Made by a program: the position numbers and the translations under genes
Shown: positions 1 through 64,000 of the stretch, in pieces
Numbering within the stretch: position 1 is the first letter of the stretch
How the letters are laid out: every line of letters begins with the position of its first letter
Notes under the pieces: model-generated
Told to the model about the DNA's origin: nothing
What the model saw: the letters and a program-made list of their open reading frames with translations, nothing else
The model's database searches: none
NCBI GenBank assembly: GCA_035938175.1
Contig: DASZHD010000046.1
Span: forward strand, 9,294 to 73,293
DNA: 64,000 bases
Direction: 5' to 3'
Source: Vulcanimicrobiaceae bacterium
GTDB lineage: Bacteria > Vulcanimicrobiota > Vulcanimicrobiia > Vulcanimicrobiales > Vulcanimicrobiaceae

Positions 1-169
1 GCCCCGTCTCGCGATGACGGGATGGGAGATGGCGCGATCTGAAACCAAGCCTCCTGCTCGGCTTTTGCGCGGCCGAGCGGGCGCCTAGACCAACGACTAC
101 AACGCCGCGTTTCGTAAGTGAATTGTGGTAGAGCGTGATCCTAGAAACATTTTTTCAGATGTCTCCCGC

Positions 170-829
170 TTACGGGATAACAGCCTTTATGTGCCAATCA
201 CATTCCGAGTTAACCTCAAGATAGATGTCGCCGCCATTGTGCAGGTGTGTGACGTCGCTACCGCCGCTTCCCAATTCGTTGACCGCTTCATTGGGTATAC
301 CGCTGGAGTCATAATACATGACGATGAAATTACCATGATTCTCAAAATTTGAGCAATCGTAGGTCCAATATAGATCCCAATCGTCGGGGACATTGAACCG
401 CTGAGTACTCTTAATTCCGCTTCCGGAAATATCAGCGACAACTTGCGCGTGATGAACTGGAGGAGGGGGTGCGGCGATTTGATGGACGGCATGTGATGAT
501 CCGCGACTTTGTGGCCGCTCGACAACTGCAGAGTGTTGTGTTGTCGAAGGCGCTAAAGCCCCAATAATCGCAGAAATGATAACAATCGCAACAACCGTTA
601 GACAGCCAATTGACCAACACCCTAAAGGTTTCTTCTGCTGTCCTGCAGTTTGAATTCCGGGCGCTGGAAACGAGGGGCCTGGCGTTCCAGCAGTCGGCAA
701 TACCTGCGATTGCTCGGGAGTCGTGTTGATCGGTGTATTGCGTGCTGCGCCACAACGCGAGCAGAATTGACCCTCAGGATTAAGCTGAGCACCGCACTGT
801 TGACAAAACATCAGTGGACGAACTCGCAT
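170..829 (-). CDS. zinc-ribbon, single-pass membrane protein of unknown function
   Basis: 219-aa ORF. The N-terminus has CxxC...CxxC (FCQQCGAQLNPEGQFCSRCG), followed by a Pro-rich linker, one hydrophobic helix (LTVVAIVIISAIIGAL) and a C-terminal domain of about 120 aa. Confidence 0.6.
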   Translation of the reverse strand: MRVRPLMFCQQCGAQLNPEGQFCSRCGAARNTPINTTPEQSQVLPTAGTPGPSFPAPGIQTAGQQKKPLGCWSIGCLTVVAIVIISAIIGALAPSTTQHSAVVERPQSRGSSHAVHQIAAPPPPVHHAQVVADISGSGIKSTQRFNVPDDWDLYWTYDCSNFENHGNFIVMYYDSSGIPNEAVNELGSGGSDVTHLHNGGDIYLEVNSECDWHIKAVIP

Positions 830-1057
830 CGATTCAATGTTGGCATACTAACAAGGCCTAGGAATTGCTCTTGAACTATTTAGGGCTCCTTTGTGGTCGC
901 TCTGCAACTTGAAAAACCGCGCCGAAACTCCTTTCTCGAAAATGCGACAAAATGCCTCATGGAAAGCCATGGTTCATTCGGACCATTGCGACGGGTGTAT
1001 ACAGTCGCCGCCCAAAAAGAGCGATAAAGAAGCCGCCAGAAAAGGAGTACAGAGCCT

Positions 1058-1240
1058 ATGCTACCGGAAATCGGATTGATAGTTGCAATCTACACAGTCG
1101 TTCGATTTATCCAATTCATTTCGGACCGAGCCGGCCATCCAATAGTCAAAGTAGTTTCCGGACTCGGACTGATCGCTACATTGTTTCTTGCATACGCGCT
1201 TGTGAGCTCTGGTTCACACATGCCCAATCCCGCTCCATAG
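1058..1240 (+). CDS. small two-helix membrane protein (hypothetical)
   Basis: 60-aa ORF with two hydrophobic segments (IGLIVAIYTVVRFI; GLGLIATLFLAYALV). No homology recognised. Confidence 0.3.
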   Translation: MLPEIGLIVAIYTVVRFIQFISDRAGHPIVKVVSGLGLIATLFLAYALVSSGSHMPNPAP

Positions 1241-1474
1241 TCGTCTAGACGTAGTGGACTGGTGACCAGGCGCACCAATCTCGAAGACCGCGAGGACACT
1301 CGCGCGGCCCGAGTGAGGAAAGGTGAAATTCAAGGAGTTCGGCAGAACGGCGTGCATTTCGTAATGGCGATTGAACAACTCATGGGCGCTCGACATTCTT
1401 AGATGACCGTAATGTGCAATACTAACCGATTGGAAATCCGCATCGCCGACGCGACGCTTTACGTCACTTGCTTG

Positions 1475-1678
1475 CTATCGCGTGAGTGGTCGCGTGCGCC
1501 ATGCCATGGCGGTGGCGAGAGCAATGCCCATGGTCCCACCCAAACCTACGGCACCGATAACGTCCGTCGTTCGAAAGTTGCCGTTTGCACCGGATGCCAA
1601 ACCTACCACTAAACCGGCGAGCGCGGCACAGCCAAAGATGCAACCGCCGATTAGGAGTAAACGCCCACTACCCGACAT
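1475..1678 (-). CDS. small Gly-rich membrane protein (hypothetical)
   Basis: 67-aa ORF with glycine-zipper-like hydrophobic segments (LLLIGGCIFGCAALAGLVVGLASG; GAVGLGGTMGIALATAMA). Confidence 0.35.
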   Translation of the reverse strand: MSGSGRLLLIGGCIFGCAALAGLVVGLASGANGNFRTTDVIGAVGLGGTMGIALATAMAWRTRPLTR

Positions 1679-1736
1679 GGTTTATGCGACCTCCGCTTTA
1701 ACAGCTGTGACGATCGATTTCACACAATAGGACGAT

Positions 1737-1846
1737 GCCCCTTCGATTCCTCCGGTGGTTCGATGCGCGAGCACGACGAGTTATGCCCTTCGATTCCTCA
1801 GGGTGCTTCGATACCTCAGCATGACAGGCGATTCCTCACCATGACA
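1737..1846 (-). repeat. 49-nt repeat family, 2-3 degenerate units in reverse orientation
   Basis: cccttcgattcctcagggtgcttcgatacctcagcatgac is the reverse complement of the unit seen at 13784, 20021 and 63595. The flanking copies are degenerate. Confidence 0.8.
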
Positions 1847-1854
1847 AGTGGAGG

Positions 1855-2634
1855 CTATTCGCCCGCTGGAATGATGTACGTCGGCGGCGGAACGACCGGC
1901 TCTCCTACTTCGAGCACGATCCCCTGATGCGCGCGTAGCGGAATTGCGCGCAGATCGCCGTCGTACGGCTGCCCGTTCACAAATGCGGTTACTTTGCCTT
2001 TGAACGGCCCTACTTGATCGCGGCTGAGCGGCTGTCCCCAGATGTCGAAGAACATGCCCACCGTGTACGGACCGCCGTTGGGTGCGTTGACGTCGCCGGC
2101 TTCAATGTGAATGATGCCGCTGGCATCATGCGTGTGCAGCCAGTACAAACAGCTGCCGTTCGGCGAGAGCGGCTGTAGCGCAAAGCCGATATACGGCGGA
2201 ATCTGCAAAGGCGAACCGTCGACCATGATCGCGAGGTGGCTGTGAACGTGCAGTTGGACCGCCTCGGTCGTGGCGCATGGAATGCCGTCGACGAGCTGTC
2301 CGTGTCCGCCGCTTGCGGTGTCGGGCAGAATGCCCTTTTGCGGATTCGGCGTCGGTAATCCGAAAATGGGTTTTCCGACGGGCTGGCCGTTCACGAGCGC
2401 GATCGGTTTGGTCGTCGGCTGCGGTCCCGGCGTCGGCGTGGAATAGTCGAACGCCAGCGCTTTCGCGCGAGTCTGATTCGAAATGAAATTGGATATGCCG
2501 AAGCCGGCGAGCACGAGCACGATCACGATGGCGAACCCGATGTAGATCGGCGTCATGGGATCGCGTTTGGCGGGCGGCGGCGTCGCGCCGCCGCGCGTGG
2601 TTCTGCGGCGCTCTGCGCGGCTTGGCTGGCTCAT
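1855..2634 (-). CDS. membrane-anchored exported protein, HTHD-motif family (paralog of 10047..11087)
   Basis: 259-aa ORF with an N-terminal TM anchor (IYIGFAIVIVLVLAGFGI). The C-terminal domain carries CLYWLHTHDASGIIHIE and FFDIWGQPL..QVGPFKGKVT, matching CFYELHTHDPSGAIHVE and FLALWGIPV..QFGPFNGPIT in the 10047 ORF. Confidence 0.65.
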   Translation of the reverse strand: MSQPSRAERRRTTRGGATPPPAKRDPMTPIYIGFAIVIVLVLAGFGISNFISNQTRAKALAFDYSTPTPGPQPTTKPIALVNGQPVGKPIFGLPTPNPQKGILPDTASGGHGQLVDGIPCATTEAVQLHVHSHLAIMVDGSPLQIPPYIGFALQPLSPNGSCLYWLHTHDASGIIHIEAGDVNAPNGGPYTVGMFFDIWGQPLSRDQVGPFKGKVTAFVNGQPYDGDLRAIPLRAHQGIVLEVGEPVVPPPTYIIPAGE

Positions 2635-2641
2635 GCGCCCG

Positions 2642-3661
2642 TTAGTTGACTGCGCCGGACATCGATGCCTGCGGGTCCAGCCGGCGATCCGGGATGAGAT
2701 AGTTGCGGACGTAATCGTCCACGGCGTCCGCGAGCGGCGTAATGGGCGCTGCGTATCCGGCTCGGCGCAGCCGGTCGATCGTCGCGCACGTGCAATATTG
2801 ATATTTGTCGCGCAGCGTCACCGGCATGTCGATGAACTCGATGCGCTCGGGCACGTCCATGGCGCGGAAGATCGGGCGGACCAAATCCAGCCACGTGTGC
2901 GGCGCGCCCGCACCCACGTTGTACAGACCGTACGCCTCGGACTGCGCGAGATGGAGCGTCATTGCGACCGCGTCCTTGACGTAGAGAAAATCGCGCTGCT
3001 GCTCGCCGTCGCGATACTCGCAACGATGGCTCTTGAATAGCCGGATGCCGCCGTTCTCGCGGATTTGATAGAACGCTTTGTCCACGAGACTGCGCATGTC
3101 GCCTTTGTGGTGCTCGTTGGGGCCGAAGATGTTGAAGTACTTCAGGCCGGTAATGCGATCCAGAAGGCCTTCGTCGCGGGCATATAAATCGAAACGGTGC
3201 TTCGAGTACGCGTACATGTTCAGCGGCCGCAGCGCATCCAAATCACCGTCGTCGCGCAGATCGCGTTCTAATCCGCCGTACGTCGCGGCAGACGATGCAT
3301 AGACGAAGCGGACTCCTTGCGTAACGCTCCAGCGCGCGAGCTGTTTGGTGTACTCGTAGTTGTTGCGCATCAGGTACGCGGCGTCGTTTTCGGTGGTGCT
3401 GGAGCAGGCACCCAAATGCAGGATCGTCGAGATGCCCGCGAGTGCGGGCGCGTTGGCTTGTACGAGCGCGAGAAAATCGTCCGCGTCTTGATAGTCGCGG
3501 TAGCGAAGCGGCACCAGGTTTTTCCATTTTTCCGTCGTGTCGAGACGGTCGACCACCAAGATGTTGTCGATGCCGCGCAGATTCAACGCCCAAACGAGCG
3601 CGCTGCCGATGAAACCGGCTCCGCCCGTGACGACGATCCGGCCCTGATTGAGCTGATGCAT
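2642..3661 (-). CDS. hldD: ADP-L-glycero-D-manno-heptose-6-epimerase
   Basis: 339 aa. Rossmann motif VTGGAGFIGS, then ACSSTTE, YASSAATYG, YAYSK and FNIFGPNEHHKG, collinear with E. coli HldD/RfaD as I recall it. Confidence 0.9.
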   Translation of the reverse strand: MHQLNQGRIVVTGGAGFIGSALVWALNLRGIDNILVVDRLDTTEKWKNLVPLRYRDYQDADDFLALVQANAPALAGISTILHLGACSSTTENDAAYLMRNNYEYTKQLARWSVTQGVRFVYASSAATYGGLERDLRDDGDLDALRPLNMYAYSKHRFDLYARDEGLLDRITGLKYFNIFGPNEHHKGDMRSLVDKAFYQIRENGGIRLFKSHRCEYRDGEQQRDFLYVKDAVAMTLHLAQSEAYGLYNVGAGAPHTWLDLVRPIFRAMDVPERIEFIDMPVTLRDKYQYCTCATIDRLRRAGYAAPITPLADAVDDYVRNYLIPDRRLDPQASMSGAVN

Positions 3662-3725
3662 ATTCCGGGGCGCAACGTTCCGGATAAGGCGGCGGACAAT
3701 CCTGCCCGCCGCCTTACCAGGCGTC

Positions 3726-6152
3726 TTAGAGCGGCGCCGTCATGCGGAACAGAATGCTCGCGCCTTGCGAGTACTGCGTCGTGTTGAAGCCGTTCGCGAT
3801 CTTGATGATGTAGCGATCGTTGAACAGATTCTGCACGTCCAGATCGAAGCCGACGCTCTTATCGCCGTTTCGGCCCGGATCGCGGCCGATCGAGAAGTCG
3901 GCAGTCAGGTGGGTGGGCAGCGTTCCGCTGAAGCCCACGGGTTGACCGTCCACGAAGCCCTCGAAATTCACCGGATACCCCGTGCCGTATTCGCCTTGCA
4001 GCGTCGCAAAGTACGCCTTGCGATCGCCGAAGCGGTGCGTGAACGCGGCATTCACCGCCACGGCCTGGCTGTGATCTTCCGGCGCGAGCTGACCGATGAG
4101 TTCCTGCGTCGTGCCGCCCGAGGAACCCGGCGGGAAGAGGAACGTCGATCCGGAGATTCCGGCCGCCAGCGATTGCGACCACGTCCCCGACAAGAACCAC
4201 GAATCCGAATCCGGCAGCGTTTCTTGCAGGCGCAGTTCGGTGCCGTGCGCGCGGCCGATCGAGTTATTGAACACGGCGAAGAGCGGCGTGTTCAGCAACT
4301 GCGTGGTGTCGAGCACGTTGCTGACGTTACGATTCCACTGGTTCAGATACCCGGTGAAACGCGGCGAGAACGTGTGCGCGAGGCCGAACTCCGAGTAAGA
4401 ATCCGTTTCGGGTTTCAGATCGTACACCGGCAGCGTGGAGCACCCTTGCAGCACGACGCAGGCGTTTCGCACGTCTTCGAGCTGCGGCGCAGCGTAGAAG
4501 CGTCCGTAGTACGCGTGTACGACGTTCTTGGAGTCCGCAGCGTAATTCACGCCGATACGCGGGCTGATTTGATCGCCGCCGACGTATCCCGTCGAGTGAT
4601 CGTAGCGAACGCCGTAGCTGAACGAGAGCTGTTGCGACGGAGTCCATTTGTCTTCCGCGTAGATTCCCACTTGCGTGCCGGCTTGGTCTTGCCCCGTCGT
4701 GTTCAGCGACAGCGACGTGGGTGGCGGCAGCGGATAAGTTCCGGTCAACGTCGCGCAGCTGGGATCGTAGCACGCGAACGTCTGCGAGGCTTTGAAGATC
4801 TCGCGGCTGGCGTCGACGCCGACTTTGAACGCGTGATGCTGCGTCGCGCGGAACTGCGATGCGCGCAGACCGACGTAGTTCGCCACACGATCTTGACTCA
4901 GGCCGATTCCGCTTTGATAGGCCGTCGCGTTCGGATTAGTGCAGAACGAGGGAACCGGATTCAAATTACCGCACGGCCCCAGATTCTGGAGCGCGAGCAC
5001 GTCGTTCGGCAGATCGCCGGCGTACGCAATGCGCGTGTAGCGCACCCACGGAATCAGTTGGAAGATTCCGTTGCCGTCTTTGGACGCGGAGGTAAAGTTC
5101 AAACTGGCGTAGCGGTCGTATTCGCGCTGCACGTCATCCGTTCCGGGAACCGCGAAAATGGGATTCGTCGCGTCGTTAGGATTCGTGTTGATCGGAATTT
5201 GGAACTGCGCGAGCTGATTCGAAAAGTCGAACGCCAGCGACTGCCGGTCGTTGAAGGTGGTGATCGTGCGCAGGAATTCGTCCGCCTGCGAGGAGTTGTC
5301 GTGACTTTGCACGATCGTCGGCGAATCGAGGCCGCGATCGGAGACTTGCGTGTTGGCGTTGAGGAACACTTCGGTCTTGCCGATCCTGGCGGCGTTGTCG
5401 AAGCTCTCCAGCAATTGCCCGTAGTTGCCGCTGCCGGCCGTGAAGTAACTTTGATAGGGAACGGTGAGATCGCTCGCGCGGTTGCTGATGATATTCACGA
5501 CCGCGCCCTGGCGGCTGCCGCCGTACTCCGCCGGCATTGCGCCGGTGAACACTTCGAGCGAATCGATGTTCTTGGGGTCGAGAAGTTCCGCGAAGTTGGA
5601 ACTGGTCGCCTGCGGCAGCGGCGCGCCGTCGATCTCGTACGTTACGCCGTGAAAACCATGCGCAACCGGTTCGTTATACGAGAATTTCACGATGCCGGGC
5701 ATCGTTTCGATGAGACTGTTCAAACTATTGTTTGCCGGCAGCGCCGCAATTTGCTGGCGCGTAACGTTGTTCACCGATACGGGGGTACCGGTAACGCCGG
5801 CGTGCGCGGTTACCTGCGCGCTGGCGATCGTCTTGACTTGACCCAGCGCGACGTTGAGCGTAAGCACCTGATCCGAAGCGACTTGGATCTGCTGGGATTG
5901 CTGCGGTACGCCGGGATACGACGCGGTCAGCGTATACGTACCGAACGGCACTTGCGAGAATACGTACGCACCCGTGTTGTCGGTCGTGCGTGAGAGCGTA
6001 GACCCCTCGCCGGTCAGCGTTACGGACGCGCCCGCGACGGGCTTACCGCTGACGGTAACCGTTCCGCGTACCAATCCGGTAGTTGCGGCGAATGCCGGGA
6101 CGGCTATGAATGTGATGAACGCGGCAAGCAGTGCCGCAAGAATTCGAGACAT
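3726..6152 (-). CDS. TonB-dependent receptor-like outer-membrane protein with N-terminal carboxypeptidase-regulatory-like domain
   Basis: 808 aa. Signal peptide (AFITFIAVPAFA), then a CarboxypepD_reg-like segment (GLVRGTVTVSGKPVAGASVTL...GTYTLTASYPG), a plug-like region (EIDGAPL, IDSLEVFTGAMPAEYGG) and a long beta-rich C-terminus ending in an aromatic-rich strand. Confidence 0.85.
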   Translation of the reverse strand: MSRILAALLAAFITFIAVPAFAATTGLVRGTVTVSGKPVAGASVTLTGEGSTLSRTTDNTGAYVFSQVPFGTYTLTASYPGVPQQSQQIQVASDQVLTLNVALGQVKTIASAQVTAHAGVTGTPVSVNNVTRQQIAALPANNSLNSLIETMPGIVKFSYNEPVAHGFHGVTYEIDGAPLPQATSSNFAELLDPKNIDSLEVFTGAMPAEYGGSRQGAVVNIISNRASDLTVPYQSYFTAGSGNYGQLLESFDNAARIGKTEVFLNANTQVSDRGLDSPTIVQSHDNSSQADEFLRTITTFNDRQSLAFDFSNQLAQFQIPINTNPNDATNPIFAVPGTDDVQREYDRYASLNFTSASKDGNGIFQLIPWVRYTRIAYAGDLPNDVLALQNLGPCGNLNPVPSFCTNPNATAYQSGIGLSQDRVANYVGLRASQFRATQHHAFKVGVDASREIFKASQTFACYDPSCATLTGTYPLPPPTSLSLNTTGQDQAGTQVGIYAEDKWTPSQQLSFSYGVRYDHSTGYVGGDQISPRIGVNYAADSKNVVHAYYGRFYAAPQLEDVRNACVVLQGCSTLPVYDLKPETDSYSEFGLAHTFSPRFTGYLNQWNRNVSNVLDTTQLLNTPLFAVFNNSIGRAHGTELRLQETLPDSDSWFLSGTWSQSLAAGISGSTFLFPPGSSGGTTQELIGQLAPEDHSQAVAVNAAFTHRFGDRKAYFATLQGEYGTGYPVNFEGFVDGQPVGFSGTLPTHLTADFSIGRDPGRNGDKSVGFDLDVQNLFNDRYIIKIANGFNTTQYSQGASILFRMTAPL

Positions 6153-6215
6153 GAATCTTTCCTTAAACGCAGTGAGATGGAAACGGAGAAAAGCGTCCGG
6201 ATGGACGCAGCGCGT

Positions 6216-6722
6216 TTAAGCGAAAGCCGGCGGAGGCCGGGAGAAGAGCCGAAGTGTGTGCGCGGTGGAACGCGAGGGCGCACACGTGTATGGAGCGCGA
6301 GAAGCCTGCCGTGGCGCAGGCGAAAAGACGCCTGTCAGAACTGCGACGATCGCGGCAAACGTTTGCGCGAATGCGAGCAACACGACGCGCACCAGCCAGG
6401 ACGCGAACGCGACCGCAACGGCCGCCGCTAAAAATGAAACGGCGTGAGACTGCTCGCACAGCTCGATGCCGGCAAACCATGCTGCCGCGCCGCCCGTCAT
6501 CGCGAGCAGATGGATCCGCGGCGATTTCCAGCGGCGAACCGCAGCAACGGCGGCCAAAAGCGTGGCGAAGAATGCGAACGACGTGCCGAGCGAGAGCGCG
6601 GCACCGTGCAAGGACCCGGCGAGCGTATGCTCGTTGCCGAACAACAGGACGTGCGCGAGCAGCGCTGCGGGCAATCCCAGCAACGCGGCGTAGCCGAACT
6701 TCCTGATGCTCGTCACTATCAC
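6216..6722 (-). CDS. polytopic membrane protein (hypothetical)
   Basis: 168-aa ORF with about 4 hydrophobic helices. Its start overlaps the stop of the upstream multicopper oxidase by 4 nt, which suggests an operon. Confidence 0.5.
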   Translation of the reverse strand: MIVTSIRKFGYAALLGLPAALLAHVLLFGNEHTLAGSLHGAALSLGTSFAFFATLLAAVAAVRRWKSPRIHLLAMTGGAAAWFAGIELCEQSHAVSFLAAAVAVAFASWLVRVVLLAFAQTFAAIVAVLTGVFSPAPRQASRAPYTCAPSRSTAHTLRLFSRPPPAFA

Positions 6723-8167
6723 GAGCGGTAAACGACCTCGGTTCGCATCCCGTCCATCATATGTATCTCGTTATGGCAATGCAACAGCCACCGTCCGGGC
6801 GGTGAATCCGCCGTAAAATGCCATGTTGCTGTCCCTCCATGCGCCCGCACCAGGGCCGTGTCCTTGGGGAGCGGCCTAAGCAGCGGTTTGCCGTCCACGC
6901 TCGTTAAACGAAAAACATGCCCGTGCAGATGCATCGGATGGTCCATATCCGTCGTGTTCTTGAAATGAATCGTCACGGCGTCGCCGCGTGTGACGAAAAT
7001 CTTCGGGGTGTGCGGATACGTTTTGCCGTTTATCGTCCACGCGTTGCTGCCGTAGGCGCCGCCCCCAAGTGTAAAGTTGTAGTCATGCTGAGGCGTCTTG
7101 TCATGCTGAGGCATCGAAGCACCCTGAGGCATCGAAGGGCCAACTCCCCCCGCCCCCTCGTACGTAAAGAACTCAACGCCTTCCAGGGTTTGCGGGCTCG
7201 CGGCGGGCGCCGCATTTTCGAAGCCCTCGGTATAAACGACGGCCGCCTGCTGATACGCGGTCGGTTCGCTGGAGAGACCTTGCAATAGCCAAGCACCGGG
7301 TTTTTGTACTTCGAACCACGCGTCGTACCGTTCGGCGACGCCTATACGCAACGCATCGACCGTCACGGGCGCTTCAAGACGGTTCCCGTCCGTGTGCGTT
7401 ACGGTCAGACGATGATCGGCCAGACGCACGTAACGCGTCTGCGTCGGGTTCGCATTGAGAACGCGCAAGCGCACGCGCTGTCCGACTTTCACGGGAAGTT
7501 TTTGCGTTGCCGGATACGACCGGCCGTTGATGCAATGCGCGACGTACGCAACTTCGTCGCCCATTTTATCGTTGGGCTCCATCTCGCGCATTTCCGGAGA
7601 ACCGATAGGATCCACCATCGGCGCGCCGCTTACGCCCATCATCGCCTGCTCGATCGTCGGCAAATTCGGCACGTCGTGAAAGACGAGCGCAAACTCCGCG
7701 TCGTAGTGCTCGTCGTTCGGATCTTCCACGACGATCAATCCGAAGAGCCCGCGCGGCAAGCCGCCGCCCACGTGATCGTGATACCAGCGCGTTCCGGCCG
7801 GCTGCGCGACGAAATCGTACAGAAACGAATCGCCGCTGGGCACCGGCGCCTGCGTAATATCTTCAACGCCGTCCATGCGGTTCGGAAGAATCATTCCGTG
7901 CCAGTGAACCGTAGCCGGTTTGCCGCTGGAGTTCACGAATTTCGCGCGCAACCGCTGCCCTTGCGCGACGCGAATGACCGGCCCCGGAATGCTGCCGTTG
8001 AACGCGAGGAGCGGATACTGCATGCCCGGCGCCGGCGAAAATGCAATCGGTGCTGCGGTTAGCGTGTAGTCCAGCGTGTCTTCGGCCAGCGCCCGCGCCG
8101 GCAGCCGCGGTACTGCGAGCGCGGCCATCACGCCCGCACTTCGCGCCAAGAAGACGCTGCGGCGCAT
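6719..8167 (-). CDS. Tat-exported multicopper oxidase
   Basis: All four copper-ligand motifs are present: HWHGM, WYHDHV, HPMHLHGH and HCHNEIHMMDGM. There is a twin-arginine leader (MRRSVFLARSAGVMAALAVP). I place the start at the internal ATG at 8167, where TAATG overlaps the upstream stop by 1 nt. Confidence 0.9.
   Translation of the reverse strand: MRRSVFLARSAGVMAALAVPRLPARALAEDTLDYTLTAAPIAFSPAPGMQYPLLAFNGSIPGPVIRVAQGQRLRAKFVNSSGKPATVHWHGMILPNRMDGVEDITQAPVPSGDSFLYDFVAQPAGTRWYHDHVGGGLPRGLFGLIVVEDPNDEHYDAEFALVFHDVPNLPTIEQAMMGVSGAPMVDPIGSPEMREMEPNDKMGDEVAYVAHCINGRSYPATQKLPVKVGQRVRLRVLNANPTQTRYVRLADHRLTVTHTDGNRLEAPVTVDALRIGVAERYDAWFEVQKPGAWLLQGLSSEPTAYQQAAVVYTEGFENAAPAASPQTLEGVEFFTYEGAGGVGPSMPQGASMPQHDKTPQHDYNFTLGGGAYGSNAWTINGKTYPHTPKIFVTRGDAVTIHFKNTTDMDHPMHLHGHVFRLTSVDGKPLLRPLPKDTALVRAHGGTATWHFTADSPPGRWLLHCHNEIHMMDGMRTEVVYRS
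7082..7142 (+). repeat. 49-nt repeat family copy inside the multicopper oxidase CDS
   Basis: gtcatgctgaggcgtcttgtcatgctgaggcatcgaagcaccctgaggcatcgaagggcc. It is read through in-frame on the minus strand as GPSMPQGASMPQHDKTPQHD. Confidence 0.8.
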
Positions 8168-9984
8168 TATTGCCCGACGTTCAGCGGCACAGTCATGGTT
8201 TGGCCGTCGTACTGAACGCGCACGGTCCACGGACCGCCCATCGAAAACACGACGCGTCCCGTGAACAGATGCGGATCGGAAGCGGATTGCGTGAGCGTCA
8301 CTTCGCGAGTCTGCATCGTGCTCGCACCCATTTGCATGATCGGAAGAACGCTGACGCTCTTCGGCGGAGTTCCTGGGAACCGGATCGATATCGTCGCCAT
8401 GTCGGTCGGCACGGCGGGATCGAACGTTACGACGGGCTTCGTGCCCGCCGAGCCGCCGTCCAAATTCGAGAGATACGTGACGATGCTCGAGACTTGATCG
8501 GTGGTGAAGCCGAAGTTCGGCATCGGCGGCTTAGGATTCACGATTGCATTTGCAATTTGCTCCGCGGTGAGCTTGTGCTCGATTCCGAAGAGCGCCGGAG
8601 CAACGCCGCCGCCGTGCAAACCCGCGCCGTGACAGCCTTCGCATCCGTTTGCCTGCACCAGCTTCGCACCCGCGTCAGCCGAAGCGGCGCCGGTTACGGC
8701 CTGCGGACTCGCCGACGGAACGGGCGCGGCACTTGGATCCGGGGGCGGTGCATTTGCTGCGAGCGTTTGGGCAGACGCCACGTGCAGGTTGGAAAGAAAG
8801 CGGCGGCCGTAGTCATACGGGCCGCCGTACGCCATTTGAAACGCGATCTGCGGACGCTGTCCCGGATATGTTGCCAGTTCGCCGATCAGCGCCAGGTTCG
8901 GTAAGACGTTATGCGCGACGTCCGCGACGACTTGCCGCGTCAGTGTGTCGCTCGAGGCAACGTCGTAGCGGAGTAACAGGTGGTTGCGCCATCCCAAATC
9001 GCGTTCCGCCTCGAAAAAGAATCCGTTCAACGGCACGTCGTACGCGCCGATATCCGGATTCGCGTCTTGCCCGTGATAGTACATCGATTGATAGTGCCAT
9101 GCGTCGGTTTGGTAAGCGAAATAGACGCCTTCGCGCGTGAAGGGCTGGGTGCCCAAGAACGCGCCGCTTGCCGGGTCGTTCAGCGGCGACCATCCGCGCA
9201 TGCCCACGAGCCCGACGCTCCAAGGAATGGACATGCCCCCGTACGACACGTTGAGGTCGATCGCGCGCGGATTGTTGGCCTGGTTGTAATCCAGTGCGTC
9301 GCCCGTGGAGCCGCTGCCCGTTAACCACGACACATTGTACATGAACTCGTTGGACATGCCGTTGAAGGCCGCGCCCCACCGCGCGTCATTGGGATTGAAC
9401 TGATTCTGGCCCGTGGTCTGAGCCGCGAGCAAATACGGGCTAATCGTCCACGCGTGGGCCGGCATAAACGGAAACGGGGTGTGAAATTTGCCGACCTGGA
9501 TCGAATTCGTGCCGTGCAGCAGGCCGTTCCAGGATATCCAGACCTGTTCGGTCTGCCCGATGACGCCGGAATCGATGACGTGCTGTTCGGCGTACCACGT
9601 AAAGTTGCGTCCCAAGAATCCGCCGCCCAGAAGCGAGAGGTCGGAAACCATCGTGCTTCCCGGATGATCTTTGTTTGCGAGGATCGATTGAATGTACAAG
9701 CGCGCTGAAATCGGGAGCGCGCGATCTTGCAGATGCCGGTTCAGGATTTGAAAATTCGACATCATGACCATCATGCCGTAGCGCGTCATTCCCGGAAACG
9801 TCGTGTGACAGGTTTCGCACGAAATGCCTTGCCCGTTGGCAAACACCGGAATAGCATCGGCGCGCTGCGCTGGAATGAATGCGAGAAGTGCGGCGGCGCC
9901 GAGTGCGCGCAGAACCGCAGCGTACGATGGGTGCATGGAGTGCCTCCGCGAGAATTCAGGCGCGTTCGCGTCGTAGGTTTCCAT
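8167..9984 (-). CDS. multidomain c-type cytochrome: N-terminal heme site, beta-barrel-like region, class-I cytochrome c domain, YtkA/FixH-like domain
   Basis: 605 aa. Signal peptide (ALLAFIPAQRADA) with CETCH directly after it. A region of about 380 aa rich in alternating aromatic/Gly strands follows, then a Pro/Ala linker. A second heme site CEGCHG has a downstream PPMP Met ligand region. The C-terminal Ig-like domain has a Met-rich segment (LPIMQMGASTM...GGPWTVRVQYDG). Confidence 0.75.
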   Translation of the reverse strand: METYDANAPEFSRRHSMHPSYAAVLRALGAAALLAFIPAQRADAIPVFANGQGISCETCHTTFPGMTRYGMMVMMSNFQILNRHLQDRALPISARLYIQSILANKDHPGSTMVSDLSLLGGGFLGRNFTWYAEQHVIDSGVIGQTEQVWISWNGLLHGTNSIQVGKFHTPFPFMPAHAWTISPYLLAAQTTGQNQFNPNDARWGAAFNGMSNEFMYNVSWLTGSGSTGDALDYNQANNPRAIDLNVSYGGMSIPWSVGLVGMRGWSPLNDPASGAFLGTQPFTREGVYFAYQTDAWHYQSMYYHGQDANPDIGAYDVPLNGFFFEAERDLGWRNHLLLRYDVASSDTLTRQVVADVAHNVLPNLALIGELATYPGQRPQIAFQMAYGGPYDYGRRFLSNLHVASAQTLAANAPPPDPSAAPVPSASPQAVTGAASADAGAKLVQANGCEGCHGAGLHGGGVAPALFGIEHKLTAEQIANAIVNPKPPMPNFGFTTDQVSSIVTYLSNLDGGSAGTKPVVTFDPAVPTDMATISIRFPGTPPKSVSVLPIMQMGASTMQTREVTLTQSASDPHLFTGRVVFSMGGPWTVRVQYDGQTMTVPLNVGQ

Positions 9985-10046
9985 GAAAAAGCGCTCCGTT
10001 CATTTCCGGAGCGCTTTTCGTGTCAACTACCGGGCATTCGAAGACG

Positions 10047-11087
10047 CTAATACTCGTCCCAGAATGCAACGTTAGGGAGCGATGCTCCGGTAGGATTGCC
10101 CGACCCGATCAGCACCCAAATCACTTCGTGCGAATACAACGGAATCTGCCGCATGTCGCCGTTCCAAACGGTATACAGGTTCGACGGTATCTCCGGCATG
10201 CCGTAATGCCCGCCGCGCCCCTGTTGGCCGGACGTGTACACGGTGATCGGTCCATTGAACGGGCCGAACTGCGACGGACCGACCGGAATGCCCCACAGCG
10301 CCAGAAAATCGCCGAGCGTATAGATCGTCCCGTCTTGCGAGACGCCGTTGGGGTTTGACGATTCGACGTGAATCGCGCCGCTTGGATCGTGGGTGTGCAG
10401 CTCGTAGAAGCAGCCCGGCTGTCCCGGATTTTGCGAGTTGTACGAATATTGCGTCCAGTTGGGGATGCCTTGATACGTGATGTCGCCTTGCGGATCGGCG
10501 ATCCCGACGCCGTCCGGCACCGCGATTTCGGAACCGTTGTAATAGACACCGAGGAACGCGTGCACGTGGTATCCCGGCGGTATCGGTCCGCTGTACATAC
10601 TCGAAAGACACGGAACGTTGTCCGGTCCGAACGTCGTGTTTATCGGACCCTGTCCGCCCGCAGGATAGTCTCCGTCTCCCGGATCTTTTCCGATTCCCTG
10701 CGTGAACAGGTCGTCGGTTCCGTTGACTTCACCGTGACCGTTTGTAACCGTCAGCGTGCCGTTCGGCGTCGGTGTTACGCCGGGCGTGGGTGTGGGCGTC
10801 GGCAGCGGCGTGGGCGTGACGACCGGTGTGGCGGTTGGAAGCGGCGTCGGCGTTACCGCCGGCGTTGCCGTGGGCGCGGGGCTTGCCGATCGCGCCGGCG
10901 TGGGACTGGATGCCGGCGAGGCGGACGTGCCCGGCGACGGGGTCGTCGAAGGACTTCCCGTCGGGCCTCCGCCAGGATTGGGAGACGGCCCGCCGACGGG
11001 CGGGCCGGTTCCGCCGCCTCCGCCGCACGCAGTAAGCAAAGCCAGAATAGCGCCAAGGGCGGCGCCGACGGTCACAGTACGACGCAT
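10047..11087 (-). CDS. lipoprotein with Pro/Thr-rich linker and HTHD-motif domain (paralog of 1855..2634)
   Basis: Lipoprotein signal with lipobox (MRRTVTVGAALGAILALLTAC) at the internal ATG at 11087. A long PT-rich linker (TPTPLPTATPVVTPTPLPTPTPTPG) follows. The C-terminal domain is shared with the 1855 ORF. Confidence 0.7.
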   Translation of the reverse strand: MRRTVTVGAALGAILALLTACGGGGGTGPPVGGPSPNPGGGPTGSPSTTPSPGTSASPASSPTPARSASPAPTATPAVTPTPLPTATPVVTPTPLPTPTPTPGVTPTPNGTLTVTNGHGEVNGTDDLFTQGIGKDPGDGDYPAGGQGPINTTFGPDNVPCLSSMYSGPIPPGYHVHAFLGVYYNGSEIAVPDGVGIADPQGDITYQGIPNWTQYSYNSQNPGQPGCFYELHTHDPSGAIHVESSNPNGVSQDGTIYTLGDFLALWGIPVGPSQFGPFNGPITVYTSGQQGRGGHYGMPEIPSNLYTVWNGDMRQIPLYSHEVIWVLIGSGNPTGASLPNVAFWDEY

Positions 11088-11309
11088 ACTAGCGTGATCG
11101 TAGCGGCGGCCTGTCAGAAAAAAGAGGTGCCGCGGGGGCGCCGCGGCTCCCCCAATCGACGGCCCTCCAGTGACCTTGGGCCCAATCGCGCGAACCCCGG
11201 AACCCGGGCTCTCGCGGCCGGGTCCAAAGGCGTGATAGAGAGACAAGGGGTGCACTTGCGCCCACGTCTAATATGGGGCGCCCACCCCCGAGAAAAGAGC
11301 TGACGCGTC

Positions 11310-11858
11310 ATGAGTGCCCGGTTGCCCGTCGAAAATAGCGATACCGTGAGTCTGGTTTGCGCGCTATTGGTGCGCTATCCGGAGATCGCGTCGATGCGCA
11401 GCGCCCCGGGTAACGGCACGCTCCGGTTTTCGTTCGCCGTCCAAAACCGCTTGGATCGCGCCACGCAGCGCGCGATCGTCGAGGAGATCGAGTCGCACGT
11501 TCACGCCTTTCTGTCGCTCTCGGGTGAGAACGGCGAAGTAAGCGTGGAGTGCGAATCCGACCGCGCGACGAGCTTCGTGCACGTCACGCGCGACCTCGAG
11601 ACGTTTTCTAAGGATGAGCTCGAGATGCTGACGGGGCTCTTTGCCGATCGATTCGGCGCGGCGCTCGTGCGCAACCCCGCGGCCGACGAGCATCCGGATG
11701 AAGATCCCGCGTGGCAAGACGAACTGGTCGAGGCGGCGATTGAAGCGCTGCGCGATCCGGAACAATCGAAAAGTCTCGTCGGATTCCGCGAAGAGAAACG
11801 GGTTCTCGTCTACTTCTTGAAATCTCAGAAGAAAGCGAAGGCTTCGGCTCGCAGGTAA
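11310..11858 (+). CDS. hypothetical acidic protein
   Basis: 182-aa ORF lying upstream of, and co-oriented with, ymdB. No motif recognised. Confidence 0.5.
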   Translation: MSARLPVENSDTVSLVCALLVRYPEIASMRSAPGNGTLRFSFAVQNRLDRATQRAIVEEIESHVHAFLSLSGENGEVSVECESDRATSFVHVTRDLETFSKDELEMLTGLFADRFGAALVRNPAADEHPDEDPAWQDELVEAAIEALRDPEQSKSLVGFREEKRVLVYFLKSQKKAKASARR

Positions 11859-11890
11859 CTAGCACGATTACACTCCTGCTGATCGGCGAC

Positions 11891-12652
11891 GTGGTTGGTT
11901 CGCCCGGCAGGGAGACGCTCAAGCGATGCGTTCCACTCGCCCGCGACCAGCATAACGTCGACCTTTGTATCGCCAACGGCGAAAACGCCGCCGGCGGTTT
12001 TGGATTGACCGTGCAAACCGCGCAAGAAATGTTCGAAGCGGGGGTCGACTTCATCACGAGCGGCAACCACATCTGGGACAAACGCGAGTTCCGCCAGCAT
12101 TTGGATACGAGCGACCGGATCATTCGGCCCGTGAACTATCCCCCCACGGCGCCGGGGCGCGGCTACGGCTATGCGCGGGCGAACGGCTCGACCGTTGGGA
12201 TCGTCAACGTGATGGGGCGCACGTTCATGCCGCCGGTGGACGATCCGTTCCGGGCGGTGGACGGCGCCGTCGACGATATGGCACTCCAGACGAAGCTGAT
12301 CGTGGTCGACGTCCACGCCGAGGCCACGAGCGAAAAAGTTGCATTAAGCCGGTTCCTTGACGGACGCGTCTCGGTAATCTACGGTACACATACGCACGTT
12401 CAAACGGCAGACGAACACATTTTGCCCGGCGGCACGGCGTATCTGACCGACGTGGGGATGACGGGCCCGACCGAAGGGGTGATCGGTATGGAAGCCGGTC
12501 CGGTGCTCGAGCGGTTCACGACCGGGTTTTCGGAGCGTTTCAGTGTGCAAAAGGCCGGAACCAAACAATTCTGCGCCGCTGTTGTTAGGATCGATGTGGA
12601 GTCCGGGCGCGCTACGGAAATCAAGCGCATCTTCCAGCGAGGCATAGCATGA
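11891..12652 (+). CDS. ymdB: YmdB-family metallophosphoesterase (2',3'-cyclic-nucleotide 2'-phosphodiesterase)
   Basis: LLIGDVVGSPGRE, NGENAAGGFG, TSGNHIWD and GTHTHVQTADE motifs. The family-typical LLLIGD lies just upstream of the GTG used by the ORF track, so the true start is probably a non-ATG codon near 11867. Confidence 0.85.
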   Translation: MVGSPGRETLKRCVPLARDQHNVDLCIANGENAAGGFGLTVQTAQEMFEAGVDFITSGNHIWDKREFRQHLDTSDRIIRPVNYPPTAPGRGYGYARANGSTVGIVNVMGRTFMPPVDDPFRAVDGAVDDMALQTKLIVVDVHAEATSEKVALSRFLDGRVSVIYGTHTHVQTADEHILPGGTAYLTDVGMTGPTEGVIGMEAGPVLERFTTGFSERFSVQKAGTKQFCAAVVRIDVESGRATEIKRIFQRGIA

Positions 12653-12945
12653 TACAGGATCCGGAAAAGCACATCACTACAAGCGTCCTCAAGGTCTCCG
12701 CGAAGAGCAATCCCAACTCCGTGGCCGGCGCTCTTGCCGCCGTACTGCGGGAGCGCGACTCAGCCGAACTACAGGCCGTCGGCGCCGGCGCCATCAATCA
12801 AGCGATCAAAGCGGTCGCAATAGCCCGAAGCTATTTGAAGACGAGCGGCATCGATCTGGTTTGCGTCCCTTCCTTTATAGATGTAGAAATCAACGGAAAC
12901 GAACGCACCGGGATTTCGCTGGCGATAGAACGCCGGATGGCATGA
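12649..12945 (+). CDS. spoVS: stage V sporulation protein S-like protein
   Basis: 98 aa. LKVSAKSNPNSVAGALAAVLRE...AVGAGAINQAIKAVAIAR is the SpoVS signature. An ATGA overlap with the ymdB stop reproduces the conserved ymdB-spoVS pair. Confidence 0.9.
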   Translation: MIQDPEKHITTSVLKVSAKSNPNSVAGALAAVLRERDSAELQAVGAGAINQAIKAVAIARSYLKTSGIDLVCVPSFIDVEINGNERTGISLAIERRMA

Positions 12946-12961
12946 TAGAACGTTAGGCGGC

Positions 12962-13765
12962 GTGATCGTCGATTTTCACTCCCACACCTGTGAGAGCGAC
13001 GGCACGCTGACACCCGCGGCGCTGTGCGAGTTCATGCGCGAGCGCGGGGTGCGCGTGTTCTCGATTACCGATCACGACACACTCGGCGCGTACGGCACGT
13101 TCGACGTGCCGGCTTCAATGCGCGTGGTGACCGGCATTGAGATAAACACGACGCACGCCGACAGCGAGGTGCACATCCTCGGCTACCGCTTGCCGACGTC
13201 GCACGCGGCGCTGCAAGAAGTGCTCGCTGGCAACCGCGCGGCGCGCCGTTCGCGCGTCGGAAAAATCGTCGCGCAGCTGCGCGAAGCGGGGCACGACATC
13301 TCGATGGCGCACGTGCAAGCCGAAGCCAACGAACGCGCTTCGCTCGGGCGGCCGCACGTCGGAAAGGCGCTAATCCGCCGCGGCATCGCGCCGGACATCG
13401 AAACGGCGTTCCGGAAATTTTTGCGCCGCGGAACGCCCGGATACGTTCCGTCGACGCACATGCGCCCGCACGACGCCATCGCGATCATCAAAGAGGCCGG
13501 CGGCGTACCCGTGCTCGCGCATCCCGGACGCCTGCGAGATTACGACATCATCGACGAGCTCGCGCAAGCCGGCTTGCGCGGATTAGAAGTCTTTTATCCC
13601 ACGCACGAGCCGATGCAAGTTCAGCATTTTCGCGATCGCGCGCACCGCCTCGGCTTGGTGATGACCGCCGGCTCGGATTTTCACGACATCCGCTATCACA
13701 AACGCGGCGTCGGCGTCGAGATCGACGAGGCGGACATTCGCCCTTTTCTGGATCTTGTGGCGTAG
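12962..13765 (+). CDS. PHP-domain phosphoesterase (TrpH/YciV-like)
   Basis: VDFHSHTCESDG at the N-terminus, ITDHDT, AHPGR and GSDFH motifs typical of PHP metal-dependent phosphatases. Confidence 0.85.
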   Translation: MIVDFHSHTCESDGTLTPAALCEFMRERGVRVFSITDHDTLGAYGTFDVPASMRVVTGIEINTTHADSEVHILGYRLPTSHAALQEVLAGNRAARRSRVGKIVAQLREAGHDISMAHVQAEANERASLGRPHVGKALIRRGIAPDIETAFRKFLRRGTPGYVPSTHMRPHDAIAIIKEAGGVPVLAHPGRLRDYDIIDELAQAGLRGLEVFYPTHEPMQVQHFRDRAHRLGLVMTAGSDFHDIRYHKRGVGVEIDEADIRPFLDLVA

Positions 13766-13768
13766 CTT

Positions 13769-13938
13769 GTCATGCTGCCGCGTGTCATGCTGAGGTATCG
13801 AAGCACTCTGAGGAATCGAAGGGCCCCGCATTGTCATGCTGAGGTATCGAAGCACCCTGAGGAATCGAAGGGCCCCGCATTGTCATGCTGAGGCATCGAA
13901 GCACCCTGAGGCAGCGAAGGGCCCCTCTCCCCTCGCAA
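13769..13938 (+). repeat. 49-nt repeat family, tandem array (one partial and three full units)
   Basis: Units start at 13769 (partial), 13784, 13833 and 13882, giving an exact 49-nt period. The consensus is gtcatgctgaggNatcgaagcaccctgaggaatcgaagggccccgcatt. Confidence 0.9.
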
Positions 13939-14087
13939 CCGCGCCCGACGTTTCGCATCCGTGCGAAACGCTGGCCTACTGAATTGAGCGCTTCACCCCA
14001 CATCCGTGTTTAGGCGCTCAATTCAGATGCTTGCGAGGGGAGAGGGGCCCTTCGCTGCCTCAGGGTGCTTCGATGCCTCAGCATGAC
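13882..14087. repeat. perfect 57-bp inverted repeat enclosing a 92-bp double-hairpin core (MITE-like or structured-RNA element)
   Basis: 13882..13938 is the exact reverse complement of 14031..14087. The core holds a 9-bp stem (13949-57 with 13962-70) and a 13-bp stem (13979-91 with 14014-26). Confidence 0.85.
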
Positions 14088-14155
14088 GAGCGATGCTGCA
14101 GCATGACAAGGGGCGGCGAGCCGAGAAGCAAGCGTCCCACAAGGAGACCCAAAGC

Positions 14156-16816
14156 GTGAAGCGCCTCGCCGCCGGTATACTCGCCGGCTTTTTGTTATCC
14201 AGTTCGGGTGTGATGGCGCAAACGGCGCCCGCACAAGACGGCAACGTCGTCCGCGAAACGCTCGCCAACGGCTTGCGCGTCGTCATCGTGCGCGATCGGC
14301 TTGCGCCGGTTGCCACCACGAATATTTCGTACGGCGTCGGATCCGACGACGACACGATGCCCGGCATCGCGCACGCGACCGAGCATATGATGTTCCGCGG
14401 GACGCACGACGTCACGCCCGGGCAGTTCACGATTATGACGGCGCGGGCGGGTGCGCAGTACAACGCCGGCACCGGCAACTACGCGACGCAGTACTATTTC
14501 AAACTTCCGTCGATGTACGTCGGGCTCGCGCTGCGTTTGGAAGCGGATCGCATGACCGGCGCACGGGAGCTCGCGTCGGACTGGAATACCGAGCGCGGCG
14601 CCATCGAACAAGAGGTTCGAGCTCATGAAAGCGTGCCAACCGCCAAGGTTTTGGGCAAAATGCGCCGGGCGGTTTTCGGCGACACGCCGTACGCGCAGGA
14701 CGGCGTCGGAACCGTCGCAAGCTTTGAAAAGATGCGCGCTTCGGATATCGCGCAGTTCTACCACACCTGGTACCACCCGAATAACGCGACGCTAATCGTC
14801 ACCGGCTACGTCGATCCAACGCAGATCCTTGCGCAAATTCACCGCTATTTCGATCCCATACCGAGTGTGCCGTTGCCGCAGCATCACAGCTACGCGTTCG
14901 GCGCGCTGGATGCCTCGACGCTTCGCGACACGATTGCGGAACTGCCGGTGCCGGTGGTGGCCGAAACGTACCGCATGCCTGCGCTGGGTGCGCCGGACTA
15001 TATGGCGGGACAAATTCTCTCGCTCGTGCTCAACAACGTGCGCGGCGGTTTCGGACAGTTGCAGACGAAAGGTCAGATTCTGGGTGCGGGCGCCGTCGCG
15101 GGTGCGTACTCGGACGTCGGCACGATGATCGTCGTCGGCTTCGGTCTACCGGGGACCCAGCCCGAGGGTACGCAAAGCGCCATCGACGGCGTGTTGGAGA
15201 CGTACCGCACCGGCGGCGTTCCCAGCGATCTGATCGAAACGGCGAAACTGCGGATGCTCAGCCAGCAGCAATACCAACGATCCTCGATCAGCGGGCTTGC
15301 AGACTGGTGGTCGAACGCGCTCTCGCTCGGATACGATTCTCCCGACGACATCCTCAGCAAAGTCGCCGCCGTCACACCGGCCGACGTGGATCGCGTTTTC
15401 CGGCAGTACATCGATCCCAAGCATGCGGTGTCGATGCTGCTGCAGCCGAAGTCGGTGACGTCGCTGCCGCACGTGGATCCCAACGCAAACAAAGAAGACG
15501 TACAATATCCGGTAGACAAAGACGAACCGCTGCCGCCGTGGGCAAAAGCCTATTTTACGGCGCCGCTCACGGTGCCGGCAGAGGACGGCGCCGCTTCGGC
15601 GTTCACGCTTCCCAACGGCCTGCGCCTCACCGTCCAGCGAGAGCCGTTCGCGCCTACCGTTGCGCTCGAGGGAACGATCCGGATGAGTTCGCAGCTGTAC
15701 GAGCCCAAAGGCAAAGACGGCGTGAGCGATATCACCGCGACGCTGTTGCAATGGGGAACCTCGACCTACGATCGAGCGGCGTTCCAAGCGCAGCTGGATG
15801 CAATTGCGTCCTCGGTAAGCTTGGGATCGTCGTTCGGGCTGGAATCGCAAAGCGCGAATCTGGACCGTTCGCTGCAGTTGCTCGCCGACGGGATGCTGCA
15901 TCCGGCGTTCGCGGATGCCTCGTTCGAAGTGGTGAAGGGCAACACCGAACGGACGCTCGCAGCGGTGGAGCATCTGCCTTCGACGCAGGCCGCAATCGCC
16001 CAAACCAACGCGCTGTATCCCATCGGCGATCCGCGCCGCCGGCGCGCAACGGCCGCGACCGTCGCTTCGGTGACGCTGCAGGACGTGAAAAAGTGGTACG
16101 CGTTTGCGTACCGGCCGGATTTGACGACGATCGCCATCGTCGGCGACGTCTCTCCCGCCGAAGCGAAAGCGGCGGTCGAACGGTATTTCGGCCAATGGCA
16201 CGCACACGGGCCACGACCGCCGTTCATCTTCCCGCGCTTGAAGTCGCACGCGAGCCGGTCGGTGACGGTCACTTCGAGCACGAGCACGCAATCGCAAGTC
16301 ACGCTCACGCAGATTATCAACGTCCATCGCGGCGATCCCGATTACATTCCGCTGCAGCTCGCCGACACGATTCTTTCGGGCGAAGGCACCGGGTCGATGC
16401 TGTTCCAGGATCTGCGCGAGAAGAACGGCTACGTGTATGACGTCAGTTCCGAGATGGATATCGGCTTGTCCAGCTCCACGTTCTCGATCGATTTTGCATC
16501 GGATCCGAAAAACGTCGAACGCGCGCAAGCCGCGGCGGTGGCGGACATTCGCCGCTTGCAGACCGCGTTGATTCCGACGGAGCAATTGCAACGCGCGAAG
16601 GCCCTGTTGCTGGCGGAACGCGTCTTACCGCTGGACAGTTACGAGGGCATCGCCGGGGACATTTTGGAAGCGGCGCGGAGCGGCATCAGCAGCGCCGAAG
16701 ACGCCGCCTTCTGGAACGCGCTGCTGCATACGACGCCGGATCAAGTGCGCGCGGCGATGCGCCGGTGGGTGAAGCCCGAAGGATTTACGCGCGTTATGGT
16801 GGCGCCGGGATCATGA
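14156..16816 (+). CDS. tandem-module M16 (pitrilysin/insulinase) family zinc peptidase, secreted
   Basis: HxxEH zinc motif (HATEHMMFRG) and two M16 active/inactive domain pairs. I place the start at GTG 14156, preceded by AAGGAG, which yields a signal peptide (KRLAAGILAGFLLSSSGVMAQ). The longer ORF-track start lies inside repeat DNA. Confidence 0.85.
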   Translation: MKRLAAGILAGFLLSSSGVMAQTAPAQDGNVVRETLANGLRVVIVRDRLAPVATTNISYGVGSDDDTMPGIAHATEHMMFRGTHDVTPGQFTIMTARAGAQYNAGTGNYATQYYFKLPSMYVGLALRLEADRMTGARELASDWNTERGAIEQEVRAHESVPTAKVLGKMRRAVFGDTPYAQDGVGTVASFEKMRASDIAQFYHTWYHPNNATLIVTGYVDPTQILAQIHRYFDPIPSVPLPQHHSYAFGALDASTLRDTIAELPVPVVAETYRMPALGAPDYMAGQILSLVLNNVRGGFGQLQTKGQILGAGAVAGAYSDVGTMIVVGFGLPGTQPEGTQSAIDGVLETYRTGGVPSDLIETAKLRMLSQQQYQRSSISGLADWWSNALSLGYDSPDDILSKVAAVTPADVDRVFRQYIDPKHAVSMLLQPKSVTSLPHVDPNANKEDVQYPVDKDEPLPPWAKAYFTAPLTVPAEDGAASAFTLPNGLRLTVQREPFAPTVALEGTIRMSSQLYEPKGKDGVSDITATLLQWGTSTYDRAAFQAQLDAIASSVSLGSSFGLESQSANLDRSLQLLADGMLHPAFADASFEVVKGNTERTLAAVEHLPSTQAAIAQTNALYPIGDPRRRRATAATVASVTLQDVKKWYAFAYRPDLTTIAIVGDVSPAEAKAAVERYFGQWHAHGPRPPFIFPRLKSHASRSVTVTSSTSTQSQVTLTQIINVHRGDPDYIPLQLADTILSGEGTGSMLFQDLREKNGYVYDVSSEMDIGLSSSTFSIDFASDPKNVERAQAAAVADIRRLQTALIPTEQLQRAKALLLAERVLPLDSYEGIAGDILEAARSGISSAEDAAFWNALLHTTPDQVRAAMRRWVKPEGFTRVMVAPGS

Positions 16817-17395
16817 CAGCGAGGCGTTGACCGAGTCGCGCAGCGATTTCAACGCTTCGGCCGCTTTACGCCGCAACTCGTCGAGCTCGGCGGATTGCGT
16901 TCGAATCGCGTCTTCGTCTTTCATGAACTTGTGATTGATCCGCACGTTGTACGCGCACGCTTCGAGTGCGGCATAGCCGAATTCGGCGGCGCACCCGACG
17001 TCACTGATCAAATTCGCATTCTGCAAGCTCAGCGCAACCGCGGCGAGTTCGAGAACGCGTAAAGCGGCTCGCGCGCCTTCCAGCGGAACGGAAGCCGCCG
17101 CGTGCAGCGCTCGTTGCATTGCCGCTTTGTCGCCGCGCGCTGCCACGACGGCGGCGTATGCGCGTTCGTCCTGCGCTCGCAGTACCATCGTCTGCTCGCG
17201 TAAACCGTCGGCATCCGCAACGAGCCGGCGGGCGGCCTCGTGAACGCCGGAGTACTTCGGACTCGACGCGCAAATTCGCGCGACCATAGCGACCAAGCTG
17301 CAGCCTGCTGCCGCGACCACCATTGCCGCGCTGCCGCCCCCGGGAGCGGGTTCTTCGGACGCCAGCTGTGTGAGATAGTCGTTAAGAGTGAGCAC
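16811..17395 (-). CDS. cyclodeaminase/cyclohydrolase family protein (FTCD C-terminal-like, methenyl-THF cyclohydrolase-like)
   Basis: LASEEPAPGGGSAAMVVAAAGCSLVAMVARI is typical of the formiminotransferase-cyclodeaminase C-domain family. I prefer the GTG at 17395, because the 17485 start would leave only 22 bp to the divergent ahcY. Confidence 0.75.
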   Translation of the reverse strand: MLTLNDYLTQLASEEPAPGGGSAAMVVAAAGCSLVAMVARICASSPKYSGVHEAARRLVADADGLREQTMVLRAQDERAYAAVVAARGDKAAMQRALHAAASVPLEGARAALRVLELAAVALSLQNANLISDVGCAAEFGYAALEACAYNVRINHKFMKDEDAIRTQSAELDELRRKAAEALKSLRDSVNASLS

Positions 17396-17405
17396 GCCAG
17401 GGTGA

Positions 17406-18785
<1,380 letters not shown>

Positions 18786-18790
18786 CGCGC

Positions 18791-20014
18791 ATGGCCTACC
18801 GCAGACTGTTCACCAGCGAATCCGTTACCGAAGGGCATCCCGACAAGATCGCGGATCAAATTTCGGACGCCGTATTGGACGCCATTCTCAAAGACGATCC
18901 GAACGGGCGCGTGGCATGCGAGACGTTTGCCATCACCGGGCAAATTCACATCGCGGGCGAGATCACGACGACGACGTACGTCGATATTCCGCGCATCTGT
19001 CGCGAAGTCATTAAAGACATCGGCTATACCAAGTCCGCCGTCGGTTTCGATGCCGAGACGTGCGGCGTCAGCGTTTCGGTCGACGAGCAGTCGCCCGACA
19101 TTGCGATGGGCGTCGACAAGTCGCTGGAAGCCAAGGCCGGCGAACACCCCGACGACAAGTACGAACGCATCGGCGCGGGCGACCAGGGCATGATGTTCGG
19201 CTACGCGTGCCGCGACACCGAAGAATTGATGCCGCTGCCGATCGTCCTTGCGCACAATCTCACGCGTCATCTTTCCGCGGTCCGCAAGAACGGAGACATT
19301 CCGTACCTACGGCCCGACGGCAAGTCGCAGGTGACGGTCGAGTATGAAAACGACAAGCCCGTACGCGTGGAAGCTGTCGTCATTTCGACGCAGCACGATC
19401 CGGATATTCCGCTCGAAACCATTCGCGCGGAGATCACCGAAAAAGTGATCAATCACGTGATTCCGGAATCGCTGCGCGACGAGCGTACGCGCATTTACGT
19501 CAACCCGACCGGCCGCTTCGTCATCGGCGGTCCCAAGGGCGACGCCGGATTGACCGGCCGCAAGATCATTGCCGACACCTACGGCGGCATGGCGCGGCAC
19601 GGCGGCGGCGCGTTTTCGGGCAAGGATCCGACTAAGGTCGATCGTTCGGCCGCGTATGCGGCGCGTCACGTCGCAAAGAACGTCGTCGCCGCGGGACTCG
19701 CGGAGCGGTGCGAAGTGCAGGTTGCGTATGCAATCGGCGTCGCGCATCCGGTGAGCGTGCTCGTGGAAACATTCGGCACCGCGAAACTTCCGGAAGAACA
19801 GATCGCGGAACTCGTCAAGAAAATCTTCGACCTGCGGCCTGCCGCAATTATCGAGCGGCTGGATCTGCGCCGTCCGATTTACCGTCAGACCGCGTCGTAC
19901 GGTCACTTCGGACGGCCGGATTTGGATTTGCCGTGGGAACGCTTGGATAAGGTCGAGGCGTTGCGCACGGCCGCCGGCTTGGACGCGCTGAAAGTTCCGA
20001 GCTTCGCCAAGTAA
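18791..20014 (+). CDS. metK: S-adenosylmethionine synthase
   Basis: [53 protein letters not shown] use the internal ATG at 18791, just after the ahcY stop. Confidence 0.95.
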
Positions 20015-20020
20015 GCTTTC

Positions 20021-20105
20021 GTCATCCCGAGGTATCAGCGTGTCATCCCGAGGTATCCGCTTGTCATCCTGAGGTATCGAAGGACCCTGAGGTATCGAAG
20101 GGACC
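20021..20105 (+). repeat. 49-nt repeat family, divergent copies
   Basis: gtcatcccgaggtatc is repeated three times and ends in ctgaggtatcgaaggaccctgaggtatcgaagggacc, directly after the metK stop. Confidence 0.8.
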
Positions 20106-20235
20106 AACCATCATAAGCAGGGGGCCCGGTGCAACGCATCGGACCCCCTTTTCGTTATCTACAGCAGCAGGCTCACAAACGTGGGTAACATGGGACCGAC
20201 TCCACGGTTCCGCAAAGAAAGATTAAGGAGAACGC

Positions 20236-20829
20236 ATGACCCTGAGAAGCAGAATCCCGGCGCTGGCGATGATCGCGGCTTTTCTGATGCCTATCGCGGC
20301 CCTCGCGCAGACGGTTACGCTGTCGCAAGGCCAGACGCTCAACGTGCAATTCCAGAGTACGCTGAATTCCGGCAGCGCGTACGCGGGGGAGCACTTCGCC
20401 GCCCGCGTCGTGACGCCGTTCCCGAATGACGATCCGACGTTCGCAAACGCCGTGGTCAACGGCACGGTGATCAAAGTGGTACAGGCCGGCCAAGGCCGCA
20501 ACCCCGAGCTGCATCTGTCGTGGGACTCGGTCACACTGCAGAACGGCGCGACGTATCCCCTGAACGCCGAAATGACCAGCGGCGGCCCGAAACAGCAAAA
20601 CCGTAACGGCGGACACGTCGCCCTGACGACGATCGGCGGCATGATCGCCGGCAACATCATCGGCAAGACGATCTTCCACACGAGTGCGGGCGGCGCAATC
20701 GGTGCGGTCGGCGGCTTCTTGACCGGCTACAACAAGAAGTCGAACATTCAAGTAAGCCAAGGCGACCAGGTTCAGCTCACGCTCACGCGTCCGCTGATGG
20801 TTCGCCGCCAGGCATCGCGTCCGTACTAA
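20236..20829 (+). CDS. secreted protein with C-terminal glycine-zipper segment
   Basis: Signal peptide (IPALAMIAAFLMPIAALAQ). The C-terminus has GGMIAGNIIGK...AGGAIGAVGGFLTG. Confidence 0.6.
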   Translation: MTLRSRIPALAMIAAFLMPIAALAQTVTLSQGQTLNVQFQSTLNSGSAYAGEHFAARVVTPFPNDDPTFANAVVNGTVIKVVQAGQGRNPELHLSWDSVTLQNGATYPLNAEMTSGGPKQQNRNGGHVALTTIGGMIAGNIIGKTIFHTSAGGAIGAVGGFLTGYNKKSNIQVSQGDQVQLTLTRPLMVRRQASRPY

Positions 20830-20854
20830 CGGTCCGGTAACCGGCAAAAACGCA

Positions 20855-20888
20855 ACGGCTCTCCCGAATGGGAGGGCCGTTGTCGTTT
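20855..20888. terminator. bidirectional intrinsic terminator between convergent genes
   Basis: 11-bp stem (acggctctccc / gggagggccgt, with one G-U pair) and a GAAT loop. It has an A-run upstream and a T-rich tract downstream, and sits between the stops at 20829 (+) and 20887 (-). Confidence 0.5.
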
Positions 20889-22113
20889 AGCGGCGCTCTT
20901 GCCGAATCGCGGGCGAGGCAATCGCGGCGAACGCGAGCACCAAGTACCCGAACGCCGAGATTTCCATGGCGCGATGCGCGCCCCATTTGTCCGCGATGGT
21001 GCCGAACGCGATCACACCGGGCGCAATGCCGAACAACACGATCAGGCGTACCACACCGAACACGCGGCCGACCAGCTCTTCGGGAATCACGCGAAGCCGA
21101 AATCCCACGATTTGCGCAACTTCGAACTGCGCGCACGCATTGCCGATCGCCCAGAAGACGCCCGCGATCCACATGTTCTTGGTCAGGATTACCGGCAAGA
21201 ACAGCACCGCGTCGATCGCATACGCAACGCACAACGCGTATCCGAACGGCCAACGCGAGGCGAACTTTCCGGCAACTAGCGAGCCGCACACCGCTCCGCA
21301 TGCCGAGATCCCCAGAAATATTCCCACCTGCGCATCGGTCGCGTGAAAGCCGCCCTTTAAGAACGGAATCAGTACCGCGTAAGCGCCGAAACCGATCGTG
21401 TTCAGCGCAAAGCTGAAGAAGGTTTGGGCGCGCAGTCCGCGATCGGCCAGCAGCACCGAAAACCCAAGCCGCACGTCCTGCGTCACGTGACGCAGCGACG
21501 GAACGCCGTGCGTTTCGTGCGGACCCAGCGTCGGGATGCGCGCAAGCGAGAGCTGCGAGAGCAGATATGTCAGCGCGTTCGCCGCGAGCGCCGGGAACGG
21601 TCCGAAAATACTGAATAACGCGCCGCCGGCGACGGGCGTGATCAAGTTCGACGTATTCTCCGCCGCCGCCAGCGCCGCCACGGCTTGCGTCCCGCGATCG
21701 CGGCCCAAGAGGAACGGAATGCTGGATGCCTGACCGCCCATGAAGACGGCGGCGCAAATCGAGAGCAGCACGAGTCCGCCGTAGAGCATCGGAATCGTGA
21801 GCGCGTGCCGCGCGTAGAGCAGCGCAAAGAGTGCCATGATCGCGCAGCGCACCGCGTCCGTCCCGATCATCAGCGTGCGGCGATCCAGACGGTCCGCCAG
21901 CGAACCGCCGATTAAGCCGAAGACTGCAAACGGCGCGATTTCGCAGATGTACGAAACGCCCGTCGATAGCGCGGAACCCGTCAGCCGGTAGACTAGCAGC
22001 GGCACGGCCAGCGTGCGCAGGCCGTCGCCAATCAAGCTGAGCGTTTGTCCGGCGTAATATTGTCGAAAGCTGCGGGACGAAAAGATCCCCGGCGCAGCTC
22101 TTTGGGAAACCAT
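20887..22113 (-). CDS. MFS transporter
   Basis: 408 aa with about 12 hydrophobic helices. An MFS loop 2-3 motif-like segment is present (GGSLADRLDRR). Confidence 0.85.
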   Translation of the reverse strand: MVSQRAAPGIFSSRSFRQYYAGQTLSLIGDGLRTLAVPLLVYRLTGSALSTGVSYICEIAPFAVFGLIGGSLADRLDRRTLMIGTDAVRCAIMALFALLYARHALTIPMLYGGLVLLSICAAVFMGGQASSIPFLLGRDRGTQAVAALAAAENTSNLITPVAGGALFSIFGPFPALAANALTYLLSQLSLARIPTLGPHETHGVPSLRHVTQDVRLGFSVLLADRGLRAQTFFSFALNTIGFGAYAVLIPFLKGGFHATDAQVGIFLGISACGAVCGSLVAGKFASRWPFGYALCVAYAIDAVLFLPVILTKNMWIAGVFWAIGNACAQFEVAQIVGFRLRVIPEELVGRVFGVVRLIVLFGIAPGVIAFGTIADKWGAHRAMEISAFGYLVLAFAAIASPAIRQERR

Positions 22114-22145
22114 TGGACTACTCCAATTGCACTTTGGCCGCCGGT

Positions 22146-22185
22146 AAAAACGAAGAACCCCCGCGCGCGCGAGGGTTCTTAAAAA
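22146..22185 (-). terminator. intrinsic terminator downstream of the substrate-binding-protein gene
   Basis: On the minus strand, a GC-rich hairpin (aagaaccc...gggttctt, stems at 22153-60 and 22173-80) is followed by cgttttta. Confidence 0.55.
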
Positions 22186-22312
22186 ACCTCACTTGCGTGC
22201 TGCGATACGCGCTTCAACGTTCCGGATAGGACCGGACTCGTTGTTGAAGACGAACGCTGCTAACGCATAGTGACGGTGATTGTACCCTTTGTTGTAAAGG
22301 TTGTCAAACGCG

Positions 22313-23875
22313 CTATAGCGACCACTGCCAGACGTTGGCATATGGTGAAGTGGGCGAGGGCCGGAAATCGTGCAACTGTTTTGGCACGATGTAGATTGGA
22401 TTGTTCGCCCACAGCGCAAGCAGCGGTGATTGCTCCGCGAGGCGATGCTGCACGATCGATGCAAATCGCTTGCGCGAGTTGGCGTCGTACGTTTTAAGAT
22501 CCGCGTCTTCGGCGCGCTCGACGACCGGATCGCAGAAGCGCGCCGTGTTAAAACCGTTCGGTGGGGCGTACGCGCACGAGAGAACCCACTGCGTGTTCGG
22601 ATCGACGGTATTGTAGAGCTCGATGAATGCCAGCTGAAATTTTCCGCCGAAAAACGGGCCGCCCGCAACGGCGGGAGCACGAAACATTTGCGGTGTGTAC
22701 GCATGGAGCGTAACCTCGACGCCCGCGTCCTGTAATTGGCGCTGGATTTGTACGGCGACGGATGCGGACGTCGCAATGCCCGACTCGTAGATGAACGTCA
22801 GCGATCGAATGCCGGCGGCTTGGAGCGCGGTACGCGCACGATCGACATCGTACGGCGGCGGCGTGGCCGACGGATCGTATGCCCAACTGAAAAGCCCGCG
22901 GTTCGCGTCTTTGGCGGATTGTGTGCCTTTCGTGGCGTCGCGGACGAGAACCGGAACGTTCAGCGCTTGGACGACGGCGCGGCGAATCGCCGCACTTTTC
23001 ATGGTGGGATCGGACGTATTGAAAATTAGAACGCCGAACCCGGCAAACGGCGCCCTTACGACCTGTACTTGCGGGATCGATTCATACTCGGAGATATGCA
23101 CCGGATCCGCAAAGAAATATGCTTGCACTTCGCGCGTGCGGAGCTGATTGAGAATCGTGTTCGAGTTAGCGATGAATTTGAGCGTGATCGTCGCTATGGC
23201 GGGTCTGCCCCGGAAATAGGCGTCATTACGCGTCAGCGTCAAGTGATCGCCGCGCGCCCACTGCGTGACGCGATACGGCCCGGAGCCGACGGGCATTGCA
23301 TTAAACGGGGTTTCGTTCAAATCGGCATAGTTGCGCAGCAGGTGCTCGGGCAATATTCCGTAGTTCTGATCCGGCGCGAAGAAATTACTGAGAATCGGCG
23401 AGTACGGAGCGCGCAGTCGAACGCGGACCGTGTACGGATCGATGGCCGTGACGCTTTGTACGCGTTCGTAGCCGTATCGCGATAAGACGTTATTCCGCCG
23501 GTTCATGATTGCGCGATACGTAAAGACTACATCGCGTGCCGTCACCGGCGCGCCGTCTTGCCACTTGGCGTTCGTTCGCAGATGATAGGTGATCGACAGT
23601 CCATCGGGCGAGACGCCGCCGTTGCGGCGTGACGGAACGACCGACGCGAGGTCCGGCACGAAATTTCCGCGTTCGTCATAGCCGAGCAGGTAGGAGTAGA
23701 TCAGCGGGTCCAGCGTCGTTGCAGCGGGCCCTTCCACCAAGATCGTGTTGAGCGTTCGCGGCTCGCGCGGTTCGGCGATCGTCAGCCCACCGCCGCCGGC
23801 GGTGGATTGCTGCGCTGCCGAGTGGCATGCCGTGAGTAAGCAAGTGAGGATAAGCGCAATCGCAGAGCGTCGCAA
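22313..23875 (-). CDS. ABC transporter substrate-binding lipoprotein, family 5 (peptide/nickel type)
   Basis: 520 aa with a lipobox (LILTCLLTAC). SBP_bac_5-like features (WQDGAPVTARDVVFTY; NPIYIVPKQL). No permease or ATPase gene lies adjacent, so it is an orphan. Confidence 0.85.
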   Translation of the reverse strand: MRRSAIALILTCLLTACHSAAQQSTAGGGGLTIAEPREPRTLNTILVEGPAATTLDPLIYSYLLGYDERGNFVPDLASVVPSRRNGGVSPDGLSITYHLRTNAKWQDGAPVTARDVVFTYRAIMNRRNNVLSRYGYERVQSVTAIDPYTVRVRLRAPYSPILSNFFAPDQNYGILPEHLLRNYADLNETPFNAMPVGSGPYRVTQWARGDHLTLTRNDAYFRGRPAIATITLKFIANSNTILNQLRTREVQAYFFADPVHISEYESIPQVQVVRAPFAGFGVLIFNTSDPTMKSAAIRRAVVQALNVPVLVRDATKGTQSAKDANRGLFSWAYDPSATPPPYDVDRARTALQAAGIRSLTFIYESGIATSASVAVQIQRQLQDAGVEVTLHAYTPQMFRAPAVAGGPFFGGKFQLAFIELYNTVDPNTQWVLSCAYAPPNGFNTARFCDPVVERAEDADLKTYDANSRKRFASIVQHRLAEQSPLLALWANNPIYIVPKQLHDFRPSPTSPYANVWQWSL

Positions 23876-24014
23876 AGGTGCCCCTTCCGTGCTGAGTGCG
23901 GCGGTATTCGGCTTCGCGCAGGGATCCCCGCGCTCGGTAAAATTCCGGTCAGGCGGCGGGTAAAGACCGGAGGAGGCCCGCTTGGGATGGCCAATATCCG
24001 CGGGTCGCCGACGT

Positions 24015-24090
24015 TCCGGATTAGCTCAGTTGGTAGAGCAGCTGACTGTTAATCAGCGGGTCGCTGGTTCGAGTCCAGCATCCGGAGCCA
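24015..24090 (+). tRNA. tRNA-Asn (anticodon GTT)
   Basis: 76 nt. Acceptor stem tccggat/atccgga, D-loop agctcagttggtagagc, anticodon loop ctGTTaa, T-arm ggttcgagtcc, encoded CCA. Confidence 0.95.
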
Positions 24091-24093
24091 TTG

Positions 24094-24130
24094 AAGCAGA
24101 AGCCCTCGCAATGCGGGGGCTTCTGCTTTT
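24094..24130 (+). terminator. intrinsic terminator after tRNA-Asn
   Basis: 12-bp perfect stem (aagcagaagccc at 24094-105 with gggcttctgctt at 24117-128) followed by a T-run. Confidence 0.7.
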
Positions 24131-24435
24131 ATCGTTGCGATGCTCGGACGTAGAAACCGTCAGGGTGAGCAGCGCTGCGTGGCAGCGCGTGTCGAACCAA
24201 GAGTCCATCATCCTCCACTCACGGCGGTGCCGTTTTTGGCTTGGCGCAGCGCCGCCGCCTTTCTGTTGCACGGGTAGCGGGGATTTGCGCACGGGAAGCT
24301 GCCAAATCGTTCGCGATTCTAAGTTATCCTACTGCATTTTGAGATTGACACTGTCCCTTACTTTGTACGCAATCGGCTAGCCGCACGCGTGGAAATATAA
24401 TTTCGTCTTACAGTGTAGTCCTCGCGCCTTTACAC

Positions 24436-24756
24436 TTACGGACCATACTGTGCTTTCGCCCTTTTCGGGTGAATAGGCGCGCACAGCACAATAGAACACG
24501 ATGAGTGCTGTTGCAGCAGATCACCCCAATCAAGACCCGAAAGGAAATATTTCCGACCGATACGATGTATCAAAGGCCTACTTGTATGCAACAAGCGTTC
24601 GAACGACTCCGAATCACCAGTTCTTGCATGCCCGATTAGCCGGTACGTTTCGTAAAGCGCTTGGAATGCGCGGCGGTCACTTGCCCGACTTCCGAGTAAG
24701 TGCAAAGTCGCGTCAATGGTGGATGATGCAAATTGCGAGTACGTAGTGTTGTTCAC
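24436..24756 (-). pseudogene. truncated sigma-70-family factor (region 2 fragment only)
   Basis: HARTGDSESFERLLHTSRPLIHRIGRKYFLSGLDWGDLLQQ resembles sigma region 2.1-2.2 (GD..AFE.L....RPL......KYF..G.D.EDLIQEG). The ORF ends about 20 codons later, without regions 2.4, 3 or 4. Confidence 0.4.
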
Positions 24757-25016
24757 ATGCTTTTCGCAACCGTCTTGAGCGACGACCAGTCCCGTTCTCG
24801 CAGCTTCAGCGGCAACTACTCGGCTCTACAGCCACATCGTCCGGTAACTTCCGGTTGCTCATCCTATGATGGGCATTCGTGGCTTGGATTTGGCGCAGTC
24901 ACGGTCGTTTTTCGGCGGCCGCTCGCTTTGCAGGTCAACGTCTCTGAGGTTTGCTCGCGACCCGGTAGGGTTGCTATTTTTCGAGAAGTATATCAAATGC
25001 GTTTCAGCATAGTACA

Positions 25017-25418
25017 ATGAACCGGTCCGAAAACATGCGGCGGATTCGAAGTCGCAATACCGTACCCGAGCTGATGCTCCGAAAGGCGCTTTACGCGCGA
25101 GGGTTGCGCTATCGGTGTCACGTTAGGTCACTTCCGGGCAGTCCAGATATCGTATTCGCTCGGCAGCGCACTGCGCTATTCGTGCATGGATGTTTTTGGC
25201 ACCGCCATCCGGGTTGCCGAGCTTGCACGACACCTCGGACGAATTCGGACTTCTGGAACGCAAAGTTTAGAGAGAATGTTGCCCGCGATCAACGAGACCT
25301 CGCTTTACTTGCTGCATCAGGTTGGAAAGTTATGATCGTGTGGGAGTGCGAGATCGCTTCGCGGCCATTTGCGTGCGCCGATAGGATCATCGAAGAACTC
25401 CTTCGTCGAGAACCGTAG
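25017..25418 (+). CDS. vsr: very-short-patch repair endonuclease
   Basis: 133 aa. NMRRIRSRNTVPELMLRKAL, PGSPDIVF, ALFVHGCFWHRH, NSDFWNAKF..N..RD and IVWECE are classic Vsr motifs. Confidence 0.9.
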   Translation: MNRSENMRRIRSRNTVPELMLRKALYARGLRYRCHVRSLPGSPDIVFARQRTALFVHGCFWHRHPGCRACTTPRTNSDFWNAKFRENVARDQRDLALLAASGWKVMIVWECEIASRPFACADRIIEELLRREP

Positions 25419-25811
25419 CTCATAAAGCGCACCTCAGGTGCCCTGCGTTATGAGCGGCACGCACAAGGAGCATGGTAGCGATTACCGAACTACGTCAGCT
25501 CGGCGCCACTTGTAAGGCGGCGCTGAATCGCGGCGTGTTCGTGGCTGAGGAATTCACATTGTATTTCTACCGTCACGCGGGGAGTGCTCTGCGATCTGTT
25601 TTACGGATCGTTGTTGAACCGCGTAACGCTGTCGAAGGGACCGCATCTGAATTTCAGTGTGTTCGGCGGCACGAATGGGATCGGTGTAATAACAGCTGGC
25701 GATGAAGGCGCCTTCGCTCAAGCATGAAGCAATCCAAGAGCGTAATACGCTGAACATAAATGCTTTGCGGCATGCCAGCCGTATGGCACACTTCCGCGCT
25801 AGCCTTGGGAT

Positions 25812-27257
25812 ATGAAGGTGCCATCTAACGCGACGGGCTTATCGCTGCTGGGCGATCGGGCTGAGGCAGATCGCATCATCGAACAGGCCGTCCGGTCGTG
25901 CCAGACCACACGGGGCAATGGTTCGTATGATCCGCGCGATGCGGAACGCGTCTATTTTCGCATGACTCGTCGGCCGGGCCATCCCCGGTCCATAGGACGA
26001 GCGTTAACTCAAATAGCTCGTCGTTTTTGCAAAGAAGCTGAAATCTCGTGTGCCGCGTGTCCTATTCGCCAGTTTTGCGAAACGGGCCGCTCGAATAGCA
26101 ATGAGCATCCCGCTGTCCCTTTCATCGACCTCTTTTGCGGTGCAGGGGGGTTTTCTTTAGGTTTTGAGGCGCTTGGATTTACGCCAGCGCTCTCAATTGA
26201 CCACGACCCATCGGCTGTGAGGACGTATAACTTTAATCGCCTGACGTCCGGCGGTCACGGCATACTTGCTGACATAGAAGACGTCGCTTACGACACAAGT
26301 CTTAGAGGCTTGGCGCCGCTAATCATAGGCGGTCCACCCTGTCAGCCATTCAGCATGGCAAATCGACAGCGCGCAGCATCCGATCAACGTGATCGCTTAA
26401 TCGATGTTTTCCTGCACGCAACTATGACGTCTCAAGCGAAAGTCTTCGTAATTGAGAATGTTGCGGGCGTAAGGCAACGCGAAGAAGTGATCAAGTCCTT
26501 CGGCGAGCGGGTCGGGTATGTCATCTTTCAGCGCGAAATTAATGCTAGTGATGTCGGTGTTCCGCAAAACCGCAACCGTACGTTTATTTTTGGCGTCAAA
26601 GCAAAAACGTGCGCTCAGCATAGCGAAGTAGAGGCGACATTTCTAAGGTTACTTTCCGAGCAGAGGCTGCTCCTAAAGACAGCACTGCGCGATGCCATAC
26701 GTGACCTCCCGGCGTTGAGAGCACCTTATCAGAGTAATGCGACAGTAGCTGATTCCGAGACGGTGGGCTTTGCCGTGGCGCCGTTTCATGGCGGCACGTT
26801 GTCGCAATACACCGAGATGTTGAATGGCGGCAAAAATCCTCAATTTCTTTTTAATCACCGGGCGAAGTATTTGAACGGCCGTGACCGAGAGATATACCGG
26901 CTGTTACGCCCTGGAGAGAAATCTGACGCGGATAGCATAGCACATATAATGCCGTACAAGCATCGCGCGCATCTATTTCGCGATAAATTTTATCGACTTA
27001 AGTGGACCGACGTGAGTAAGACGATCACTGCGCATATGTACTACGATTGCCACATGTATATTCATCCGACTCAAGCGCGCGGCCTAACACCTCGTGAGGC
27101 CGCGAGGATACAGGGCTTCCCTGATTCATACTTCTTTGTGGGTCGTCCAAATGAGTGGTATCGGCAGATTGGGAATGCTGTAAGCCCGATCGTTGCGGGG
27201 GAGGTTGCTCGCATTGCGCATGGGCTACTTGCGCTTTTCGGGGAAACTGATCGTTAA
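25812..27257 (+). CDS. DNA (cytosine-5)-methyltransferase with ~100-aa N-terminal extension carrying an EndoIII-type Cys loop
   Basis: Motif I FIDLFCGAGGFSLG, motif IV GGPPCQPFS, motif VI ENV, motif VIII QNRNRTFIFG, TPREAARIQGFPD, and motif X QIGNAVSP. The N-terminus carries CKEAEISCAACPIRQFC. Confidence 0.9.
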   Translation: MKVPSNATGLSLLGDRAEADRIIEQAVRSCQTTRGNGSYDPRDAERVYFRMTRRPGHPRSIGRALTQIARRFCKEAEISCAACPIRQFCETGRSNSNEHPAVPFIDLFCGAGGFSLGFEALGFTPALSIDHDPSAVRTYNFNRLTSGGHGILADIEDVAYDTSLRGLAPLIIGGPPCQPFSMANRQRAASDQRDRLIDVFLHATMTSQAKVFVIENVAGVRQREEVIKSFGERVGYVIFQREINASDVGVPQNRNRTFIFGVKAKTCAQHSEVEATFLRLLSEQRLLLKTALRDAIRDLPALRAPYQSNATVADSETVGFAVAPFHGGTLSQYTEMLNGGKNPQFLFNHRAKYLNGRDREIYRLLRPGEKSDADSIAHIMPYKHRAHLFRDKFYRLKWTDVSKTITAHMYYDCHMYIHPTQARGLTPREAARIQGFPDSYFFVGRPNEWYRQIGNAVSPIVAGEVARIAHGLLALFGETDR

Positions 27258-28255
27258 TGCGAGCATTCGACGCATTCTCAGGAATCGGAGGGTTTCACGA
27301 GGCACTCCGTAGCTCGCGCAATCTCAAAGGCGTTATGGTGCGCGCAGCGGTAGATTCTGATCCCGCATGCAAATTGGTATATCAACGTTCATTCGGTGAA
27401 CACGGCATTTTTTTTAACGATATATTCGACATCGGTATAGGAGACCGTGAGGGTCGCGACTTGGGCGCTGTTGATTTGATAATGGCCGGTTTTCCGTGCC
27501 AACCGTTCGCGAACATTGGGAGGAGGGGCGGGATGGATGACCCTCGGGCGCGGACGTTCCTTCATCTCGTGGACATTCTAAAGACGTATCAACCGAAGTA
27601 TGCCGTGCTAGAGAACGTCCAAAAACTCTCGAGTTTTGACAGTGGCGGAACGTATCGGGCAGTTTTGACCGCTTTAACTGCTGCCGGCTATCACGTGGAG
27701 CCTTTGGATCTTTGTGCGTCGGATTTCGGTGTTCCGCAACAGCGTAGGCGACTGTATTTTGCCTGCGTTCATAAGCGTTTTAGAAAACTACCCTTTAAGC
27801 ATCGGCTTCCTCGGCGCCATGGCCGGTTTCGCACTACGTGGCATCTATTGGAAAAAACTATGCCTGACCAGCATATTGTACCGCCTATGACTAGCCGCAC
27901 CGTTTTCAAGCGGAACACGCGATGGCAAGGTGACTTGCAGATAGATCGTGTGATCGCCCGGCCGATATGCGCCACGATGGGCAAGTGGCATCGTGCAAAT
28001 CAAGACAATTACTACTCCGAATCTTACGTCTTCGGTCCACAACCAACGGGTTGGGGAGGTGGCCGTGATTACAGGCACGGCGAGCCAGTGCGCCGTATAA
28101 CGCCGCTTGAAGGCTTGCGACTCCAAGGGTTTCAAGACGATTTCCTACGCGCATTCGAGGGAATATCAAATACAACGGCCTATCGACTTATCGGGAACGC
28201 CGTAGCGGTCCCCGTAGCGCAATCTGTGCTTGAATGGCTGCTCGCCAATGACTAG
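27257..28255 (+). CDS. DNA (cytosine-5)-methyltransferase (second, shorter)
   Basis: AFDAFSGIGGF, GFPCQPFA, ENV, QQRRRLYF, TPLEGLRLQGFQDDF and LIGNAVAVPV. TAATG start/stop overlap with the upstream methyltransferase. Confidence 0.9.
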   Translation: MRAFDAFSGIGGFHEALRSSRNLKGVMVRAAVDSDPACKLVYQRSFGEHGIFFNDIFDIGIGDREGRDLGAVDLIMAGFPCQPFANIGRRGGMDDPRARTFLHLVDILKTYQPKYAVLENVQKLSSFDSGGTYRAVLTALTAAGYHVEPLDLCASDFGVPQQRRRLYFACVHKRFRKLPFKHRLPRRHGRFRTTWHLLEKTMPDQHIVPPMTSRTVFKRNTRWQGDLQIDRVIARPICATMGKWHRANQDNYYSESYVFGPQPTGWGGGRDYRHGEPVRRITPLEGLRLQGFQDDFLRAFEGISNTTAYRLIGNAVAVPVAQSVLEWLLAND

Positions 28256-28276
28256 CTTGGAATTGCTCATAGTACG

Positions 28277-29743
28277 ATGGACGTTGTAGAGACAAGCGCC
28301 GGCTTCGACATCGCCCTTGCTCGGTTACGGGCGGCAAATTCCAATGTAGAAGATGAAACCTTCAAATGGGATGACGTTCGCGAAATTCTATGGCTTCAGC
28401 TCACAAACACGGATGTCGTGGCTTCCCGCAAGACCACGGATAGGAGTCACGCTACATCCATCGAGATAACAGACGGCGCAAATACTTCCCCGAACAAGGT
28501 TCGCGATTTCTTCCCAGCTCTCGCATTCAGCGAGAGATACCCTGAGCGACGAACCGCCGTACCGATTCGTTGGCGGCGCGAAAACGTAACCGGGCTGACG
28601 GAGCGTTTTGGCCAACCGAAGAGCGAGGAACCTGGTTGGGATTTAGGCACATGTCAGATACGTCGTACAAGGAACCGCAACGAGACCCAGAACCCCGGGT
28701 TGATGATCGCATACGAAAACGATATGCACGATCTTCGCGCTGCTCTACAAGAACACGACGCGCTTGTATTTGTACGGCGCGGCGGTGTACTCTCTTATGA
28801 GGTGTTCGGAATTGCACCTGAGCCACCATTCGACCCCATTCTAAACGGCAAACGGATCTTCGTTCGTGATCCGAGTCCAGGCGATCGCCGACAAGTATGG
28901 ACTTACAAAGATGCAAGGTTGCGATCGCTGGTCTCGTTCCTGGAGCAACCGGCCGGCCCGCAGGCGCAATCTCAAATTGATCGGGTTGTCGCAATCGCGA
29001 AAGAGCATGGGTCCACTGCAATTATCGCTCTCGCTGGCGTACCAGGTACCGGGAAGACGTACGTTTCCGAGCGAGCGGCAATCGCTATAGCGGGCGACCG
29101 GAGCCGGGTAGAAGTTGTGCAGTTTCATGCCGCATACGCGTATGAGGAATTTGTAGAAGGCATTACCTTTGAAGGCGAGCCGAAGAGCGGGTTGCTTCTA
29201 AGGCTAAATGAAAAGGCTGCACAAGACCTTAGCAATACGTACGTACTTGTCATTGAAGAGCTAACTCGCGCCGATCTCAGCGCGGTGTTAGGCGAGCTCC
29301 TGACGTACATTGAGTATCGCGACCGCTTCGTGACGCTTCCGTACAGCGGTAAAAAGTTTCGGTTGGCGCCCAACGTTATAGTGCTTGCGACCTATAACCC
29401 CACGGATCGTTCGGCCCTTGAGGTGGACGCAGCACTGCTGCGCCGGCTACGCATCATAGACTTTTTGCCGTCGTACGATCTTGCGTTTGAGATACTGAAG
29501 TTTAATGGCGTCGATGACGAAACCGCCACGAAAGCAGCTTCCGTCATGCTGGTGCAGAAGGCTGACCCTCGGTGGGCTTTTAGAATGCCCTTTGGGCATG
29601 GAATTTACGCGGACGTTCGTGGCGTTAACGACCTACAAGACCTTTGGGAGCAACGTATCAGCCGGTTCTTGCATGGGCCGTGGGAAGATCATCCGTATGC
29701 CGCCGATATCACTGCCGCTTATCCGTGGCGTAAAAATGCATGA
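28277..29743 (+). CDS. McrB-like AAA+ (GTPase-type) restriction subunit with uncharacterised ~230-aa N-terminal domain
   Basis: Walker A AGVPGTGKTY, Walker B/McrB-type VLVIEELTRAD, VIVLATYNPTDRS..VDAALLRR (AAA_5/McrB signature). Confidence 0.85.
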   Translation: MDVVETSAGFDIALARLRAANSNVEDETFKWDDVREILWLQLTNTDVVASRKTTDRSHATSIEITDGANTSPNKVRDFFPALAFSERYPERRTAVPIRWRRENVTGLTERFGQPKSEEPGWDLGTCQIRRTRNRNETQNPGLMIAYENDMHDLRAALQEHDALVFVRRGGVLSYEVFGIAPEPPFDPILNGKRIFVRDPSPGDRRQVWTYKDARLRSLVSFLEQPAGPQAQSQIDRVVAIAKEHGSTAIIALAGVPGTGKTYVSERAAIAIAGDRSRVEVVQFHAAYAYEEFVEGITFEGEPKSGLLLRLNEKAAQDLSNTYVLVIEELTRADLSAVLGELLTYIEYRDRFVTLPYSGKKFRLAPNVIVLATYNPTDRSALEVDAALLRRLRIIDFLPSYDLAFEILKFNGVDDETATKAASVMLVQKADPRWAFRMPFGHGIYADVRGVNDLQDLWEQRISRFLHGPWEDHPYAADITAAYPWRKNA

Positions 29744-30980
29744 CCAAGAATTGCCTAAAGCTGTGTTGCAGATGCGGGAGTGGGGACGGCGCGATATATC
29801 GACTGCCGACGCATTAACTTTTATTTCCGATGGCGCGTTCGGGCTATTATCTTCGCAAAATGTGTTGCAGGTTGTACGCGATCGGCGTGGCATCGCTTTG
29901 CGGGCATTCAGCTATGTGGGTCGATGTGACATCAACGACAAAAAGATCATAGTTGAACCGCGACTTTCCTGCAGCTACGACCCGCTTATCAAAGAGCTTG
30001 ACGCGTTAGATGCAAAGGCGGTCAATGGAGTACTCGAGCAGCTTTCGCTCGGTAGTACCGGCCGGTCTTTCATTGAAGCATTCATTTCAGCGGCTCAAAG
30101 CTATTTCAGCATTGGGCGGCTGAATCGCTACACTGCGGTGGATGAAGCTAGCCGGTTCGCGAGAGGAAAGATAATTACTCCGGCTACAATACGGCTTCGA
30201 GCCCGCGGGCGGAGCAACGTTGTCGTTACGCGGCGACGGACCCTGTCCCCCCCGACGCTGGCTCATAGTGCGCTGCGTCAGGCGCTTCTCTTGGCTGAGC
30301 AGCAGTTACTGAATCATGACAACCAAGATTCTCGCATCATAGAGCTGCGATCTCTAAGCCGGCTGTTGCCGATCGCGATGCCTACGTCGCTGAACCTTTT
30401 GCTGGACGCATGCGATGAAGCTCAAAAAGCATCCGCACCGTACATACGCGATCTTTTTAAGATCGTAAAGATAATTTTGCTGGGCGGTGCCGACAGTTCT
30501 CTCTCGGTACCGATCATCCAACTTGATCGCGCCATGTTCTTCGACATGGCGAAAGTAATAGAAAATGCGGTGCGCAGAATAGTAGCTCGTTCACTCTCAT
30601 CCCATCGCGTGTTGGATGGTAACGTGCATAAGCAGCCTTTCTTGCAGAATCCCATCAGTCTGGGGGAACCAGATATCGTTATCTATGATAGATCTAGGCT
30701 TATTGCCTTGATGGATGTAAAAGATAAGATCGTGGTGTCGGCGTCACGGGACGATGTATATCAGATATTTAGCCACTGTGTAGGTGCCGGTGCGAACCTT
30801 GGAGTCCTGATATTCATTGGCGAGGATTATGAAAGCCCCAAGCTAATTGGCGCGTGGGACTCACGGATATCCCTATTGCAAACCACCATTCGTCCCAACG
30901 AACCGGAGCGAGATCTGCGTCTAATGCTTTCGCAGCTAGCTATCGCGCGCGAAGAATCCTTTGCCACTAATAGGGCCTAG
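29736..30980 (+). CDS. McrC-like PD-(D/E)xK nuclease subunit
   Basis: McrC N-domain pattern (SYVGRCDINDKKIIVEPR), RGKI, and a C-terminal nuclease core GEPDIVIY...LMDVKDK...DDVYQIFSH. I use the ATG at 29736, which overlaps the McrB-like stop by 8 nt. The longer ORF-track start lies inside the upstream gene. Confidence 0.8.
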   Translation: MHDQELPKAVLQMREWGRRDISTADALTFISDGAFGLLSSQNVLQVVRDRRGIALRAFSYVGRCDINDKKIIVEPRLSCSYDPLIKELDALDAKAVNGVLEQLSLGSTGRSFIEAFISAAQSYFSIGRLNRYTAVDEASRFARGKIITPATIRLRARGRSNVVVTRRRTLSPPTLAHSALRQALLLAEQQLLNHDNQDSRIIELRSLSRLLPIAMPTSLNLLLDACDEAQKASAPYIRDLFKIVKIILLGGADSSLSVPIIQLDRAMFFDMAKVIENAVRRIVARSLSSHRVLDGNVHKQPFLQNPISLGEPDIVIYDRSRLIALMDVKDKIVVSASRDDVYQIFSHCVGAGANLGVLIFIGEDYESPKLIGAWDSRISLLQTTIRPNEPERDLRLMLSQLAIAREESFATNRA

Positions 30981-31510
30981 AGCGCTCATCGTTCATAAGG
31001 CCACTGACTTAAGGATTAGTCGCTCTGGGTGGCTCGGAACCAGGTCTATCGCGATAGCAACGGCCATCGATTTATTCATGAATGCGCGCAGAAACCGCTT
31101 TCCGCACGATGGGCGTTAACGCGCAGCCCGTACAGCTATTAGTATCAGATGATGCGAGCAAATTAACTAGCAACGCGTTTAAGTTCAAGTAGTTTGTGTG
31201 TGGCTGAGCTAATACGGAGTCCTCTGAGCGGCATCATTATGCCGTTTACCACAACGAGAAAACGTTCGCCGAAGGCACGACATGCGTGGGCGAGATCAGC
31301 CGATATGGCTGCCACTTCGTTCATCAGGATCCCCAAATCATCACGAACGCGTCTCCGTAGCGGAATCGGCGCGTACGTCGGCTCAAGCGGCAAAGTTCGC
31401 CATCGAATACCGGCGATGCGGAGTCTGTCATCCGCGCCGCCGGACGCGATCAGGTCCGCCAATGCTTTTGTGTGCGTCGAATGGGGATGCTGCAGGCTGA
31501 CGTCTCCCCA

Positions 31511-31686
31511 TGAGTGCCCCCGCTGATATGTGGAATCTGGGGCGTGAGCGTCGAAAGGAAAACCACATGCGCAAGTCCCAATTCACCGAAGCTCGGGTCG
31601 TCGGCCTTCTCGCAAAATCGACAGACCTTAAAATATTCCACCTTCCGTGCGATGGGATCTCCTACGCTGATGGCTACCGTCGGTAA
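31511..31686 (+). mobile_element. decayed IS3-family (IS407-like) left end with truncated orfA
   Basis: A 39-codon ORF at 31567..31686 encodes MRKSQFTEARVVGLLAKSTDLKIFHLPCDGISYADGYRR, resembling the HTH N-terminus of IS3/IS407 OrfA (MRKSRFTEEQI.G.L.........DLCRKHGIS.ATFY.W). The upstream tgagtgcccccgctg begins with the TG(A) typical of IS3 inverted repeats. No orfB follows. Confidence 0.45.
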
Positions 31687-32018
31687 ATTGTTCCCGAGGC
31701 TGGTGTGTGCCTTTGCCCCAGCCCGTGTTCTTTCCAGTATCGACTAGTGTGAGAGTCGTCCAAACGCCGGGACATCAGCGCACAGCGAACGCGTTGACAC
31801 TTCCAACTCATCGGATACGAACGGTCAGGTCTGTAGGAAGATCGGGCATGCGGAGGACTCGCGGCCTTGGCCAAGCATGCCAGTCAACAAAAGTGCAGTC
31901 GTCAATGGCGTTTTGGTAAGATTCGTTAGCGTTGTTACAACCTCCGCGATTCGTGAGTAACAGCCAACGTATAATGGTCTGATAACGATGTTGGTCTCTT
32001 TGGATCATAGCGAGACGG

Positions 32019-35000
32019 TCACTTCTTTTCGGCCTCTTGCACGTACGCACAGAGAAGATTAACGAGGGCCATCTGCTCGGGAGTACGGCAACGAATTTGC
32101 AGTAGACGCGGTGAGCAGAAGAGCACGCTTAGACATTGCGCGCGCGAGATGGCGACGTTGAAGCGGTTCTTCTCGAAGAGAAATTCCATATTGCGCGGCA
32201 GATCTTCACCGCTCGACGTCGCCATGGAGTACAGCACAATTGGGGCCTGAAGCCCCTGGAATTTGTCGACCGTGCCGACCGCGATATGTCCGAAGCCTGC
32301 CGCTCGAAGGCGCTGCTTGATTAAGACGCGCTGTGCGTTGTAGGGCGACACGATGAGAATGCTTGACTCGGTAATTGGGCGCCCGGATTCGGTACGCGTT
32401 TTGTAGGTGCCGCGCATGAGCAGCCTCACCTCTCTTACGATCGCTGCGGCTTCCTCGACAGAGGACCGGCGGTTGCCTTCGTGATCGATCGGTCTCCAAC
32501 GCAGCCCACTTCCCGCAAGACCGGGCGAAGTAACTGCATTAATCTCGTTCCCCTCGGCCGGCCTAAGACGGCCTTCATAGACTGCGTCAGAGATGAAGCC
32601 GCAAATCGACGGATGCATCCGCCAGGAGTGCAGCAAAAAGATGCCGCGGTCTTCAGGAATAGTCGCATGATCGCCCAAGAGATGCTGAAGAATGGACCGG
32701 CTGATGCCTGGCGGATGCTTTCCTTGTGAGACTTGTGCAAGCTGGAGAGGGTCACCGAGTAGCACGACACTTCTCGCGGCCCGTGCGCAGGCGATCGCGT
32801 CGGCGATAGGAAGTTGACCGGCCTCGTCGATTATCAACACATCGAAGGCGTTCGCCGCATTGCCCAATGCGAAAAGCCAGGGCGTACCCGAAACCAGTTC
32901 ATACTGCTCCTTGAGAGCATCGTCTGACTTCTTTTGATTAACGACTAACGCTCTTTCCCCGAGCGCCGACACGTATTGATCCTCGTCGTCGGTGTATTTG
33001 TGTGCGCCCCGGAAAACGTGTGAATCCTCGACCGCCGCTTTTTCCACGGCGGCTACGAGGTTGTGCGCTGCCTTGTGGCTGCGCGCCAGCACGCCAACAC
33101 GCTTACCGGCTTTCAAGAGCTCTACGATCGCGCGACCGCCCGTCGTACTCTTCCCAGTTCCGGGCGGTCCTTGTACGACGAGATAGCTGGAATCGAGTTC
33201 GAGAACTGCCTTCGCGAGGGATTGCCCATCGACGTGCGCCGGCTGAATGGTAGTGCCTGGCTGGTGGCCCTTCATCCGAGGAAATGCCATAAGCAGCATA
33301 TCCACGATTGCTGGGTGCTCGTTTTGGAGTCTACCGTCGATATAGAGCCGTGCGATATCGGCGAGAGCCTGGCGTTGGGGACCGCCGTCAAACGGTTTGG
33401 GAACCAGGGCGCGTAGCGCTGCATGATCCTCTTGCGGCCACCGGCGAAGTTGGAGTGTCCGAGTCTCATCATCGAGACTGACGAGCTCCCCGGCGCTCTT
33501 CATGGTATCTGGATCGTGAACGTGGGACCCGACGACGATGCCGTGCTGTTGTTCCGGAAAAGAAAACGTGTACGTCAACTTACGTTTGCCGGCCACCTTG
33601 ATGGGTTCAATTTCCGGGCACCAGTTGAGTTCGCCGATACATTCGTGATCAAATTCCGCGAGTTCGTCGGCGTTGCGACAGCGATGGAAGTACTCCCACC
33701 ACGATGGCTTCGCTTCGCTGCGATGGTAGTCGATTAGGTTTGCAAGATACCAGCGAAGTCGTTCGTCATCTGATAGCGCCCCCAGAGCAGCGAGATCGGC
33801 AGGCGGTTCTAGTCCAGCCAGAATCTGCTCGCGAAGCTCGCGCGTCGCGGCATTCTCTGCGCGTTTTTCCTCGCTCGGCGGCTTAGAGGCGTCGGGTACG
33901 AACCAGGGAAGATCGATTTTTTGGTCACGCTGCAATTGTTCGCGTCGTTCGAGAAGCCAATTGTGGAGGTGAAATGTCGAGCGGCAATCCTCATCGTTGT
34001 AGTGTCGGATCATCTCTAGGATCGAAGCGTCTCGGCGGTCTAGCCACTCTTCGAACAAGAGAATCGAGTCATCGCCGCGCTTAAGGTCTGCCGTACGATG
34101 GAAGTCGTAGAATGGCTCCAACTTCTTGATCGAGTAGCTCTCTTGTGAGATGCGAAGGCCTTGGCGCACTACCGTATAGAGATCCACAAAGACCTGAGCG
34201 CGCAGAAGGTCGTCGAATTCGTCAACGAGCGTGTTGTAACGAGTCGTAAGACGGCCTAAGGCCGTCTTTTCGTAGCTCGCATAGTGATAGACATGCATAT
34301 TGGGATATTTCTCGCGCCATTCCATGACGAAGGCAAGAAAGTCGGTTACTGCCCCTCTCTGCTCGACGAGCGAATGCGCCCAATAGGCGACGTACCGATC
34401 CTCTGCCGGCATGTAGACGCCGAACAAATACTCCAGGCCGGTCTCGGGTGCGTAGTAGGGGTCCCCCTCCATATCAAAGTAGAGATCGCCCTCGTCGCGC
34501 TCTGGAAGGAGCGAGAACCCGCGCTTTGGATCGCTCGGAAGGATCCTGAAATGGTACGCATCTTTTCCGGTTACGCCGGCCTCGATGGACTTGCGTTGCA
34601 GCACTTGTAGTTGGGCTTGCTGCGCCAAGTTATCAAAGGTGCCTGGATTGAAGCCGGTTGGTCGTGTTCCATTGGCATTGGCGAGCTGCGCAACCGTCGT
34701 GATTCCATCGGCATTGAGTTTGGCGATCTGATCGCGGCGCATCCAGGCGACAAGGCTGAGATGGTCGTCCTTGCGTCGTCGTTGGTCACAAACCGGGTCC
34801 CACTCACAGAGTAAGCAGTGCTCAACCTTGTCCGGATAGGCTTGGAGGACTTCGATATTCTGCAAGAACCATTTCCGTAGATGACGGTAATACGCCAAAT
34901 AGTCGTGTATGGCAAAGGACCGCTCCTCACCGCTTCCGAGCGCGACCATCATGTGTCTGGGAAGAAGCCCGTCTTGGAGGCGGCTGAGGTGCTCGCTGTA

Positions 35001-35465
35001 CGAGCAGAGTTGAATAAGGAAATACGCCTTCGCTGAGCGCGCGAGCTTCGTGTCGATGACTTCGTAGCTGAAACCCGAGGGGGTCCGTTCATCTTGAATT
35101 CGTCGAAGAAAATCAGCGCGCCCGAGAAATGCACCGTCAAAGAAAGTGGGCTGATAGATATAGGAAACGCCGCCTTCCATCGCTCGGCGTGTAGCTTGAT
35201 CGGCCGCGATCAGACCGTTGATGGATCGATCCGCAAGACGGGCAGGGAACTCGTGCACCGAGGCGTCGCTGCGCTTGAGCCGATCCAAGAATCGTTGCTC
35301 GTGTTCTTCGCCTTTGCGTCCTAGCAGGTCCGACGTCGGATCGGATGGTGGCGCCGTCAATCCACCCAATGCGACCTGACGCTGAAGCTCGCTGAGGTGG
35401 GGACACTCCAGAAAATTGTTGAGGTCCGTCGCTGAAAAGATCAGTCGACCATCGGCCCGCTGCAG
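32019..35465 (-). CDS. fused Cas4/RecB-like PD-(D/E)xK nuclease + RNase-H-like domain + SF1 (DNA2/Upf1-type) helicase
   Basis: Nuclease core GRADFL...YEVIDTKLA...YFLIQLCSY with a Cys cluster CLLCEWDPVC. An RNase-H-like segment follows (YFDMEGDPYY...HVYHYASYEKTAL). The helicase has Walker A QGPPGTGKST, VLIIDEAGQL, LLGDPLQL, SPYNAQR, VDKFQGLQAPIV and NVAISRA. The 5' end is extended past the ORF-track TTG (35369) to include the in-frame DLNNFLECPH. Confidence 0.85.
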   Translation of the reverse strand: MQRADGRLIFSATDLNNFLECPHLSELQRQVALGGLTAPPSDPTSDLLGRKGEEHEQRFLDRLKRSDASVHEFPARLADRSINGLIAADQATRRAMEGGVSYIYQPTFFDGAFLGRADFLRRIQDERTPSGFSYEVIDTKLARSAKAYFLIQLCSYSEHLSRLQDGLLPRHMMVALGSGEERSFAIHDYLAYYRHLRKWFLQNIEVLQAYPDKVEHCLLCEWDPVCDQRRRKDDHLSLVAWMRRDQIAKLNADGITTVAQLANANGTRPTGFNPGTFDNLAQQAQLQVLQRKSIEAGVTGKDAYHFRILPSDPKRGFSLLPERDEGDLYFDMEGDPYYAPETGLEYLFGVYMPAEDRYVAYWAHSLVEQRGAVTDFLAFVMEWREKYPNMHVYHYASYEKTALGRLTTRYNTLVDEFDDLLRAQVFVDLYTVVRQGLRISQESYSIKKLEPFYDFHRTADLKRGDDSILLFEEWLDRRDASILEMIRHYNDEDCRSTFHLHNWLLERREQLQRDQKIDLPWFVPDASKPPSEEKRAENAATRELREQILAGLEPPADLAALGALSDDERLRWYLANLIDYHRSEAKPSWWEYFHRCRNADELAEFDHECIGELNWCPEIEPIKVAGKRKLTYTFSFPEQQHGIVVGSHVHDPDTMKSAGELVSLDDETRTLQLRRWPQEDHAALRALVPKPFDGGPQRQALADIARLYIDGRLQNEHPAIVDMLLMAFPRMKGHQPGTTIQPAHVDGQSLAKAVLELDSSYLVVQGPPGTGKSTTGGRAIVELLKAGKRVGVLARSHKAAHNLVAAVEKAAVEDSHVFRGAHKYTDDEDQYVSALGERALVVNQKKSDDALKEQYELVSGTPWLFALGNAANAFDVLIIDEAGQLPIADAIACARAARSVVLLGDPLQLAQVSQGKHPPGISRSILQHLLGDHATIPEDRGIFLLHSWRMHPSICGFISDAVYEGRLRPAEGNEINAVTSPGLAGSGLRWRPIDHEGNRRSSVEEAAAIVREVRLLMRGTYKTRTESGRPITESSILIVSPYNAQRVLIKQRLRAAGFGHIAVGTVDKFQGLQAPIVLYSMATSSGEDLPRNMEFLFEKNRFNVAISRAQCLSVLFCSPRLLQIRCRTPEQMALVNLLCAYVQEAEKK

Positions 35466-35499
35466 AAGATGCTCCTTTCACCCACGCTATTTGTCGGAC

Positions 35500-35754
35500 T
35501 CATCGTATCCTACTCTTTGCTTCCGCCAACCGTGTGACACTCGGGCAGCGATAATCGTCCCTTTGGGCATACGAGACTATTCCGAGGATGCCGCTCGGTA
35601 TCCGTGTGATGGTCGGAGAGTATACGACGACTCGCGATAGAACGTCGATGTCACGGCCCAGGGTTGTAACGGCGTGTTGCTGGTTGCCCATCAGGCCTGC
35701 ATCCATTAGTAGGAGTGAGCCATAAACCTGTGGTGACACGGATTCGCCATTCAT
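35500..35754 (-). CDS. hypothetical small protein immediately upstream of the nuclease-helicase
   Basis: 84 codons from the internal ATG, on the same strand as the helicase and ending about 35 nt before its putative start. No motif recognised, so coding status is uncertain. Confidence 0.25.
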   Translation of the reverse strand: MNGESVSPQVYGSLLLMDAGLMGNQQHAVTTLGRDIDVLSRVVVYSPTITRIPSGILGIVSYAQRDDYRCPSVTRLAEAKSRIR

Positions 35755-36183
35755 CGGTGTCTCCCAGGTCCATGGGTCGCGTAGTGTACTGCGCATGACA
35801 CTTGTGACTCATTGTTACACAGTGGCGATGCCCGCTATTTCCAGTAGTGGACTGCACGCTCGCAGAACATACCGCCGCATCAGGCGATTTGCATGGCAAC
35901 TCCGCAGCAGCGGTTATGGACGCTGGCCGCCAAGGCCATTCCGCCCTCACCAAAGACGCCGCGCACTGCTGCTGGTTACGAAGGGGCTCGCGCTGAAGTG
36001 TAACGTCTACTGCGCGCGCCAACGAGTGCGGCCGGCTTCGAATATCTTACAAACGCCCTCGTCGAATCGCGACGTAGTCGGACGCACCGAAAAACGCGAT
36101 TTTGCATGGTTTCACCGCGCGGCACGTCCGGTGTAACCTCCCGCCGCCAACCCTCTGACACCACCGCATGCCAAAATATCCTC

Positions 36184-36672
36184 ATGGAAGAAGACAATGC
36201 CCGCAACCGGCGGGCGCTCAAAGCGCTTATCAATGCCGGTGGCTTCATGGCGCATCGCTTTGGCGAATCCGGCTTCGTGATGCCGTTCAGCGGTAGACTG
36301 CGCGACTGGCATATTCGCGCGAACCTTTGCGGTGGGTGGCTCGCAATGAGCACGTATGTTATGGAGTTACCCGACAAAGGCCCGACGCGCTCCGGACTCC
36401 TGGAGCGGATGCTCGAACTCAACGACGTCATCAGCGTCGGAAAATTTAGCAAGCACGAGCAAGCGCTGCATCTCGACGTGGAGTACCGCCAAGAACATGT
36501 GGACGCAAGCGCGTTTAGCGGTCTTGTCGGTCTCGTGCACTCGGTTTGCGAGCAGTACTATCCCGAACTCGTCCGCATCGCAACGGGCGATACTGCGCTG
36601 CAGCAACTGGAGGTGGCGTTCCAGCGGCCCGCGCTCGGCGCCGAATCAAAGGAGCGCCGGAAAGCGGACTAA
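36184..36672 (+). CDS. hypothetical protein (possibly YbjN / type-III-chaperone-like fold)
   Basis: About 162 aa from the internal ATG. The general pattern (LLERMLELND...GKFS...ALHLDVEY) is reminiscent of the YbjN family. It is convergent with the WYL regulator and overlaps it by 4 nt. Confidence 0.4.
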   Translation: MEEDNARNRRALKALINAGGFMAHRFGESGFVMPFSGRLRDWHIRANLCGGWLAMSTYVMELPDKGPTRSGLLERMLELNDVISVGKFSKHEQALHLDVEYRQEHVDASAFSGLVGLVHSVCEQYYPELVRIATGDTALQQLEVAFQRPALGAESKERRKAD

Positions 36673-37628
36673 CGGTACTCCGCGCAAATCTTCTCCGCGA
36701 TCGCTCGCGCGTGCTCAACCGCCTGAGGCGGCGCACACACCTTCGCGTCCGCGCCAAAGCCAAAAGCCCACCGCACCACCTCGCCGACGTCGCTAACGGT
36801 AAACGTCATCGTGGCGGAGCCGTCGTCGTGCAACTGCGTTTCCTGCGCCCGCTGCCATTCGCGCGACGTGGCCGAAGGCGCAATCGCCGGCGATAGCCAC
36901 ACCGAGACGCGCTGCTCGCTCTTGCCCTGAATGAAGCCGAGCACGTCGTCGTTCAAATACTTCTGCGGAATCGGCTGCGGCGAAAATGATCCGGCTCGTT
37001 TTATCGCACCCTGGATCGCGTCCAACGCGTAGTATTTCCAGTCGCGCGTGCCGCCCGCATCGCGAGCGAGCAAATAGTAGCGTCCCGAACGCATCACCGC
37101 GCATCCCGGCTCGACGCGCCGCTCTTTGCCCGAGTAACGGAATGTTACGCGCGCGTTGTTCGCCCATGCCGCCTGCAGCTCGTCGAAGGCCTCGGCCACG
37201 TGCGTTCCCTCGCGCAGCGCGGGCTGCAGAAAATGCAGGAACCGGCGTTCCTCGCGCGGCTCGTCGGCCTGGATCGACTGCAACTGCGCCTCCACCGGTG
37301 CTCCCAATGCGCGCCCGGCGTCGCGAATCAGCGTCTGCAGCGCGCGGCTGCTCTTGTCGATCCCGGTCGGGCGCTGGTCGAAATCCAGCAGGCGCACGCG
37401 GTCGTGTTCGCTCTTCTCGGCAATGCGAAAGCCGGCGCGCTCGCCGATTTTCCGCAATTCCTGAAGGTCGCGCAGAACCGTGCGTTCCGATGTCCCGTAT
37501 TCTTCGCACATGCGCTCGAGCCGGATAAATTTGTTGCGCACCAGTTCCAGCAGAATGCGGATTTTGCGCTCCGTCGCCGTGCTCGGCTCCCCCGATGGCC
37601 GGCCTTTGCCCGAGATCTTCTTTGCCAT
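36669..37628 (-). CDS. WYL-domain transcriptional regulator (HTH + WYL + WCX-like C-terminus)
   Basis: N-terminal wHTH (ERMCEEYGTSERTVLRDLQELRKIG) and a WYL domain (VTFRYSGKERRVEPGCAVMRSGRYYLLARDAGGTRDWKYYALDAI). I prefer the start MAKKISGKG at 37628. Confidence 0.8.
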   Translation of the reverse strand: MAKKISGKGRPSGEPSTATERKIRILLELVRNKFIRLERMCEEYGTSERTVLRDLQELRKIGERAGFRIAEKSEHDRVRLLDFDQRPTGIDKSSRALQTLIRDAGRALGAPVEAQLQSIQADEPREERRFLHFLQPALREGTHVAEAFDELQAAWANNARVTFRYSGKERRVEPGCAVMRSGRYYLLARDAGGTRDWKYYALDAIQGAIKRAGSFSPQPIPQKYLNDDVLGFIQGKSEQRVSVWLSPAIAPSATSREWQRAQETQLHDDGSATMTFTVSDVGEVVRWAFGFGADAKVCAPPQAVEHARAIAEKICAEYR

Positions 37629-37691
37629 GTGCGGGTATTGAACTCGCGCTCGCGCCAAGCCTACGGCACGCGCGCACGGTAGGCTCGCCCT

Positions 37692-37940
37692 ATGACACTC
37701 TTGATCGTTGGCCTAACGCTTTGGTTGGCCGGAAAACTGCTCGTCAAAGCGTTCGGCGCCGATCGGCCGCATTTCATCTGCCGGCACTGTGCGCGCATCA
37801 GCAGAGGCCACGATTACTGCGTGGATTGCCGGGACCTTCGGAGCACGGAATATACCGTGGGCGATTCGAACAAAGCCAAAACTGAGGGAGATCGAGGATG
37901 CCTTCAATCTTCGGGAATTTTGTATTTGCCGCGCCCCTGA
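37692..37940 (+). CDS. small membrane-anchored zinc-ribbon protein (hypothetical)
   Basis: 82 aa with an N-terminal TM (LLIVGLTLWLAGKLLV) then CRHC...CVDC. GC3-rich in the first ~55 codons. It is divergent from the WYL regulator across a 63-bp intergenic region. Confidence 0.35.
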   Translation: MTLLIVGLTLWLAGKLLVKAFGADRPHFICRHCARISRGHDYCVDCRDLRSTEYTVGDSNKAKTEGDRGCLQSSGILYLPRP

Positions 37941-37968
37941 ACGTTCGCGCTTTGACTTTGGCAGCGTC

Positions 37969-38790
37969 ATGCCCAAGAAACTGAAGCCTCGCCAGAAGCG
38001 CAAACCGCGCAGCGAGCGAATCTGCGGCTTACCGGTCTCTGACCGTGCGGATTATCGCGTCATTACGGCAATCGGCGATCTGCTCCGAGCCGTCGGGCGA
38101 TGCCGCGCGCAACTCTTCGCCGGCGAACCGCGAACCGAACAAGAGTGCGTGAGCGCGATGCTGGGGCACGTGTATGACGCAGCCGCGTCAGCCGTCACCG
38201 GTGTGTCGATGCTGCTCAGTCACGGCGGACGTATCGCACCGTACATGATGGGCCGGCTCTGTTTCGAGTACATGGTGCGTGCCGAATACTGCGCCGCGCA
38301 TCCCGACTACGCGCAGTGGGCGCTCCGCCTGCAGTTCCTGCGCAGCAATCTGCGCTACAACGATGCGATCCTCTCGAACAAAGACAAGCGTATCATGGGC
38401 GATCGGCTGCGTCGCGAAGAGCGCTGCCTGCCCAAACTCAGCCCGCACGCGCGAGAAGAAGCGGGTCTCGTGCCGTTTCACCAGATTACGTTCACCGACA
38501 TGATGCTCGACGTGCTGGATACGCACGACCCCGAAGCCTATCGCCGCCAGAGTATGCTGATGCACGCCGATCCGTATGCGATTGCCACGCTCGACGAGGT
38601 CGACGTTGCCGCCGTCAACCGCGAACTGGTCGAGGCATGCGTCGCGCTGGCGCGTATTGGTACGCTGATATACGAACGCGTGACGCTCGGGGCCATCGCC
38701 GAAGAGGAATTTCGTGCAGCGTGTGCGCGGATTGATGATCTTTCGACAGTTTACGGAAACCTAGGCGTATTGGACAAAGCTGCATCGTGA
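37969..38790 (+). CDS. hypothetical all-alpha protein
   Basis: 273 aa from the internal ATG (MPKKLKPRQKRKPR...). The sequence is helical and Arg/Ala-rich. No catalytic motif was recognised with confidence. The alternative start at 37789 overlaps the preceding small ORF. Confidence 0.5.
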   Translation: MPKKLKPRQKRKPRSERICGLPVSDRADYRVITAIGDLLRAVGRCRAQLFAGEPRTEQECVSAMLGHVYDAAASAVTGVSMLLSHGGRIAPYMMGRLCFEYMVRAEYCAAHPDYAQWALRLQFLRSNLRYNDAILSNKDKRIMGDRLRREERCLPKLSPHAREEAGLVPFHQITFTDMMLDVLDTHDPEAYRRQSMLMHADPYAIATLDEVDVAAVNRELVEACVALARIGTLIYERVTLGAIAEEEFRAACARIDDLSTVYGNLGVLDKAAS

Positions 38791-38905
38791 CGATCAAAGC
38801 AGGGAAACGACTATGAACGCGACTTCTGACTGGCAATACGAAATGGCCGTCGCTGAGTTCGTCCGCACTGGAGCACAGCTTATTCCAACCGAAGCCGATA
38901 CCGAC

Positions 38906-39976
38906 TCACTGGGCAGGTTTAATCAAGTAGTTTCCGTTTGGCCCCGATGCGACGAAGTCACCATCCGAGCTCACACCTTGATACGCGTTGCTGTAGTTGC
39001 CCGATGGAGAAATATACTTCGATAGATTAGGAACGAGAGTGCCGTTGAAATAACCGAAAACTGATTGGCTTAATTTCGGGGAACTATAATTGCCAATGAC
39101 TCGGTTCGAGTCGTCAATACCCACCGGGGTGATGAAGTCTTTTGTGGAATTCATGCCTTTGATTATGGTAAGGCTGCCGTTATTGTCTAGATATCCTTCA
39201 GCCCAGTCGCCAACCATACCGTCGCCGTGATATATTGCGCCAGTTACGATACCCATATCGTTTATCCAAACGGCATCTGTTGTATTTCGCTTTGGCAGCA
39301 GTGCCGTAACCGATTGACCGTGTCCGGTGAATGCGGCGCGCGCAATGTAGCCGAACTCTGCTTCGGTAAAGGCATAACGCCCCAAAGCGTTGACGCTATC
39401 GACGCCCGGAAAGCCGGTTTCGGGTCCGAATATCTTCGCAGGGGTTCCGTCTTTGTAAAAGCGAGCCAAGTACGGATTCGGGACATTGTTCGGTCCACCG
39501 ACGCCATAAATGTCTCCGGCTTCGCTAATGCCTGTAGCAATGGAAAAGAAATTCGGTTGACCGGCCTGAGGTCGTGGAGACGCGAGTACTTTAACAAGCC
39601 CGTTCGCCCAATACAGTGCGACGCTGCTGCCGCACCAGCCAACGGCCTCACCGTGCGAGTTTGAGCCGAGGACAGATGCGCCGGTTGTACAGCCCGAACT
39701 TGCCGGCAGTATTTGCACCTTCCCGTCTTTATAGATCGCCCCATTATTACCGGACGACCCAACAACGTCGCCGTCCCTCATCATCGCGGACGGAGTGAAG
39801 GACGTAGGCAAAAGTGTAGCAGTATAGCGCGGGATGGCAGACGTGATGATGTTGCTGAACTGATGGCTTGACCGGAGGGTGCTGGGCTCCGGCGCAAAGA
39901 CCGTAGTAGAGCTTGCGCATGCAGACAAAACACACGCTAGAACGGTCGTCGTAATGAGTACCAGACGGAGACACAT
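38906..39976 (-). CDS. secreted lipoprotein with HAF-like extracellular repeats
   Basis: Lipobox (VLACVLSAC) followed by about 6 repeats of the type G(I/V)(N/S/D)..G.(I/V)(V/T)G. Examples are GSNSHGEAVGW, GISEAGDIYGV, WINDMGIVTGA, GIDDSNRVIGN and GVSSDGDFVAS. The region is noticeably lower in GC. Confidence 0.55.
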   Translation of the reverse strand: MCLRLVLITTTVLACVLSACASSTTVFAPEPSTLRSSHQFSNIITSAIPRYTATLLPTSFTPSAMMRDGDVVGSSGNNGAIYKDGKVQILPASSGCTTGASVLGSNSHGEAVGWCGSSVALYWANGLVKVLASPRPQAGQPNFFSIATGISEAGDIYGVGGPNNVPNPYLARFYKDGTPAKIFGPETGFPGVDSVNALGRYAFTEAEFGYIARAAFTGHGQSVTALLPKRNTTDAVWINDMGIVTGAIYHGDGMVGDWAEGYLDNNGSLTIIKGMNSTKDFITPVGIDDSNRVIGNYSSPKLSQSVFGYFNGTLVPNLSKYISPSGNYSNAYQGVSSDGDFVASGPNGNYLIKPAQ

Positions 39977-40311
39977 ACGTTTAACCTCGCAGTACTGTTC
40001 GTCAGCGCCCCTGGGGAATATGCCTAATACGAATGCTTTCTAAAGCCACGTAGCGCGGTGCGCCTTACATCGGTGCGCAGAACGTAAGCGCGGTGTCCGA
40101 TGACAGAGGTCGGCGACTAGAGACACCTCGACTCTAAGGGCGTGGACATTCCCATCGTAACACGTTTGGCCTCTGCTCAATATGGGACTTCCGAAACTCT
40201 TCGAAATGGGGGTTGGGCTCCGGCGATGGAGTGAGTCAGACCTCCCCCGTTCGTTTCCCGCGTTTTTCTCACAGGCCGCGTACCGTTAAGGCACGACGCA
40301 AGAGGTAAAAC

Positions 40312-40971
40312 ATGCGTAACAGTCTTATCCCTGTGGCCCTCTCGGTGGCAGCATATGCCGCATTCGTGCGTCCGCGCATCCTGCGATGGGGCGCTACCGA
40401 TGAAGAAGTGAACGCGCCGTTCCCGGGCGCGGATCTCGTGCCGGCCGGCGTGCGCGGTGCAACCATGGCGACGACGATCGATGCTCCGCCGGCGAAAGTC
40501 TGGCCGTGGCTCGTCCAGATGGGTTACGGACGCGCAGGTTGGTACAGCTGGGATTACCTCGACAACCTTGGACGGCACAGCGCGCAAACGATGCACCCGG
40601 AATGGCAGAACGTCAAAACCGGCGAGTATCTTTCCGGACCGAACGTCAGCGAACCCGAGCGTACGGCGTGGGAAGTTGCGGCCCTGGAACCGCAGCGGTT
40701 CCTCGGCCTTCGATCGCGTATTCGCGGCAGTGAATCATTATGGGCGTTTTGGCTGAAGGAACTTCCCGGCAAGAAAACGCGTCTGATCGTAAGCGGCTAT
40801 TGGCGAACCGATCCCGCATGGCTGCGTCCGGTTCTCAGTTTTGCATTTCTCGAGTGGGCACATTGGATAATGCAGATGAAGCAGTTCGCCGAGATAAAGC
40901 AGCGCGTCGCGAAGTCGACCACAGTCCAGGAAATCTCAAGCGAGACGCTCGCGTTCACCCTCCCTCGATGA
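40312..40971 (+). CDS. SRPBCC-family (polyketide cyclase/START-like) protein
   Basis: IDAPPAKVWPWLVQMGYGRAGWYSWDYLDNLG is typical of an SRPBCC subfamily. Confidence 0.7.
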   Translation: MRNSLIPVALSVAAYAAFVRPRILRWGATDEEVNAPFPGADLVPAGVRGATMATTIDAPPAKVWPWLVQMGYGRAGWYSWDYLDNLGRHSAQTMHPEWQNVKTGEYLSGPNVSEPERTAWEVAALEPQRFLGLRSRIRGSESLWAFWLKELPGKKTRLIVSGYWRTDPAWLRPVLSFAFLEWAHWIMQMKQFAEIKQRVAKSTTVQEISSETLAFTLPR

Positions 40972-41719
40972 GCCTGCGAATCTGTTCTGCATACGCCCGG
41001 CTCGAATTCAGCTTAGTTCCGTTCCGCAAGACGATTACGTACTCGCCGTGAGTCCACGGTTCCAATCTGAAAATCCGGTCGGCATTGATCACGACCGATC
41101 GATGTACGCGGATAAATCCGTGAGGCGACAACCGTTCCTCAAAAGCTGTGAGCGCCTCACGCGTGCGCAGCGTCGCAGTTCCGCTGTGAATGACGGTATA
41201 ATTCCCGTCGGCCTGCAGCCAATCGATTTCGGATGCACCGATGAAACGCACGCCTTCTTGCGTTTTCACCGCAAGGCGTTCGGCCCCGGCGTTTCGGGCG
41301 GCCACCGCCCGAAGTAACCCTTCGATGTCGTACGGCGCGGAGGCGGGATCGGCAAGCCGTTCTCGTGCGCGATTGAGCGCACTGCCGAACCGCTCGGCCG
41401 AGTACGGTTTCAGCAAATAATCGATCGCGTTTACGTCAAACGCGCGAATCGCATACGCATCGTACGCCGTGACGAAAATGATGCCGCGAGGCCGTTCGTC
41501 GGCGCTCAGCGCTTCAAGCACGCCGAAGCCGTCGAGTTCCGGCATTTGAATGTCCAGAAACAGCAAAGCCGGATGCTCGCGCCGTATGTGCTCGACTGCG
41601 CCGCGCCCCTCCGACGCTTCGAAGACGACGTCCACGTCGTCGAACGCTTGCAGCAAATCCCGGACGCGCGCGCGTGCCGGCTCTTCATCGTCAACGATCC
41701 CGGCACGAAGCGTCCGCAT
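40955..41719 (-). CDS. LytR/AlgR-family response regulator (REC + LytTR)
   Basis: REC domain (IVDDEEPAR...LLFLDIQMPELDG...IFVTAYDAYA) and LytTR domain (IDWLQADGNYTVIH...HRSVVIN). Start at the ATG at 41719, one nt after the kinase stop. Confidence 0.9.
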   Translation of the reverse strand: MRTLRAGIVDDEEPARARVRDLLQAFDDVDVVFEASEGRGAVEHIRREHPALLFLDIQMPELDGFGVLEALSADERPRGIIFVTAYDAYAIRAFDVNAIDYLLKPYSAERFGSALNRARERLADPASAPYDIEGLLRAVAARNAGAERLAVKTQEGVRFIGASEIDWLQADGNYTVIHSGTATLRTREALTAFEERLSPHGFIRVHRSVVINADRIFRLEPWTHGEYVIVLRNGTKLNSSRAYAEQIRRLIEGG

Positions 41720-41720
41720 T

Positions 41721-42809
41721 CTATGAAGCGGCGGATGCCGGAGCCGCGAGCCCGATGCGCCGGGGAATTCGCACGGTGACTTCCGTGCCGCCGCCCTCGA
41801 CATCGCGCAGTTGCAGGCTTGCGGCCTCGCCGTAGAGTTGCAAGAGCCGCTTGCGGATATTCGATAATCCGAGTCCCTCGCGGAACTCGGCGCGCGGTGG
41901 AAGGCCGCGCCCATTGTCGGCGACGCGCAGCACCAGCATATCGTCTTGCGCCGCCGCGGTGATGCGCACGTTCGTCGTCTTCGACGATTCGTTCAGTCCA
42001 TGCCGTACCGTGTTTTCAACCAGCGGCTGCAACACGAAACTGGGCACGCGCTCGCCGAGCAGCGCGGCATCGACGTCGACGTTCGCCGCCAGGCGATCGC
42101 CGAATCGCGCCCGCATGATCTCCAAATACGCCTCGAGCATTCGGATCTCCGAATCCAAGCGGGCTTCTTGACTGCCGTCGTTGGCCAGCGTGAGGCGAAG
42201 CATATCGCTCAGCCGTTCCAACATTCGCTGCGCGGCGGAGACGTCGCGCTGCATGAGCGAGCTGATGCTGTTGAGTGTATTGAACAAAAAGTGCGGATGG
42301 ATCTGCGCGCGCAACGCATCGAGCTGCGCGTGCGAGAGTTGCGCCTCCAGCTGTGTCGCCTGAAGCTCGCGCGCACGCGCGATCCGGTAGTATTCCATCG
42401 CATAAAGAAGTACGACGAATGAAAGCTGGCCGATAAAAACCCCGAACACCTCGTCGATCACGGTTTTCGCGAACGTCCAGTGGGTGCCGAAGATCGCGTT
42501 TTCCAGCGGAATCCAGATCGCGTATTTCGGAACGACTGAAAACACCAAAATGACCGCATACAGTAAGACTTTTGCGGGCAAGTGCGGACGCACCAGCGGC
42601 ACCCGTCGTACGAGCCAAATGTACATGGGCGTGAGCAATCCGCACGACCACCAATTCAATAGCCCGGTTCCAAGGGCGTAACCCATCGTGACGGGATGGC
42701 CGGCGGCGCCGGCAGAGGCGTAGGACTGTACACCGTCCAGCAGCCCGATGACCGTGAAAAGGGTGCCGTAAAGCGCAAAATCGCTCCGCAAGCGCGCCGC
42801 GCGGTTCAT
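41721..42809 (-). CDS. LytS/YehU-type sensor histidine kinase
   Basis: Membrane N-terminus, His_kinase motif QIHPHFLFNTLNSISSL, and HATPase (VENTVRHG...DNGRGL). I prefer the start MNRAARL at 42809. Confidence 0.85.
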   Translation of the reverse strand: MNRAARLRSDFALYGTLFTVIGLLDGVQSYASAGAAGHPVTMGYALGTGLLNWWSCGLLTPMYIWLVRRVPLVRPHLPAKVLLYAVILVFSVVPKYAIWIPLENAIFGTHWTFAKTVIDEVFGVFIGQLSFVVLLYAMEYYRIARARELQATQLEAQLSHAQLDALRAQIHPHFLFNTLNSISSLMQRDVSAAQRMLERLSDMLRLTLANDGSQEARLDSEIRMLEAYLEIMRARFGDRLAANVDVDAALLGERVPSFVLQPLVENTVRHGLNESSKTTNVRITAAAQDDMLVLRVADNGRGLPPRAEFREGLGLSNIRKRLLQLYGEAASLQLRDVEGGGTEVTVRIPRRIGLAAPASAAS

Positions 42810-42941
42810 TACACAAGTGTATCCGTTCCGGGCGTGCGGGAAAAGCGGCGCCGTCACGCGGTGCCGGCGTCTCGCAACCGCTTGCGTCCCTTCCGCCCCA
42901 GACTCGTGGCCCAAGCCGGTCGACCGCACTATTCTGGCGCC

Positions 42942-44999
42942 ATGAATCGCCGCGCCGGGCTCCTCTTCACTGCATGTGCAGCATACGCCGTTCTCACGTG
43001 TACGGCTGCACAAGCCATCGGCCTTCGCATACCCAAAGCCCTAGCGGCACCGCACGTCGACGGGACGCTTCGCGATCCCGAGTGGACCCGAGGGACGCGC
43101 GTGACCCTGGACTACAACCTGCGCACGCATACGGCAGCGCCCGAAGCGACGACTGCCTATGTCATGAGCGACGACAGCTTTGTGTACGTTGCCTTCGAAG
43201 CCAATCAACGCGCACCGATTCGAGTTTCGCAATACACCAACAACGTCGGGTGCTGCGTGGACGATTCGGTTCAAATCGACTTGTGGCCGAACGGCCCCAG
43301 CGGATTCCGTTATCTGTTCATCGCGACGCCCATCGGCACGCGGTATCAGTATTCGAGTGAAAACAACGTCTACGAGCCGGACTGGTCCGCCGTTGGAAAG
43401 CTCGTGCCGGGCGGCTATGTCGTGACGATGAAAATTCCGCTCGCGGTAATGCATGGAACCGGATCGGGTGCTTGGCGCGTGCAGTTTGCGCGCGTCGTTC
43501 AAGCCACCAACGACGACATCGTGTGGAGCTACGGACCGCCGCAGCAAAACCACAACGACGTAAACTACGCCGCGCCTGCGCAAGGTTTGCCGCTTCTGGC
43601 GGCGCATCGCCCAAAGCCGCGCGCCGGCGTATACACGTTGGGGCAAGCCGGATCGAGTTTCGCAGGCGGGGTGAAGGCACGCGGCGGTGCGGACATCTCG
43701 TTCCCGGTGCTTCCGGGTACGTCGCTCGTCGCCGCAATCCATCCCGATTTCTCGGACGTGGAAGTGGATCAGCAAAGCATCGCGCCGACCGCATTTGTCC
43801 GGCAAGTAAATGAAGTGCGTCCGTTCTTCACCCAGGGAGCGAATTTCTACAACACGACGCCGTATTGTCCGCAATGCCCGGGCTCGCAGCTCTACACGCC
43901 CGGCATACCGACGCCGCAGAACGGTTTTGCGCTTGAGGGTCAGCGCGGATTGTTCAGCTACGCTGCATTCGATGCGCTCGGCACCGATCGCGACGATACC
44001 GCCCAAGTGCTGAATTACACTTCGCCAAATCAAGAAAATCGTCTTACCGCTCAGCGCGGAAGCACCAGTATGCCGAACCTCAACGACGTGACGCTCGGAG
44101 CCTCGTACACGCACGATAACTTGAAGAACTTTGCGCAGTGGATTCGGTATGGTACCGACAGCGGTACGAATGTTCTCGCGGGCGATCGTGCTCAGCGGTA
44201 CGAAGCCGGCGCATCGGCGTATACACCGACCAGCGCGCTTTCCGTAACGTTGCGAAAGATCGGCGCGTATTATAATCCGGTTGACGGATACGTCAACAAT
44301 CCGGACATCGCCGGATACGACGTCGCAGCCAACAAAACGTGGAGACTCAGCGGGACGTCCTCATTCAAAGAGTTCGACCTCAGCGGCAACCTCGACCGCT
44401 ACCATGGCTATCGCGATGGGCTCAGCCAGAGCGATCAATATCTGCTTGCGCAAGCCACGACGAAAAACAATTGGAGCATCGCCGCTTCGACCGGCTCGTC
44501 GTACTTGCGCTTGAACGATGGCGTGTTCTCGCCCGTCACCGGGAGCCAGGGAGTCGCCGTGTACTACAACTACGGTGCGGCAACGCAGTCGTTCGTGCAA
44601 TTCGAAACCGGCCGCTTCGGGCCCGGCCGCCTGAATTCGTGGACGCGCGTTGCAGCGCTCCGTCTGGGCGCGCGGGGAACGCTAGGACTGGATCTCGACA
44701 ATACGCAGCAAGGCACGCTCTCGACGACCTATTCGCAATGGCTGGAGCGCGTTTCGTTCAATCTCCAAAGCGGTCCCGACGAGTCGTTTGGCGTCGGAGT
44801 GCGCCGGATAATCGGTACGCCGCCGATGCTCGATACGGTGCCCCAATTTCAAAACGGCTCCAACATCGCGATTTCCTATCACCGCAAAATGAGCGCGGGG
44901 GAACTTTACGCGGTATACGGTGACGCTGCTGCGTTCTCGACAGTGCCCGCGTTTTTGGTAAAGTTTATCCGTTACGTGGGCGGACAGAAGGGGACGTAG
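42942..44999 (+). CDS. secreted CBM9/DOMON-like N-terminal domain protein with large beta-rich C-terminus
   Basis: Signal peptide (LLFTACAAYAVLTCTAAQA) at the internal ATG at 42942. APHVDGTLRDPEW...YVMSDDSFVYVAFEA resembles carbohydrate-binding family 9-like domains. The family assignment is tentative. Confidence 0.6.
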   Translation: MNRRAGLLFTACAAYAVLTCTAAQAIGLRIPKALAAPHVDGTLRDPEWTRGTRVTLDYNLRTHTAAPEATTAYVMSDDSFVYVAFEANQRAPIRVSQYTNNVGCCVDDSVQIDLWPNGPSGFRYLFIATPIGTRYQYSSENNVYEPDWSAVGKLVPGGYVVTMKIPLAVMHGTGSGAWRVQFARVVQATNDDIVWSYGPPQQNHNDVNYAAPAQGLPLLAAHRPKPRAGVYTLGQAGSSFAGGVKARGGADISFPVLPGTSLVAAIHPDFSDVEVDQQSIAPTAFVRQVNEVRPFFTQGANFYNTTPYCPQCPGSQLYTPGIPTPQNGFALEGQRGLFSYAAFDALGTDRDDTAQVLNYTSPNQENRLTAQRGSTSMPNLNDVTLGASYTHDNLKNFAQWIRYGTDSGTNVLAGDRAQRYEAGASAYTPTSALSVTLRKIGAYYNPVDGYVNNPDIAGYDVAANKTWRLSGTSSFKEFDLSGNLDRYHGYRDGLSQSDQYLLAQATTKNNWSIAASTGSSYLRLNDGVFSPVTGSQGVAVYYNYGAATQSFVQFETGRFGPGRLNSWTRVAALRLGARGTLGLDLDNTQQGTLSTTYSQWLERVSFNLQSGPDESFGVGVRRIIGTPPMLDTVPQFQNGSNIAISYHRKMSAGELYAVYGDAAAFSTVPAFLVKFIRYVGGQKGT

Positions 45000-45043
45000 C
45001 CGCCCGGGCAGGCCTGATAGCGACCTGCTCGAAACCCGCGCCG

Positions 45044-46162
45044 ATGGTGCGTGAAAGATTGCCGTTCGCCGGTACATTTCGAGCGGCGGCGACTTTTTGC
45101 GTCGTGTGTTACCACGTGTGGCTTGCGGACATTGCTGTTAAACACGTTCAAGGCCCCGCATTTTTGACGATTCTGGGTGCATTCGCAGTTGCGTGCTTTT
45201 TCGCACTGAGCGGATTCTTGCTCGCTCTGCCGTACGTCGCGGCATTTGTGGAAGGGCGGAAGCTGCCGGCTTGGACGGCATTCGCGCGCGACCGTTTCCT
45301 GCGAATTTATCCGTTGTACGCGTTCGCCGTGATTACGCTCGTACTGCTCAACGTGCCGAACCCGGGCATCCATCCGGGCGATGCGCACGACGTCATTTCG
45401 CACCTGACCTTTACGTTCGTCTTCAATCACGAGTCGGCGCTTACGATCGACCCGCCGATGTGGACCATGGCAACCGACGTGCAATTTTACGTGCTGCTTC
45501 CCGTGTTGTTTGCAGCGGTCGCCTTTTTCGATCGCAAGCGCCGGCTCGCCGTGCTCGCAGCATCCGTCGTCGTGCTCGTTGCCGCTTCGATCGTGTGGCG
45601 CCTTGCCCACGCGTCTGCAGCGGACGCAGCCTTGCAAGATTTCGCCCTGAAGGTCATCATCTTCGAACAACTTCCCGCCATGTTCACCGCTTTCGGTGGC
45701 GGAATACTCGGCGCGATCGCATGGTATAAGGCTCCGCGCGAACGGCGAACCCTTCTTGGAATCGCAGCACTGCTCTTCGCGCTTCCGTTCTTGTATTACG
45801 GACTCAACAATCTCGTGCCGTATATCGTAATGAACGACGTCTTTTGCGGTGCCGGCGCCGCGGGTGTGCTCGTTGCGGGTTGCGCGCTGCTGCCGAACCG
45901 GCTGTTCGAAAGCAAGCCGGTTATGTGGGCCGAGCGGCTTTCATACGGCGTGTACCTGTTTCACTTTTTCGTCGTTGACTACGTTCGGCAGTTCACTGCG
46001 CCGTTGCCGCCCTGGCCGTATTTTTTCGCGACGGCGGCACTGGCATACGTCGCGACGTCCGTGCTGGTATTGCCGATGTATCTCTGGATCGAGCGCCCGT
46101 TCTTGGTGCTAAAATCCGTACTGAACAAGCGCGCGGAGCATTACTTGGAACCGGCGGCATAG
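45044..46162 (+). CDS. acyltransferase family 3 membrane protein
   Basis: 372 aa with about 10 TM helices. FRAAATFCVVCYHVW and RDRFLRIYPLY are typical of acyltransferase_3. Confidence 0.8.
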   Translation: MVRERLPFAGTFRAAATFCVVCYHVWLADIAVKHVQGPAFLTILGAFAVACFFALSGFLLALPYVAAFVEGRKLPAWTAFARDRFLRIYPLYAFAVITLVLLNVPNPGIHPGDAHDVISHLTFTFVFNHESALTIDPPMWTMATDVQFYVLLPVLFAAVAFFDRKRRLAVLAASVVVLVAASIVWRLAHASAADAALQDFALKVIIFEQLPAMFTAFGGGILGAIAWYKAPRERRTLLGIAALLFALPFLYYGLNNLVPYIVMNDVFCGAGAAGVLVAGCALLPNRLFESKPVMWAERLSYGVYLFHFFVVDYVRQFTAPLPPWPYFFATAALAYVATSVLVLPMYLWIERPFLVLKSVLNKRAEHYLEPAA

Positions 46163-46190
46163 TGGTACCGCCTGAAATGCGGCCGCTGTT

Positions 46191-46730
46191 GTGAACGTCG
46201 ATATTCGAGTTGCGCGCCCCGAAGATGCGGCCGACATCGCTCGCATTTATTCGTATTACGTGACGGAGACCGTCATCTCGTTCGAGGAGAAGCCGCCGAC
46301 CGAAACCGAGATGCGCGAGCGAATCGTGCGCACGCTCGAGTTTACGCCGTGGCTCGTCGCGTCGGTATCGAATAGCGTTATAGCGTACGCCTATGCGCAG
46401 CGCCACCGCGAACGCGCCGGTTACCGGTGGGCCGTGGACGTGTCGGTCTACGTCGATCGTGGGTACCAGCGCCGCGGTCTCGGCAAGCAGCTGTATGACG
46501 AGCTCTTTAAAATTTTGGCGCGTCAGGGGTTTCGGCGCGTATGCGCGGGCTTGACGTATCCGAACGACGCCAGCGAAGGTCTGCACCGTTCCGCCGGCTT
46601 TACGCCGGTGGGAATCTATCGCCGCATTGGCTGGAAGCTCGGAGCGTGGCGCGACACGCTGTGGCTGCAGCGCGAGATCGGCGGTGACGGCGAGCCGCCG
46701 CCGGAACCGATCCCATTTTCACGCTTATAG
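46191..46730 (+). CDS. GNAT N-acetyltransferase (phosphinothricin-acetyltransferase-like)
   Basis: IRVARPEDAADIARIYSYYV..T.ISFEE.PP...EM and the acetyl-CoA motif QRRGLGKQLY. Confidence 0.85.
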   Translation: MNVDIRVARPEDAADIARIYSYYVTETVISFEEKPPTETEMRERIVRTLEFTPWLVASVSNSVIAYAYAQRHRERAGYRWAVDVSVYVDRGYQRRGLGKQLYDELFKILARQGFRRVCAGLTYPNDASEGLHRSAGFTPVGIYRRIGWKLGAWRDTLWLQREIGGDGEPPPEPIPFSRL

Positions 46731-46824
46731 CCATCCCTGCGCTCGCGGATTGACATTGCGCGGGCAGTATGTGAAATTAGCCATATGGCTAATCAACGAA
46801 TAGCGGAACGCTGAAATAAGCGGC

Positions 46825-47724
46825 ATGGAATATCCCTACTATCTCGTCGACGTCTTTACGACGACGCCGCTTGAAGGCAATGCACTTGCCGTATTTCCGG
46901 ATGCCTCCGGCCTTGACAAACCGCGCATGCAGCGCATCGCCCGCGAACTGAACTTATCCGAAACGACGTTCGTCTTCCCGGCGGAATCTGTCGAAGGCGC
47001 GACGCGCGTCCGGATCTTTACTCCTACGTACGAAATGACGTTCGCCGGACACCCCACGATCGGAACGGCGTTTGTCCTGCGCGAATCGGGAATCGTCGAT
47101 CGCAATGCGCCGGCGCTGTTTTTGGACGAGAACATCGGCCGAGTACGGGTTCGCGTCGACGAACGGGACGAACTTCTCTGGTTGACGACGCCGCCGATCC
47201 GCAAAATTGCGGAGTTTCCGCGCGAGCGTTGCGCCGCGGCGCTCTCACTTGGCGACTCCGATCTGATTCCGGACGTCCCGTGTGAACTGCTCTCCGCCGG
47301 AAATCCCACGATCTTCGTTCCGCTGAAGAGTCGCGGCTTGGTCGACCGCGTTTCCGTGAACGTATCCGCGTTTGAAGAGTTGACTCGAACTTGCGACGAG
47401 CCGGTCTGTCTTTTCCCGTTTGCGCCGGTGGAAACCGGTGCGTTTTCGCGCATGTTTTCACCGGAACTAGGGATCGTCGAGGATCCCGCGACGGGCAGCG
47501 CGACCGGGCCGCTGGCAAGATTCATGATGACGTACGGGCTTGCTCCGCGCGCCGGCGGCTCGCGGTTCGTCAGCGAGCAAGGTGTGAAGATGGGCCGGCG
47601 CAGCGTGCTGCATATTCTCGTGCACGGCGAGGACGGCGCCGATGGCATCGAAGTCGGCGGCAATGTGACGCCGGTAGGACGCGGAACGCTAACGGTTTCG
47701 TCCGGAAACTCCCCAAACGGGTAG
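46825..47724 (+). CDS. PhzF-family isomerase
   Basis: YYLVDVFTTTPLEGNALAVF...ARELNLSETTFV...FAGHPTIG...EDPATGSATGPLA. Confidence 0.9.
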   Translation: MEYPYYLVDVFTTTPLEGNALAVFPDASGLDKPRMQRIARELNLSETTFVFPAESVEGATRVRIFTPTYEMTFAGHPTIGTAFVLRESGIVDRNAPALFLDENIGRVRVRVDERDELLWLTTPPIRKIAEFPRERCAAALSLGDSDLIPDVPCELLSAGNPTIFVPLKSRGLVDRVSVNVSAFEELTRTCDEPVCLFPFAPVETGAFSRMFSPELGIVEDPATGSATGPLARFMMTYGLAPRAGGSRFVSEQGVKMGRRSVLHILVHGEDGADGIEVGGNVTPVGRGTLTVSSGNSPNG

Positions 47725-47756
47725 AACCTCGATACGCTTTTACGAAAGGATTCAGA

Positions 47757-48131
47757 ATGTCAGCTGCCGTTCGCTCGCTTCTTGCTTCCGCTGCAGTTCT
47801 GATCGCAATCGGCACGCCGATTGCAACGTGCGCAACGGGGCCCGGTAATGGACCGCCCGGCGGTAAGTATCGCGACTGCCATGGATACGTGCGGCACGTA
47901 TCGCTCGAGAACGTCCGCGTTCACTGCATCGACGGGACGCCTGCCGACGTCTCATTCTTAGCGTGGCCGAAATTCGTGGAGATGCCCAGCGGTAAAACGA
48001 TGGAATCGAAAGATCTGAAGCCGGGAACTCCCGTTCACGTCATTTTCACGCAATCGCTCGGCGTGCGCCACGCGTACAAGGTGTATCTGGCCGATCCCAA
48101 AGGACGCGGCCTCTTCGGCTTCAAGACGTAA
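47757..48131 (+). CDS. small secreted protein (paralog of 49083..49424)
   Basis: Signal peptide at the internal ATG (MSAAVRSLLASAAVLIAIGTPIATCA). YVRHVSLENVRVHC...SFLAWPKF...DLKPGTPVHVIF...GVRHAYKVYL aligns with the 49083 ORF. Confidence 0.55.
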   Translation: MSAAVRSLLASAAVLIAIGTPIATCATGPGNGPPGGKYRDCHGYVRHVSLENVRVHCIDGTPADVSFLAWPKFVEMPSGKTMESKDLKPGTPVHVIFTQSLGVRHAYKVYLADPKGRGLFGFKT

Positions 48132-48198
48132 CCGTCGCAAGATTCTCCGCCGTTCGTAGAAAACGAAATGCAGCTCGTGCGCTGCGTAGGAGTTTACG

Positions 48199-48615
48199 TT
48201 GGACGGCTTAGCCTTCGTGCAGAATCTTCCCAAACACGATCCTATGCCGATGGCGCGGCATTTCGACTTGAAGATCCTTGATGTCCAGCGCGGTTCCGTC
48301 GTCGCAACTGCCGCGCCGGACGAACGTCACGAAAATCCGTTTCGCGTGGTTCAGGGCGGATTTGCCGCGACGGTGCTGGATATCGTGCTCGGCCTGGTGT
48401 CGATTACCGAATTGACCGGCGATATGCAATCGGTCGCGACGACGGACCTAAGCGTCCGGTACATCCGCGCAATTCGCGAAGATACCGGTCTGGTTACCGT
48501 TCGCGGCCGGACGATTCATGCCGGTAACCGCGTCGTGGTTGCCGAGTGCCGTCTGGAAAACGCAGAAGGTAACCTGTGCGCGATCGCCCAGTCGACCAGC
48601 CTGATCGGTCGATAG
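48199..48615 (+). CDS. PaaI-family hotdog thioesterase
   Basis: ENPFRVVQGGFAATVLDIVLG, followed by a GR.IHAGNRVVVAEC.L pattern. Confidence 0.8.
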   Translation: MDGLAFVQNLPKHDPMPMARHFDLKILDVQRGSVVATAAPDERHENPFRVVQGGFAATVLDIVLGLVSITELTGDMQSVATTDLSVRYIRAIREDTGLVTVRGRTIHAGNRVVVAECRLENAEGNLCAIAQSTSLIGR

Positions 48616-48624
48616 TGGAAAATG

Positions 48625-48981
48625 CTACGAAACTAGCAGCATCGGGAATTCGTCGACCGTGGAAGCGTCGCGAACCGCGTCTTCTTGACGATCGTAAAAC
48701 GCAAAGGCCGAGGCTAGTCCCGTTACTTCCAGGAGCCGTCGCGGGCGTTTGGTCATCGCCACCAGACGCACGGGATCCGGAACCTCGGGGCGAGCGCGTT
48801 TCTTTAATTGCAGCAAGAACCGCAGAAAGGTCGTATCGGCGAAATCGACGTGACGCAGGTCCAGCACGATCACGTCGTAGGAGGAGAAAGACGCACAGAG
48901 CCGCGCCAGCATGGGCGTCGAGGAGAAATCGATATCGCCGCCTAGCGCGACAATACGCGCCCGGAGATCGGTATGGGGCAT
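48625..48981 (-). CDS. STAS-domain protein (anti-sigma-factor antagonist-like)
   Basis: LGGDIDFSS...VIVLDLRHVDFADTTFLRFLLQLKK. No partner kinase or sigma factor lies nearby. Confidence 0.7.
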   Translation of the reverse strand: MPHTDLRARIVALGGDIDFSSTPMLARLCASFSSYDVIVLDLRHVDFADTTFLRFLLQLKKRARPEVPDPVRLVAMTKRPRRLLEVTGLASAFAFYDRQEDAVRDASTVDEFPMLLVS

Positions 48982-49082
48982 GTCCGAAGCATAACCGGGC
49001 TATCTTAGCGTAGACTTAGAGCGCTGTACGGCCTTTCGACCGCCGGTGACAGAGGGCCGCCGGTTTTGGGTAACTGCGGGTC

Positions 49083-49424
49083 ATGAAAACGTTGAGAACC
49101 ATCGTCGCATCGGCCGTTGCCGCGGGCCTTTTCCTGGCCCCGCATGCGGCATTCGCCGCTTCGACCTTCTATGGCATCGTTCAGCACATGTCCGTGCAAA
49201 ATATCAAGGTGTACAATCCCAAGTCCCATCAGGCACTCAGTTTCCTTTTGGTGCCGAAGTTCGACCAGATTTTCTCCGCCGACGGGAAGACGACGTATCA
49301 GATGAAGGACGTTAAGCCCGGGCGGTACGTCGGCATCATTTACGATCAAAAAGCCCTCGGCGCCCGCCACGCCGACAAGATCTATCTCTTGACGAACGCC
49401 AATCAGAAGATCGGCGAGCAATAG
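49083..49424 (+). CDS. small secreted protein (paralog of 47757..48131)
   Basis: Signal peptide (AVAAGLFLAPHAAFA). IVQHMSVQNIKVYN...SFLLVPKF...DVKPGRYVGIIY...GARHADKIYL. Confidence 0.6.
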   Translation: MKTLRTIVASAVAAGLFLAPHAAFAASTFYGIVQHMSVQNIKVYNPKSHQALSFLLVPKFDQIFSADGKTTYQMKDVKPGRYVGIIYDQKALGARHADKIYLLTNANQKIGEQ

Positions 49425-49461
49425 CCGTCCTTGTGAGGGCCGCCGGGGGATTGCACGCGTC

Positions 49462-49674
49462 GTGATCGTCCATTTTTCAAAACACGACCTCATCGCGCGC
49501 CTGGGAGAGCCGGCCGAAGAAAACGTGCGGCCGGATCCCTCGCAGAGCGGGAAAATGCTCTCGGTTCTGCGTTGGGACTGCGGGTGCGGCGCGATGAAAT
49601 CGCAGGACGATCAGCTCTGGGAATGGGAACCCGGCGACTGCACGCAGCATCGAGACGGGCTGCACGAATCGTAG
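49462..49674 (+). CDS. hypothetical small protein
   Basis: 70-aa ORF with a GTG start, ending just before a strong terminator. No motif recognised. Confidence 0.3.
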   Translation: MIVHFSKHDLIARLGEPAEENVRPDPSQSGKMLSVLRWDCGCGAMKSQDDQLWEWEPGDCTQHRDGLHES

Positions 49675-49694
49675 CCCCGCAATAATAAAAGAAG

Positions 49695-49725
49695 AAGAGC
49701 GGCGATTGTGCGCCGCTCTTTTTTA
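49695..49725. terminator. bidirectional intrinsic terminator
   Basis: Perfect 10-bp stem (aagagcggcg at 49695-704 with cgccgctctt at 49711-720) and a 6-nt loop. There is a T-run on the plus strand and a T-rich tract on the minus strand. It sits between convergent stops at 49674 and 49739. Confidence 0.75.
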
Positions 49726-49738
49726 ACCGGTTACGGCT

Positions 49739-50137
49739 TTACGCCGCTTTCTTTTTGCGTCCGCCTTTTTTGCGGCCGCCCTTTTTGCGTCCGGCCTTCT
49801 TGCGTCCGCCTGCGGATGCTGCTGATTTCTTGCGTCCGCCCTTTTTGCGTCCGGCTTTCTTACGACCGCCCGCGGCTTTCTTGCGTCCGCCCTTCTTGCG
49901 TCCGCCCGTCGATTTCTTGCGTCCGCCTTTCTTGCGTCCGCCGGTCGATTTCTTACGTCCGCCTTTGCGTGCACCGGTCGATTTCTTGCGTCCGCCTTTG
50001 CGTGCGCCCGTCGATTTCTTGCGGCCGCCCGCGGCTTTACGGCCCGCGGATTTCTTACGGCCGCCTTTGCGGCGCCCGCCACGACGTCCCGATGATTCTT
50101 CCATCGTTCCGCCGTTTTGCATCATGTCGGAATCCAT
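49739..50137 (-). CDS. highly basic GGRKK-repeat protein (histone H1 / Hc1 / AlgP-like)
   Basis: 132 aa with a short acidic N-terminus (MDSDMMQNGGTMEESS) followed by about 20 repeats of GGRKK(S/A)(T/A)G. Lys+Arg exceed 40% of residues. The underlying DNA is tandemly repetitive. Confidence 0.7.
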   Translation of the reverse strand: MDSDMMQNGGTMEESSGRRGGRRKGGRKKSAGRKAAGGRKKSTGARKGGRKKSTGARKGGRKKSTGGRKKGGRKKSTGGRKKGGRKKAAGGRKKAGRKKGGRKKSAASAGGRKKAGRKKGGRKKGGRKKKAA

Positions 50138-50341
50138 TCTTCCTCCCTTCGTCCCCGGGGACGAACTCGAGATGGTGGACAGCGCAATTTAGCGCTTTGT
50201 GCGCATCATAAGTAATTTTCGCAAGAATTGCAAATCGAGGGTGTATTTGCTGTTGACGAAGACTTCACAAATGGTGTATCGCGCGCACGCGCGTTGTCCT
50301 CAATTTGCCCCCGGCTTGACCGCGGGGGTATACTAGGGCCC

Positions 50342-52480
50342 GTGAAAAAGCCCGTGATTATCGTGGAATCGCCGACCAAGGCACGCACGATAAAGAAGTT
50401 TCTGCCGCCGAGGTACGTGGTCAAAGCATCGGTCGGACACGTTCGCGATCTTCCGAAGAGCACGCTCGGCGTGGACGTGGAGCACGGGTTTGCGCCGAAG
50501 TACCTGACCATCAAAGGCAAGGGCGAGGTCATCAAAGATCTCAAGTCGGCGGTCAAAGGCGCGAGCGATGTCTACCTGGCCACCGACCCCGATCGCGAAG
50601 GCGAGGCAATCGCCTGGCATTTGGCCGAGCTGCTGAAACTGGAAGATCCTAAGCGCATCGAGCTGCACGAGATCACCAAAGAAGCGGCGCTGGCGGCGCT
50701 CAAAAATCCGCATCCCATCGATATCGATCGGGTCAACGCTCAGCAAGCGCGGCGGATTCTCGACCGTCTCGTGGGCTACAAAATCTCACCGCTGCTGTGG
50801 GCGAAAGTGCGCGGCGGCCTTTCGGCCGGGCGCGTGCAGTCCGTCGCGGTTCGGCTCATCGTCGATCGGGAACGCGAAATCGCCGCGTTCGTACCCCGCG
50901 AATATTGGACCATTACGGCGCAATTGGCCACCCGGCGCGAACCGTCGCTGGTCTTCCCCGCCGATCTGCTGCTGCGCTCGGGCGAGAAATTCGTACCGGA
51001 GAACAAAGCGCAAGCCGACGCGGTCCTTGCCGATTTGGAAGGCGCGCAGTATCGCGTTGCTTCCATAAAACAGCGCGAGGTCAAACGCAATGCCACGGCC
51101 CCGTTTACCACCTCGACGCTGCAGCAAGAAGCCTCGCGTAAGCTCAAATTGCGCGTCCGCCGTACCATGCAGATCGCGCAGGCGTTGTACGAGGGCGTCG
51201 ATTTAGGTGCCGAGGGCACCGTCGGTCTCATCACCTACATGCGCACCGACTCCACGCGCATTTCCGATCAGGCTCGCGAAAATGCGCGCGAGTACATCGT
51301 CGAGACGTACGGCGAGGCGTTTCACGGCGGCCGCGCTCACCGGGTCCGGGAAGGCGCGCAGGACGCGCACGAAGCGATACGGCCTACCTCGGTCCACCGC
51401 ACGCCCGAGCAGATGGCGCATGTGCTCAAGCGTGACGAACTCCGTCTGTATACGCTTATTTGGAACCGTTTCGTGGCCTCGCAGATGTCGGCGGCGGTGT
51501 TCGATCAAACCACCGTGGATATCGCAGCCAAGCAGTATACGTTCCGCGCCACCGGCAGCGTTCTGAAGTTCGCCGGTTTCACCAAGATCTACGAGGAAGG
51601 GCGCGACGACGCCGCCGCGGCTGCCCAGCCGGGCGCCGAAGGCGACGATATGGCAAAGCGCCGCCTTCCCAAACTCGAAGCCGATCAGGATTTGGACCTG
51701 CACAAACTCGAGCCCAAGCAGCATTTCACCGAGCCGCCGCCGCGCTATACCGAAGCGTCGCTGGTGCGCGCGCTGGAAGAGAACCGCATCGGCCGGCCGT
51801 CGACGTACAGCACGATTGTCGAGACAATCCAAGCCCGCGGCTACGTCACGCAAGTCGACCGCCGTTTCCAACCCACCGAAATCGGGATCGCCGTCAACGA
51901 TTTGCTGGCCGAGCACTTTCCGGATATCGTCGATCTCAATTTCACGGCGCAAATGGAAGGCGACTTGGATAAGGTCGCCGAGGGCGGCGAAGATTGGGTG
52001 CGGCTGCTGGACCGCTTCTACGGGCCGTTCGTCAAAGAACTCGACGAAGCGGAAAAGAAACTGCCGCGGCTAGAGATCAAGGACGAGCCGACGGATGAAA
52101 TTTGTCCGAACTGCGGCCGGCCGATGGTCATCAAGACGGGCCGCTTCGGGCGCTTTATCTCGTGCACGGGGTATCCGGAGTGCAAGACGACGCGTCCGAT
52201 TCTCAAAGACACGGGCGCGAAATGTCCCAAAGACGGCGGCATGATCGTCGAGCGCAAATCCCGCAAAGGCCGCGTGTTCTACGGGTGCGCAAATTATCCG
52301 AAGTGCGATTTCGTCTCTTGGGATCGCGTCGTTCCGCAGCCGTGTCCGGTATGCGGTTCGTACGTCGTGGCCAAAACGCGGCGCGGCGGCAACACGATTT
52401 TAGAATGCAGTGCGAACAAAGAACACGACGTGAGCGCACTGGCGACCCAGGAAGCCGAACCCGAACTCGTTTCATCTTAA
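50342..52480 (+). CDS. topA: DNA topoisomerase I
   Basis: Toprim N-terminus (VIIVESPTKARTI..FL, ATDPDREGEAIAWH), the active-site region (ITYMRTDSTR), and three C-terminal Zn ribbons (CPNCG...CTGYPEC, etc.). I prefer the GTG at 50342 (VKKPVIIVES). Confidence 0.95.
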   Translation: MKKPVIIVESPTKARTIKKFLPPRYVVKASVGHVRDLPKSTLGVDVEHGFAPKYLTIKGKGEVIKDLKSAVKGASDVYLATDPDREGEAIAWHLAELLKLEDPKRIELHEITKEAALAALKNPHPIDIDRVNAQQARRILDRLVGYKISPLLWAKVRGGLSAGRVQSVAVRLIVDREREIAAFVPREYWTITAQLATRREPSLVFPADLLLRSGEKFVPENKAQADAVLADLEGAQYRVASIKQREVKRNATAPFTTSTLQQEASRKLKLRVRRTMQIAQALYEGVDLGAEGTVGLITYMRTDSTRISDQARENAREYIVETYGEAFHGGRAHRVREGAQDAHEAIRPTSVHRTPEQMAHVLKRDELRLYTLIWNRFVASQMSAAVFDQTTVDIAAKQYTFRATGSVLKFAGFTKIYEEGRDDAAAAAQPGAEGDDMAKRRLPKLEADQDLDLHKLEPKQHFTEPPPRYTEASLVRALEENRIGRPSTYSTIVETIQARGYVTQVDRRFQPTEIGIAVNDLLAEHFPDIVDLNFTAQMEGDLDKVAEGGEDWVRLLDRFYGPFVKELDEAEKKLPRLEIKDEPTDEICPNCGRPMVIKTGRFGRFISCTGYPECKTTRPILKDTGAKCPKDGGMIVERKSRKGRVFYGCANYPKCDFVSWDRVVPQPCPVCGSYVVAKTRRGGNTILECSANKEHDVSALATQEAEPELVSS

Positions 52481-52502
52481 ACTTTCGGAAGGTTCACCGA
52501 TC

Positions 52503-53936
52503 TTGTCAAAGCGTCTAACCGTTATCGGCGCGGGCCTTGCCGGAAGCGAGGCCGCTTGGCAAGCGGCGCTATGCGGCGTTGCCGTCGATCTCTACGAAAT
52601 GCGCCCGCAGAAAAGCGGTCCCGCCCATCACACGGGAAATTTTGCCGAGCTGGTCTGCAGTAATTCATTTCGCGGCGCCGCGCTCGAGAATGCCGTCGGT
52701 TTGTTGAAAGCGGAACTGGAACTTCTCGATTCGCTCGTGATGGCGTCGGCGCGCGATGCCGCGGTGCCGGCCGGCGGCGCCTTGGCGGTGGATCGCGACC
52801 GCTTTTCGCAAGCCGTACAAGCACGAATCGAATCGCAGCCGCTGATCGCGGTGCATCGCGAAGAAGTGCTGACGATTCCGCTCGACCGTCCCGCGATCGT
52901 TGCGTGCGGGCCGCTGCCGAGTACGGAGTTTTTGGGGGAGATTGATGGGGTGTTGGGGAGGGTGGACCCTTCGATGCCTCAGGGTGGTTCGATTCCTCAC
53001 CATGACAAATCGAGGCTGCACTACTACGATGCCGCCTCGCCGATCGTCGCCGCCGATTCGATCGACGAACGTCCCATGTATCGCAAATCGCGATACGAAA
53101 AAGGCGACGGCGACGACTACCTCAATATTCCCCTAACGAAAGAGCAGTATCTTCAACTGCTCGCGGATTTGCGCACGCTGCCGCGGCACGAAACCAAAGC
53201 GTTCGAAGATGCAAAATATTTTGAAGGCTGTCTTCCGATCGAAGAGATGGCCGATCGCGGCGACGACGTGCTGCGCTTCGGACCCATGAAGCCCGTCGGA
53301 CTGCGCGATCCGCGCACCGGAAAAACGCCGTACGCGGTCGTGCAGTTGCGCAAAGAAAACGTCGCGGGCACGGCGTTCAATTTGGTCGGTTTTCAAACTC
53401 GTCTCACCTGGCCGTCGCAAAAGGAAGCGTTCCAAAAACTTCCCGGGTTGGAACGCGCGGAATGGCTGCGCTTGGGCGTTATGCACCGCAACACGTTCAT
53501 CGACTCGCCGCACCTGTTGGGGCCGGACCTGCGTTTGCGCGGAACGCCGTCGCTGTATTTTGCCGGACAGATCACCGGAGCCGAAGGGTACGTCGAGGCC
53601 GCCGCTTGCGGCGCCATGACCGGCATCCACGCCGCGCGCCAAATCCTGGAACTGCCCGCGGTGGAGTTTCCGGATACGAGCGCGTTCGGCGCGATCGTCG
53701 CGCACCTGCAGAACACCCAGACGCCGGACTTTCAGCCCGCAAATGTCACATGGGCGCCGTTTCCGCCGCTTGATCCGCAGACCGTTGCGAGCCTCGGAAA
53801 GCGCCCAGACAAAAAGGTGCGGCGGCGGATGCTTGCGGAACGCTCGCTGGCCGCAATGAACTTATTTGCCCGCGCGTTGAGGAGACATGATGATCGCAAC
53901 CCCTCCCACCACCTACTCGCCGCCCCGGCTCGTTAG
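52503..53936 (+). CDS. trmFO: methylenetetrahydrofolate--tRNA-(uracil-5)-methyltransferase
   Basis: LTVIGAGLAGSEAAWQ (FAD site), ELVCSNSFR, MHRNTFI, YFAGQITGAEGYVE. It contains an in-frame repeat-derived insertion (see findings). Confidence 0.9.
   Translation: MSKRLTVIGAGLAGSEAAWQAALCGVAVDLYEMRPQKSGPAHHTGNFAELVCSNSFRGAALENAVGLLKAELELLDSLVMASARDAAVPAGGALAVDRDRFSQAVQARIESQPLIAVHREEVLTIPLDRPAIVACGPLPSTEFLGEIDGVLGRVDPSMPQGGSIPHHDKSRLHYYDAASPIVAADSIDERPMYRKSRYEKGDGDDYLNIPLTKEQYLQLLADLRTLPRHETKAFEDAKYFEGCLPIEEMADRGDDVLRFGPMKPVGLRDPRTGKTPYAVVQLRKENVAGTAFNLVGFQTRLTWPSQKEAFQKLPGLERAEWLRLGVMHRNTFIDSPHLLGPDLRLRGTPSLYFAGQITGAEGYVEAAACGAMTGIHAARQILELPAVEFPDTSAFGAIVAHLQNTQTPDFQPANVTWAPFPPLDPQTVASLGKRPDKKVRRRMLAERSLAAMNLFARALRRHDDRNPSHHLLAAPAR
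52967..53006 (-). repeat. 49-nt repeat family copy inside trmFO
   Basis: cccttcgatgcctcagggtggttcgattcctcaccatgac (reverse orientation), read through in-frame as PSMPQGGSIPHHD. Confidence 0.8.
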
Positions 53937-55200
53937 CCGCGCCGCAAACGTCGTCGAACCGAAGGGAGCCGGCCACGTGCTGGTTCAGGTTCAGGTGAAC
54001 GCGGACGGTTCGTTCAAAGTCTTGCGCGTCATCCGTTCCAGCAATCCGGCCGACAATGCAGCCGCCCTGGACATCGCTTCGCATTCCAAGTACGCACCGG
54101 CGTTGAAAAACGGCGCGCCCGTCCGCTCGCTCTTCGATTTCGACGTCGTGTTCGGTCAAGAAGCGGTCAGCGGAGCGGCAGCGCAGATCGCCGCAATGCT
54201 GCACAAGAACGATTTCAACGGCGCCAAAGCGGCGGCTGAATCGGCGCTGACGCAAAATTCGAACAACCAGCTCGTGCAGGCGCAGCTCGGCGTTGCCGAC
54301 GCATTCTTGCACGACATCAGCGGAGCGGTTGCGGCATTCGACAAAGCCGGAACGATTCCGGAGATGTATCAAAACGTTGCGATGCAAGCGTATTCGCTCA
54401 ACGCCACGTCCCTTGCCGGCACGCAGCCGCAAGTCGCGCTCGCGCAAGCGCAAAGGGCCGTTTCGCTGAACGGTGACTACGGCGCCTACTATGCGCTCGG
54501 CGTTGCGCAGCAGGCTAACAAAAACAGCACGGCCGCATTGAGCGCGCTGGAGAAGGCCGAAAGCATGGCGCAAGGCGCGCATCCGCCCGCCGATGCCTCG
54601 AGTATGGCCAACATTTATCAAGCCATGCTTACCGCGGCGCAGGCGTCCGGCGACAAAGCGACCGTCGATCGCGTTTCTGCTCAAATCAACAAGTTGGATC
54701 CCGCGGCCGGCGGCAAGACGCTTGCTTACAATCTCGATTCGCAGGCAGCGGCAAAAGAACAGCAGCGCGATTTCTCCGCAGCCGTGGCTCTCTACGAAAA
54801 AGCCGCTCAAGCCTCTCCGCAATGGGCCGGTCCGCCCGAATACACGAAGGCCGCGATCGTCCTCGCAACCGAATCGCTGCCGAACTATCCCGCGGCGCGG
54901 ATCGAGGCCGAAAAAGCGATCGCCATAAATCCGAACTACGCGCCCGCGTATTATGTCAGTGCGGTGGCTATGGGGCAGGACGCGCTCGGCAACGGAAACA
55001 TGGACGAACTGCAGCGCGCCACGGACAATGCCTACAAGGCTGCCGATCTCGCTCAAAAAGTGGGAGACACGCAACTTGCTACGTCGGCACGATACTTTGC
55101 CAAGAACCATCAGCTCGATCAAAACCTGCAACAGTGGTCCACCGGCCTATCCACCAACTCGCGATACATGTCGAACAACGGGTACCAGCCCAACACGTAA
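53887..55200 (+). CDS. TonB-C-terminal-like domain + TPR-like repeat protein, no recognisable signal or anchor
   Basis: The N-terminal ~90 aa (GAGHVLVQVQVNADGSFKVLRVIRSSNPADNAAALDIASHSKYAPALKNGAPV) match the TonB_C pattern. The remainder is Ala-rich helical repeats. GAGGAG RBS before the ATG. Confidence 0.7.
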   Translation: MMIATPPTTYSPPRLVSRAANVVEPKGAGHVLVQVQVNADGSFKVLRVIRSSNPADNAAALDIASHSKYAPALKNGAPVRSLFDFDVVFGQEAVSGAAAQIAAMLHKNDFNGAKAAAESALTQNSNNQLVQAQLGVADAFLHDISGAVAAFDKAGTIPEMYQNVAMQAYSLNATSLAGTQPQVALAQAQRAVSLNGDYGAYYALGVAQQANKNSTAALSALEKAESMAQGAHPPADASSMANIYQAMLTAAQASGDKATVDRVSAQINKLDPAAGGKTLAYNLDSQAAAKEQQRDFSAAVALYEKAAQASPQWAGPPEYTKAAIVLATESLPNYPAARIEAEKAIAINPNYAPAYYVSAVAMGQDALGNGNMDELQRATDNAYKAADLAQKVGDTQLATSARYFAKNHQLDQNLQQWSTGLSTNSRYMSNNGYQPNT

Positions 55201-55225
55201 ATTGAAAATTCAGAGGTAAAGCACC

Positions 55226-56536
55226 ATGATGCTTGCCGCGCCTCCCCCGAGTTTCATCGCCCCCAAAGTTCTTAGCCGCGGTCCGAGCGTCGTCGAACCT
55301 CACGGCGCCGGACGCGTACTGGTTCAAGTTCAAGTCAACGCCGATGGTTCGTTTAAAGTGTTGCGTGTCGAACGCTCGACGAACAACGGCGACAATGCAG
55401 CGGCAATGGACGTCGCGGCGCATTCGACGTATTCACCCGGTATTCGCAACGGAAAACCGGTGGCGTCGATCCTGGATTTTCAAATCGTGTTCGGCGATCA
55501 AGCCGTTAGCGGGTCCGCCTCGAAAATCGACACGCTCTTGCACGATAACGACTTCGCAGCAGCCAAGGCTGCCGCGGAGGCCGCTCTGGCGCAGAGCCCC
55601 GAAAACCATTTGGTGCAAGCGCAACTCGGCGTAGCCGATGCATTTATGCACGACATTGCCGGTGCAGTGGCCGCATTCGATCGCGCCGGCTCGATACCGG
55701 ATGCATACACGGACGTTGCAATGCAGGCGTATGCAATGCATTCGCTTTCCATCGCCGGCACGCAGCCGCGGACAGCATACGTAGAAGCGCAGCACGCGAT
55801 GTCGCTGGGCGGCGATTATCGCGCATATTACGCGCTCGGCGTTGCGGAACAAGCCAACAAAGACAATTCAAGCGCCCTGGGCGATTTACGCAAAGCGCAA
55901 ACGCTGGCACAGGGCGCCAATCCGCCGCCCGATCAGCAAACGCTGGCGGGCATCGACCAGGCGTTGCTCTCCGCCGCGCAAACCGCCGGCGACAAAGCCA
56001 CGGCGGACCGCGTCAGCGCGGACATCGCCAAGATGGATCCGGGCGGGGCGGGGCGTACGGCCGCGTACAACTTCGACGTCCAGGGTTCGCAGGCGGCCTC
56101 GCGTCACGATTACACCGGCGCGGTCGCGTTCTACGAAAAAGGGGCAGCCGCCGCACCCGACTGGGCGGGACCGGTAGAGTATACGAAGGCGGCGATCATC
56201 TTGGCGACCGAACCGCTTCCGAACTATCAGGCGGCGCGCCTCGAAGCGGAAAAAGCAATAAACGCCAACGACCAGTATGCGCTTGCTTACTATGTCGATG
56301 CTGTCGCAATGGGGCAGGACGCACTCGGCAGCGGGAATATGGACGAGCTGTCGCGCGCCACGGACAGCGCGTACAAAGCGTCGACGCTGGCCCAAAAGGC
56401 CGGGGATGCAAAGCTCGCCGCGTCGGCCGCATACTTCGCGAAGTACCATCAGGTCGACATGAACCTGCAGGTCTGGTCCACCGGGCTTTCCATTAACCCG
56501 CGGTACTCAAATCAGATGCACACCCCCAACCAATAG
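55226..56536 (+). CDS. TonB-C-terminal-like domain + TPR-like repeat protein (tandem paralog)
   Basis: Collinear with the 53887 ORF along its whole length and of equal length (436 vs 437 aa). Example: GAGRVLVQVQVNADGSFKVLRVERSTNNGDNAAAMDVAAHSTYSPGIRNGKPV. Confidence 0.7.
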   Translation: MMLAAPPPSFIAPKVLSRGPSVVEPHGAGRVLVQVQVNADGSFKVLRVERSTNNGDNAAAMDVAAHSTYSPGIRNGKPVASILDFQIVFGDQAVSGSASKIDTLLHDNDFAAAKAAAEAALAQSPENHLVQAQLGVADAFMHDIAGAVAAFDRAGSIPDAYTDVAMQAYAMHSLSIAGTQPRTAYVEAQHAMSLGGDYRAYYALGVAEQANKDNSSALGDLRKAQTLAQGANPPPDQQTLAGIDQALLSAAQTAGDKATADRVSADIAKMDPGGAGRTAAYNFDVQGSQAASRHDYTGAVAFYEKGAAAAPDWAGPVEYTKAAIILATEPLPNYQAARLEAEKAINANDQYALAYYVDAVAMGQDALGSGNMDELSRATDSAYKASTLAQKAGDAKLAASAAYFAKYHQVDMNLQVWSTGLSINPRYSNQMHTPNQ

Positions 56537-56715
56537 TGCGCTTTTCCGGCCCCAACATTAAAAGGAGGCTAAGGAGGGTCTTAGCCGATTCCACATAATT
56601 CGTCCGGTTGGGTTCGGTCCGTACCCGCGAGTTTGGTATGTTCGAAACAAGGAACAGGGCGTAGCAAACCGCAGGCGGCCGCAAACCCCACTCACACAAC
56701 ATGTGGAGGAAAGCT

Positions 56716-59700
56716 ATGCGGTTTTCACTCGCGAAAGCGTGGACGAGGTTCACGCGCGCGATGCTCTGCGTCGCTGTGTCCCTTTCGTTTGTGTTTTCCA
56801 TGGCAGCCCCGTCCTATGCGGCCGGCGGCGTCCAAGGAAACCTGACGGGAACGGTACAGGACGCGAGTACCGGCAAGCCCCTCGCAGACGTCCATGTGAC
56901 GGCGACTTCGCCGTCAGGGAACTTTACGGGTTCCACGGATGCGGGCGGGCATTTCACCCTGCTGGGTCTTCCGGCCGACACGTACACCGTGTCGTTCACG
57001 AAGAACGGCTATGACTCTATCTCGCAACCCGGCGTAGCGGTCTTCGGCGACGAAACCGACAGCGTCGGAGTCATTCGCATGAACGCTTCTCTTCGGACCA
57101 TCGTCCACGTCAACGCCCGGGCGCGCAGCGGCGCGTATCAACCGACGCAGACGCAGGACGTGACGACGATCAGCGGACAGCGCATCACGCAAGCGCTCGG
57201 AAGCGCTACCAGCAAGAACGAGACGAACCTGATCCTCGCTGCCCCGGGCGCAATGCAGGATTCGCAGGGCAACATTACGGTTCGCGGTTCGCTCAACGTC
57301 GAGCTGGGTTACCAATACGACGGCGTCAACTTCACCAACCCGTTCTTCGACGGCAACGCGGGATCGGGTTATAACGAAACCGGCAGCGGTTACCTCGGCA
57401 ACATCACCGGCGGCTCCGGCGGCTCACTGCAAGTCGTCTCGGGTTCCGGCGATGCAACGCAAGGCAACATCGGCGCCGGCGTGATCAACATCGTCCCGCC
57501 ACGCGGAACCTATCCCGCGTCGGGCCTTTTGAGCGCCGCCGTTTCGGAACCGTTTTACGGTCACGACTTCGACGTCAACTACGCTTGGGCAACGCCCAAC
57601 AACCGGTTCTCGGATTTCTTCTCCTATGACGGAATCCGCAGCGTGCCGCAGTATGCGCCGTACGGTGTGGATGCTTCGACGATCGGCCAGTACTATGGCC
57701 TCAGTTCCGTCACGCACGACGACATCCAGAACAACTTCGTCTTCCGCTTCGGCCACAACAACAACATGGCGTTCCAGTGGCTGAACCGGAGCTCGGACGA
57801 ACGCCAATACGGTAACTACGGCGGTCTGCAACAAGCCACGTACTATCCGTACAATCCGATCGCAGCGGCGCCGTACGTTCAAGCGTGCGGATTCATCGGC
57901 GGCGGACCGTGCTTCCCCGGCGTCACCGATGCCAGCGGAAACGTGCTCCAAACGCCTGCACAGGAATACGCGGCAACGACGTTCCTGTTCCCGGGGGTTC
58001 CGTCTACCAACATCCTGCCAACGCAGGATGAAGAGGTTGCGGACACACCGCTCGCGTTCAACAAGCTCGGTTACACGTGGAACATCAATCCCACGACGTT
58101 CCTGAACTTGAACTACGCGAATCTGTACAACCAAAACATCGCCCACGGCTATACCAACGGCAGCTTCACGCCGTTCCTCATCGAGAACGGCGGACAGCGC
58201 GTGTTCGGCGACATGGAACTGACGCATCAATTCGGTCAGAACCACACGACCACGCTCGCGGTTCGTTATGAAGACGATCTGCCGCGCTGGCATCAAGAAG
58301 GGTACTTCCAACTCGACACGATGGGGCTGGGATCGCTCTATAACGCCGTGGCTGGAATCGGTTATCCGTCAGCCGACGACTTCTACGTTCCGCCGAACCA
58401 GGGTCAACCGGTAAGCGCCGCCAACCCGTGCCCGACCGTTCCGTTCCTCGGAACGCCCGGTTCGTGTTACGTCTACAGCTACATGCTCGCGCATGGCCTG
58501 TGGAACGGTTTGGCGTCGATGCCGCGCATCCCGACGCAAGGACTCGACTACCATCACACGATCTTCCACGAGTCCGGAATCGGCTTACGCGATCAGTGGA
58601 CGGTCAATTCGCGCCTGCATTTAGACTACGGTCTCCGTTTGGATGCAGACAACCTGGACTGGGGTGCGAACCCGTACAACACCTCGCCGACGGCTCTCTC
58701 GAACCCGAGTGACGTCAATCCGTCGGGATTGAACAACGACTTCCTGCGTCCGCGCATCTTCCAACCGCGCTTCGCAGCGTCGTATCAGCTGAGCGCGAGC
58801 GATGCGTTGCGGTTCTCGTACGGCCGTTCCGTCGAGTTCTTCTTCGCACAAACCGCCGGCACGCCGTTCGATCTCGCGAACGTGCCGTCGTTCTTCTTCC
58901 AGATGCCGGCCAAGGATACGGCGGCAGTTCCGGCTTGCGGAAGCGGCTGGAATCCCGATCAGCCCAAGACGATTAACTCGCCCAACGGCGGTCCGGGATA
59001 TCTCTGGAAGTGTCCGAACTACGCAGTTTCTTGGTACTGGCTCGGCGACCAGTTCTTCGACGCGCCCGACTTGGGCGGCGGCATCGGACCGCCGATCTAC
59101 AACAACTGGGATCTGCAATGGTCGCACCAGTTCACCAAGGGTATCGTGAACGGCTTCGGCATGAAACTGACCGGCTTCTATCGCCGCGGTTACGATGTCG
59201 AAGAGAACACGCTGCTCTCGAATGCTCCGCCGAACCCGATTACCGGCCAAACGTCGGCCTCGGTGTTCTCGACGCGTAACAACGGCGTCGAAAAGACCTC
59301 GGGTATCGAGTTCATGCTGACGTCTCCGGATCGTCCGACCGGCTTCAGCGGATTCTTGACGATGAACTACATCTCGTCGTTCACGTCCAATCCGCCGGTC
59401 GATCAGGCCGAAGTCGGCGGCAGCTCGAACTTCGCCAACGACCAGCTGCCGATTCTGTTCCAGTACGAATTCAACGCTGGACAGCTCTATCGCAGCGCGT
59501 TCCTGCCTCCGTTCCAAGGCCGCTTGGGACTTGAATACAAGACTGCCAACGGTTGGAAGATCAATCCGATCTTCGCATTCGACGGCGGCTATCCGACAGG
59601 CGTCGGATCGCAAACCTACGGCGCCGTCAACGGTGCGTATGTCTGGATTCCGGAAACGAACTTCGGCGCAGGGTCGCCGCTGGGCGGTCCGAACGGCCCC

Positions 59701-60129
59701 GGTAATCCGTACAACGCCTCGTTCTTCGTCGATCCCGCAAACCCGGGCAACTACCTGTCTCCGAATATCGCCGCATCGCGCGGTTATCCGGAACCGGCAC
59801 TTCCCGGCAATGCATTGACGAAGGCGCACGGAAACTTGGATCTCGATCTGGAGTACGCGCCGCCGGGCTCGCCCTGGACGGTGGGTGCTTACGTCGCGAA
59901 CCTGTTCAATAACCACTACGGCCTGTGGTATCCGAACCAGCAATACCAGCCCGTCGCAACGGGCGTTTCGGGTCCACAGACAGGAACGTTTGCAACCGCG
60001 TATCCGGGATCGCCTTTCTGGCAAAACGGCGTACGCGACAACTTCCTTGGCACATACGCGAACGGTCCGTTCCAAGTACCGTACAACGCCGGTACGAACA
60101 TTCAGTTCTACCTGCAGCGTCGGCTTTAG
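56716..60129 (+). CDS. large TonB-dependent-receptor-like outer-membrane protein with carboxypeptidase-regulatory-like domain
   Basis: GGAGGA RBS then ATG 56716. Signal peptide (LCVAVSLSFVFSMAAPSYA), a CarboxypepD_reg-like segment (NLTGTVQDASTGKPLADVHVTA...DTYTVSF), a plug-like segment (GNITVRGSLNVELGYQYDGVNF), and about 900 aa of beta-rich sequence ending ..NIQFYLQRRL. Confidence 0.8.
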   Translation: MRFSLAKAWTRFTRAMLCVAVSLSFVFSMAAPSYAAGGVQGNLTGTVQDASTGKPLADVHVTATSPSGNFTGSTDAGGHFTLLGLPADTYTVSFTKNGYDSISQPGVAVFGDETDSVGVIRMNASLRTIVHVNARARSGAYQPTQTQDVTTISGQRITQALGSATSKNETNLILAAPGAMQDSQGNITVRGSLNVELGYQYDGVNFTNPFFDGNAGSGYNETGSGYLGNITGGSGGSLQVVSGSGDATQGNIGAGVINIVPPRGTYPASGLLSAAVSEPFYGHDFDVNYAWATPNNRFSDFFSYDGIRSVPQYAPYGVDASTIGQYYGLSSVTHDDIQNNFVFRFGHNNNMAFQWLNRSSDERQYGNYGGLQQATYYPYNPIAAAPYVQACGFIGGGPCFPGVTDASGNVLQTPAQEYAATTFLFPGVPSTNILPTQDEEVADTPLAFNKLGYTWNINPTTFLNLNYANLYNQNIAHGYTNGSFTPFLIENGGQRVFGDMELTHQFGQNHTTTLAVRYEDDLPRWHQEGYFQLDTMGLGSLYNAVAGIGYPSADDFYVPPNQGQPVSAANPCPTVPFLGTPGSCYVYSYMLAHGLWNGLASMPRIPTQGLDYHHTIFHESGIGLRDQWTVNSRLHLDYGLRLDADNLDWGANPYNTSPTALSNPSDVNPSGLNNDFLRPRIFQPRFAASYQLSASDALRFSYGRSVEFFFAQTAGTPFDLANVPSFFFQMPAKDTAAVPACGSGWNPDQPKTINSPNGGPGYLWKCPNYAVSWYWLGDQFFDAPDLGGGIGPPIYNNWDLQWSHQFTKGIVNGFGMKLTGFYRRGYDVEENTLLSNAPPNPITGQTSASVFSTRNNGVEKTSGIEFMLTSPDRPTGFSGFLTMNYISSFTSNPPVDQAEVGGSSNFANDQLPILFQYEFNAGQLYRSAFLPPFQGRLGLEYKTANGWKINPIFAFDGGYPTGVGSQTYGAVNGAYVWIPETNFGAGSPLGGPNGPGNPYNASFFVDPANPGNYLSPNIAASRGYPEPALPGNALTKAHGNLDLDLEYAPPGSPWTVGAYVANLFNNHYGLWYPNQQYQPVATGVSGPQTGTFATAYPGSPFWQNGVRDNFLGTYANGPFQVPYNAGTNIQFYLQRRL

Positions 60130-60144
60130 GACTAGGAGGAGCAC

Positions 60145-61530
60145 TTGAATAAACTCAATTCGCTCCTTGCGCTGGCGGCGGTGAGCTCTTTGCTCACCGC
60201 CTGCAGCCAAGGAAATTCAGCACCGCCGGCGGTTACCACCGTTCCGGTCGGAAGCCCGAGCTACAGTAAGCTGCAGCTTGCGGTCGGTAACGCAACGTTG
60301 CCCGGCGGTTTTGGAGTAAATATCGTATCGACGCTGCGTCAGCCGAACGGTCTTAGCGCCGTGCTGCTCGACACGCCGTCGATCTCCGGTCCGTGGACGT
60401 TGCCGGCGGCAGCGCCTGCGGGTGGCGGTCCCGATGCGTATGCCACCATCAATGATGGTGGTCCCAGCATGGCGGATTTTGCCAGCAACGCTCTAACGGG
60501 GACGCCGCTGACGGTTCATCTCGGTGCACCGGCTTGCGACACCGCGGGCGTTGCCCCGGCCGGTTTCTCACAATGTCCGGCGGGCGTGACGCCGGATACG
60601 ACGACGTTCGGTCAGAGCGGCGGCGTATTCGGGATGGGTTTGCAACCGGCAAACTCGACGACGAACACGACCGCGACATCGTACGTTCCGTATGGTCAAC
60701 CGATCTTTGCCACTGCCGCGATGGTCGCAGCACTGACGGGACCGGCTACAGGCGGCGCGACGGCAATCCCGGGCGCACCCTTTACCACGTTCGGCGGTCC
60801 GCCGTCGTTCCATGACAGCACCAGCAACATGGGATGGCGCGACGGTCTCCATAACCTCGGTTCGGGTGTCCTTGGATGGGACGAAGGCATTAACGTAGTT
60901 CAGCTACCGGCCGCATCCGCTACCGGTACGTATACGATGAACGTAGCGATTCCCACGGGGCAGAACAGCCAAGGGCAATCGTCGTTTGCCACCGTCACCG
61001 CAAGCGCTCATCTGGGCGGCACCGTGTTGCCGGCAATCCCGGCCGCGCCGGTCCTTGCACTGGATGGTGCGGGCGGCGGAACGGTCACCGCGACGTTGCC
61101 CGCGGGCGCAACCGAGGGCTACGTCCAGATTGTCGATTGGGGCCCGAACGGCCATGCCGGAGCCTCGGATGGTTCCGGTGCCAATTGCCAAGGCGCGTTG
61201 GGCACGGCGGCGTTTCCGGTCTACTACACGATTCGTATAGTACCGGGTACGACGACGTACACGCTGCCGGACACCGACGGTCCGAATACCACGCAAAACG
61301 GCCCGTCGGCTCTTACGCCAAGCCCGTCCATCTGCACGGCGGCGCAAAACGCCAAAGCCGTAGCAACCGGGACGCCTGGCGACACGTTCACGACCCAAGA
61401 GTTTGCGGTGGATTATCCGCTTTTCGAAGCGTCATATCCGAACACCACCTCGCAGGCTCCGGCGCTGACCGGCACGGCCGGCCAAGCGGACATCTCGATC
61501 TCTCCGAACGCGACGTCAGCTTCGCCGTAG
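60145..61530 (+). CDS. lipoprotein of unknown function
   Basis: AGGAGGA RBS, TTG start, lipobox (LAAVSSLLTAC). 461 aa, rich in Thr/Gly/Pro/Ala. It lies immediately downstream of the receptor, in a SusD-like position, but I saw no sequence similarity. Confidence 0.6.
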   Translation: MNKLNSLLALAAVSSLLTACSQGNSAPPAVTTVPVGSPSYSKLQLAVGNATLPGGFGVNIVSTLRQPNGLSAVLLDTPSISGPWTLPAAAPAGGGPDAYATINDGGPSMADFASNALTGTPLTVHLGAPACDTAGVAPAGFSQCPAGVTPDTTTFGQSGGVFGMGLQPANSTTNTTATSYVPYGQPIFATAAMVAALTGPATGGATAIPGAPFTTFGGPPSFHDSTSNMGWRDGLHNLGSGVLGWDEGINVVQLPAASATGTYTMNVAIPTGQNSQGQSSFATVTASAHLGGTVLPAIPAAPVLALDGAGGGTVTATLPAGATEGYVQIVDWGPNGHAGASDGSGANCQGALGTAAFPVYYTIRIVPGTTTYTLPDTDGPNTTQNGPSALTPSPSICTAAQNAKAVATGTPGDTFTTQEFAVDYPLFEASYPNTTSQAPALTGTAGQADISISPNATSASP

Positions 61531-61624
61531 TTCCTTCGGGACGAAAGCAAAAAACGAGGGTGGAGCAATCCACCCTCGTTTTTCATTTGCAACCCGGTAC
61601 GCGTTGTGTGAATATGCATGAGAT

Positions 61625-62152
61625 ATGAGAATTCGCTCAACCACGATTCTGGCGGTGCGCCGGGACGGAAAGCTCGCCGTAGCAGGCGACGGGCAAGTTA
61701 CCTTCGATAAAACGGTCATGAAGCACGGTGCGCGCAAAGTGCGGCGCATCGCGGGCGGTAAAGTCATTGCCGGCTTTGCGGGATCGGCAGCGGACGGCAT
61801 TACCTTGCTCGAAAAATTCGAAGGCAAATACAACGAGTACAAAGACATCATGCGCGCGTCGGTCGAGCTCGCGAAAGAGTGGCGTCAGGACCGCGCCCTG
61901 CGCCGTCTCGAGGCGCTGCTGATCGTCGGAAATGCGGATCATTTGCTGGTACTCAGCGGAAACGGCGACGTAATCGAACCGGACGAGGGCGTCGCTGCAA
62001 TCGGCAGCGGCGGACCGTACGCGCAGGCGGCAGCAGCCGCACTGGTTCGAAACACCGCCATGCCGGCCGAAGAGATAGCGCGCAAGGCGTTGGAGATCGC
62101 CTCGGAAATCTGCATTTACACGAACGACAGTATCATCGTGGAGAGCCTCTAG
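61625..62152 (+). CDS. hslV: ATP-dependent protease subunit HslV
   Basis: [22 protein letters not shown] (N-terminal Thr nucleophile after processing), [15 protein letters not shown]. Confidence 0.95.
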
Positions 62153-62169
62153 TGGCAGGCGGGAACGAC

Positions 62170-63591
62170 ATGATTCAGCTCACGCCGCGCGCCATCGTTG
62201 CCGAGCTCGATAAGTACATCGTCGGCCAGGCAAACGCAAAACGTGCCGTAGCCATCGCCATGCGCAACCGGTATCGCCGCGAAAATGTGCGCGAAGACTT
62301 GCGGGCCGAGATCATTCCGAAGAACATTTTGATGATCGGGCCTACCGGCGTTGGCAAAACCGAGATCGCGCGCCGCTTGGCCGCGCTCTCCGGCGCCCCG
62401 TTCGTGAAAGTCGAGGCTACGAAATATACCGAGGTCGGCTACGTTGGCCGCGACGTCGAGTCGATGGTTCGCGACTTGGTCGAACACGCGGTGCGCATGG
62501 TCACCGACGAACGCCGTGAAGAAGTGAAAGATCTCGCGGAGAAAATGGCAGTGGATCGTATCATCGATCTGCTTCATCCCGAGACGCGTCCGCCCGCGCC
62601 TCCGGGACAGCAGAATCCGTTTGCGGCGACGCTGGGATCGATCTTCGGCGGTCAATACGCGCAACAGCAACAGCAGCAGGCGCCGCCGCCACCGCCACAG
62701 AGTCCCGACACGGCTCGCGTGCGCGATCAAGCGCGGGCAGACGTCGAGCGCGGATTCTACGACGTGCGCCTGGTCGAAATCGAGACCGAAGAAGCGCCGA
62801 ACGTTCCGATCGGCGTTATCGGCGGCGGGTTCGATCAGGGCGGCGGCGTTGGAGACATCGGTGAAATGCTCGGCGGGATCTTGCCGAAGAAGCACATTAA
62901 AAAGCGGGTGACGGTGCAAGAAGCCCGCCGAATTTTCGCGCAGGAAGAAGCCAACAAACTGATCGACATGGATGCGGTCAAGCGCGAAGCGTTGCGGCGC
63001 GCGGGCGAAAACGGCATCATCTTCATCGACGAGATCGACAAAGTCGCGGGAAGAGAAGGCGGCCGCGGCCCCGACGTCTCGCGCGAAGGCGTGCAGCGCG
63101 ATATCCTGCCGATTGTCGAAGGCAGCACGGTCAACACCAAATACGGCACGATCAAAACCGATCATATCTTGTTCATCGCGGCCGGCGCATTTCACATCAG
63201 CAAACCGTCGGACCTGATTCCCGAACTGCAGGGCCGCTTCCCGATACGCGTGGAGCTCGATTCGCTGACGGCAGAAGACTTCAAAACGATTCTTACACAG
63301 CCGAAGAACGCGCTAACCGAGCAGTATAAAGCGCTGCTTGCCACCGAAAACGTGACGCTGGACTTTCAGCCGGACGGCATCGAGCAGCTCGCGCAATTCG
63401 CGATGCAAGTCAACGAGCAGAGCGAGAACATCGGCGCGCGACGGCTGCATACGGTGCTCGAGCGGCTTCTGGACGAGGTGAGCTTCGGAGCGCCCGAGCA
63501 AGGGGGAACTGTGGTCATCGACGCCGCGTACGTCAAGCAGAAGCTGCAAGACGTGGTCACGAACGCGGACTTGAGCAGTTACATTTTATAA
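62170..63591 (+). CDS. hslU: ATP-dependent protease ATPase subunit HslU
   Basis: [27 protein letters not shown], Walker [50 protein letters not shown] use the ATG at 62170; the ORF-track start lies inside hslV. Confidence 0.95.
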
Positions 63592-63594
63592 TCT

Positions 63595-63830
63595 TGTCAT
63601 GCTGAGGAATCGAAGCACCCTGAGGAATCGAAGGGCCACGCATTGTCATGCTGAGGAATCGAAGCACCCTGAGGAATCGAAGGGTAACGTATTGTCATGC
63701 TGAGGCATCGAAGCACCCTGAGGAATCGAAGAGTCACGCCGTTGTCATGCTGAGGCATCGAAGCACCCTGAGGAATCGAAGGGTCACGCGTCGTCATGGT
63801 GAGGTATCGAACCACGCCGAGGCATCGAGG
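63595..63830 (+). repeat. 49-nt repeat family, tandem array of five units
   Basis: Units start at 63595, 63644, 63693, 63744 and 63793 (period 49-51 nt). The last unit is degenerate. The array begins 4 nt after the hslU stop. Confidence 0.9.
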
Positions 63831-63838
63831 CGATTTGG

Positions 63839-64000
63839 CTACCCCGCCTGCGCAGCAGTCATCTTCCGCCGCTTGCGGTCGTACATACGCTCGTCCGCCG
63901 TGCGAATGAGCCCAGGCAAATCGGCGGCATCTCCGGGGAACACGCTCGTGCCGACCGTTGCGCCGACATCCGGTAATCCATCCGCATCGCTAAACGGCGC
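63839..64000 (-). CDS. C-terminal end of a GGDEF-domain protein (partial, runs off the window)
   Basis: Minus-strand translation gives ...DVGATVGTSVFPGDAADLPGLIRTADERMYDRKRRKMTAAQAG-stop. The RTADERMYDRKR tail is typical of diguanylate cyclase domains (ADeAMY.AK). Confidence 0.6.
   Translation of the reverse strand, partial: APFSDADGLPDVGATVGTSVFPGDAADLPGLIRTADERMYDRKRRKMTAAQAG

Follow-up and report, generated by a model that had tools for sequence, protein, structure and literature searches.

A five-gene cassette acquired horizontally by a soil bacterium of the uncultured phylum Eremiobacterota (the bacterium's genome is a soil metagenome bin) is in our judgement likely to be a restriction-modification system that is built on an McrBC motor and works like LlaJI; it most likely cleaves foreign DNA at a specific site when that DNA is unmethylated. 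Cassettes of this kind are already known, and what has been undescribed so far is the DNA-reading domain of this one. In the window, by which we mean the whole stretch of 64,000 nucleotides that was analysed, the cassette consists of five plus-strand open reading frames (ORFs), and the features considered here are as follows:

24015-24090, plus strand: tRNA-Asn(GTT), found by ARAGORN, on the left border of the low-GC island around the cassette
25017-25418, plus strand: vsr, very-short-patch (T:G mismatch) repair endonuclease, 133 aa
25812-27257, plus strand: M1, C5-cytosine DNA methyltransferase, 481 aa (PF00145)
26028-26078, plus strand: Cys-x6-Cys-x2-Cys-x5-Cys motif in the N-terminal extension of M1, residues 73-89
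27257-28255, plus strand: M2, C5-cytosine DNA methyltransferase, 332 aa (PF00145)
28277-29743, plus strand: R1, reader and McrB-type motor in one 488-aa protein (AAA_5)
28277-28900, plus strand: N-terminal domain of R1 (N-domain), the presumed site-specific DNA reader, residues ~1-205, ~200 aa, a predicted B3-like pseudobarrel
28901-29743, plus strand: linker and McrB-type AAA+ NTPase domain of R1 (AAA_5, 4e-17)
29736-30980, plus strand: R2, McrC-like PD-(D/E)xK nuclease, 414 aa (PF10117)

The gene order given in a preliminary description of this DNA, vsr and then M1-M2-R1-R2, was confirmed gene by gene from the ORFs and from Pfam, and the profile search that it had recommended found PF00145 in M1 and M2, AAA_5 in R1, and McrBC in R2. 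The junctions between the genes also read as it had described them. At the M1/M2 junction, CGTTAATGCGA (TAATG), the TAA stop and the ATG have one base in common, a 1-nt overlap of the two methyltransferase genes; the ATG of the McrB-like gene, R1, lies 21 nt past the M2 stop; and at the R1/R2 junction, ATGCATGA, the ATG of the McrC-like gene, R2, at 29736 overlaps the R1 stop by 8 nt (the longest R2 ORF runs from 29505, and the in-frame ATG at 29736 is the likelier start). This packing of M1-M2-R1-R2 is operon-like, and M1 to R2 are probably co-transcribed; given the 393-nt gap between vsr and M1, a separate transcript is possible for vsr. The cassette might be intact in sequence and yet not working, a silenced or regulatory remnant whose methylases serve as epigenetic regulators and whose R1 and R2 are inactive or unexpressed, and a simple promoter/terminator scan recognized no sigma-70 promoter 5' of M1. 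That scan was tuned to promoters of the E. coli type and has little weight for Eremiobacterota, every one of the five ORFs is full length with its catalytic motifs intact, and parts of the cassette recur without change in a second soil sample, at a depth broadly like that of the flanks, though lower and uneven over 25.2-30 kb. We consider such a remnant very unlikely.

The motor domain of R1 carries a Walker A motif (GVPGTGKT), a Walker B-like motif (VIEELTRA), the McrB loop in its NxxD form (YNPTDRS), and the motif LLRRLRI. A match of R2 to PF10117 McrBC (5.2e-11) begins at residue 56 counting from the ATG at 29736, and a Pfam scan of R2 at E<=10 returned this family alone, with no RE_LlaJI (PF09563). 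The Pfam family of R2 is the same as that of classical methylation-dependent McrC. In an alignment of 8 sequences, D313, D327, and K329 of R2 do not vary, and they fall on the PD...DxK stretch of E. coli McrC (TDITI...VDAKY); the catalytic residues of E. coli McrC are D244, D257, and K259. R1 and R2 could be a classical Type IV, modification-dependent McrBC lying beside functionally unlinked methylases, for example orphans or Type II remnants: R2 belongs to the family of E. coli McrC rather than to RE_LlaJI, the AAA+ domain of R1 can be aligned over residues 249-402 with structures of E. coli McrB (2e-23), and defence genes often cluster, the cassette itself sitting in a tRNA-linked low-GC island. 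Yet R1 does not reach the NCBIfam McrB equivalog NF008457 (83.3 bits against a cut-off of 637), the cassette genes overlap or stand 21 nt apart, and a nuclease that depends on 5mC would risk cutting its own host's DNA if it were expressed together with two 5mC methylases.

The gene neighbourhoods of related motors also argue against a Type IV enzyme with chance neighbours. One pattern scan of genomes, using the AAA+ alignment (that of the N-domain being too variable for such a scan), yielded 39 loci of the R1 motor clade in Pseudomonadota, Actinomycetota, Acidobacteriota, Planctomycetota, Nitrospirota, Myxococcota, Chloroflexota, Dormibacterota, and others, with no Firmicutes among the 39. Two adjacent C5-methylase genes are present in 34 of the 39, and the remaining 5 are cut by contig ends, so every uncut locus has the pair; R1 homologues, whether at 64%, 36%, or lower identity, likewise lie within M1-M2-R1-R2 cassettes. 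Most members of the clade are split: M2 is followed by a gene for a ~275-aa protein of unknown family and then by an McrB of ~290 aa that has the AAA+ part alone, for example in Mycobacterium intracellulare. In a maximum-likelihood tree, the R1 motor falls inside a clade of methylase-linked motors with 99/100 support, each of whose loci has two methylase genes, and E. coli McrB falls outside it. The motors paired with nucleases of the RefSeq 'LlaJI family', from B. mycoides and Vitreoscilla, form another group with 91/92 support; LlaJI is represented in this tree by these RefSeq 'LlaJI family' plasmid genes, and LlaJI itself, BsuMI, and LlaI are not in it. The preliminary description had called the class rare outside Firmicutes, a view at odds with the spread of the 39 loci and with the McrBC census of the CoCoNuT preprint, whose available text reports a prevalent, probably ancestral link of McrB GTPases (NxxD, NxD, and NxxxD branches) to predicted DNA methyltransferases and leaves the description of the methyltransferase-associated branches to a later paper (10.1101/2023.07.31.551357).

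Residues 1-245 of R1 have no Pfam or PDB sequence match, and a Pfam scan found no modified-base reader domain (SRA-like/DUF3578, YTH, EVE) in R1. The family of the N-domain is rare and unannotated, with 41 cluster representatives among 1.84 billion. AlphaFold prediction from the single sequence gave a pLDDT of 33, and we used in its place an AF2 model built with the family alignment (pLDDT 87.1, pTM 0.82). The top Foldseek matches of this model were BfiI (probability 0.98) and then the B3 domains of ARF1, FUS3, LEC2, and VAL1, with target-normalised TM-scores of 0.65-0.69 for FUS3 and LEC2; the E-values are weak (0.01-2, the best 0.01 and none <=0.001), and the solved LlaJI.R1 N-domain is not in the top 50 matches. 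The C-domain of BfiI, the N-domain of EcoRII, and plant B3 factors are the best structural matches; none has detectable sequence similarity to the R1 N-domain, which at ~200 aa has insertions relative to the ~110 aa of plant B3. The fold is predicted to be a B3-like pseudobarrel, of the class of BfiI-C and the plant B3 domains, and the model resembles B3 readers of unmodified DNA and not the SRA, YTH, EVE, or PUA readers of modified bases, a further point against a Type IV enzyme. B3-like pseudobarrels of restriction enzymes and plant B3 factors read specific unmodified sequences, and the restriction readers BfiI and EcoRII-N bind their sites as asymmetric monomers. With hhalign, the N-domain family showed no similarity to the N-terminus of a RefSeq-annotated LlaJI-family R1 (probability 0.5%) or to the ~275-aa protein that the split system of Mycobacterium encodes separately. 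A Markov-model analysis of k-mer depletion in the 3.7-Mb genome found no strongly avoided 4- to 6-mer (lowest observed/expected ~0.63) and hence no candidate site.

Both methylases match PF00145 (cut-off 22 bits), M1 at 4.9e-54 (184 bits) from residue 104 and M2 at 5.4e-54 (184 bits) over its whole length, and motifs I, IV (PCQ), VI (ENV), VIII, and X of C5-methylases are visible in both translations (in M1 as FCGAGG, PPCQPFS, ENV, QNR, and GNAV). The two can be aligned in the catalytic motifs alone (32% identity), and their target-recognition domains (TRDs), at about residues 262-415 of M1 (~150 aa) and 172-275 of M2, are unrelated. M1 also has an N-terminal extension of ~100 aa in which four cysteines are invariant across 7 divergent M1 homologues. 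Run as a profile against the PDB, this Cys4 segment matched ROS1, MutY, and EndoIII in their cluster-loop region at E 0.001-0.03 (30 of the 31 matches have E<=0.1, and MIG stands at 0.17), and TIGR01084 mutY matched M1 at 0.0058. Judged by sequence, the motif resembles an EndoIII/MutY-type [4Fe-4S] cluster loop; a brief literature search found no report of an iron-sulfur C5 DNA methyltransferase.

The identity of vsr is given by Pfam Vsr PF03852 (8.4e-28, 96.5 bits, cut-off 27), TIGR00632 (139.5 bits, cut-off 97.85), and PADLOC Vsr (1.5e-30). Its product would nick T:G mismatches that arise from 5mC deamination at the methylated sites of the cassette, and the earlier suggestion that it is a repair companion of this sort gains support from its position beside the cassette in 23 of the 39 loci of the motor clade. 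A second 5mC system of the same genome, on another contig, has its own vsr, which is consistent with vsr here being cognate to the neighbouring methylases.

A sign that R1 reads the site of its own methylases comes from the way in which reader and TRDs vary together. At six distinct loci with a common R1 N-domain, identity is 44-60% in the M1 TRD and 50-65% in the M2 TRD; this level of M1 TRD identity is confined to loci with the same N-domain, and the similarity persists across other motor/nuclease lineages (PF10117, RE_LlaJI, and DUF2357+PDDEXK_7), as at locus L054, which has the same N-domain as R1 but an R2 of RE_LlaJI type. At 33 loci with the same motor (37-53% identity) but without this N-domain, TRD similarity is undetectable, and at three with a remote N-domain homologue (hhalign 95%), it is intermediate (Fisher p = 1.6e-5 for the co-variation). 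TRD sharing could in part reflect common descent of whole M1-M2-reader blocks, so that the loci are not fully independent, and such descent is compatible with a LlaJI-like model. Co-variation of the reader with both TRDs, whatever the motor and nuclease, is the signature of a restriction enzyme reading the site that its methylases protect. It speaks against a Type IV enzyme beside unlinked methylases, a reading to which we give little credence.

The same comparison bears on the form of the recognition site. A working system could have a palindromic site, or two separate sites, with the methylases redundant or each serving a different site, and BsuMI, which also has two methylases, was long given the palindrome CTCGAG (a preprint now gives CTCGARB). 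The two methylases have unrelated TRDs, however, and both TRDs co-vary with a single reader domain; asymmetric monomers are the binding form of the B3-type readers BfiI and EcoRII-N, and the LlaJI.R1 site, GACGC, is asymmetric. A palindromic or double site seems to us highly improbable. A bolder proposal, which we make tentatively and regard as possible but somewhat doubtful, is that the reader and both TRDs form a 'specificity set' that moves among at least three unrelated McrB/McrC lineages and that the Cys4 motif of M1 is a functional EndoIII/MutY-type [4Fe-4S] loop. If true, the movement of the set would be a modular exchange comparable to Type I specificity subunit swapping, and M1 would be an iron-sulfur C5 DNA methyltransferase, unexpected in a DNA methylase.

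In the LlaJI-like system that we favour, the B3-like N-domain of R1 would read a specific, probably asymmetric, unmethylated sequence; R1 would form a ring, translocate DNA using NTP, and recruit and activate R2, the McrC-like PD-(D/E)xK nuclease, which would cut the DNA in a step probably coupled to translocation. M1 and M2 would place 5-methylcytosine on the two strands of the R1 site, one strand each, and this modification may block R1 binding and so protect the host.

LlaJI itself (Lactococcus lactis pNP40) comprises M1, M2, R1, and R2 and has the asymmetric site GACGC/GCGTC. LlaJI-type systems are defined by four co-oriented genes, two for 5mC methylases and then those for McrB-like and McrC-like subunits, with an R1 composed of a unique N-terminal specificity half and a C-terminal McrB-like GTP-binding/hydrolysis half (O'Driscoll et al., 2006). 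The cassette has the same four-gene order and orientation with two C5-methylases, an R1 in which an N-terminal specificity domain is fused to an McrB-type NTPase whose AAA+ motifs align with McrB, and an R2 with a PD...(D/E)xK centre. The N-domain of LlaJI.R1 is reported in a review to be of the B3 fold class, and that of the cassette R1 is B3-like by a predicted model whose best Foldseek E-value is 0.01. Unlike LlaJI, the cassette has an R2 of Pfam McrBC rather than RE_LlaJI (PF09563), a vsr, and the Cys4 N-terminal extension of M1; its motor is placed in another clade than those of the LlaJI family, as represented by RefSeq stand-ins, and its host belongs to Eremiobacterota rather than Bacillota. 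BsuMI (Bacillus subtilis) and LlaI (pTR2030) have three-gene restriction units, R1/R2/R3, with methylases, and share with the cassette an McrB-like motor and McrC-like nuclease, site-specific targeting, and accompanying methylases. Their reader is a separate subunit, whereas that of the cassette is fused to the motor in one 488-aa ORF; a BsuMI-like split layout is seen in most motor-clade relatives but not in the cassette itself, the M and R operons of BsuMI are separate, and LlaI.R1, whose structure is solved, has two domains and is ERCC4-like, not B3. The match to LlaJI and BsuMI drawn in the preliminary description thus stands for composition, order, and functional analogy (synteny, B3-like model, and TRD co-variation) but fails for the LlaJI protein families, R2 being PF10117 and the motor standing apart, and for the separate reader of BsuMI and LlaI. 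E. coli McrBC (Type IV) shares the Walker A, Walker B, NxxD consensus loop, and arginine motif of the motor, the catalytic D...D-x-K of the nuclease, and tandem overlapping genes, but its McrB N-domain reads 5mC and it has no cognate methylase. Among the census branches, R1 has the NxxD form, and the reader domain, TRD co-variation, and vsr linkage described here are absent from the available text of that census (10.1101/2023.07.31.551357).

The island carrying the cassette has a GC content of 0.51-0.57 over ~24-36 kb (window-wise values), against 0.61 for the genome, and none of 60 related genomes has R1. The island is not marked by any direct repeat of the tRNA end, and two same-genus genomes do not show the empty site, a contig break falling 200 bp after tRNA-Asn in one and a rearrangement affecting this place in the other. 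A lone contig joint 'skipping' the island has 22 letters only on one side and is not credible.

McrBC-type restriction-modification is known experimentally from few Firmicute examples (LlaJI, BsuMI, and LlaI), and the mechanistic question that such systems pose is how a ring motor with McrC plugging its pore deals with DNA to which it is bound at a specific site. The clade to which the cassette belongs is large, compact, and spread over phyla, and the cassette itself is a fused version of four genes whose reader is easily modelled. Reader-TRD co-variation allows readers to be matched directly with recognition sequences and could guide the re-targeting of such enzymes. For uncultured Eremiobacterota, the cassette indicates that gene transfer probably meets a barrier.

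The preliminary description read the stretch 25017-30980 as vsr followed by an M1-M2-R1-R2 restriction-modification cassette, and open reading frame, Pfam and motif evidence bears out all five plus-strand genes:

25017-25418, +, vsr (Pfam Vsr, 8.4e-28; TIGR00632 above its curated cut-off)
25812-27257, +, M1, C5-cytosine methyltransferase of 481 aa (PF00145, ~5e-54)
27257-28255, +, M2, C5-cytosine methyltransferase of 332 aa (PF00145, ~5e-54)
28277-29743, +, R1, 488 aa, with a McrB-type AAA+ domain (matched to E. coli McrB structures)
29736-30980, +, R2 (Pfam McrBC, PF10117, 5e-11)

The junctions are also as described, with M1 and M2 meeting at TAATG, where one base is common to both genes, and with 21 nt between the end of M2 and the start of R1. 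Both methylases keep the catalytic motifs FxGxGG, PCQ, ENV, QxR and GNAV. R1 residues 249-402 align with E. coli McrB structures at 2e-23, and in the McrB alignment this motor half carries a Walker A motif (GVPGTGKT), a Walker B-like motif (VIEELTRA), an arginine motif (LLRRLRI) and the consensus loop of McrB, here of the NxxD form (YNPTDRS). The R2 open reading frame as listed begins at 29505; an in-frame ATG at 29736 (junction ATGCATGA), which overlaps the R1 stop by 8 nt and yields a protein of 414 aa, is the plausible start. In an alignment of R2 with E. coli McrC, five members of its clade and a further, more distant relative, residues D313, D327 and K329 of R2 are invariant; they fall on the PD...DxK stretch of the E. 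coli protein, where the catalytic residues are D244, D257 and K259.

R1 has few full-length relatives (one at 64% identity, a handful at 36-41% over 70-90% of the length), and AAA+-only proteins of ~290 aa with 45-50% identity to its motor half number in the hundreds. All opened contexts of R1 relatives have a like neighbourhood: M1 (450-499 aa)-M2-R1-R2 on four metagenomic contigs, with vsr in three of the four (by gene call or tblastn), the same arrangement on a Pedobacter plasmid, and in Mycobacterium intracellulare M1-M2 with a 275-aa protein that fits no known family, a McrB of 293 aa, McrC and Vsr, which is the split, three-gene layout described for BsuMI and LlaI. The separate ~275-aa protein of such split systems in the window's motor clade (5177-6004 in the M. 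intracellulare loci L005 and L006, no Pfam match) is presumably an uncharacterised DNA reader, and shows no profile similarity to the N-terminal domain of the window's R1. In most of the loci L012-L038, a gap of ~900 bp between M2 and McrB is the corresponding place.

A pattern scan with the motor alignment over species-representative genomes gave 39 loci, from Pseudomonadota, Actinomycetota, Acidobacteriota, Planctomycetota, Nitrospirota, Myxococcota, Bdellovibrionota, Chloroflexota, Methylomirabilota and Dormibacterota. Two adjacent C5-methylase genes were found by tblastn in 34 of the 39, the remaining five being interrupted by contig ends, and vsr in 23; the genes are either all co-directional, or the methylase pair follows downstream of McrC on the other strand. 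The class had been thought rare outside Firmicutes, which is wrong: none of these loci is from Firmicutes. A census of McrBC systems (10.1101/2023.07.31.551357) had already described the association of McrB GTPases with methyltransferases as prevalent and probably ancestral. In a maximum-likelihood tree of AAA+ domains, built without the LlaJI, BsuMI and LlaI sequences themselves, the window motor and its 64% relative belong to a clade of 22 rows (support 99/100), all methylase-linked. E. coli McrB lies outside this clade, so that the cassette does not cluster with classical methylation-dependent McrBC, and the partners of nucleases annotated in RefSeq as 'LlaJI family' lie outside it as well.

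Neither Pfam, scanned up to E<=10, nor the PDB sequences gave a match to the N-terminal part of R1 (residues 1-245), and only 41 relatives of its N-domain came out of an exhaustive phmmer search over 1.84 billion cluster representatives. In all 41 (111-753 aa) the match is at or near the N-terminus, and AAA_5 is present in 18 of the 37 carriers scanned. Conserved in the family are NTD, ATQIQLT, DFFP, IQIRRR and the longer motif NP.L..CY..DL.PLR..L...DYLV.VK...YEAFGV. Some carriers have an HTH_73 domain between reader and motor (loci L051, 3226-5160, and L054, 4377-6638). An AlphaFold2 model made with the family alignment is confident (pLDDT 87.1, pTM 0.82), and its top Foldseek matches in the PDB are B3-type DNA-binding pseudobarrels, among them the restriction enzyme BfiI (probability 0.98; its C-terminal recognition domain, 0.84), the ARF1 and MpARF2 DNA-binding domains, VAL1, and FUS3 and LEC2 (target-normalised TM 0.65 and 0.69). 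Because the E-values of these matches are weak (0.01-2), we consider a B3-like fold of the modelled domain to be probable only. BfiI and EcoRII are B3-fold, methylation-sensitive readers of unmodified DNA. The N-domain of LlaJI.R1 is reported in a review as belonging to the B3 fold class; LlaI.R1 has an ERCC4-like fold, unlike the B3 fold predicted for the window's reader.

Four further carriers of the N-domain were opened, and all four proved to be M1-M2-R1-R2 cassettes. Identity of their motors to that of the window reaches 34% at most, where similarity is detectable at all, and their nucleases are diverse: one matches PF10117 McrBC, one has no Pfam match, that of L054 belongs to the RE_LlaJI family (PF09563), and that of L055 combines DUF2357 and PDDEXK_7. 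For a test of co-variation, the window proteins were cut into modules and each module was searched against all loci. At six distinct loci with the N-domain (26-55% identity), the target-recognition domains (TRDs) are 44-60% identical in M1 and 50-65% in M2, and the catalytic cores, outside the closest relative, are lower at 34-45%. At 33 loci with the motor (37-53%) and without the N-domain, the catalytic cores are 25-40% identical, and the module search gave no match for either TRD. Three intermediate loci have TRDs 44-46% and 37-39% identical, and their N-domains are remote homologues by profile comparison only (hhalign 95%, E 3.6e-8). The association of N-domain and TRDs has a Fisher p of 1.6e-5, or 2e-9 with the remote homologues included on the sharing side, both among loci that are kin by descent, so that the counts are not fully independent. 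The reader thus tracks both TRDs whatever the motor, as would be expected if it recognises the site that both methylases modify; restriction-modification systems of the LlaJI type follow this logic. A Type IV enzyme placed by chance near a pair of methylases is hard to reconcile with a reader that co-varies with the TRDs of both across motor lineages. Likeness between M1 and M2 is confined to the catalytic motifs, and this, combined with a B3-type reader acting as a monomer, favours an asymmetric site whose two strands are each served by a methylase of their own; k-mer statistics of the genome gave no candidate for the recognition sequence.

The vsr gene is found beside the cassette in most related loci. 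One more C5-methylase is encoded in the genome, on another contig, in a cluster with a second Vsr:

G000:C60:141000-154000 (locus L066, 4184-7172), -, second 5mC restriction-modification cluster: C5-methylase (378 aa), HNH protein (206 aa), second Vsr (131 aa) and NgoMIV-like endonuclease (320 aa; PF09015, 4e-80)

Each 5mC system of the genome therefore has a Vsr of its own, which is consistent with the window vsr being cognate to M1 and M2. A spacer of 393 nt (25419-25811) separates vsr from M1, and the two may be transcribed together or separately. The spacer contains an ORF of 77 aa (25472-25705) without a family match; loci L003 and L051 have at this position a small RHH or HTH_17 gene, a candidate controller protein.

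M1 has an extension of about 100 residues ahead of its motif I (residues 1-103, 25812-26120), in which residues 73-89 (26028-26078) form the pattern C-x6-C-x2-C-x5-C, whose four cysteines are invariant in all seven divergent M1 homologues, with a first spacer of five residues in two. A search with a profile of this segment matched the loop that holds the [4Fe-4S] cluster in ROS1, MutY and EndoIII (E 0.001-0.03), to which all but one of the 31 matches at E<=0.1 belong; MIG comes next at 0.17. No iron-sulfur C5 DNA methylase came up in a literature search, and the M1 of three loci that share the N-domain (the Pedobacter plasmid and two metagenomic contigs) has another extension. We regard the putative iron-sulfur loop as a lead, with no finding on function.

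The cassette lies within a stretch of ~12 kb that begins directly after tRNA-Asn (24015-24090) and has a GC content of roughly 0.51-0.57, compared with 0.61 for the genome:

24091-36100, low-GC island adjoining tRNA-Asn

The source is a soil metagenome, and the genome is an Eremiobacterota (WPS-2) soil bin of 3.73 Mb in 62 contigs, 95.5% complete; its TopA (50228-52480) shares 84-86% identity with that of Candidatus Baltobacteraceae bins, and 83% and 79% with that of Vulcanimicrobiaceae. A search for R1 in 60 related genomes (two from its genus, 34 from its family, the remainder from its order or class) found no homologue at E<=1e-10, and a second soil sample contains identical pieces of the cassette, with lower and uneven depth over 25.2-30 kb. 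The cassette was thus acquired horizontally, and recently. The island showed neither an integrase nor a flanking repeat, and no empty site was found in the two same-genus genomes, one of which has a contig that stops 200 bp past the tRNA and the other the flanks 1.1 Mb apart. Also encoded here, on the minus strand, are a 1116-aa protein with RNase_H_2 and an SF1 helicase (AAA_11/AAA_12) at 32019-35369, whose best PADLOC similarity is to MkoA/MkoC (5.8e-40), and, at 36669-37658 on the island's right-hand edge, an HTH-bearing transcription regulator of the WYL-WCX type.

The initial assignment to the LlaJI type holds for architecture and, by analogy, for working mode, but not for membership, as R2 falls outside Pfam RE_LlaJI and the motor outside the LlaJI-family clade of a tree in which RefSeq-annotated family genes are the stand-ins. 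The layout of BsuMI and LlaI is that of the split systems, which make up most of the window's motor clade, and the window's reader is fused instead. The description that fits the cassette best is that of a fused-reader system within a large clade of methylase- and Vsr-linked McrBC systems that crosses phyla. Its reader family, the movement of that family from one motor lineage to another in company with the TRDs, and the extension of M1 appear to be undescribed.

Follow-up and report, generated by a model that had tools for sequence, protein, structure and literature searches.

The gene at positions 32019–35465 of the 64,000-nucleotide stretch analysed here (the window) is a real gene encoding an intact three-module protein, which we read as a catalytically intact bacterial DNA2-like enzyme. 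Its likeliest role, and on balance a probable one, is DNA-damage-induced processing of ends or flaps, in repair or recombination, and not dedicated anti-phage activity. The first-pass annotation had proposed a new Nhi-like single-gene defence system. That interpretation is partly supported: its reading of the anatomy was right, but most of the evidence points away from the functional proposal. The architecture itself is not new, and belongs to a widespread, already catalogued family.

Gene identity and start codon

The nuclease-helicase frame is open on the minus strand from the stop codon at 32019–32021 up to 35480 and is uninterrupted over 3.4 kb, and more than 120 full-length homologues share 48–81% identity with its product.

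32019–35465, minus strand: nuclease-helicase coding sequence, 1148 aa plus stop, TIGR03491/COG2251-type protein fused to an Upf1/DNA2-like helicase (translation; Pfam, NCBIfam and PADLOC scans)
35463–35477, minus strand: SD motif AAGGAG (35472–35477), 6-nt spacer and CTG start (35463–35465) (sequence; N-terminal alignment; L001 counterpart)

In-frame stops lie directly upstream of the CTG region, and the N-terminal alignment places M, V or L of the homologues at the CTG codon itself; the 81%-identical homologue at locus L001 has AAAGGAG-N6-TTG at the equivalent site, and most others have ATG there. The first canonical start of the frame is a TTG at 35369, which would give 1116 aa and from which the public copy (P0001) is annotated. 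That start would cost the invariant D14 and the Fe-S ligand C21, and the coordinates 32019–35465 are thus right only with a CTG start, a codon that is rare yet used in bacteria. The span given at first pass stands if such a start is allowed, but not if the first canonical start is taken. The CTG codon may also be a sign that the window copy is expressed at a very low level or is beginning to decay.

Domain anatomy and conserved residues

By its sequence, the protein belongs fully to TIGR03491 (COG2251, "TM0106 RecB-like nuclease"), matching the NCBIfam model over its full length (233 bits; cut-off, 97), and the domain E-values (TIGR03491, 4.8e-69; RNase_H_2, 1.3e-26; AAA_12, 8e-26) lie far beyond chance. 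The segments are as follows.

34761–35465, minus strand: PD-(D/E)xK nuclease of RecB/Cas4/AddB type, aa 1–235 (invariant columns in 118 sequences; PF12705; Foldseek to DNA2 5EAN)
34506–34760, minus strand: helical linker, aa 236–320, with a putative HhH-like segment (DQIAKLNADGITTVAQLA) and a long helix (AlphaFold2 secondary structure; conserved columns)
33921–34505, minus strand: RNase-H-fold domain PF13482, aa 321–515 (Pfam 1.3e-26 over positions 1–164 of the 165 of the model; conservation; domain model)
33231–33920, minus strand: helical bundle, beta-barrel and stalk before the motor, aa 516–745 (secondary structure; Foldseek alignment length)
32022–33230, minus strand: SF1B helicase core, aa 746–1148 (Pfam AAA_30, AAA_11 and AAA_12; PDB sequence matches; Foldseek)

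The anatomy recognized at first pass, in which an RNase-H-like module of TM0106 type lies between a Cas4/AddB-type Fe-S nuclease and an SF1 helicase of DNA2/Upf1 type, is borne out by Pfam and NCBIfam, and every motif quoted there is present, with nearly all motif residues invariant in 118 homologues and D138 and D880 conserved in at least 90%. In the nuclease, C21 (in ECPH) and C217, C220 and C226 (in HCLLCEWDPVC) form the iron-staple pattern C21...C217-X2-C220-X5-C226, and the catalytic residues comprise D118 (GRADFL), D138 and K140 (EVIDTK), together with the Q152...Y156 motif (QLCSY). PF12705 (PDDEXK_1) matches 6 of the 12 members tested, with a best E-value of 1.4e-8 and 0.0024 for the window copy. 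The RNase-H-fold domain, modelled alone with a pLDDT of 89, possesses a DEDDy-type set of conserved residues, D331 and E333 (within YFDMEGDP), D428, Y489 and D493. Foldseek searches with this middle domain returned no significant match; the weak fold matches were all to RNase-H folds, those at the top (TM 0.43–0.49) being polymerase and ERI3 3′–5′ exonuclease domains. The domain is predicted to be a 3′–5′ exonuclease, and PF13482/COG2251 has been placed among the 3′–5′ exonucleases, in a PolB-exonuclease-related clade (PMC3985635).

In the helicase, RecA1 carries Walker A (GPPGTGKS, 766–773), DEAGQ (880–884) and GDPLQL (904–909), and RecA2 carries VDKFQG (1066–1071), R1101 and R1108; sequence matches in the PDB are to IGHMBP2, DNA2, Upf1 and Sen1. 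The AlphaFold2 model of the whole protein (pLDDT 92.6, pTM 0.88) has mouse DNA2 (5EAN) as its top Foldseek match (E 2.8e-29), with IGHMBP2 and Upf1 next. Alignments to the latter two extend over ~650 columns, longer than the RecA core alone, and in the model residues 516–745 appear to resemble the 1B/1C accessory domains of Upf1-like helicases.

Relation to known enzymes

The long form of COG2251/TIGR03491 (PF13482 RNase_H_2 with an N-terminal DUF83/Cas4-like part and C-terminal AAA_11/AAA_12) has the same domain order as the window protein and no structural difference from it. Homologues of 1130–1200 aa are named TM0106 family RecB-like putative nuclease in NCBI records, and the fusion of COG2251 with tandem AAA domains was catalogued in 2014 (PMC3985635). 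Eukaryotic DNA2 (5EAN) shares the N-terminal Fe-S PD-(D/E)xK nuclease, the beta-barrel/stalk and the Upf1-like SF1B helicase, and is the best whole-length Foldseek match, yet with 14–15% identity, a global TM of 0.36–0.38 and an rmsd of ~25 Å; at the sequence level, no match of the nuclease domain to DNA2 is detectable. The window protein differs further in the extra RNase-H-fold DEDDy domain and helical linker (~285 aa) between nuclease and helicase. The window protein and DNA2 are not orthologues.

Among bacterial enzymes, Bad of Geobacillus stearothermophilus likewise joins an iron-staple Fe-S nuclease to an SF1B helicase, and has a central domain. It is a monomeric, sporadically distributed DNA2-like protein of ~1200 aa, acting as a 5′–3′ ssDNA motor and ssDNA endonuclease, with a central domain reported to lack detectable homology (PMC7430649); compared by description only, this contrasts with the clear PF13482 domain of the window protein. 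The "second class" noted in Mycobacteria and Rhodococcus (PMC7430649) may be the COG2251/TIGR03491 family, of which a Rhodococcus plasmid copy was found. Nhi, like the window protein, is encoded by a stand-alone gene and unites nuclease and SF1-type helicase parts in one polypeptide, whereas the window protein has three catalytic modules, including the Fe-S nuclease and the RNase-H-fold domain. The PADLOC scan suggested at first pass yielded partial matches to the helicase segment only (MkoA, MkoC, DpdJ and others) and no Nhi model, and membership of Nhi was rejected on the available evidence. MrfA–MrfB (YprA–YprB; mitomycin repair) are separate proteins with an SF2 helicase and a DEDDh exonuclease, in contrast to the single DEDDy-containing chain found here, and MrfB presumably carries a PF13482 domain. 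MrfB has been described as a DnaQ-superfamily (DEDDh) 3′–5′ repair exonuclease that partners a helicase (PMC11194089); its structure matches the window middle domain weakly (TM 0.34, E 1.5).

AddAB, RecBCD and AdnAB also have an SF1 motor coupled to a nuclease of the RecB family (carrying the CX2CX5C Fe-S staple of AddB type), and their duality of DNA-end processing in repair and action against foreign DNA offers a functional analogy only; the window protein differs in being a single chain, with an Upf1-like SF1B in place of a UvrD-like SF1A motor and with the extra DEDDy domain. A comparable dual role, in which single-chain end resection would repair breaks and degrade linear foreign DNA as a by-product, plasmid and island copies having been recruited for the latter, strikes us as distinctly unlikely. 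A single chain that unites a nuclease and a 3′–5′ exonuclease-like domain with a processive-type SF1B motor would suit it, as would the mixed contexts of the family (core SOS-box loci in Eremiobacterota versus mobile, defence-like loci elsewhere) and an apparent operon on Sphingobium pTomMM15c, where the nuclease-helicase gene is accompanied by genes for a "DNA repair ATPase" and an SbcD-like metallophosphatase, below a divergent WYL gene. However, this reading is wholly inferential, and no Chi-recognition element, Chi-like control or end-binding element was identified in the window protein.

Genomic neighbourhoods

The window copy adjoins a restriction–modification (R-M) system, as the first-pass annotation had it, composed of Vsr, two Dcm, McrB-like and McrC-like genes (Pfam, PADLOC), in a lower-GC block after a tRNA-Asn. 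It is chiefly the R-M genes, with a GC of 0.51–0.54, that fit the description of a low-GC island; the target stands at 0.57 and the flanks at 0.60–0.62. A supposed IS remnant beside the target drew neither a Pfam nor a blastn match and went unconfirmed, the sole IS-like trace being a 39-codon ORF (31567–31686) that we take to resemble the N-terminus of IS3 OrfA. The upstream DNA, previously called non-coding, holds the following.

36106–36672, plus strand: YbjN-like small ORF, 188 aa, between the WYL gene and the target and convergent with the WYL gene (clusters with ORFs of L001, L007 and L008)
36669–37658, minus strand: HTH-WYL-WCX transcription regulator, 1.2 kb upstream of the target and on the same strand (Pfam WCX 6.7e-15, WYL 6.6e-9, HTH; PADLOC WYL 2.8e-26)

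The L001 counterpart of the small ORF carries PF10722 (YbjN), which the window copy matches weakly (E 0.036). Close homologues of the WYL regulator occur upstream, on the same strand, at L007, L009 and L013, and WYL genes also lie near relatives at L001, L008, L052 and L067 and on Sphingobium and Pseudomonas luteola plasmids.

Such surroundings bear on the possible but doubtful alternative of a stand-alone, WYL-regulated anti-phage or anti-plasmid enzyme, which would sense free ends or replication intermediates of an invader and shred it with two nucleases, the WYL protein repressing it until infection. Consistent with this are the R-M genes in the block after the tRNA-Asn and the recurrence of WYL regulators near members in several phyla and on plasmids, BrxR and CapW being WYL-type defence regulators. 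L001 is set among GmrSD/SLFN_AlbA_2, WYL, HATPase_c_3 and SNF2 genes, and L002 among RES-Xre and PIN-PhD toxin–antitoxin modules; some plasmid copies lie in defence-like islands, adjoining an integrase, toxin–antitoxin modules (VapBC), SNF2, HNH, a Ubl-E1-E2 operon or a dynamin-family gene. A few direct neighbours match ZacC, DpdE, ZorD, DrmD or BrxH models, McrB-like or Dcm genes occur within 10 kb in ~8 of 83 loci, and Geobacillus Bad always adjoins a Type III-like methyltransferase, a feature of Bad itself (PMC7430649). Against a defence role, the known defence models match the generic helicase core only, and the direct neighbours are a varied set (132 proteins, with 127 Pfam families among them), mostly non-defence. 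Defence genes were present in only 2–3 of the 12 loci with full ±10 kb annotation, and no partner gene is conserved among the loci of relatives.

Distribution and inheritance

Relatives are present in at least 566 species genomes, and culturable carriers include Methyloversatilis universalis, Malikia spinosa, Sphingobium and Rhodococcus aetherivorans (plasmid pRaL13c). In a neighbour-joining tree the sequences group by phylum or order, with the window copy nested in an Eremiobacterota clade. Composition is native (median GC difference between target and flanks, 0.001 over 77 loci), and inheritance of the Eremiobacterota copies appears mostly vertical. A conserved housekeeping locus, named at first pass as a sign against defence, is largely what this clade presents: in 11 Eremiobacterota contigs rpoC lies 0–7 kb from the nuclease-helicase gene, within a common block of two-component, HD and MalT-like genes, and a predicted LexA box (below) is frequent. 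Taxonomic tree, native GC, rpoC synteny and predicted LexA box weigh against single-gene defence, as does the finding of no phage carrying the module.

Plasmids, 70 in number, do carry it, some in mobile or defence-like settings, and this counts against a repair reading, as do the R-M operon adjoining the window copy and the GmrSD, SNF2 and HATPase_c_3 genes adjoining L001.

A predicted LexA box

Of the 43 Eremiobacterota-clade loci, at least 26 have the palindrome TGCCA-N6-TGGCA (at most 1 mismatch) within 200 nt upstream of the gene, compared with 0 of 46 loci outside the clade. Its modal site is 39 nt ahead of the start, which places it over the −35 region of leaderless promoters. It also lies ~39 nt ahead of six genes for DnaQ-like exonucleases, of which three immediately precede the target. 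A metagenome scan with a 17-mer itself drawn from target promoters recovered 18 target promoters, two lexA genes (called by Pfam LexA_DNA_bind plus Peptidase_S24) and one ssb, the lexA and ssb promoters sitting on short contigs of no assigned taxonomy. Because the motif stands before lexA, ssb and DnaQ-like exonuclease genes, it is probably the Eremiobacterota LexA (SOS) box, and TGCCAGGCRTATGGCA is a candidate Eremiobacterota LexA target. SOS boxes are also found here ahead of mobile or defence-type genes (TnpB, IS630, Dcm/R-M), so that SOS control is no proof of a repair role. Upstream regions from other phyla showed neither a common palindrome nor a known box of the SOS, Cheo or RecA-NDp type.

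The motif is absent upstream of the window copy and of L001, a further point against the repair reading. For the window copy, this could be taken with the CTG that replaces the TTG or ATG of its homologues, and with the loss of D14 and C21 from the next canonical start, to indicate a decaying or silent gene that has lost its ancestral LexA-controlled leaderless promoter and yields little or no full-length protein. We consider this very unlikely, given that the frame is unbroken, all invariant catalytic residues are kept and a perfect AAGGAG stands at ideal spacing ahead of a codon that bacteria do use.

Proposed mode of action

For the favoured role in DNA-damage end processing, domain homology suggests that the SF1B motor would load onto ssDNA at an end or flap and travel 5′→3′. 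The N-terminal iron-staple nuclease, positioned in front of the motor, as it is in DNA2 and Bad, would cut the threaded strand, and the DEDDy domain would trim 3′ ends; with both in one polypeptide, both strands of a DNA end could be processed. In Eremiobacterota, the mostly vertically inherited gene, often in the rpoC block, would usually be expressed from behind the predicted LexA box along with a gene for a DnaQ-like exonuclease. The window copy would have lost the ancestral box; its CTG start is preceded by an SD motif, and upstream of it lies a regulator of the WYL type, a class that includes both LexA-independent DNA-damage regulators and defence regulators.

Domain architecture and family membership

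The nuclease-helicase encoded at 32019–35465 (−) had been proposed in the first-pass annotation to combine three modules, namely an Fe-S nuclease, an RNase-H-like domain and a DNA2/Upf1-type SF1 helicase, and this anatomy is borne out by matches to TIGR03491, PF13482 and AAA_11/AAA_12 together with the conserved residues. Specifically, the NCBIfam model TIGR03491, named "TM0106 family RecB-like putative nuclease", scores 233.5 bits against a curated cut-off of 97.45, aligning residues 12–504 to positions 3–462 of 462, and the Pfam model PF13482 (RNase_H_2) scores 94 bits against a cut-off of 22 over residues 328–504 (positions 1–164 of 165). The Pfam families AAA_30, AAA_11 and AAA_12 occupy residues 750–1118, as in the long form of COG2251, and this long-form architecture with its C-terminal tandem AAA helicase is common to all 120 best homologues. 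In addition, six of 12 family members match PF12705 (PDDEXK_1) with their N-terminal 240 residues, at 1.4e-8 in the best case and at 0.0024 in the window copy.

Every motif quoted for the protein was found. The 118 aligned sequences share nearly all of them without change, while D138 and D880 are conserved in at least 90%. The predicted cluster ligands C21 and C217-X2-C220-X5-C226 are invariant in the same set, and their placement, with one Cys N-terminal to the nuclease motifs and C-X2-C-X5-C after them, is that of the iron-staple Fe-S nucleases of AddB/Cas4/DNA2 type. The alignment also retains the nuclease residues D118, D138-x-K140 and Q152...Y156, and D331, E333, D428, Y489 and D493 of the middle domain, a DEDDy-type acidic set. 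Helicase motifs comprise Walker A (766–773), DEAGQ (880–884), GDPLQL (904–909) and VDKFQG (1066–1071).

A literature search for functional studies of the TM0106/COG2251 family, to which Rv1251c presumably also belongs, found none. The window protein is a further member of this known family without assigned function, not a new kind of system. The long-form architecture has already been catalogued, since Majorek et al. (PMC3985635) noted both the Cas4-like DUF83 domain and the frequent tandem AAA domains of COG2251; the same authors placed PF13482/COG2251 in a clade related to PolB exonucleases and predicted 3′–5′ exonuclease activity.

Reading frame and start codon

The frame is unbroken on the minus strand from 35480 to the stop at 32019–32021. 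A mechanical ORF list begins the gene at TTG 35369, yielding 1116 aa, and the identical public copy (P0001) is called likewise. Alignment with 16, then 117 homologues places the beginning of the conserved N-terminus 32 codons upstream of this TTG, and the 32 residues dropped by the shorter call include invariant D14 and the Fe-S ligand C21. The conserved N-terminus is opened by CTG 35463–35465, which is preceded by AAGGAG with a 6-nt spacer and has two in-frame stops directly upstream; L001, the locus of an 81%-identical homologue, carries AAAGGAG-N6-TTG at the matching position. On the strength of the conserved N-terminus, the SD sequence and the L001 TTG, the true start is likely to be CTG 35465 with its perfect SD, and the originally proposed coordinates 32019–35465 therefore hold, given this rare start codon. 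With a CTG start the window copy might also be poorly expressed or decaying, a reading we consider most improbable.

Structural comparison and proposed mechanism

The AlphaFold2 model of the protein, built on the 118-sequence alignment, has a mean pLDDT of 92.6 and a pTM of 0.88. Its top Foldseek match in the PDB is mouse DNA2 (5EAN; E 2.8e-29, ~1300 columns), followed by IGHMBP2, Upf1 and Sen1 with ~650 columns each. By PDB sequence search, solved relatives cover the helicase part only (DNA2, IGHMBP2 and Upf1); profiles of the nuclease domain and of the RNase-H-fold domain gave no meaningful match to PDB sequences, DNA2 included in the case of the nuclease. The middle domain modelled alone (pLDDT 89) gave no significant Foldseek match. 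Its weak matches were all of RNase-H fold, and the best TM-scores were to 3′–5′ exonuclease domains (Pol nu, 0.49; T7 DNA polymerase, 0.47; ERI3, 0.43), with MrfB at 0.34.

In DNA2, as in the window protein, a single chain joins an N-terminal Fe-S nuclease of the RecB family to an Upf1-like helicase of SF1B. The central domain of Bad, the DNA2-like helicase-nuclease of Geobacillus stearothermophilus, was reported as unassignable, whereas that of the window protein is PF13482. On the basis of homology to DNA2 and Bad (PMC7430649), the SF1B motor would move 5′–3′ on ssDNA, and the Fe-S nuclease ahead of the motor would cut the threaded strand. The added DEDDy domain would trim 3′ ends, and the whole would act as a single-chain end/flap processor.

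Distribution and genomic context

More than 120 full-length homologues are public at 48–81% identity, many of them Eremiobacterota MAG proteins bearing a TM0106-family name. Relatives occur in at least 566 genomes when one genome per species is scanned, and the TM0106 module is present on 70 of 72,556 plasmids, while none was found in phages; the family is thus large and unites three predicted nucleic-acid-processing activities in one protein. Carriers among the matches listed include Eremiobacterota, Solirubrobacterales, Gaiellales, Acidimicrobiia, Chloroflexota, isolates of Proteobacteria, a cyanobacterium and others. In a neighbour-joining tree the sequences group by phylum or order, with the window copy nested in the Eremiobacterota clade, and across 77 loci the GC of the gene minus that of its flanks has a median of 0.001 (SD 0.022). 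In 11 Eremiobacterota contigs rpoC lies 0–7 kb from the gene, within a conserved block that holds a TonB receptor, a two-component system, an HD protein, a MalT-like regulator, the nuclease-helicase and rpoC.

When every ORF lying up to 10 kb to either side of the gene was clustered, no neighbour family recurred in more than 8 of the 83 loci; a conserved partner gene was therefore rejected, and the protein has no obligate partner. Among the 132 immediate neighbours, 127 different Pfam families are represented, led by MFS, DEAD/Helicase_C/ResIII, SNF2, SpoIIE, WYL and RmuC. Surroundings within ±10 kb range from metabolic or signalling genes (L084, L216) through toxin-antitoxin modules (L002) to a defence-like island (L001).

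A PTP-SAK ("Swiss Army Knife") phosphatase gene directly adjoins the nuclease-helicase gene in L001 (7999–9589), L063, L065, L076 and L081, which span three phyla. An ADP-ribosylglycohydrolase stands beside PTP-SAK in L001, and ADP_ribosyl_GH occurs in two immediate neighbours at other loci. These adjacencies hint at a link to the removal of nucleic-acid end modifications.

A candidate LexA box in Eremiobacterota

In the Eremiobacterota clade the gene is preceded by a palindrome of 16 bp, TGCCA-N6-TGGCA (commonest form TGCCAGGCRTATGGCAC). If one mismatch is allowed, 26 of 43 loci of this clade have it within 200 nt upstream (19 perfect), as against 0 of 46 loci of other phyla. The box typically starts 39 nt before the start codon, and a TANNNT hexamer ends ~6 nt ahead of the ATG. 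This arrangement suggests leaderless mRNAs and places the box over the −35 region, a position typical of a repressor site. The same box and spacing precede six genes for DnaQ/RNase_T-like exonucleases of ~190 aa, three of which stand immediately before the nuclease-helicase gene, as well as six genes for a ~180-aa protein, divergent from it in rpoC-linked loci.

We also scanned metagenomes with a 17-mer form of the box, which returned 120 loci (L088–L207). Eighteen of these are promoters of the nuclease-helicase family, bringing the box-preceded promoters of this family to at least 44. Two lexA homologues are preceded by the box, at 40 nt (L089) and 105 nt (L197); their products combine LexA_DNA_bind with Peptidase_S24 and share 37% identity with E. 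coli LexA. Further boxes precede one ssb gene (L151) and one C5 methyltransferase gene (L131). A lexA that regulates itself, together with ssb, is what classically marks an SOS box. Because the box precedes both genes, we infer that TGCCA-N6-TGGCA is a candidate LexA (SOS) box of the Eremiobacterota lineage, which, if the reading holds, opens the way to predicting the SOS regulon of the phylum.

Inspection by eye ruled out a sigma-54 promoter (TGGCAC at −24), as the −12 GC varies in its distance and the upstream half-site shows the same degree of conservation. An IS200/IS605 end was rejected as the sole explanation: the box keeps its spacing in front of a gene that is inherited vertically, and it also precedes lexA and ssb. 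The box does precede seven TnpB/IS605-type genes (L106, L108, L173, L195, L198, L176 and L205), and several IS630-type (DDE_3) transposase genes adjoin it in L088–L207. In these transposase and TnpB genes the 17-mer lies 34–44 nt before the start, which suggests that IS elements of the same lineage are SOS-controlled. In L153 the box precedes a LAGLIDADG-type endonuclease gene. Upstream of family members from all phyla, neither the canonical SOS boxes (CTGT-N8-ACAG, GAAC-N4-GTTC and GTTC-N7-GTTC) nor the mycobacterial RecA-NDp motif was found, and de novo searches gave no shared palindrome in the Solirubrobacterales, Gaiellales, Chloroflexota/Acidimicrobiia or Proteobacteria clades.

Three lines of evidence make a role in the DNA-damage response the best-supported biology of the nuclease-helicase, and on balance we favour it: (i) a taxonomy-congruent tree with native composition, (ii) rpoC-linked synteny, and (iii) a predicted LexA box shared with the DnaQ-like exonuclease. 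If true, this would provide the first functional clue to the family, as an SOS-controlled DNA2-like enzyme in an uncultured phylum, sharing its regulon with a DnaQ-like exonuclease.

Relation to defence systems

The first-pass annotation had read the gene as a single-gene defence system recalling Nhi (nuclease-helicase immunity), a proposal that PADLOC did not uphold. Nine families matched at E ≤ 0.01, all partially and in the helicase core (including MkoA, MkoC, PDC-S37, DpdJ, RecD, Hhe, PDC-S68 and mad8), and Nhi was absent from these matches; the PADLOC library, we assume, contains an Nhi model. With the PADLOC matches confined to the helicase core, membership in Nhi, Hna or other known defence systems was rejected. 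The protein also falls far below the cut-offs of the NCBIfam anti-phage models ProA, Hhe and PLuB. For a Cas4-type link to CRISPR, we found no CRISPR-like array in the window, none of the neighbours carries a cas Pfam domain, and an Rfam scan of the window returned tRNA only.

A few of the 132 immediate neighbours match defence models, defence-type helicase and WYL genes among them, and of 12 loci with full annotation 2–3 contain defence genes. The plasmid loci sampled have a mobile and, in many cases, defence-like character. They include SNF2, VapBC, integrase and HNH genes in Roseomonas; integrase, UDG and GIY-YIG genes in Rhodococcus; a Ubl-E2-E1 operon in Phenylobacterium; and dynamin-family and WYL genes in P. 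luteola. On the Sphingobium conjugative plasmid pTomMM15c (L210, 6892–15019), the nuclease-helicase gene stands behind a divergent WYL gene and appears to form an operon with genes for an SbcD-like metallophosphatase and a "DNA repair ATPase".

WYL regulators recur near family members, with close same-strand homologues in L007, L009 and L013 and other WYL genes in L001, L008, L052, L067 and on two plasmids. This recurrence and the defence-like plasmid loci are what a dedicated WYL-controlled defence role would predict, especially for island- or plasmid-borne copies like that of the window, and mobile copies with such a role would add to the known defence types one that works in the manner of DNA2. 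WYL regulators include the LexA-independent DNA-damage activators PafBC and DriD as well as the defence repressors BrxR and CapW, and the WYL link therefore fits repair and defence alike; we regard dedicated defence as possible but unlikely. A RecBCD-like dual role seems quite improbable. At much the same likelihood as dedicated defence, COG2251 long forms might be a hitherto unrecognised class of single-chain DNA-end-destroying machines (Fe-S nuclease, DEDDy exonuclease and SF1B motor) under a DNA-damage sensor, either LexA or an ssDNA-sensing WYL regulator, with WYL-linked island and plasmid copies, the window's included, serving as single-gene phage or plasmid immunity and core copies serving break repair. 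The favoured DNA-damage role and the WYL-controlled alternative are both open to direct test in culturable carriers (Methyloversatilis, Malikia, Sphingobium, Rhodococcus plasmids).

Neighbourhood of the window copy

The following features surround the window copy:

24015–24090, tRNA-Asn, followed by the low-GC block (24015–30980 in all)
25017–25418, Vsr, low-GC block
25812–27257 and 27257–28255, two C5 methyltransferases, low-GC block
28277–29743, McrB-like AAA_5 protein, low-GC block
ending at 30980, McrC-like protein, low-GC block
36106–36672 (+), YbjN-like ORF, upstream of the nuclease-helicase gene
36669–37658 (−), HTH-WYL-WCX regulator, upstream of the nuclease-helicase gene

GC drops at tRNA-Asn from about 0.60–0.63 to 0.51–0.54, and the nuclease-helicase genes of the window and of L001 lie ~3–5 GC points below their respective genomic backgrounds. 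The restriction-modification system noted beside the gene was recovered as the Vsr, C5 methyltransferase, McrB-like and McrC-like genes at 25017–30980, which we take to be an LlaJI-type arrangement; PADLOC gave no match to the McrB/McrC-like proteins at 1e-5. An island bordered by an att repeat of tRNA-Asn was rejected, as neither such a repeat nor an integrase was detected.

Near 35466–36100 the window has no box with at most one mismatch; its nuclease-helicase gene and that of L001 lack the box, and in both the 5′ region is SD-led. A perfect box occurs only once in the window, as TGCCAGCCGTATGGCA at 25773–25788 (+), 39 nt before ATG 25812 of the first C5 methyltransferase, which is the spacing seen before the nuclease-helicase gene in other Eremiobacterota. 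If the palindrome is a LexA box, the R-M operon of the window would be SOS-controlled.

Between the R-M block and the nuclease-helicase gene lies ~1 kb without recognisable genes. An IS remnant claimed at 31–32 kb was not substantiated, with no Pfam match and no plasmid blastn match. Its only trace is a 39-codon ORF at 31567–31686 (+), the first 17 residues of which (MRKSQFTEARVVGLLAK) resemble, as far as we can judge, the N-terminus of an IS3-family OrfA.

The remaining window is ordinary chromosome, with TonB-dependent receptors, a multicopper oxidase, AdoHcy hydrolase and topA. At 13783–13925, 63594–63828, 1809–1846 and 20021–20078, intergenic DNA contains tandem repeats built on a 49-nt unit (TGTCATGCTGAGGAATCGAAGCACCCTGAGGAATCGAAGG...), which resemble a dispersed element of the REP kind. 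Another tandem repeat, dense and imperfect, occupies 49751–50071 with units of 15–36 nt (TTTCTTGCGTCCGCC...); it is located shortly before topA (50228–52480), within or beside an ORF at 49708–50211.

Follow-up and report, generated by a model that had tools for sequence, protein, structure and literature searches.

Among the described systems compared here with the element reported, MITEs are non-coding elements of 70-300 bp with terminal inverted repeats of 15-30 bp and target-site duplications. The dispersed repeats SDR1-8 of Nostoc/Anabaena, which Elhai et al. are said to have described in Genome Research in 2008, reportedly measure 21-27 nt. They are said to share a conserved predicted hairpin with compensatory changes, to occur nested or in tandem, and to lie occasionally in coding sequence.

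REPs (repetitive extragenic palindromes) form GTAG-tagged and CGTC-tagged superfamilies (Di Nocera et al., 2013, PMC3733652), with stems of 5-13 bp in the GTAG type and 8-9 bp in the CGTC type (PMC3733652), and REPINs are paired with RAYT transposases (PMC3116915). REPs are also associated with RAYT genes, which they flank and which encode Y1 transposases of IS200/IS605-like type (PMC3733652). REP stems include G-T pairs, REPs are found near the 3' ends of ORFs, and some lie in frame inside genes, where they encode roughly 10-30 residues; the hosts include genes of tRNA-modifying enzymes, and in one reported case, two species carry different REPs at nearly the same position (PMC3733652). The Rickettsia palindromic elements (RPEs) are described, in the passages of PMC10969869 and PMC3733652 that deal with them, as confined to Rickettsia, the classic members being ~100-150 bp long with one conserved peptide frame (Ogata et al., 2000, via both sources). 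According to the same passages, RPE-4 and RPE-6 are shorter and CGTC-tagged, and RPEs lie in frame in many unrelated housekeeping genes, at fold-compatible positions and in hosts that are apparently functional (PMC10969869, PMC3733652).

Here we analyse a 64-kb stretch of DNA (the window) from an Eremiobacterota (Baltobacteraceae-like) genome in which a small GTCA-tagged repeat is abundant and one copy lies within trmFO. We consider it probable that the TrmFO segment is a copy of a REP-like hairpin repeat, and that recurrent insertion is filtered for inserts without stops whose length is divisible by three and that lie in disordered loops. A reading of the sequence alone had already proposed selection on translatability, or a REP/MITE-like small insertion element, and such an element filtered for translatability is the best explanation.

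The repeat family in the window

The repeat consists of modules of 22-25 nt, each with a 5' GTCA tag (usually with a T ahead of it), a variable but complementary 4-bp stem, and a conserved loop GAG(G/C)...(T)CGA. In the window variant, two modules are joined into a unit of 42 nt, and arrays have a 49-nt period. The census of the 64 kb gave 13 full units at seven sites, two of which are intragenic (trmFO and an oxidase gene). The genes flanking the extragenic copies were checked with Pfam and JGI gene calls, and the copies are located as follows.

1739..1847, minus strand: one full unit plus partial copies, directly 3' of the stop codon of an ORF at 1855..2634 (minus strand) and in the same sense
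13767..13923, plus strand: three-unit array (period 49 nt), beginning right after the stop codon of a PHP-domain gene (12962..13765)
14047..14109, minus strand: inverted partner copy; together with 13882-13938 it makes a perfect inverted repeat, each arm 57 nt long, with an inner palindrome between
20019..20103, plus strand: two partial heads and one full unit with a TCCT/AGGA stem, 5 nt past the stop codon of metK (18767..20014); on visual inspection, these copies are followed by a G+C-rich hairpin and a T-run
63594..63832, plus strand: five-unit array (period 49-50 nt), 3 nt past the stop codon of an AAA-ATPase gene (gene end 63591)

The copy at 14047..14109 and segment 13882-13938 together are a REPIN-like composite. 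Every copy begins with GTCA, and CGTC stands ahead of the head in just one window copy (63789). The position relative to genes is biased: at about 15 loci, extragenic repeats follow a stop codon at a distance of 3-55 nt and have the same sense as the gene that ends there, versus 3 loci with the reverse orientation. Scans for terminators and promoters around the arrays gave counts not above those in shuffled sequences. Apparent copies in the related loci L015 (6057), L017 (806 and 11766), L009 (13467) and L087 (2880) were not counted as intragenic because of uncertain N-termini or doubtful ORFs, and a weak profile match at 27267-27293 (E=0.36) was treated as chance. Exact matches to a 34-mer of the repeat were found in eight short metagenome contigs.

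The stem occurs as TGCT/AGCA, TCCT/AGGA, TGGT/ACCA, CCCT/AGGG, CCCC/GGGG and TCCC/GGGA, and also with a G-T wobble (TCCT/AGGG), so all four positions vary on both sides. It comprises four contiguous Watson-Crick or G-T pairs, and seven candidate pairs if the tandem G-A/A-G pairs and one G-C are counted. Computed on loop-trimmed module sequences, the covariation score was 0.449, against 0.253 +/- 0.044 for shuffles, none of which (0/500) reached the observed value. The score also exceeded that of slid controls retaining four or three pairs, while a +3 slide, in which one pair is kept, gave 0.497. The minimum-free-energy fold of the forward strand consists of precisely the two hairpins, the stability of which is unremarkable (z = 0.2-0.7 relative to shuffles). 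Since stability is no better than that of shuffled sequences, it is covariation alone that argues for the hairpin structure.

Six-frame translation of the 13 copies showed four of the six frames to be open, encoding PSxPQGASxPQHD, ALRxLRVLRxLSMT, VMLRxRSTLRxRRA and CHAExSKHPExSKG. This overturns the initial impression that only one frame lacks stop codons. Peptides typical of the family are LRQAQDD, SFDKLRMT, HPERSEGS and VILSLSKD.

The sequence family appears to be undescribed. Literature searches with the DNA core and typical peptides as strings returned only unrelated primer matches, and no Rfam family covers the repeat, the sole window match above gathering score being a tRNA at 24015-24087. 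In a protein-database search with four copies of PSxPQGASxPQHD (64 aa), 72 candidates shared words with the query and none reached E<=10. The sequence-only reading, which knew of no description of the element, was right as far as the sequence family is concerned; the phenomenon itself is not new, as in-frame intragenic copies of REPs and RPEs have been published (PMC3733652, PMC10969869).

The copies in trmFO and in an oxidase gene

The two intragenic sites and a further variable segment of TrmFO are the following.

6719..8230, minus strand: three-domain multicopper oxidase gene, the second in-frame host
7082..7141, plus strand (reverse to the gene): repeat in the oxidase gene, a partial head (GTCATGCTGAGGCGTCTT) followed by a full consensus unit
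52503..53936, plus strand: trmFO, host of the insert, 477 aa, ORF intact
52965..53008, minus strand (GTCA-first orientation): repeat unit in trmFO with two hairpins, GTCATGGTGAGGAATCGAACCACCCTGAGGCATCGAAGGGTC
53775..53807, plus strand: second variable TrmFO loop, PQTVASLGKRP, extra relative to empty orthologues (..PPLDREIRDKK..)

The identity of the host gene is clear from its match to Pfam GIDA (E=4.8e-88) and to the T. thermophilus TrmFO of PDB entry 3G5Q (E=1.5e-114). C52 in the VCSNS motif and C243 in the FEGCLP motif are invariant in an alignment of 63 TrmFO sequences. Across the insert region, the translation reads ...GRVDPSMPQGGSIPHHDKSRLHYYDAASP..., with VDPSMPQGGSIPHHDK as the peptide stretch at the insert site, and the plus strand of the repeat copy supplies the in-frame residues D155-PSMPQGGSIPHH-D168. 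Using a profile made from the 12 other window copies, with the trmFO copy left out, nhmmer recovered the latter as a full-length 42-nt repeat at 53008-52965 on the minus strand (52.5 bits, E=2e-15). The 39-mer at 52968-53006 has three further window matches at <=3 mismatches, whereas none of 100 shuffles gave such matches. The earlier assignment of the ORF to trmFO and of the segment to a repeat is upheld by the Pfam and PDB matches, the translation, the 39-mer matches and the profile score. The site was also placed correctly, although the unit is slightly wider (52965-53008, minus strand) than the 52967-53006 first proposed. A candidate tRNA T-arm mimic in the trmFO sense strand, GGTGGTTCGATTCCTCACCA, was rejected because its stem is unpaired as a T-arm and TTCGAT occurs family-wide.

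Sequence comparison with homologues shows that the TrmFO segment has been inserted: the loop has 22 residues in the window protein versus 5-6 in the T. thermophilus enzyme and in 42 of 120 close orthologues. The segment is thus missing from homologues of an otherwise intact housekeeping gene, as expected for the in-frame insertion that had been suggested. The identical TrmFO protein is present in two separate metagenome assemblies, and the insert is therefore not an assembly artefact. In an AlphaFold model, the insert is placed between a helix (141-154) and a strand (175-183), residues 155-170 are coil, and residues 161-178 have pLDDT values <50. The insert thus sits in a predicted disordered surface loop. 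At the second loop, PQTVASLGKRP may stem from a repeat that was inserted long ago and has since decayed.

The oxidase ORF reads across its copy as GPSMPQGASMPQHDKTPQHD. This insert is located in the variable linker preceding the third Cu-oxidase domain, and the segment is missing in the closest homologues (59-60% identical). As the sequence-only reading stated, the copies in trmFO and the oxidase (7082-7141) have identical orientation to the host gene and identical frame. With four frames open, two genes sharing one frame amounts to a coincidence of about one in four.

The segment could also be an intervening sequence that is removed from RNA or protein and is missing in mature TrmFO, but we give this explanation almost no credence. 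None of the analysis results favours removal, no Rfam match was found, introns included, and the insert measures just 42-48 nt. Furthermore, it is in frame and free of stops, which would be needless for an excised segment, and decayed versions are kept in orthologues as ordinary coding sequence.

Occupancy of the TrmFO loop in Eremiobacterota

The loop is empty in 42 of the 120 Eremiobacterota orthologues, among them the nearest relatives of the window protein (P0108 and P0115), while others hold different family members. This orthologue comparison came out in favour of insertion, the segment itself not being a shared feature of TrmFO. Recognisable repeat peptides occupy the loop in at least 39 of the 120 (R0, 23; F2, 8; F0, 3; R1, 3; hybrids, 2). 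Peptide and DNA comparisons show that these inserts occur in either orientation and that each of the four open frames is used, contrary to the frame and orientation specificity implied by the sequence-only reading. Inserts were confirmed in the DNA in forward orientation for L093, L092, L094 and L013, and in reverse for L095, L096 and L097; in L098, the sister of the filled L097, the loop is empty. No clean empty/filled junction or target-site duplication could be defined; between the sisters of the sole pair, L097/L098, there are differences beyond a simple insertion. The second TrmFO loop also contains recognisable repeat peptides in orthologues.

Could this distribution stem from a single insertion in an ancestor of the Eremiobacterota, the descendants of which diverged, were partly deleted and were homogenised with the extragenic copies of each genome? 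The R0-type peptide LRQAQDD is common to whole sub-clades, which suggests that many occurrences are inherited, and many unrecognisable other loop inserts resemble decayed copies. On the other hand, both orientations occur at the loop at the DNA level, and an insert of 24-48 nt is hard to invert in place. Empty and filled sites alternate all over the tree, even within the sister pairs P0025/P0047 and P0051/P0118, insertion points lie 0-3 codons apart, and each insert fits a lineage-specific repeat variant. We regard one ancient insertion as distinctly unlikely.

The variation in insertion points by 0-3 codons is also easier to reconcile with a tolerant loop than with one fixed nucleotide as target. 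This bears on the proposal that the machinery recognises a DNA feature of trmFO, such as a GTC/GTCA site or local secondary structure, the hot spot then being mechanistic. At the position where GTCA begins in forward copies, empty sites usually have the Val codon GTC, and the empty site-2 sequence of L093 already has GATGTCAT, from which filled relatives extend (...DDVTLS...). A third variable loop of TrmFO (..FE-x-YF..) has indels without repeat-like inserts. In addition, topA, the adjoining gene, has repeat-like inserts in only 1-2 of 120 orthologues in the same clade. The excess in TrmFO over topA could reflect target preference or benefit, and pure loop tolerance does not predict it quantitatively. 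However, a GTC codon is very common in a genome of 59% G+C, clean junctions are lacking, and both orientations are used at points that differ by up to 3 codons. Targeted insertion is in our view unlikely.

The same excess (at least 39/120 versus 1-2/120 in the same genomes) would also fit an insert that is useful, either as an RNA element in trmFO mRNA (stability, pausing, regulation) or as a loop altering TrmFO interactions. The trmFO copy keeps stem complementarity via paired changes to TGGT/ACCA, the variant of its hairpin 1, and genes for replication/repair and RNA-binding proteins, e.g., tRNA-modifying enzymes, are recurrent REP hosts (PMC3733652). The TGGT/ACCA subfamily, however, also occurs outside genes, i.e., in the last unit of the array at 63594..63832 (63793) and in L085 and L090, and the L093 TrmFO insert belongs to it in the opposite orientation. 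Because the subfamily pre-exists extragenically, its presence in trmFO is not a compensatory change in place. In reverse orientation, the mRNA is the complement, in which the G-T and G-A pairs are lost and the two hairpins are not formed. Moreover, 42 of 120 orthologues manage with an empty loop, and the peptides are wholly unlike between frames and orientations. A beneficial role for the insert is very unlikely.

Origin of the inserts and comparison with known repeats

The elements usually reside within the first few dozen bases past a stop codon, oriented like the gene that this codon ends. Under the explanation we prefer, recurrent insertion followed by filtering, a copy about as long as one array period (~48 nt) would have entered the trmFO coding sequence in reverse orientation. 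It would have survived because its length is divisible by three, because its frame is one of the four without stops and encodes a disorder-friendly peptide rich in Pro, Ser, Gly and Gln, and because the surface loop tolerates extra residues. Repeated independent insertions, and probably losses too, under the same filter would explain why, across the phylum, the family members found in two TrmFO loops differ and can have either orientation. The inserts would be selectively near-neutral. As has been proposed for REPs/RAYT, copies may arrive when a single-stranded hairpin is mobilised in a transposition-like manner; a tblastn search with E. coli RayT gave no match below E=3 in 1.48 Mb made up of the window and other retrieved loci, of which ~0.49 Mb was Eremiobacterota sequence from many genomes. 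A bolder version, which we find doubtful, is that Eremiobacterota hold undescribed GTCA-tagged elements of ~24 nt with seamless, high-rate insertion and excision and a preference for certain sequence or structure contexts. Specific protein loops, two of them in TrmFO, would then flicker between empty and occupied across lineages, perhaps within populations, as an ongoing generator of loop peptides, and the TrmFO hot spot would reflect target preference or benefit, not mere tolerance.

Selfish hairpin repeats that add segments to housekeeping proteins, a phenomenon best known from the RPEs of Rickettsia and sporadic with REPs, are active in Eremiobacterota, a poorly studied and mostly uncultured soil phylum. 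The TrmFO loop provides a natural experiment, with repeated colonisation in both orientations and all open frames and with empty alleles as controls, and these data help to separate the filter of selection from the preference of the insertion mechanism. In practice, ORF calls are inflated by the repeats at both ends of genes, and the repeats make 'hypervariable loops' in protein alignments from MAGs that could pass for adaptive variation.

Compared with MITEs, single units of the present element are without terminal inverted repeats, and the trmFO and oxidase copies have no flanking duplication; long inverted arms (57 nt) occur only in the composite at 13882-14087. By description, the SDRs are similar in being very small dispersed hairpin elements with compensatory changes and a tandem arrangement, and they differ in having cyanobacterial hosts and in often being embedded in other repeats. 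To our knowledge, SDRs have not been reported to show the strict placement behind stop codons found here. Like RPEs, the trmFO copy appears, from sequence and model, as an in-frame insert at a structurally tolerant position of an intact housekeeping gene. Unlike RPEs, the element is 24-48 nt long, uses four frames and both orientations, is mainly extragenic, and has an Eremiobacterota host.

From REPs, the family differs in its tag, which is GTCA (or TGTCA) instead of GTAG or CGTC, and in its stem of four Watson-Crick pairs as compared with 5-13 in published REPs. Here it is the loop sequence that is conserved and the stem that varies, and the units commonly form head-to-tail arrays, whose period is fixed at 49 nt. 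The 1.48 Mb searched (~0.49 Mb Eremiobacterota) yielded no RAYT gene, and the host phylum lies outside the REP survey of PMC3733652. What the family shares with REPs is the short stem-loop unit (20-40 nt in REPs, modules of 22-25 nt here) with a conserved tetranucleotide at one end and a high copy number. Both occur between unidirectional or convergent genes near the upstream stop codon (within ~20 nt for REPs, 3-55 nt here), both form clusters and inverted dimers, and both have stem G-T pairs, which suggests that the transcribed strand matters. As with REPs, a minority of units lie in frame inside ORFs, at two of seven window sites and in many TrmFO orthologues.

The repeat copy in trmFO and its host protein

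Two genes in the window carry a copy of the hairpin repeat:

52503..53936, +, trmFO, 477 residues (Pfam GIDA over the whole length, E=4.8e-88; Thermus thermophilus TrmFO, PDB 3G5Q, E=1.5e-114)
52965-53006, repeat DNA in trmFO, encoding D155-D168
6719..8230, -, multicopper oxidase gene (Cu-oxidase domains 3, 1 and 2)
7082-7141, repeat copy in the oxidase gene

The in-frame copy in trmFO, first seen in a sequence-only reading, is confirmed by comparison with the rest of the window. A 39-mer from it has three further matches at ≤3 mismatches (0/100 shuffles), and a profile built from 12 other window copies gave a full-length match at 53008-52965 (-) (52.5 bits, E=2e-15). An identical protein is found on contigs of two different metagenome samples, which rules out an assembly artefact as the source of the insert. 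The insert measures 48 nt, close to one array period (the unit and some of the spacer), and adds a Pro/Ser/Gly/Gln-rich segment in frame R0 (R, reverse; F, forward relative to the GTCA-first orientation); the surrounding protein reads ...IDGVLGRVDPSMPQGGSIPHHDKSRLHYYDAASP.... Translation bears out that the oxidase copy has the same orientation relative to its gene and the same frame. The oxidase protein reads GPSMPQGASMPQHDKTPQHD over this copy, which is missing from the closest homologues (59-60% identical) and lies in a variable linker ahead of the third domain.

Aligned with 3G5Q, the window TrmFO is longer by about 16 residues between ..ALKR, where the helix ends, and ..LAYYDAASPIV. From the conserved D of 'ID' to the R of 'RLHYYD', the spacing is 22 residues in the window protein and 5-6 in 42 of the 120 closest database homologues (70-80% identity). 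When neighbour-joining is run with masked variable loops, the nearest relatives are P0108 and P0115; both are empty at the site (..SLVRPR.., ..RIVGTR..), and homologue P0002 has an unrecognisable 16-residue filling. The alignments thus indicate an insertion relative to homologues. Whether it falls in a loop had been raised as a check, and an AlphaFold2 model (63 aligned sequences, mean pLDDT 76, pTM 0.78) predicts that it occupies a disordered surface loop: it is placed between helix 141-154 and strand 175-183, with residues 155-170 in coil and pLDDT <50 at 161-178. The invariant residues are intact, among them Cys52 (VCSNS motif) and Cys243 (FEGCLP motif).

Read on the sense strand, the copy at 52980-53002 (+), GGTGGTTCGATTCCTCACCA, looks superficially like a tRNA T-arm (GGTTCGAxTCC), and its host gene encodes the enzyme that methylates T-loop U54. 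We judged this a coincidence, since the flanks do not pair as in a T-arm and TTCGAT is family-wide. Downstream of trmFO, two adjacent paralogous TonB_C-domain genes contain DNA segments (54768-55167 and 56107-56506) that are ~73% identical, which points to tandem gene duplication.

The repeat unit and its extragenic copies

In the 64-kb window there are 13 full units, spread over seven sites, five extragenic and two intragenic (trmFO and oxidase). The unit, GTCATGCTGAGGnATCGAAGCAC-CCTGAGGnATCGAAGGGC, is built from two stem(4)-GAGGnATCGA-stem(4) modules, with GTCA ahead of the first; arrays have a 49-nt period. One- and two-module relatives, e.g., GTCATCCTGAGCGGAGTCGAAGGAC and GTCATCCTGAGCTTGTCGAAGGG, occur in related genomes of Eremiobacterota/Vulcanimicrobiota (source records: Candidatus Cybelea, Baltobacteraceae).

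Stems vary between copies with complementarity kept (TGCT/AGCA, TCCT/AGGA, TGGT/ACCA, CCCT/AGGG, CCCC/GGGG, TCCC/GGGA); a wobble form, TCCT/AGGG, was also seen. Covariation candidates were picked solely by the GTCA tag and loop anchors, so the set is independent of stem complementarity. Double-sided changes were found at all four stem positions, and the covariation score was 0.449 versus 0.253 ± 0.044 in shuffles (0/500 as high). The score exceeds slid controls retaining four or three pairs; the +3 slide, retaining one pair, gave 0.497. The minimum-free-energy fold of the forward strand consists of exactly two hairpins, with a stability not above that of shuffled sequence. The TGGT/ACCA subfamily, as in trmFO, is also found in extragenic arrays, for example at 63793-63832 (last unit of the 63.6-kb array) and at loci L085 1079 and L090 368.

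Extragenic copies start 3-55 nt past a stop codon, with the GTCA end leading and the same sense as the upstream gene (~15 loci versus 3 exceptions). In the window these sites and upstream genes are:

1739-1847; 13767-13923; 14047-14109; 20019-20103; 63594-63832, extragenic repeat sites
1855..2634, -, upstream ORF
12962..13765, upstream PHP-domain gene
18767..20014, upstream metK
end at 63591, upstream AAA ATPase gene

Two copies of the element, 13882-13938 and 14031-14087, are perfect inverted repeats of each other over 57 nt and enclose an inner palindrome (~13975-14030, CTGAATTGAGCGC...GCGCTCAATTCAG), and 13882-14087 forms a REPIN/MITE-like composite between the PHP-domain gene and an M16 peptidase gene. 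For the peptidase gene, the longest ORF begins at ATG 14093, within the copy at 14047-14109. GTG 14157, with a signal-peptide-like sequence after it, is probably the true start; repeats of this family can produce false N-terminal 'intragenic' calls. Past the metK-proximal copies, a G+C-rich hairpin followed by TTTT (20105-20150, GGGGGCCCGG...CGGACCCCCTTTT) is a likely terminator, which would put that repeat in the 3' UTR, between stop codon and terminator. Its loop exceeds 8 nt, so the consensus terminator scan missed it.

Reading frames and recurrent occupation of TrmFO loops

Six-frame translation of the 13 copies gave four open frames, with stops confined to F1 and R2. The observation of the sequence-only reading was correct and its interpretation partly right; its premise of a single stop-free frame is wrong, and a frame common to two genes is by itself not significant. 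Among the 120 orthologues, translations of the repeat family occur at the same TrmFO loop in all four open frames. A conservative motif count gave 39/120, including two hybrids, and many other fillings resemble decayed copies.

Open frames of the repeat unit: translation; peptides at the TrmFO loop; orthologues counted
R0: PSxPQGASxPQHD; LRQAQDD, RQAHHD, SIPHDD; 23
R1: ALRxLRVLRxLSMT; SSFD..AQDD, SFDTLRMT; 3
F0: VMLRxRSTLRxRRA; VILSLSKD, VIPSLSRE; 3
F2: CHAExSKHPExSKG; CHPERSAAGAESKD, EVSNHPELVEG, EVSNDPDLVAG; 8

At the DNA level, loop inserts are forward in loci L092, L094, L013 and L093 (encoding P0009; GTCATGGTGAGGTATCGAACCACCCTGAGCTTGTCGAAGGGG, its first hairpin the TGGT/ACCA variant as in the window's reversed copy). 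They are reverse in L096, L097 and L095, where the last has three partial units repeating every 24 nt; L098, sister of L097, is empty. Insertion points vary by 0-3 codons. Both orientations, all open frames and these slight shifts argue against one ancestral insertion inherited by the orthologues and against a mechanism that directs insertion into a frame, and point instead to many independent events that passed through a selective filter.

A second variable loop (site 2), past PANVTW..PFPPL, behaves alike in orthologues, with LRQAQDD, SFDCAQDD, VMLSLGK and VTLSRSK (L004 11237-11256; L013 1113-1140; L096 10037-10126). The window's extra PQTVASLGKRP at this site (53775-53807) may be an old, decayed copy. 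As a control we used topA, adjacent to trmFO and in the same clade (120 orthologues, 78-89% identical), where only 1-2 repeat-like inserts were found. With topA nearly free of them, the sequence comparison indicates that the two TrmFO loops are real, recurrent hot spots, colonised in both orientations.

The topA inserts (in one or two of the orthologues P0271-P0390; alignment blocks 473-479 and 513-525), APSTSSGQA and STGSGQASSTDSGQAQ, look like another superfamily variant translated. Just upstream of topA, 49730-50080 contains dense direct repeats with periods of 15, 21 and 36 nt (TTTCTTGCGTCCGCC...), encoding on the (-) strand a highly basic, GGRKK-type repeat protein (JGI gene call, 144 residues, no Pfam match).

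Proposed origin and comparison with known repeats

In the best-supported account, the REP-like hairpins would be mobile, or copied around the genome in some other way, and would now and then land in coding sequence, where persistence would be limited to copies with a length that is a multiple of three, an open frame and a tolerant loop. The element may have a target preference: empty sites often carry GTC where forward copies start GTCA, and GATGTCAT is already present in one empty site 2. The TrmFO loci compared at the DNA level yielded neither a definable target duplication nor a clean junction, and an E. coli RayT query, a weak test, had no match in 1.48 Mb of DNA. Recurrent colonisation of two loops makes filter versus target preference directly testable.

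In-frame intragenic REPs were described by Di Nocera et al. (2013; PMC3733652). REP dimers inside genes encode 20-30 residues, hosts that recur are genes of replication and repair proteins and of proteins that bind RNA, tRNA-modifying enzymes among them, and in one case two Xanthomonas recB genes carry different REPs at nearly the same position (PMC3733652). Rickettsia RPEs are the classic in-frame selfish repeats (PMC10969869). That no description of the element was known, as the sequence-only reading had it, holds for the sequence family, for which Rfam and literature searches with the repeat sequence and typical peptides found none, but not for the phenomenon, published for REPs and RPEs. 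The window family shares with REPs (PMC3733652) the location after stop codons, G-T pairs on one strand, clusters and inverted dimers. It differs in its tag (GTCA versus GTAG or CGTC) and stem (4 bp versus 5-13), and because of these two features we do not file it under either tagged superfamily, although it works like a REP. The phenomenon is thus of a known kind, whereas the repeat family and the host phylum are new.
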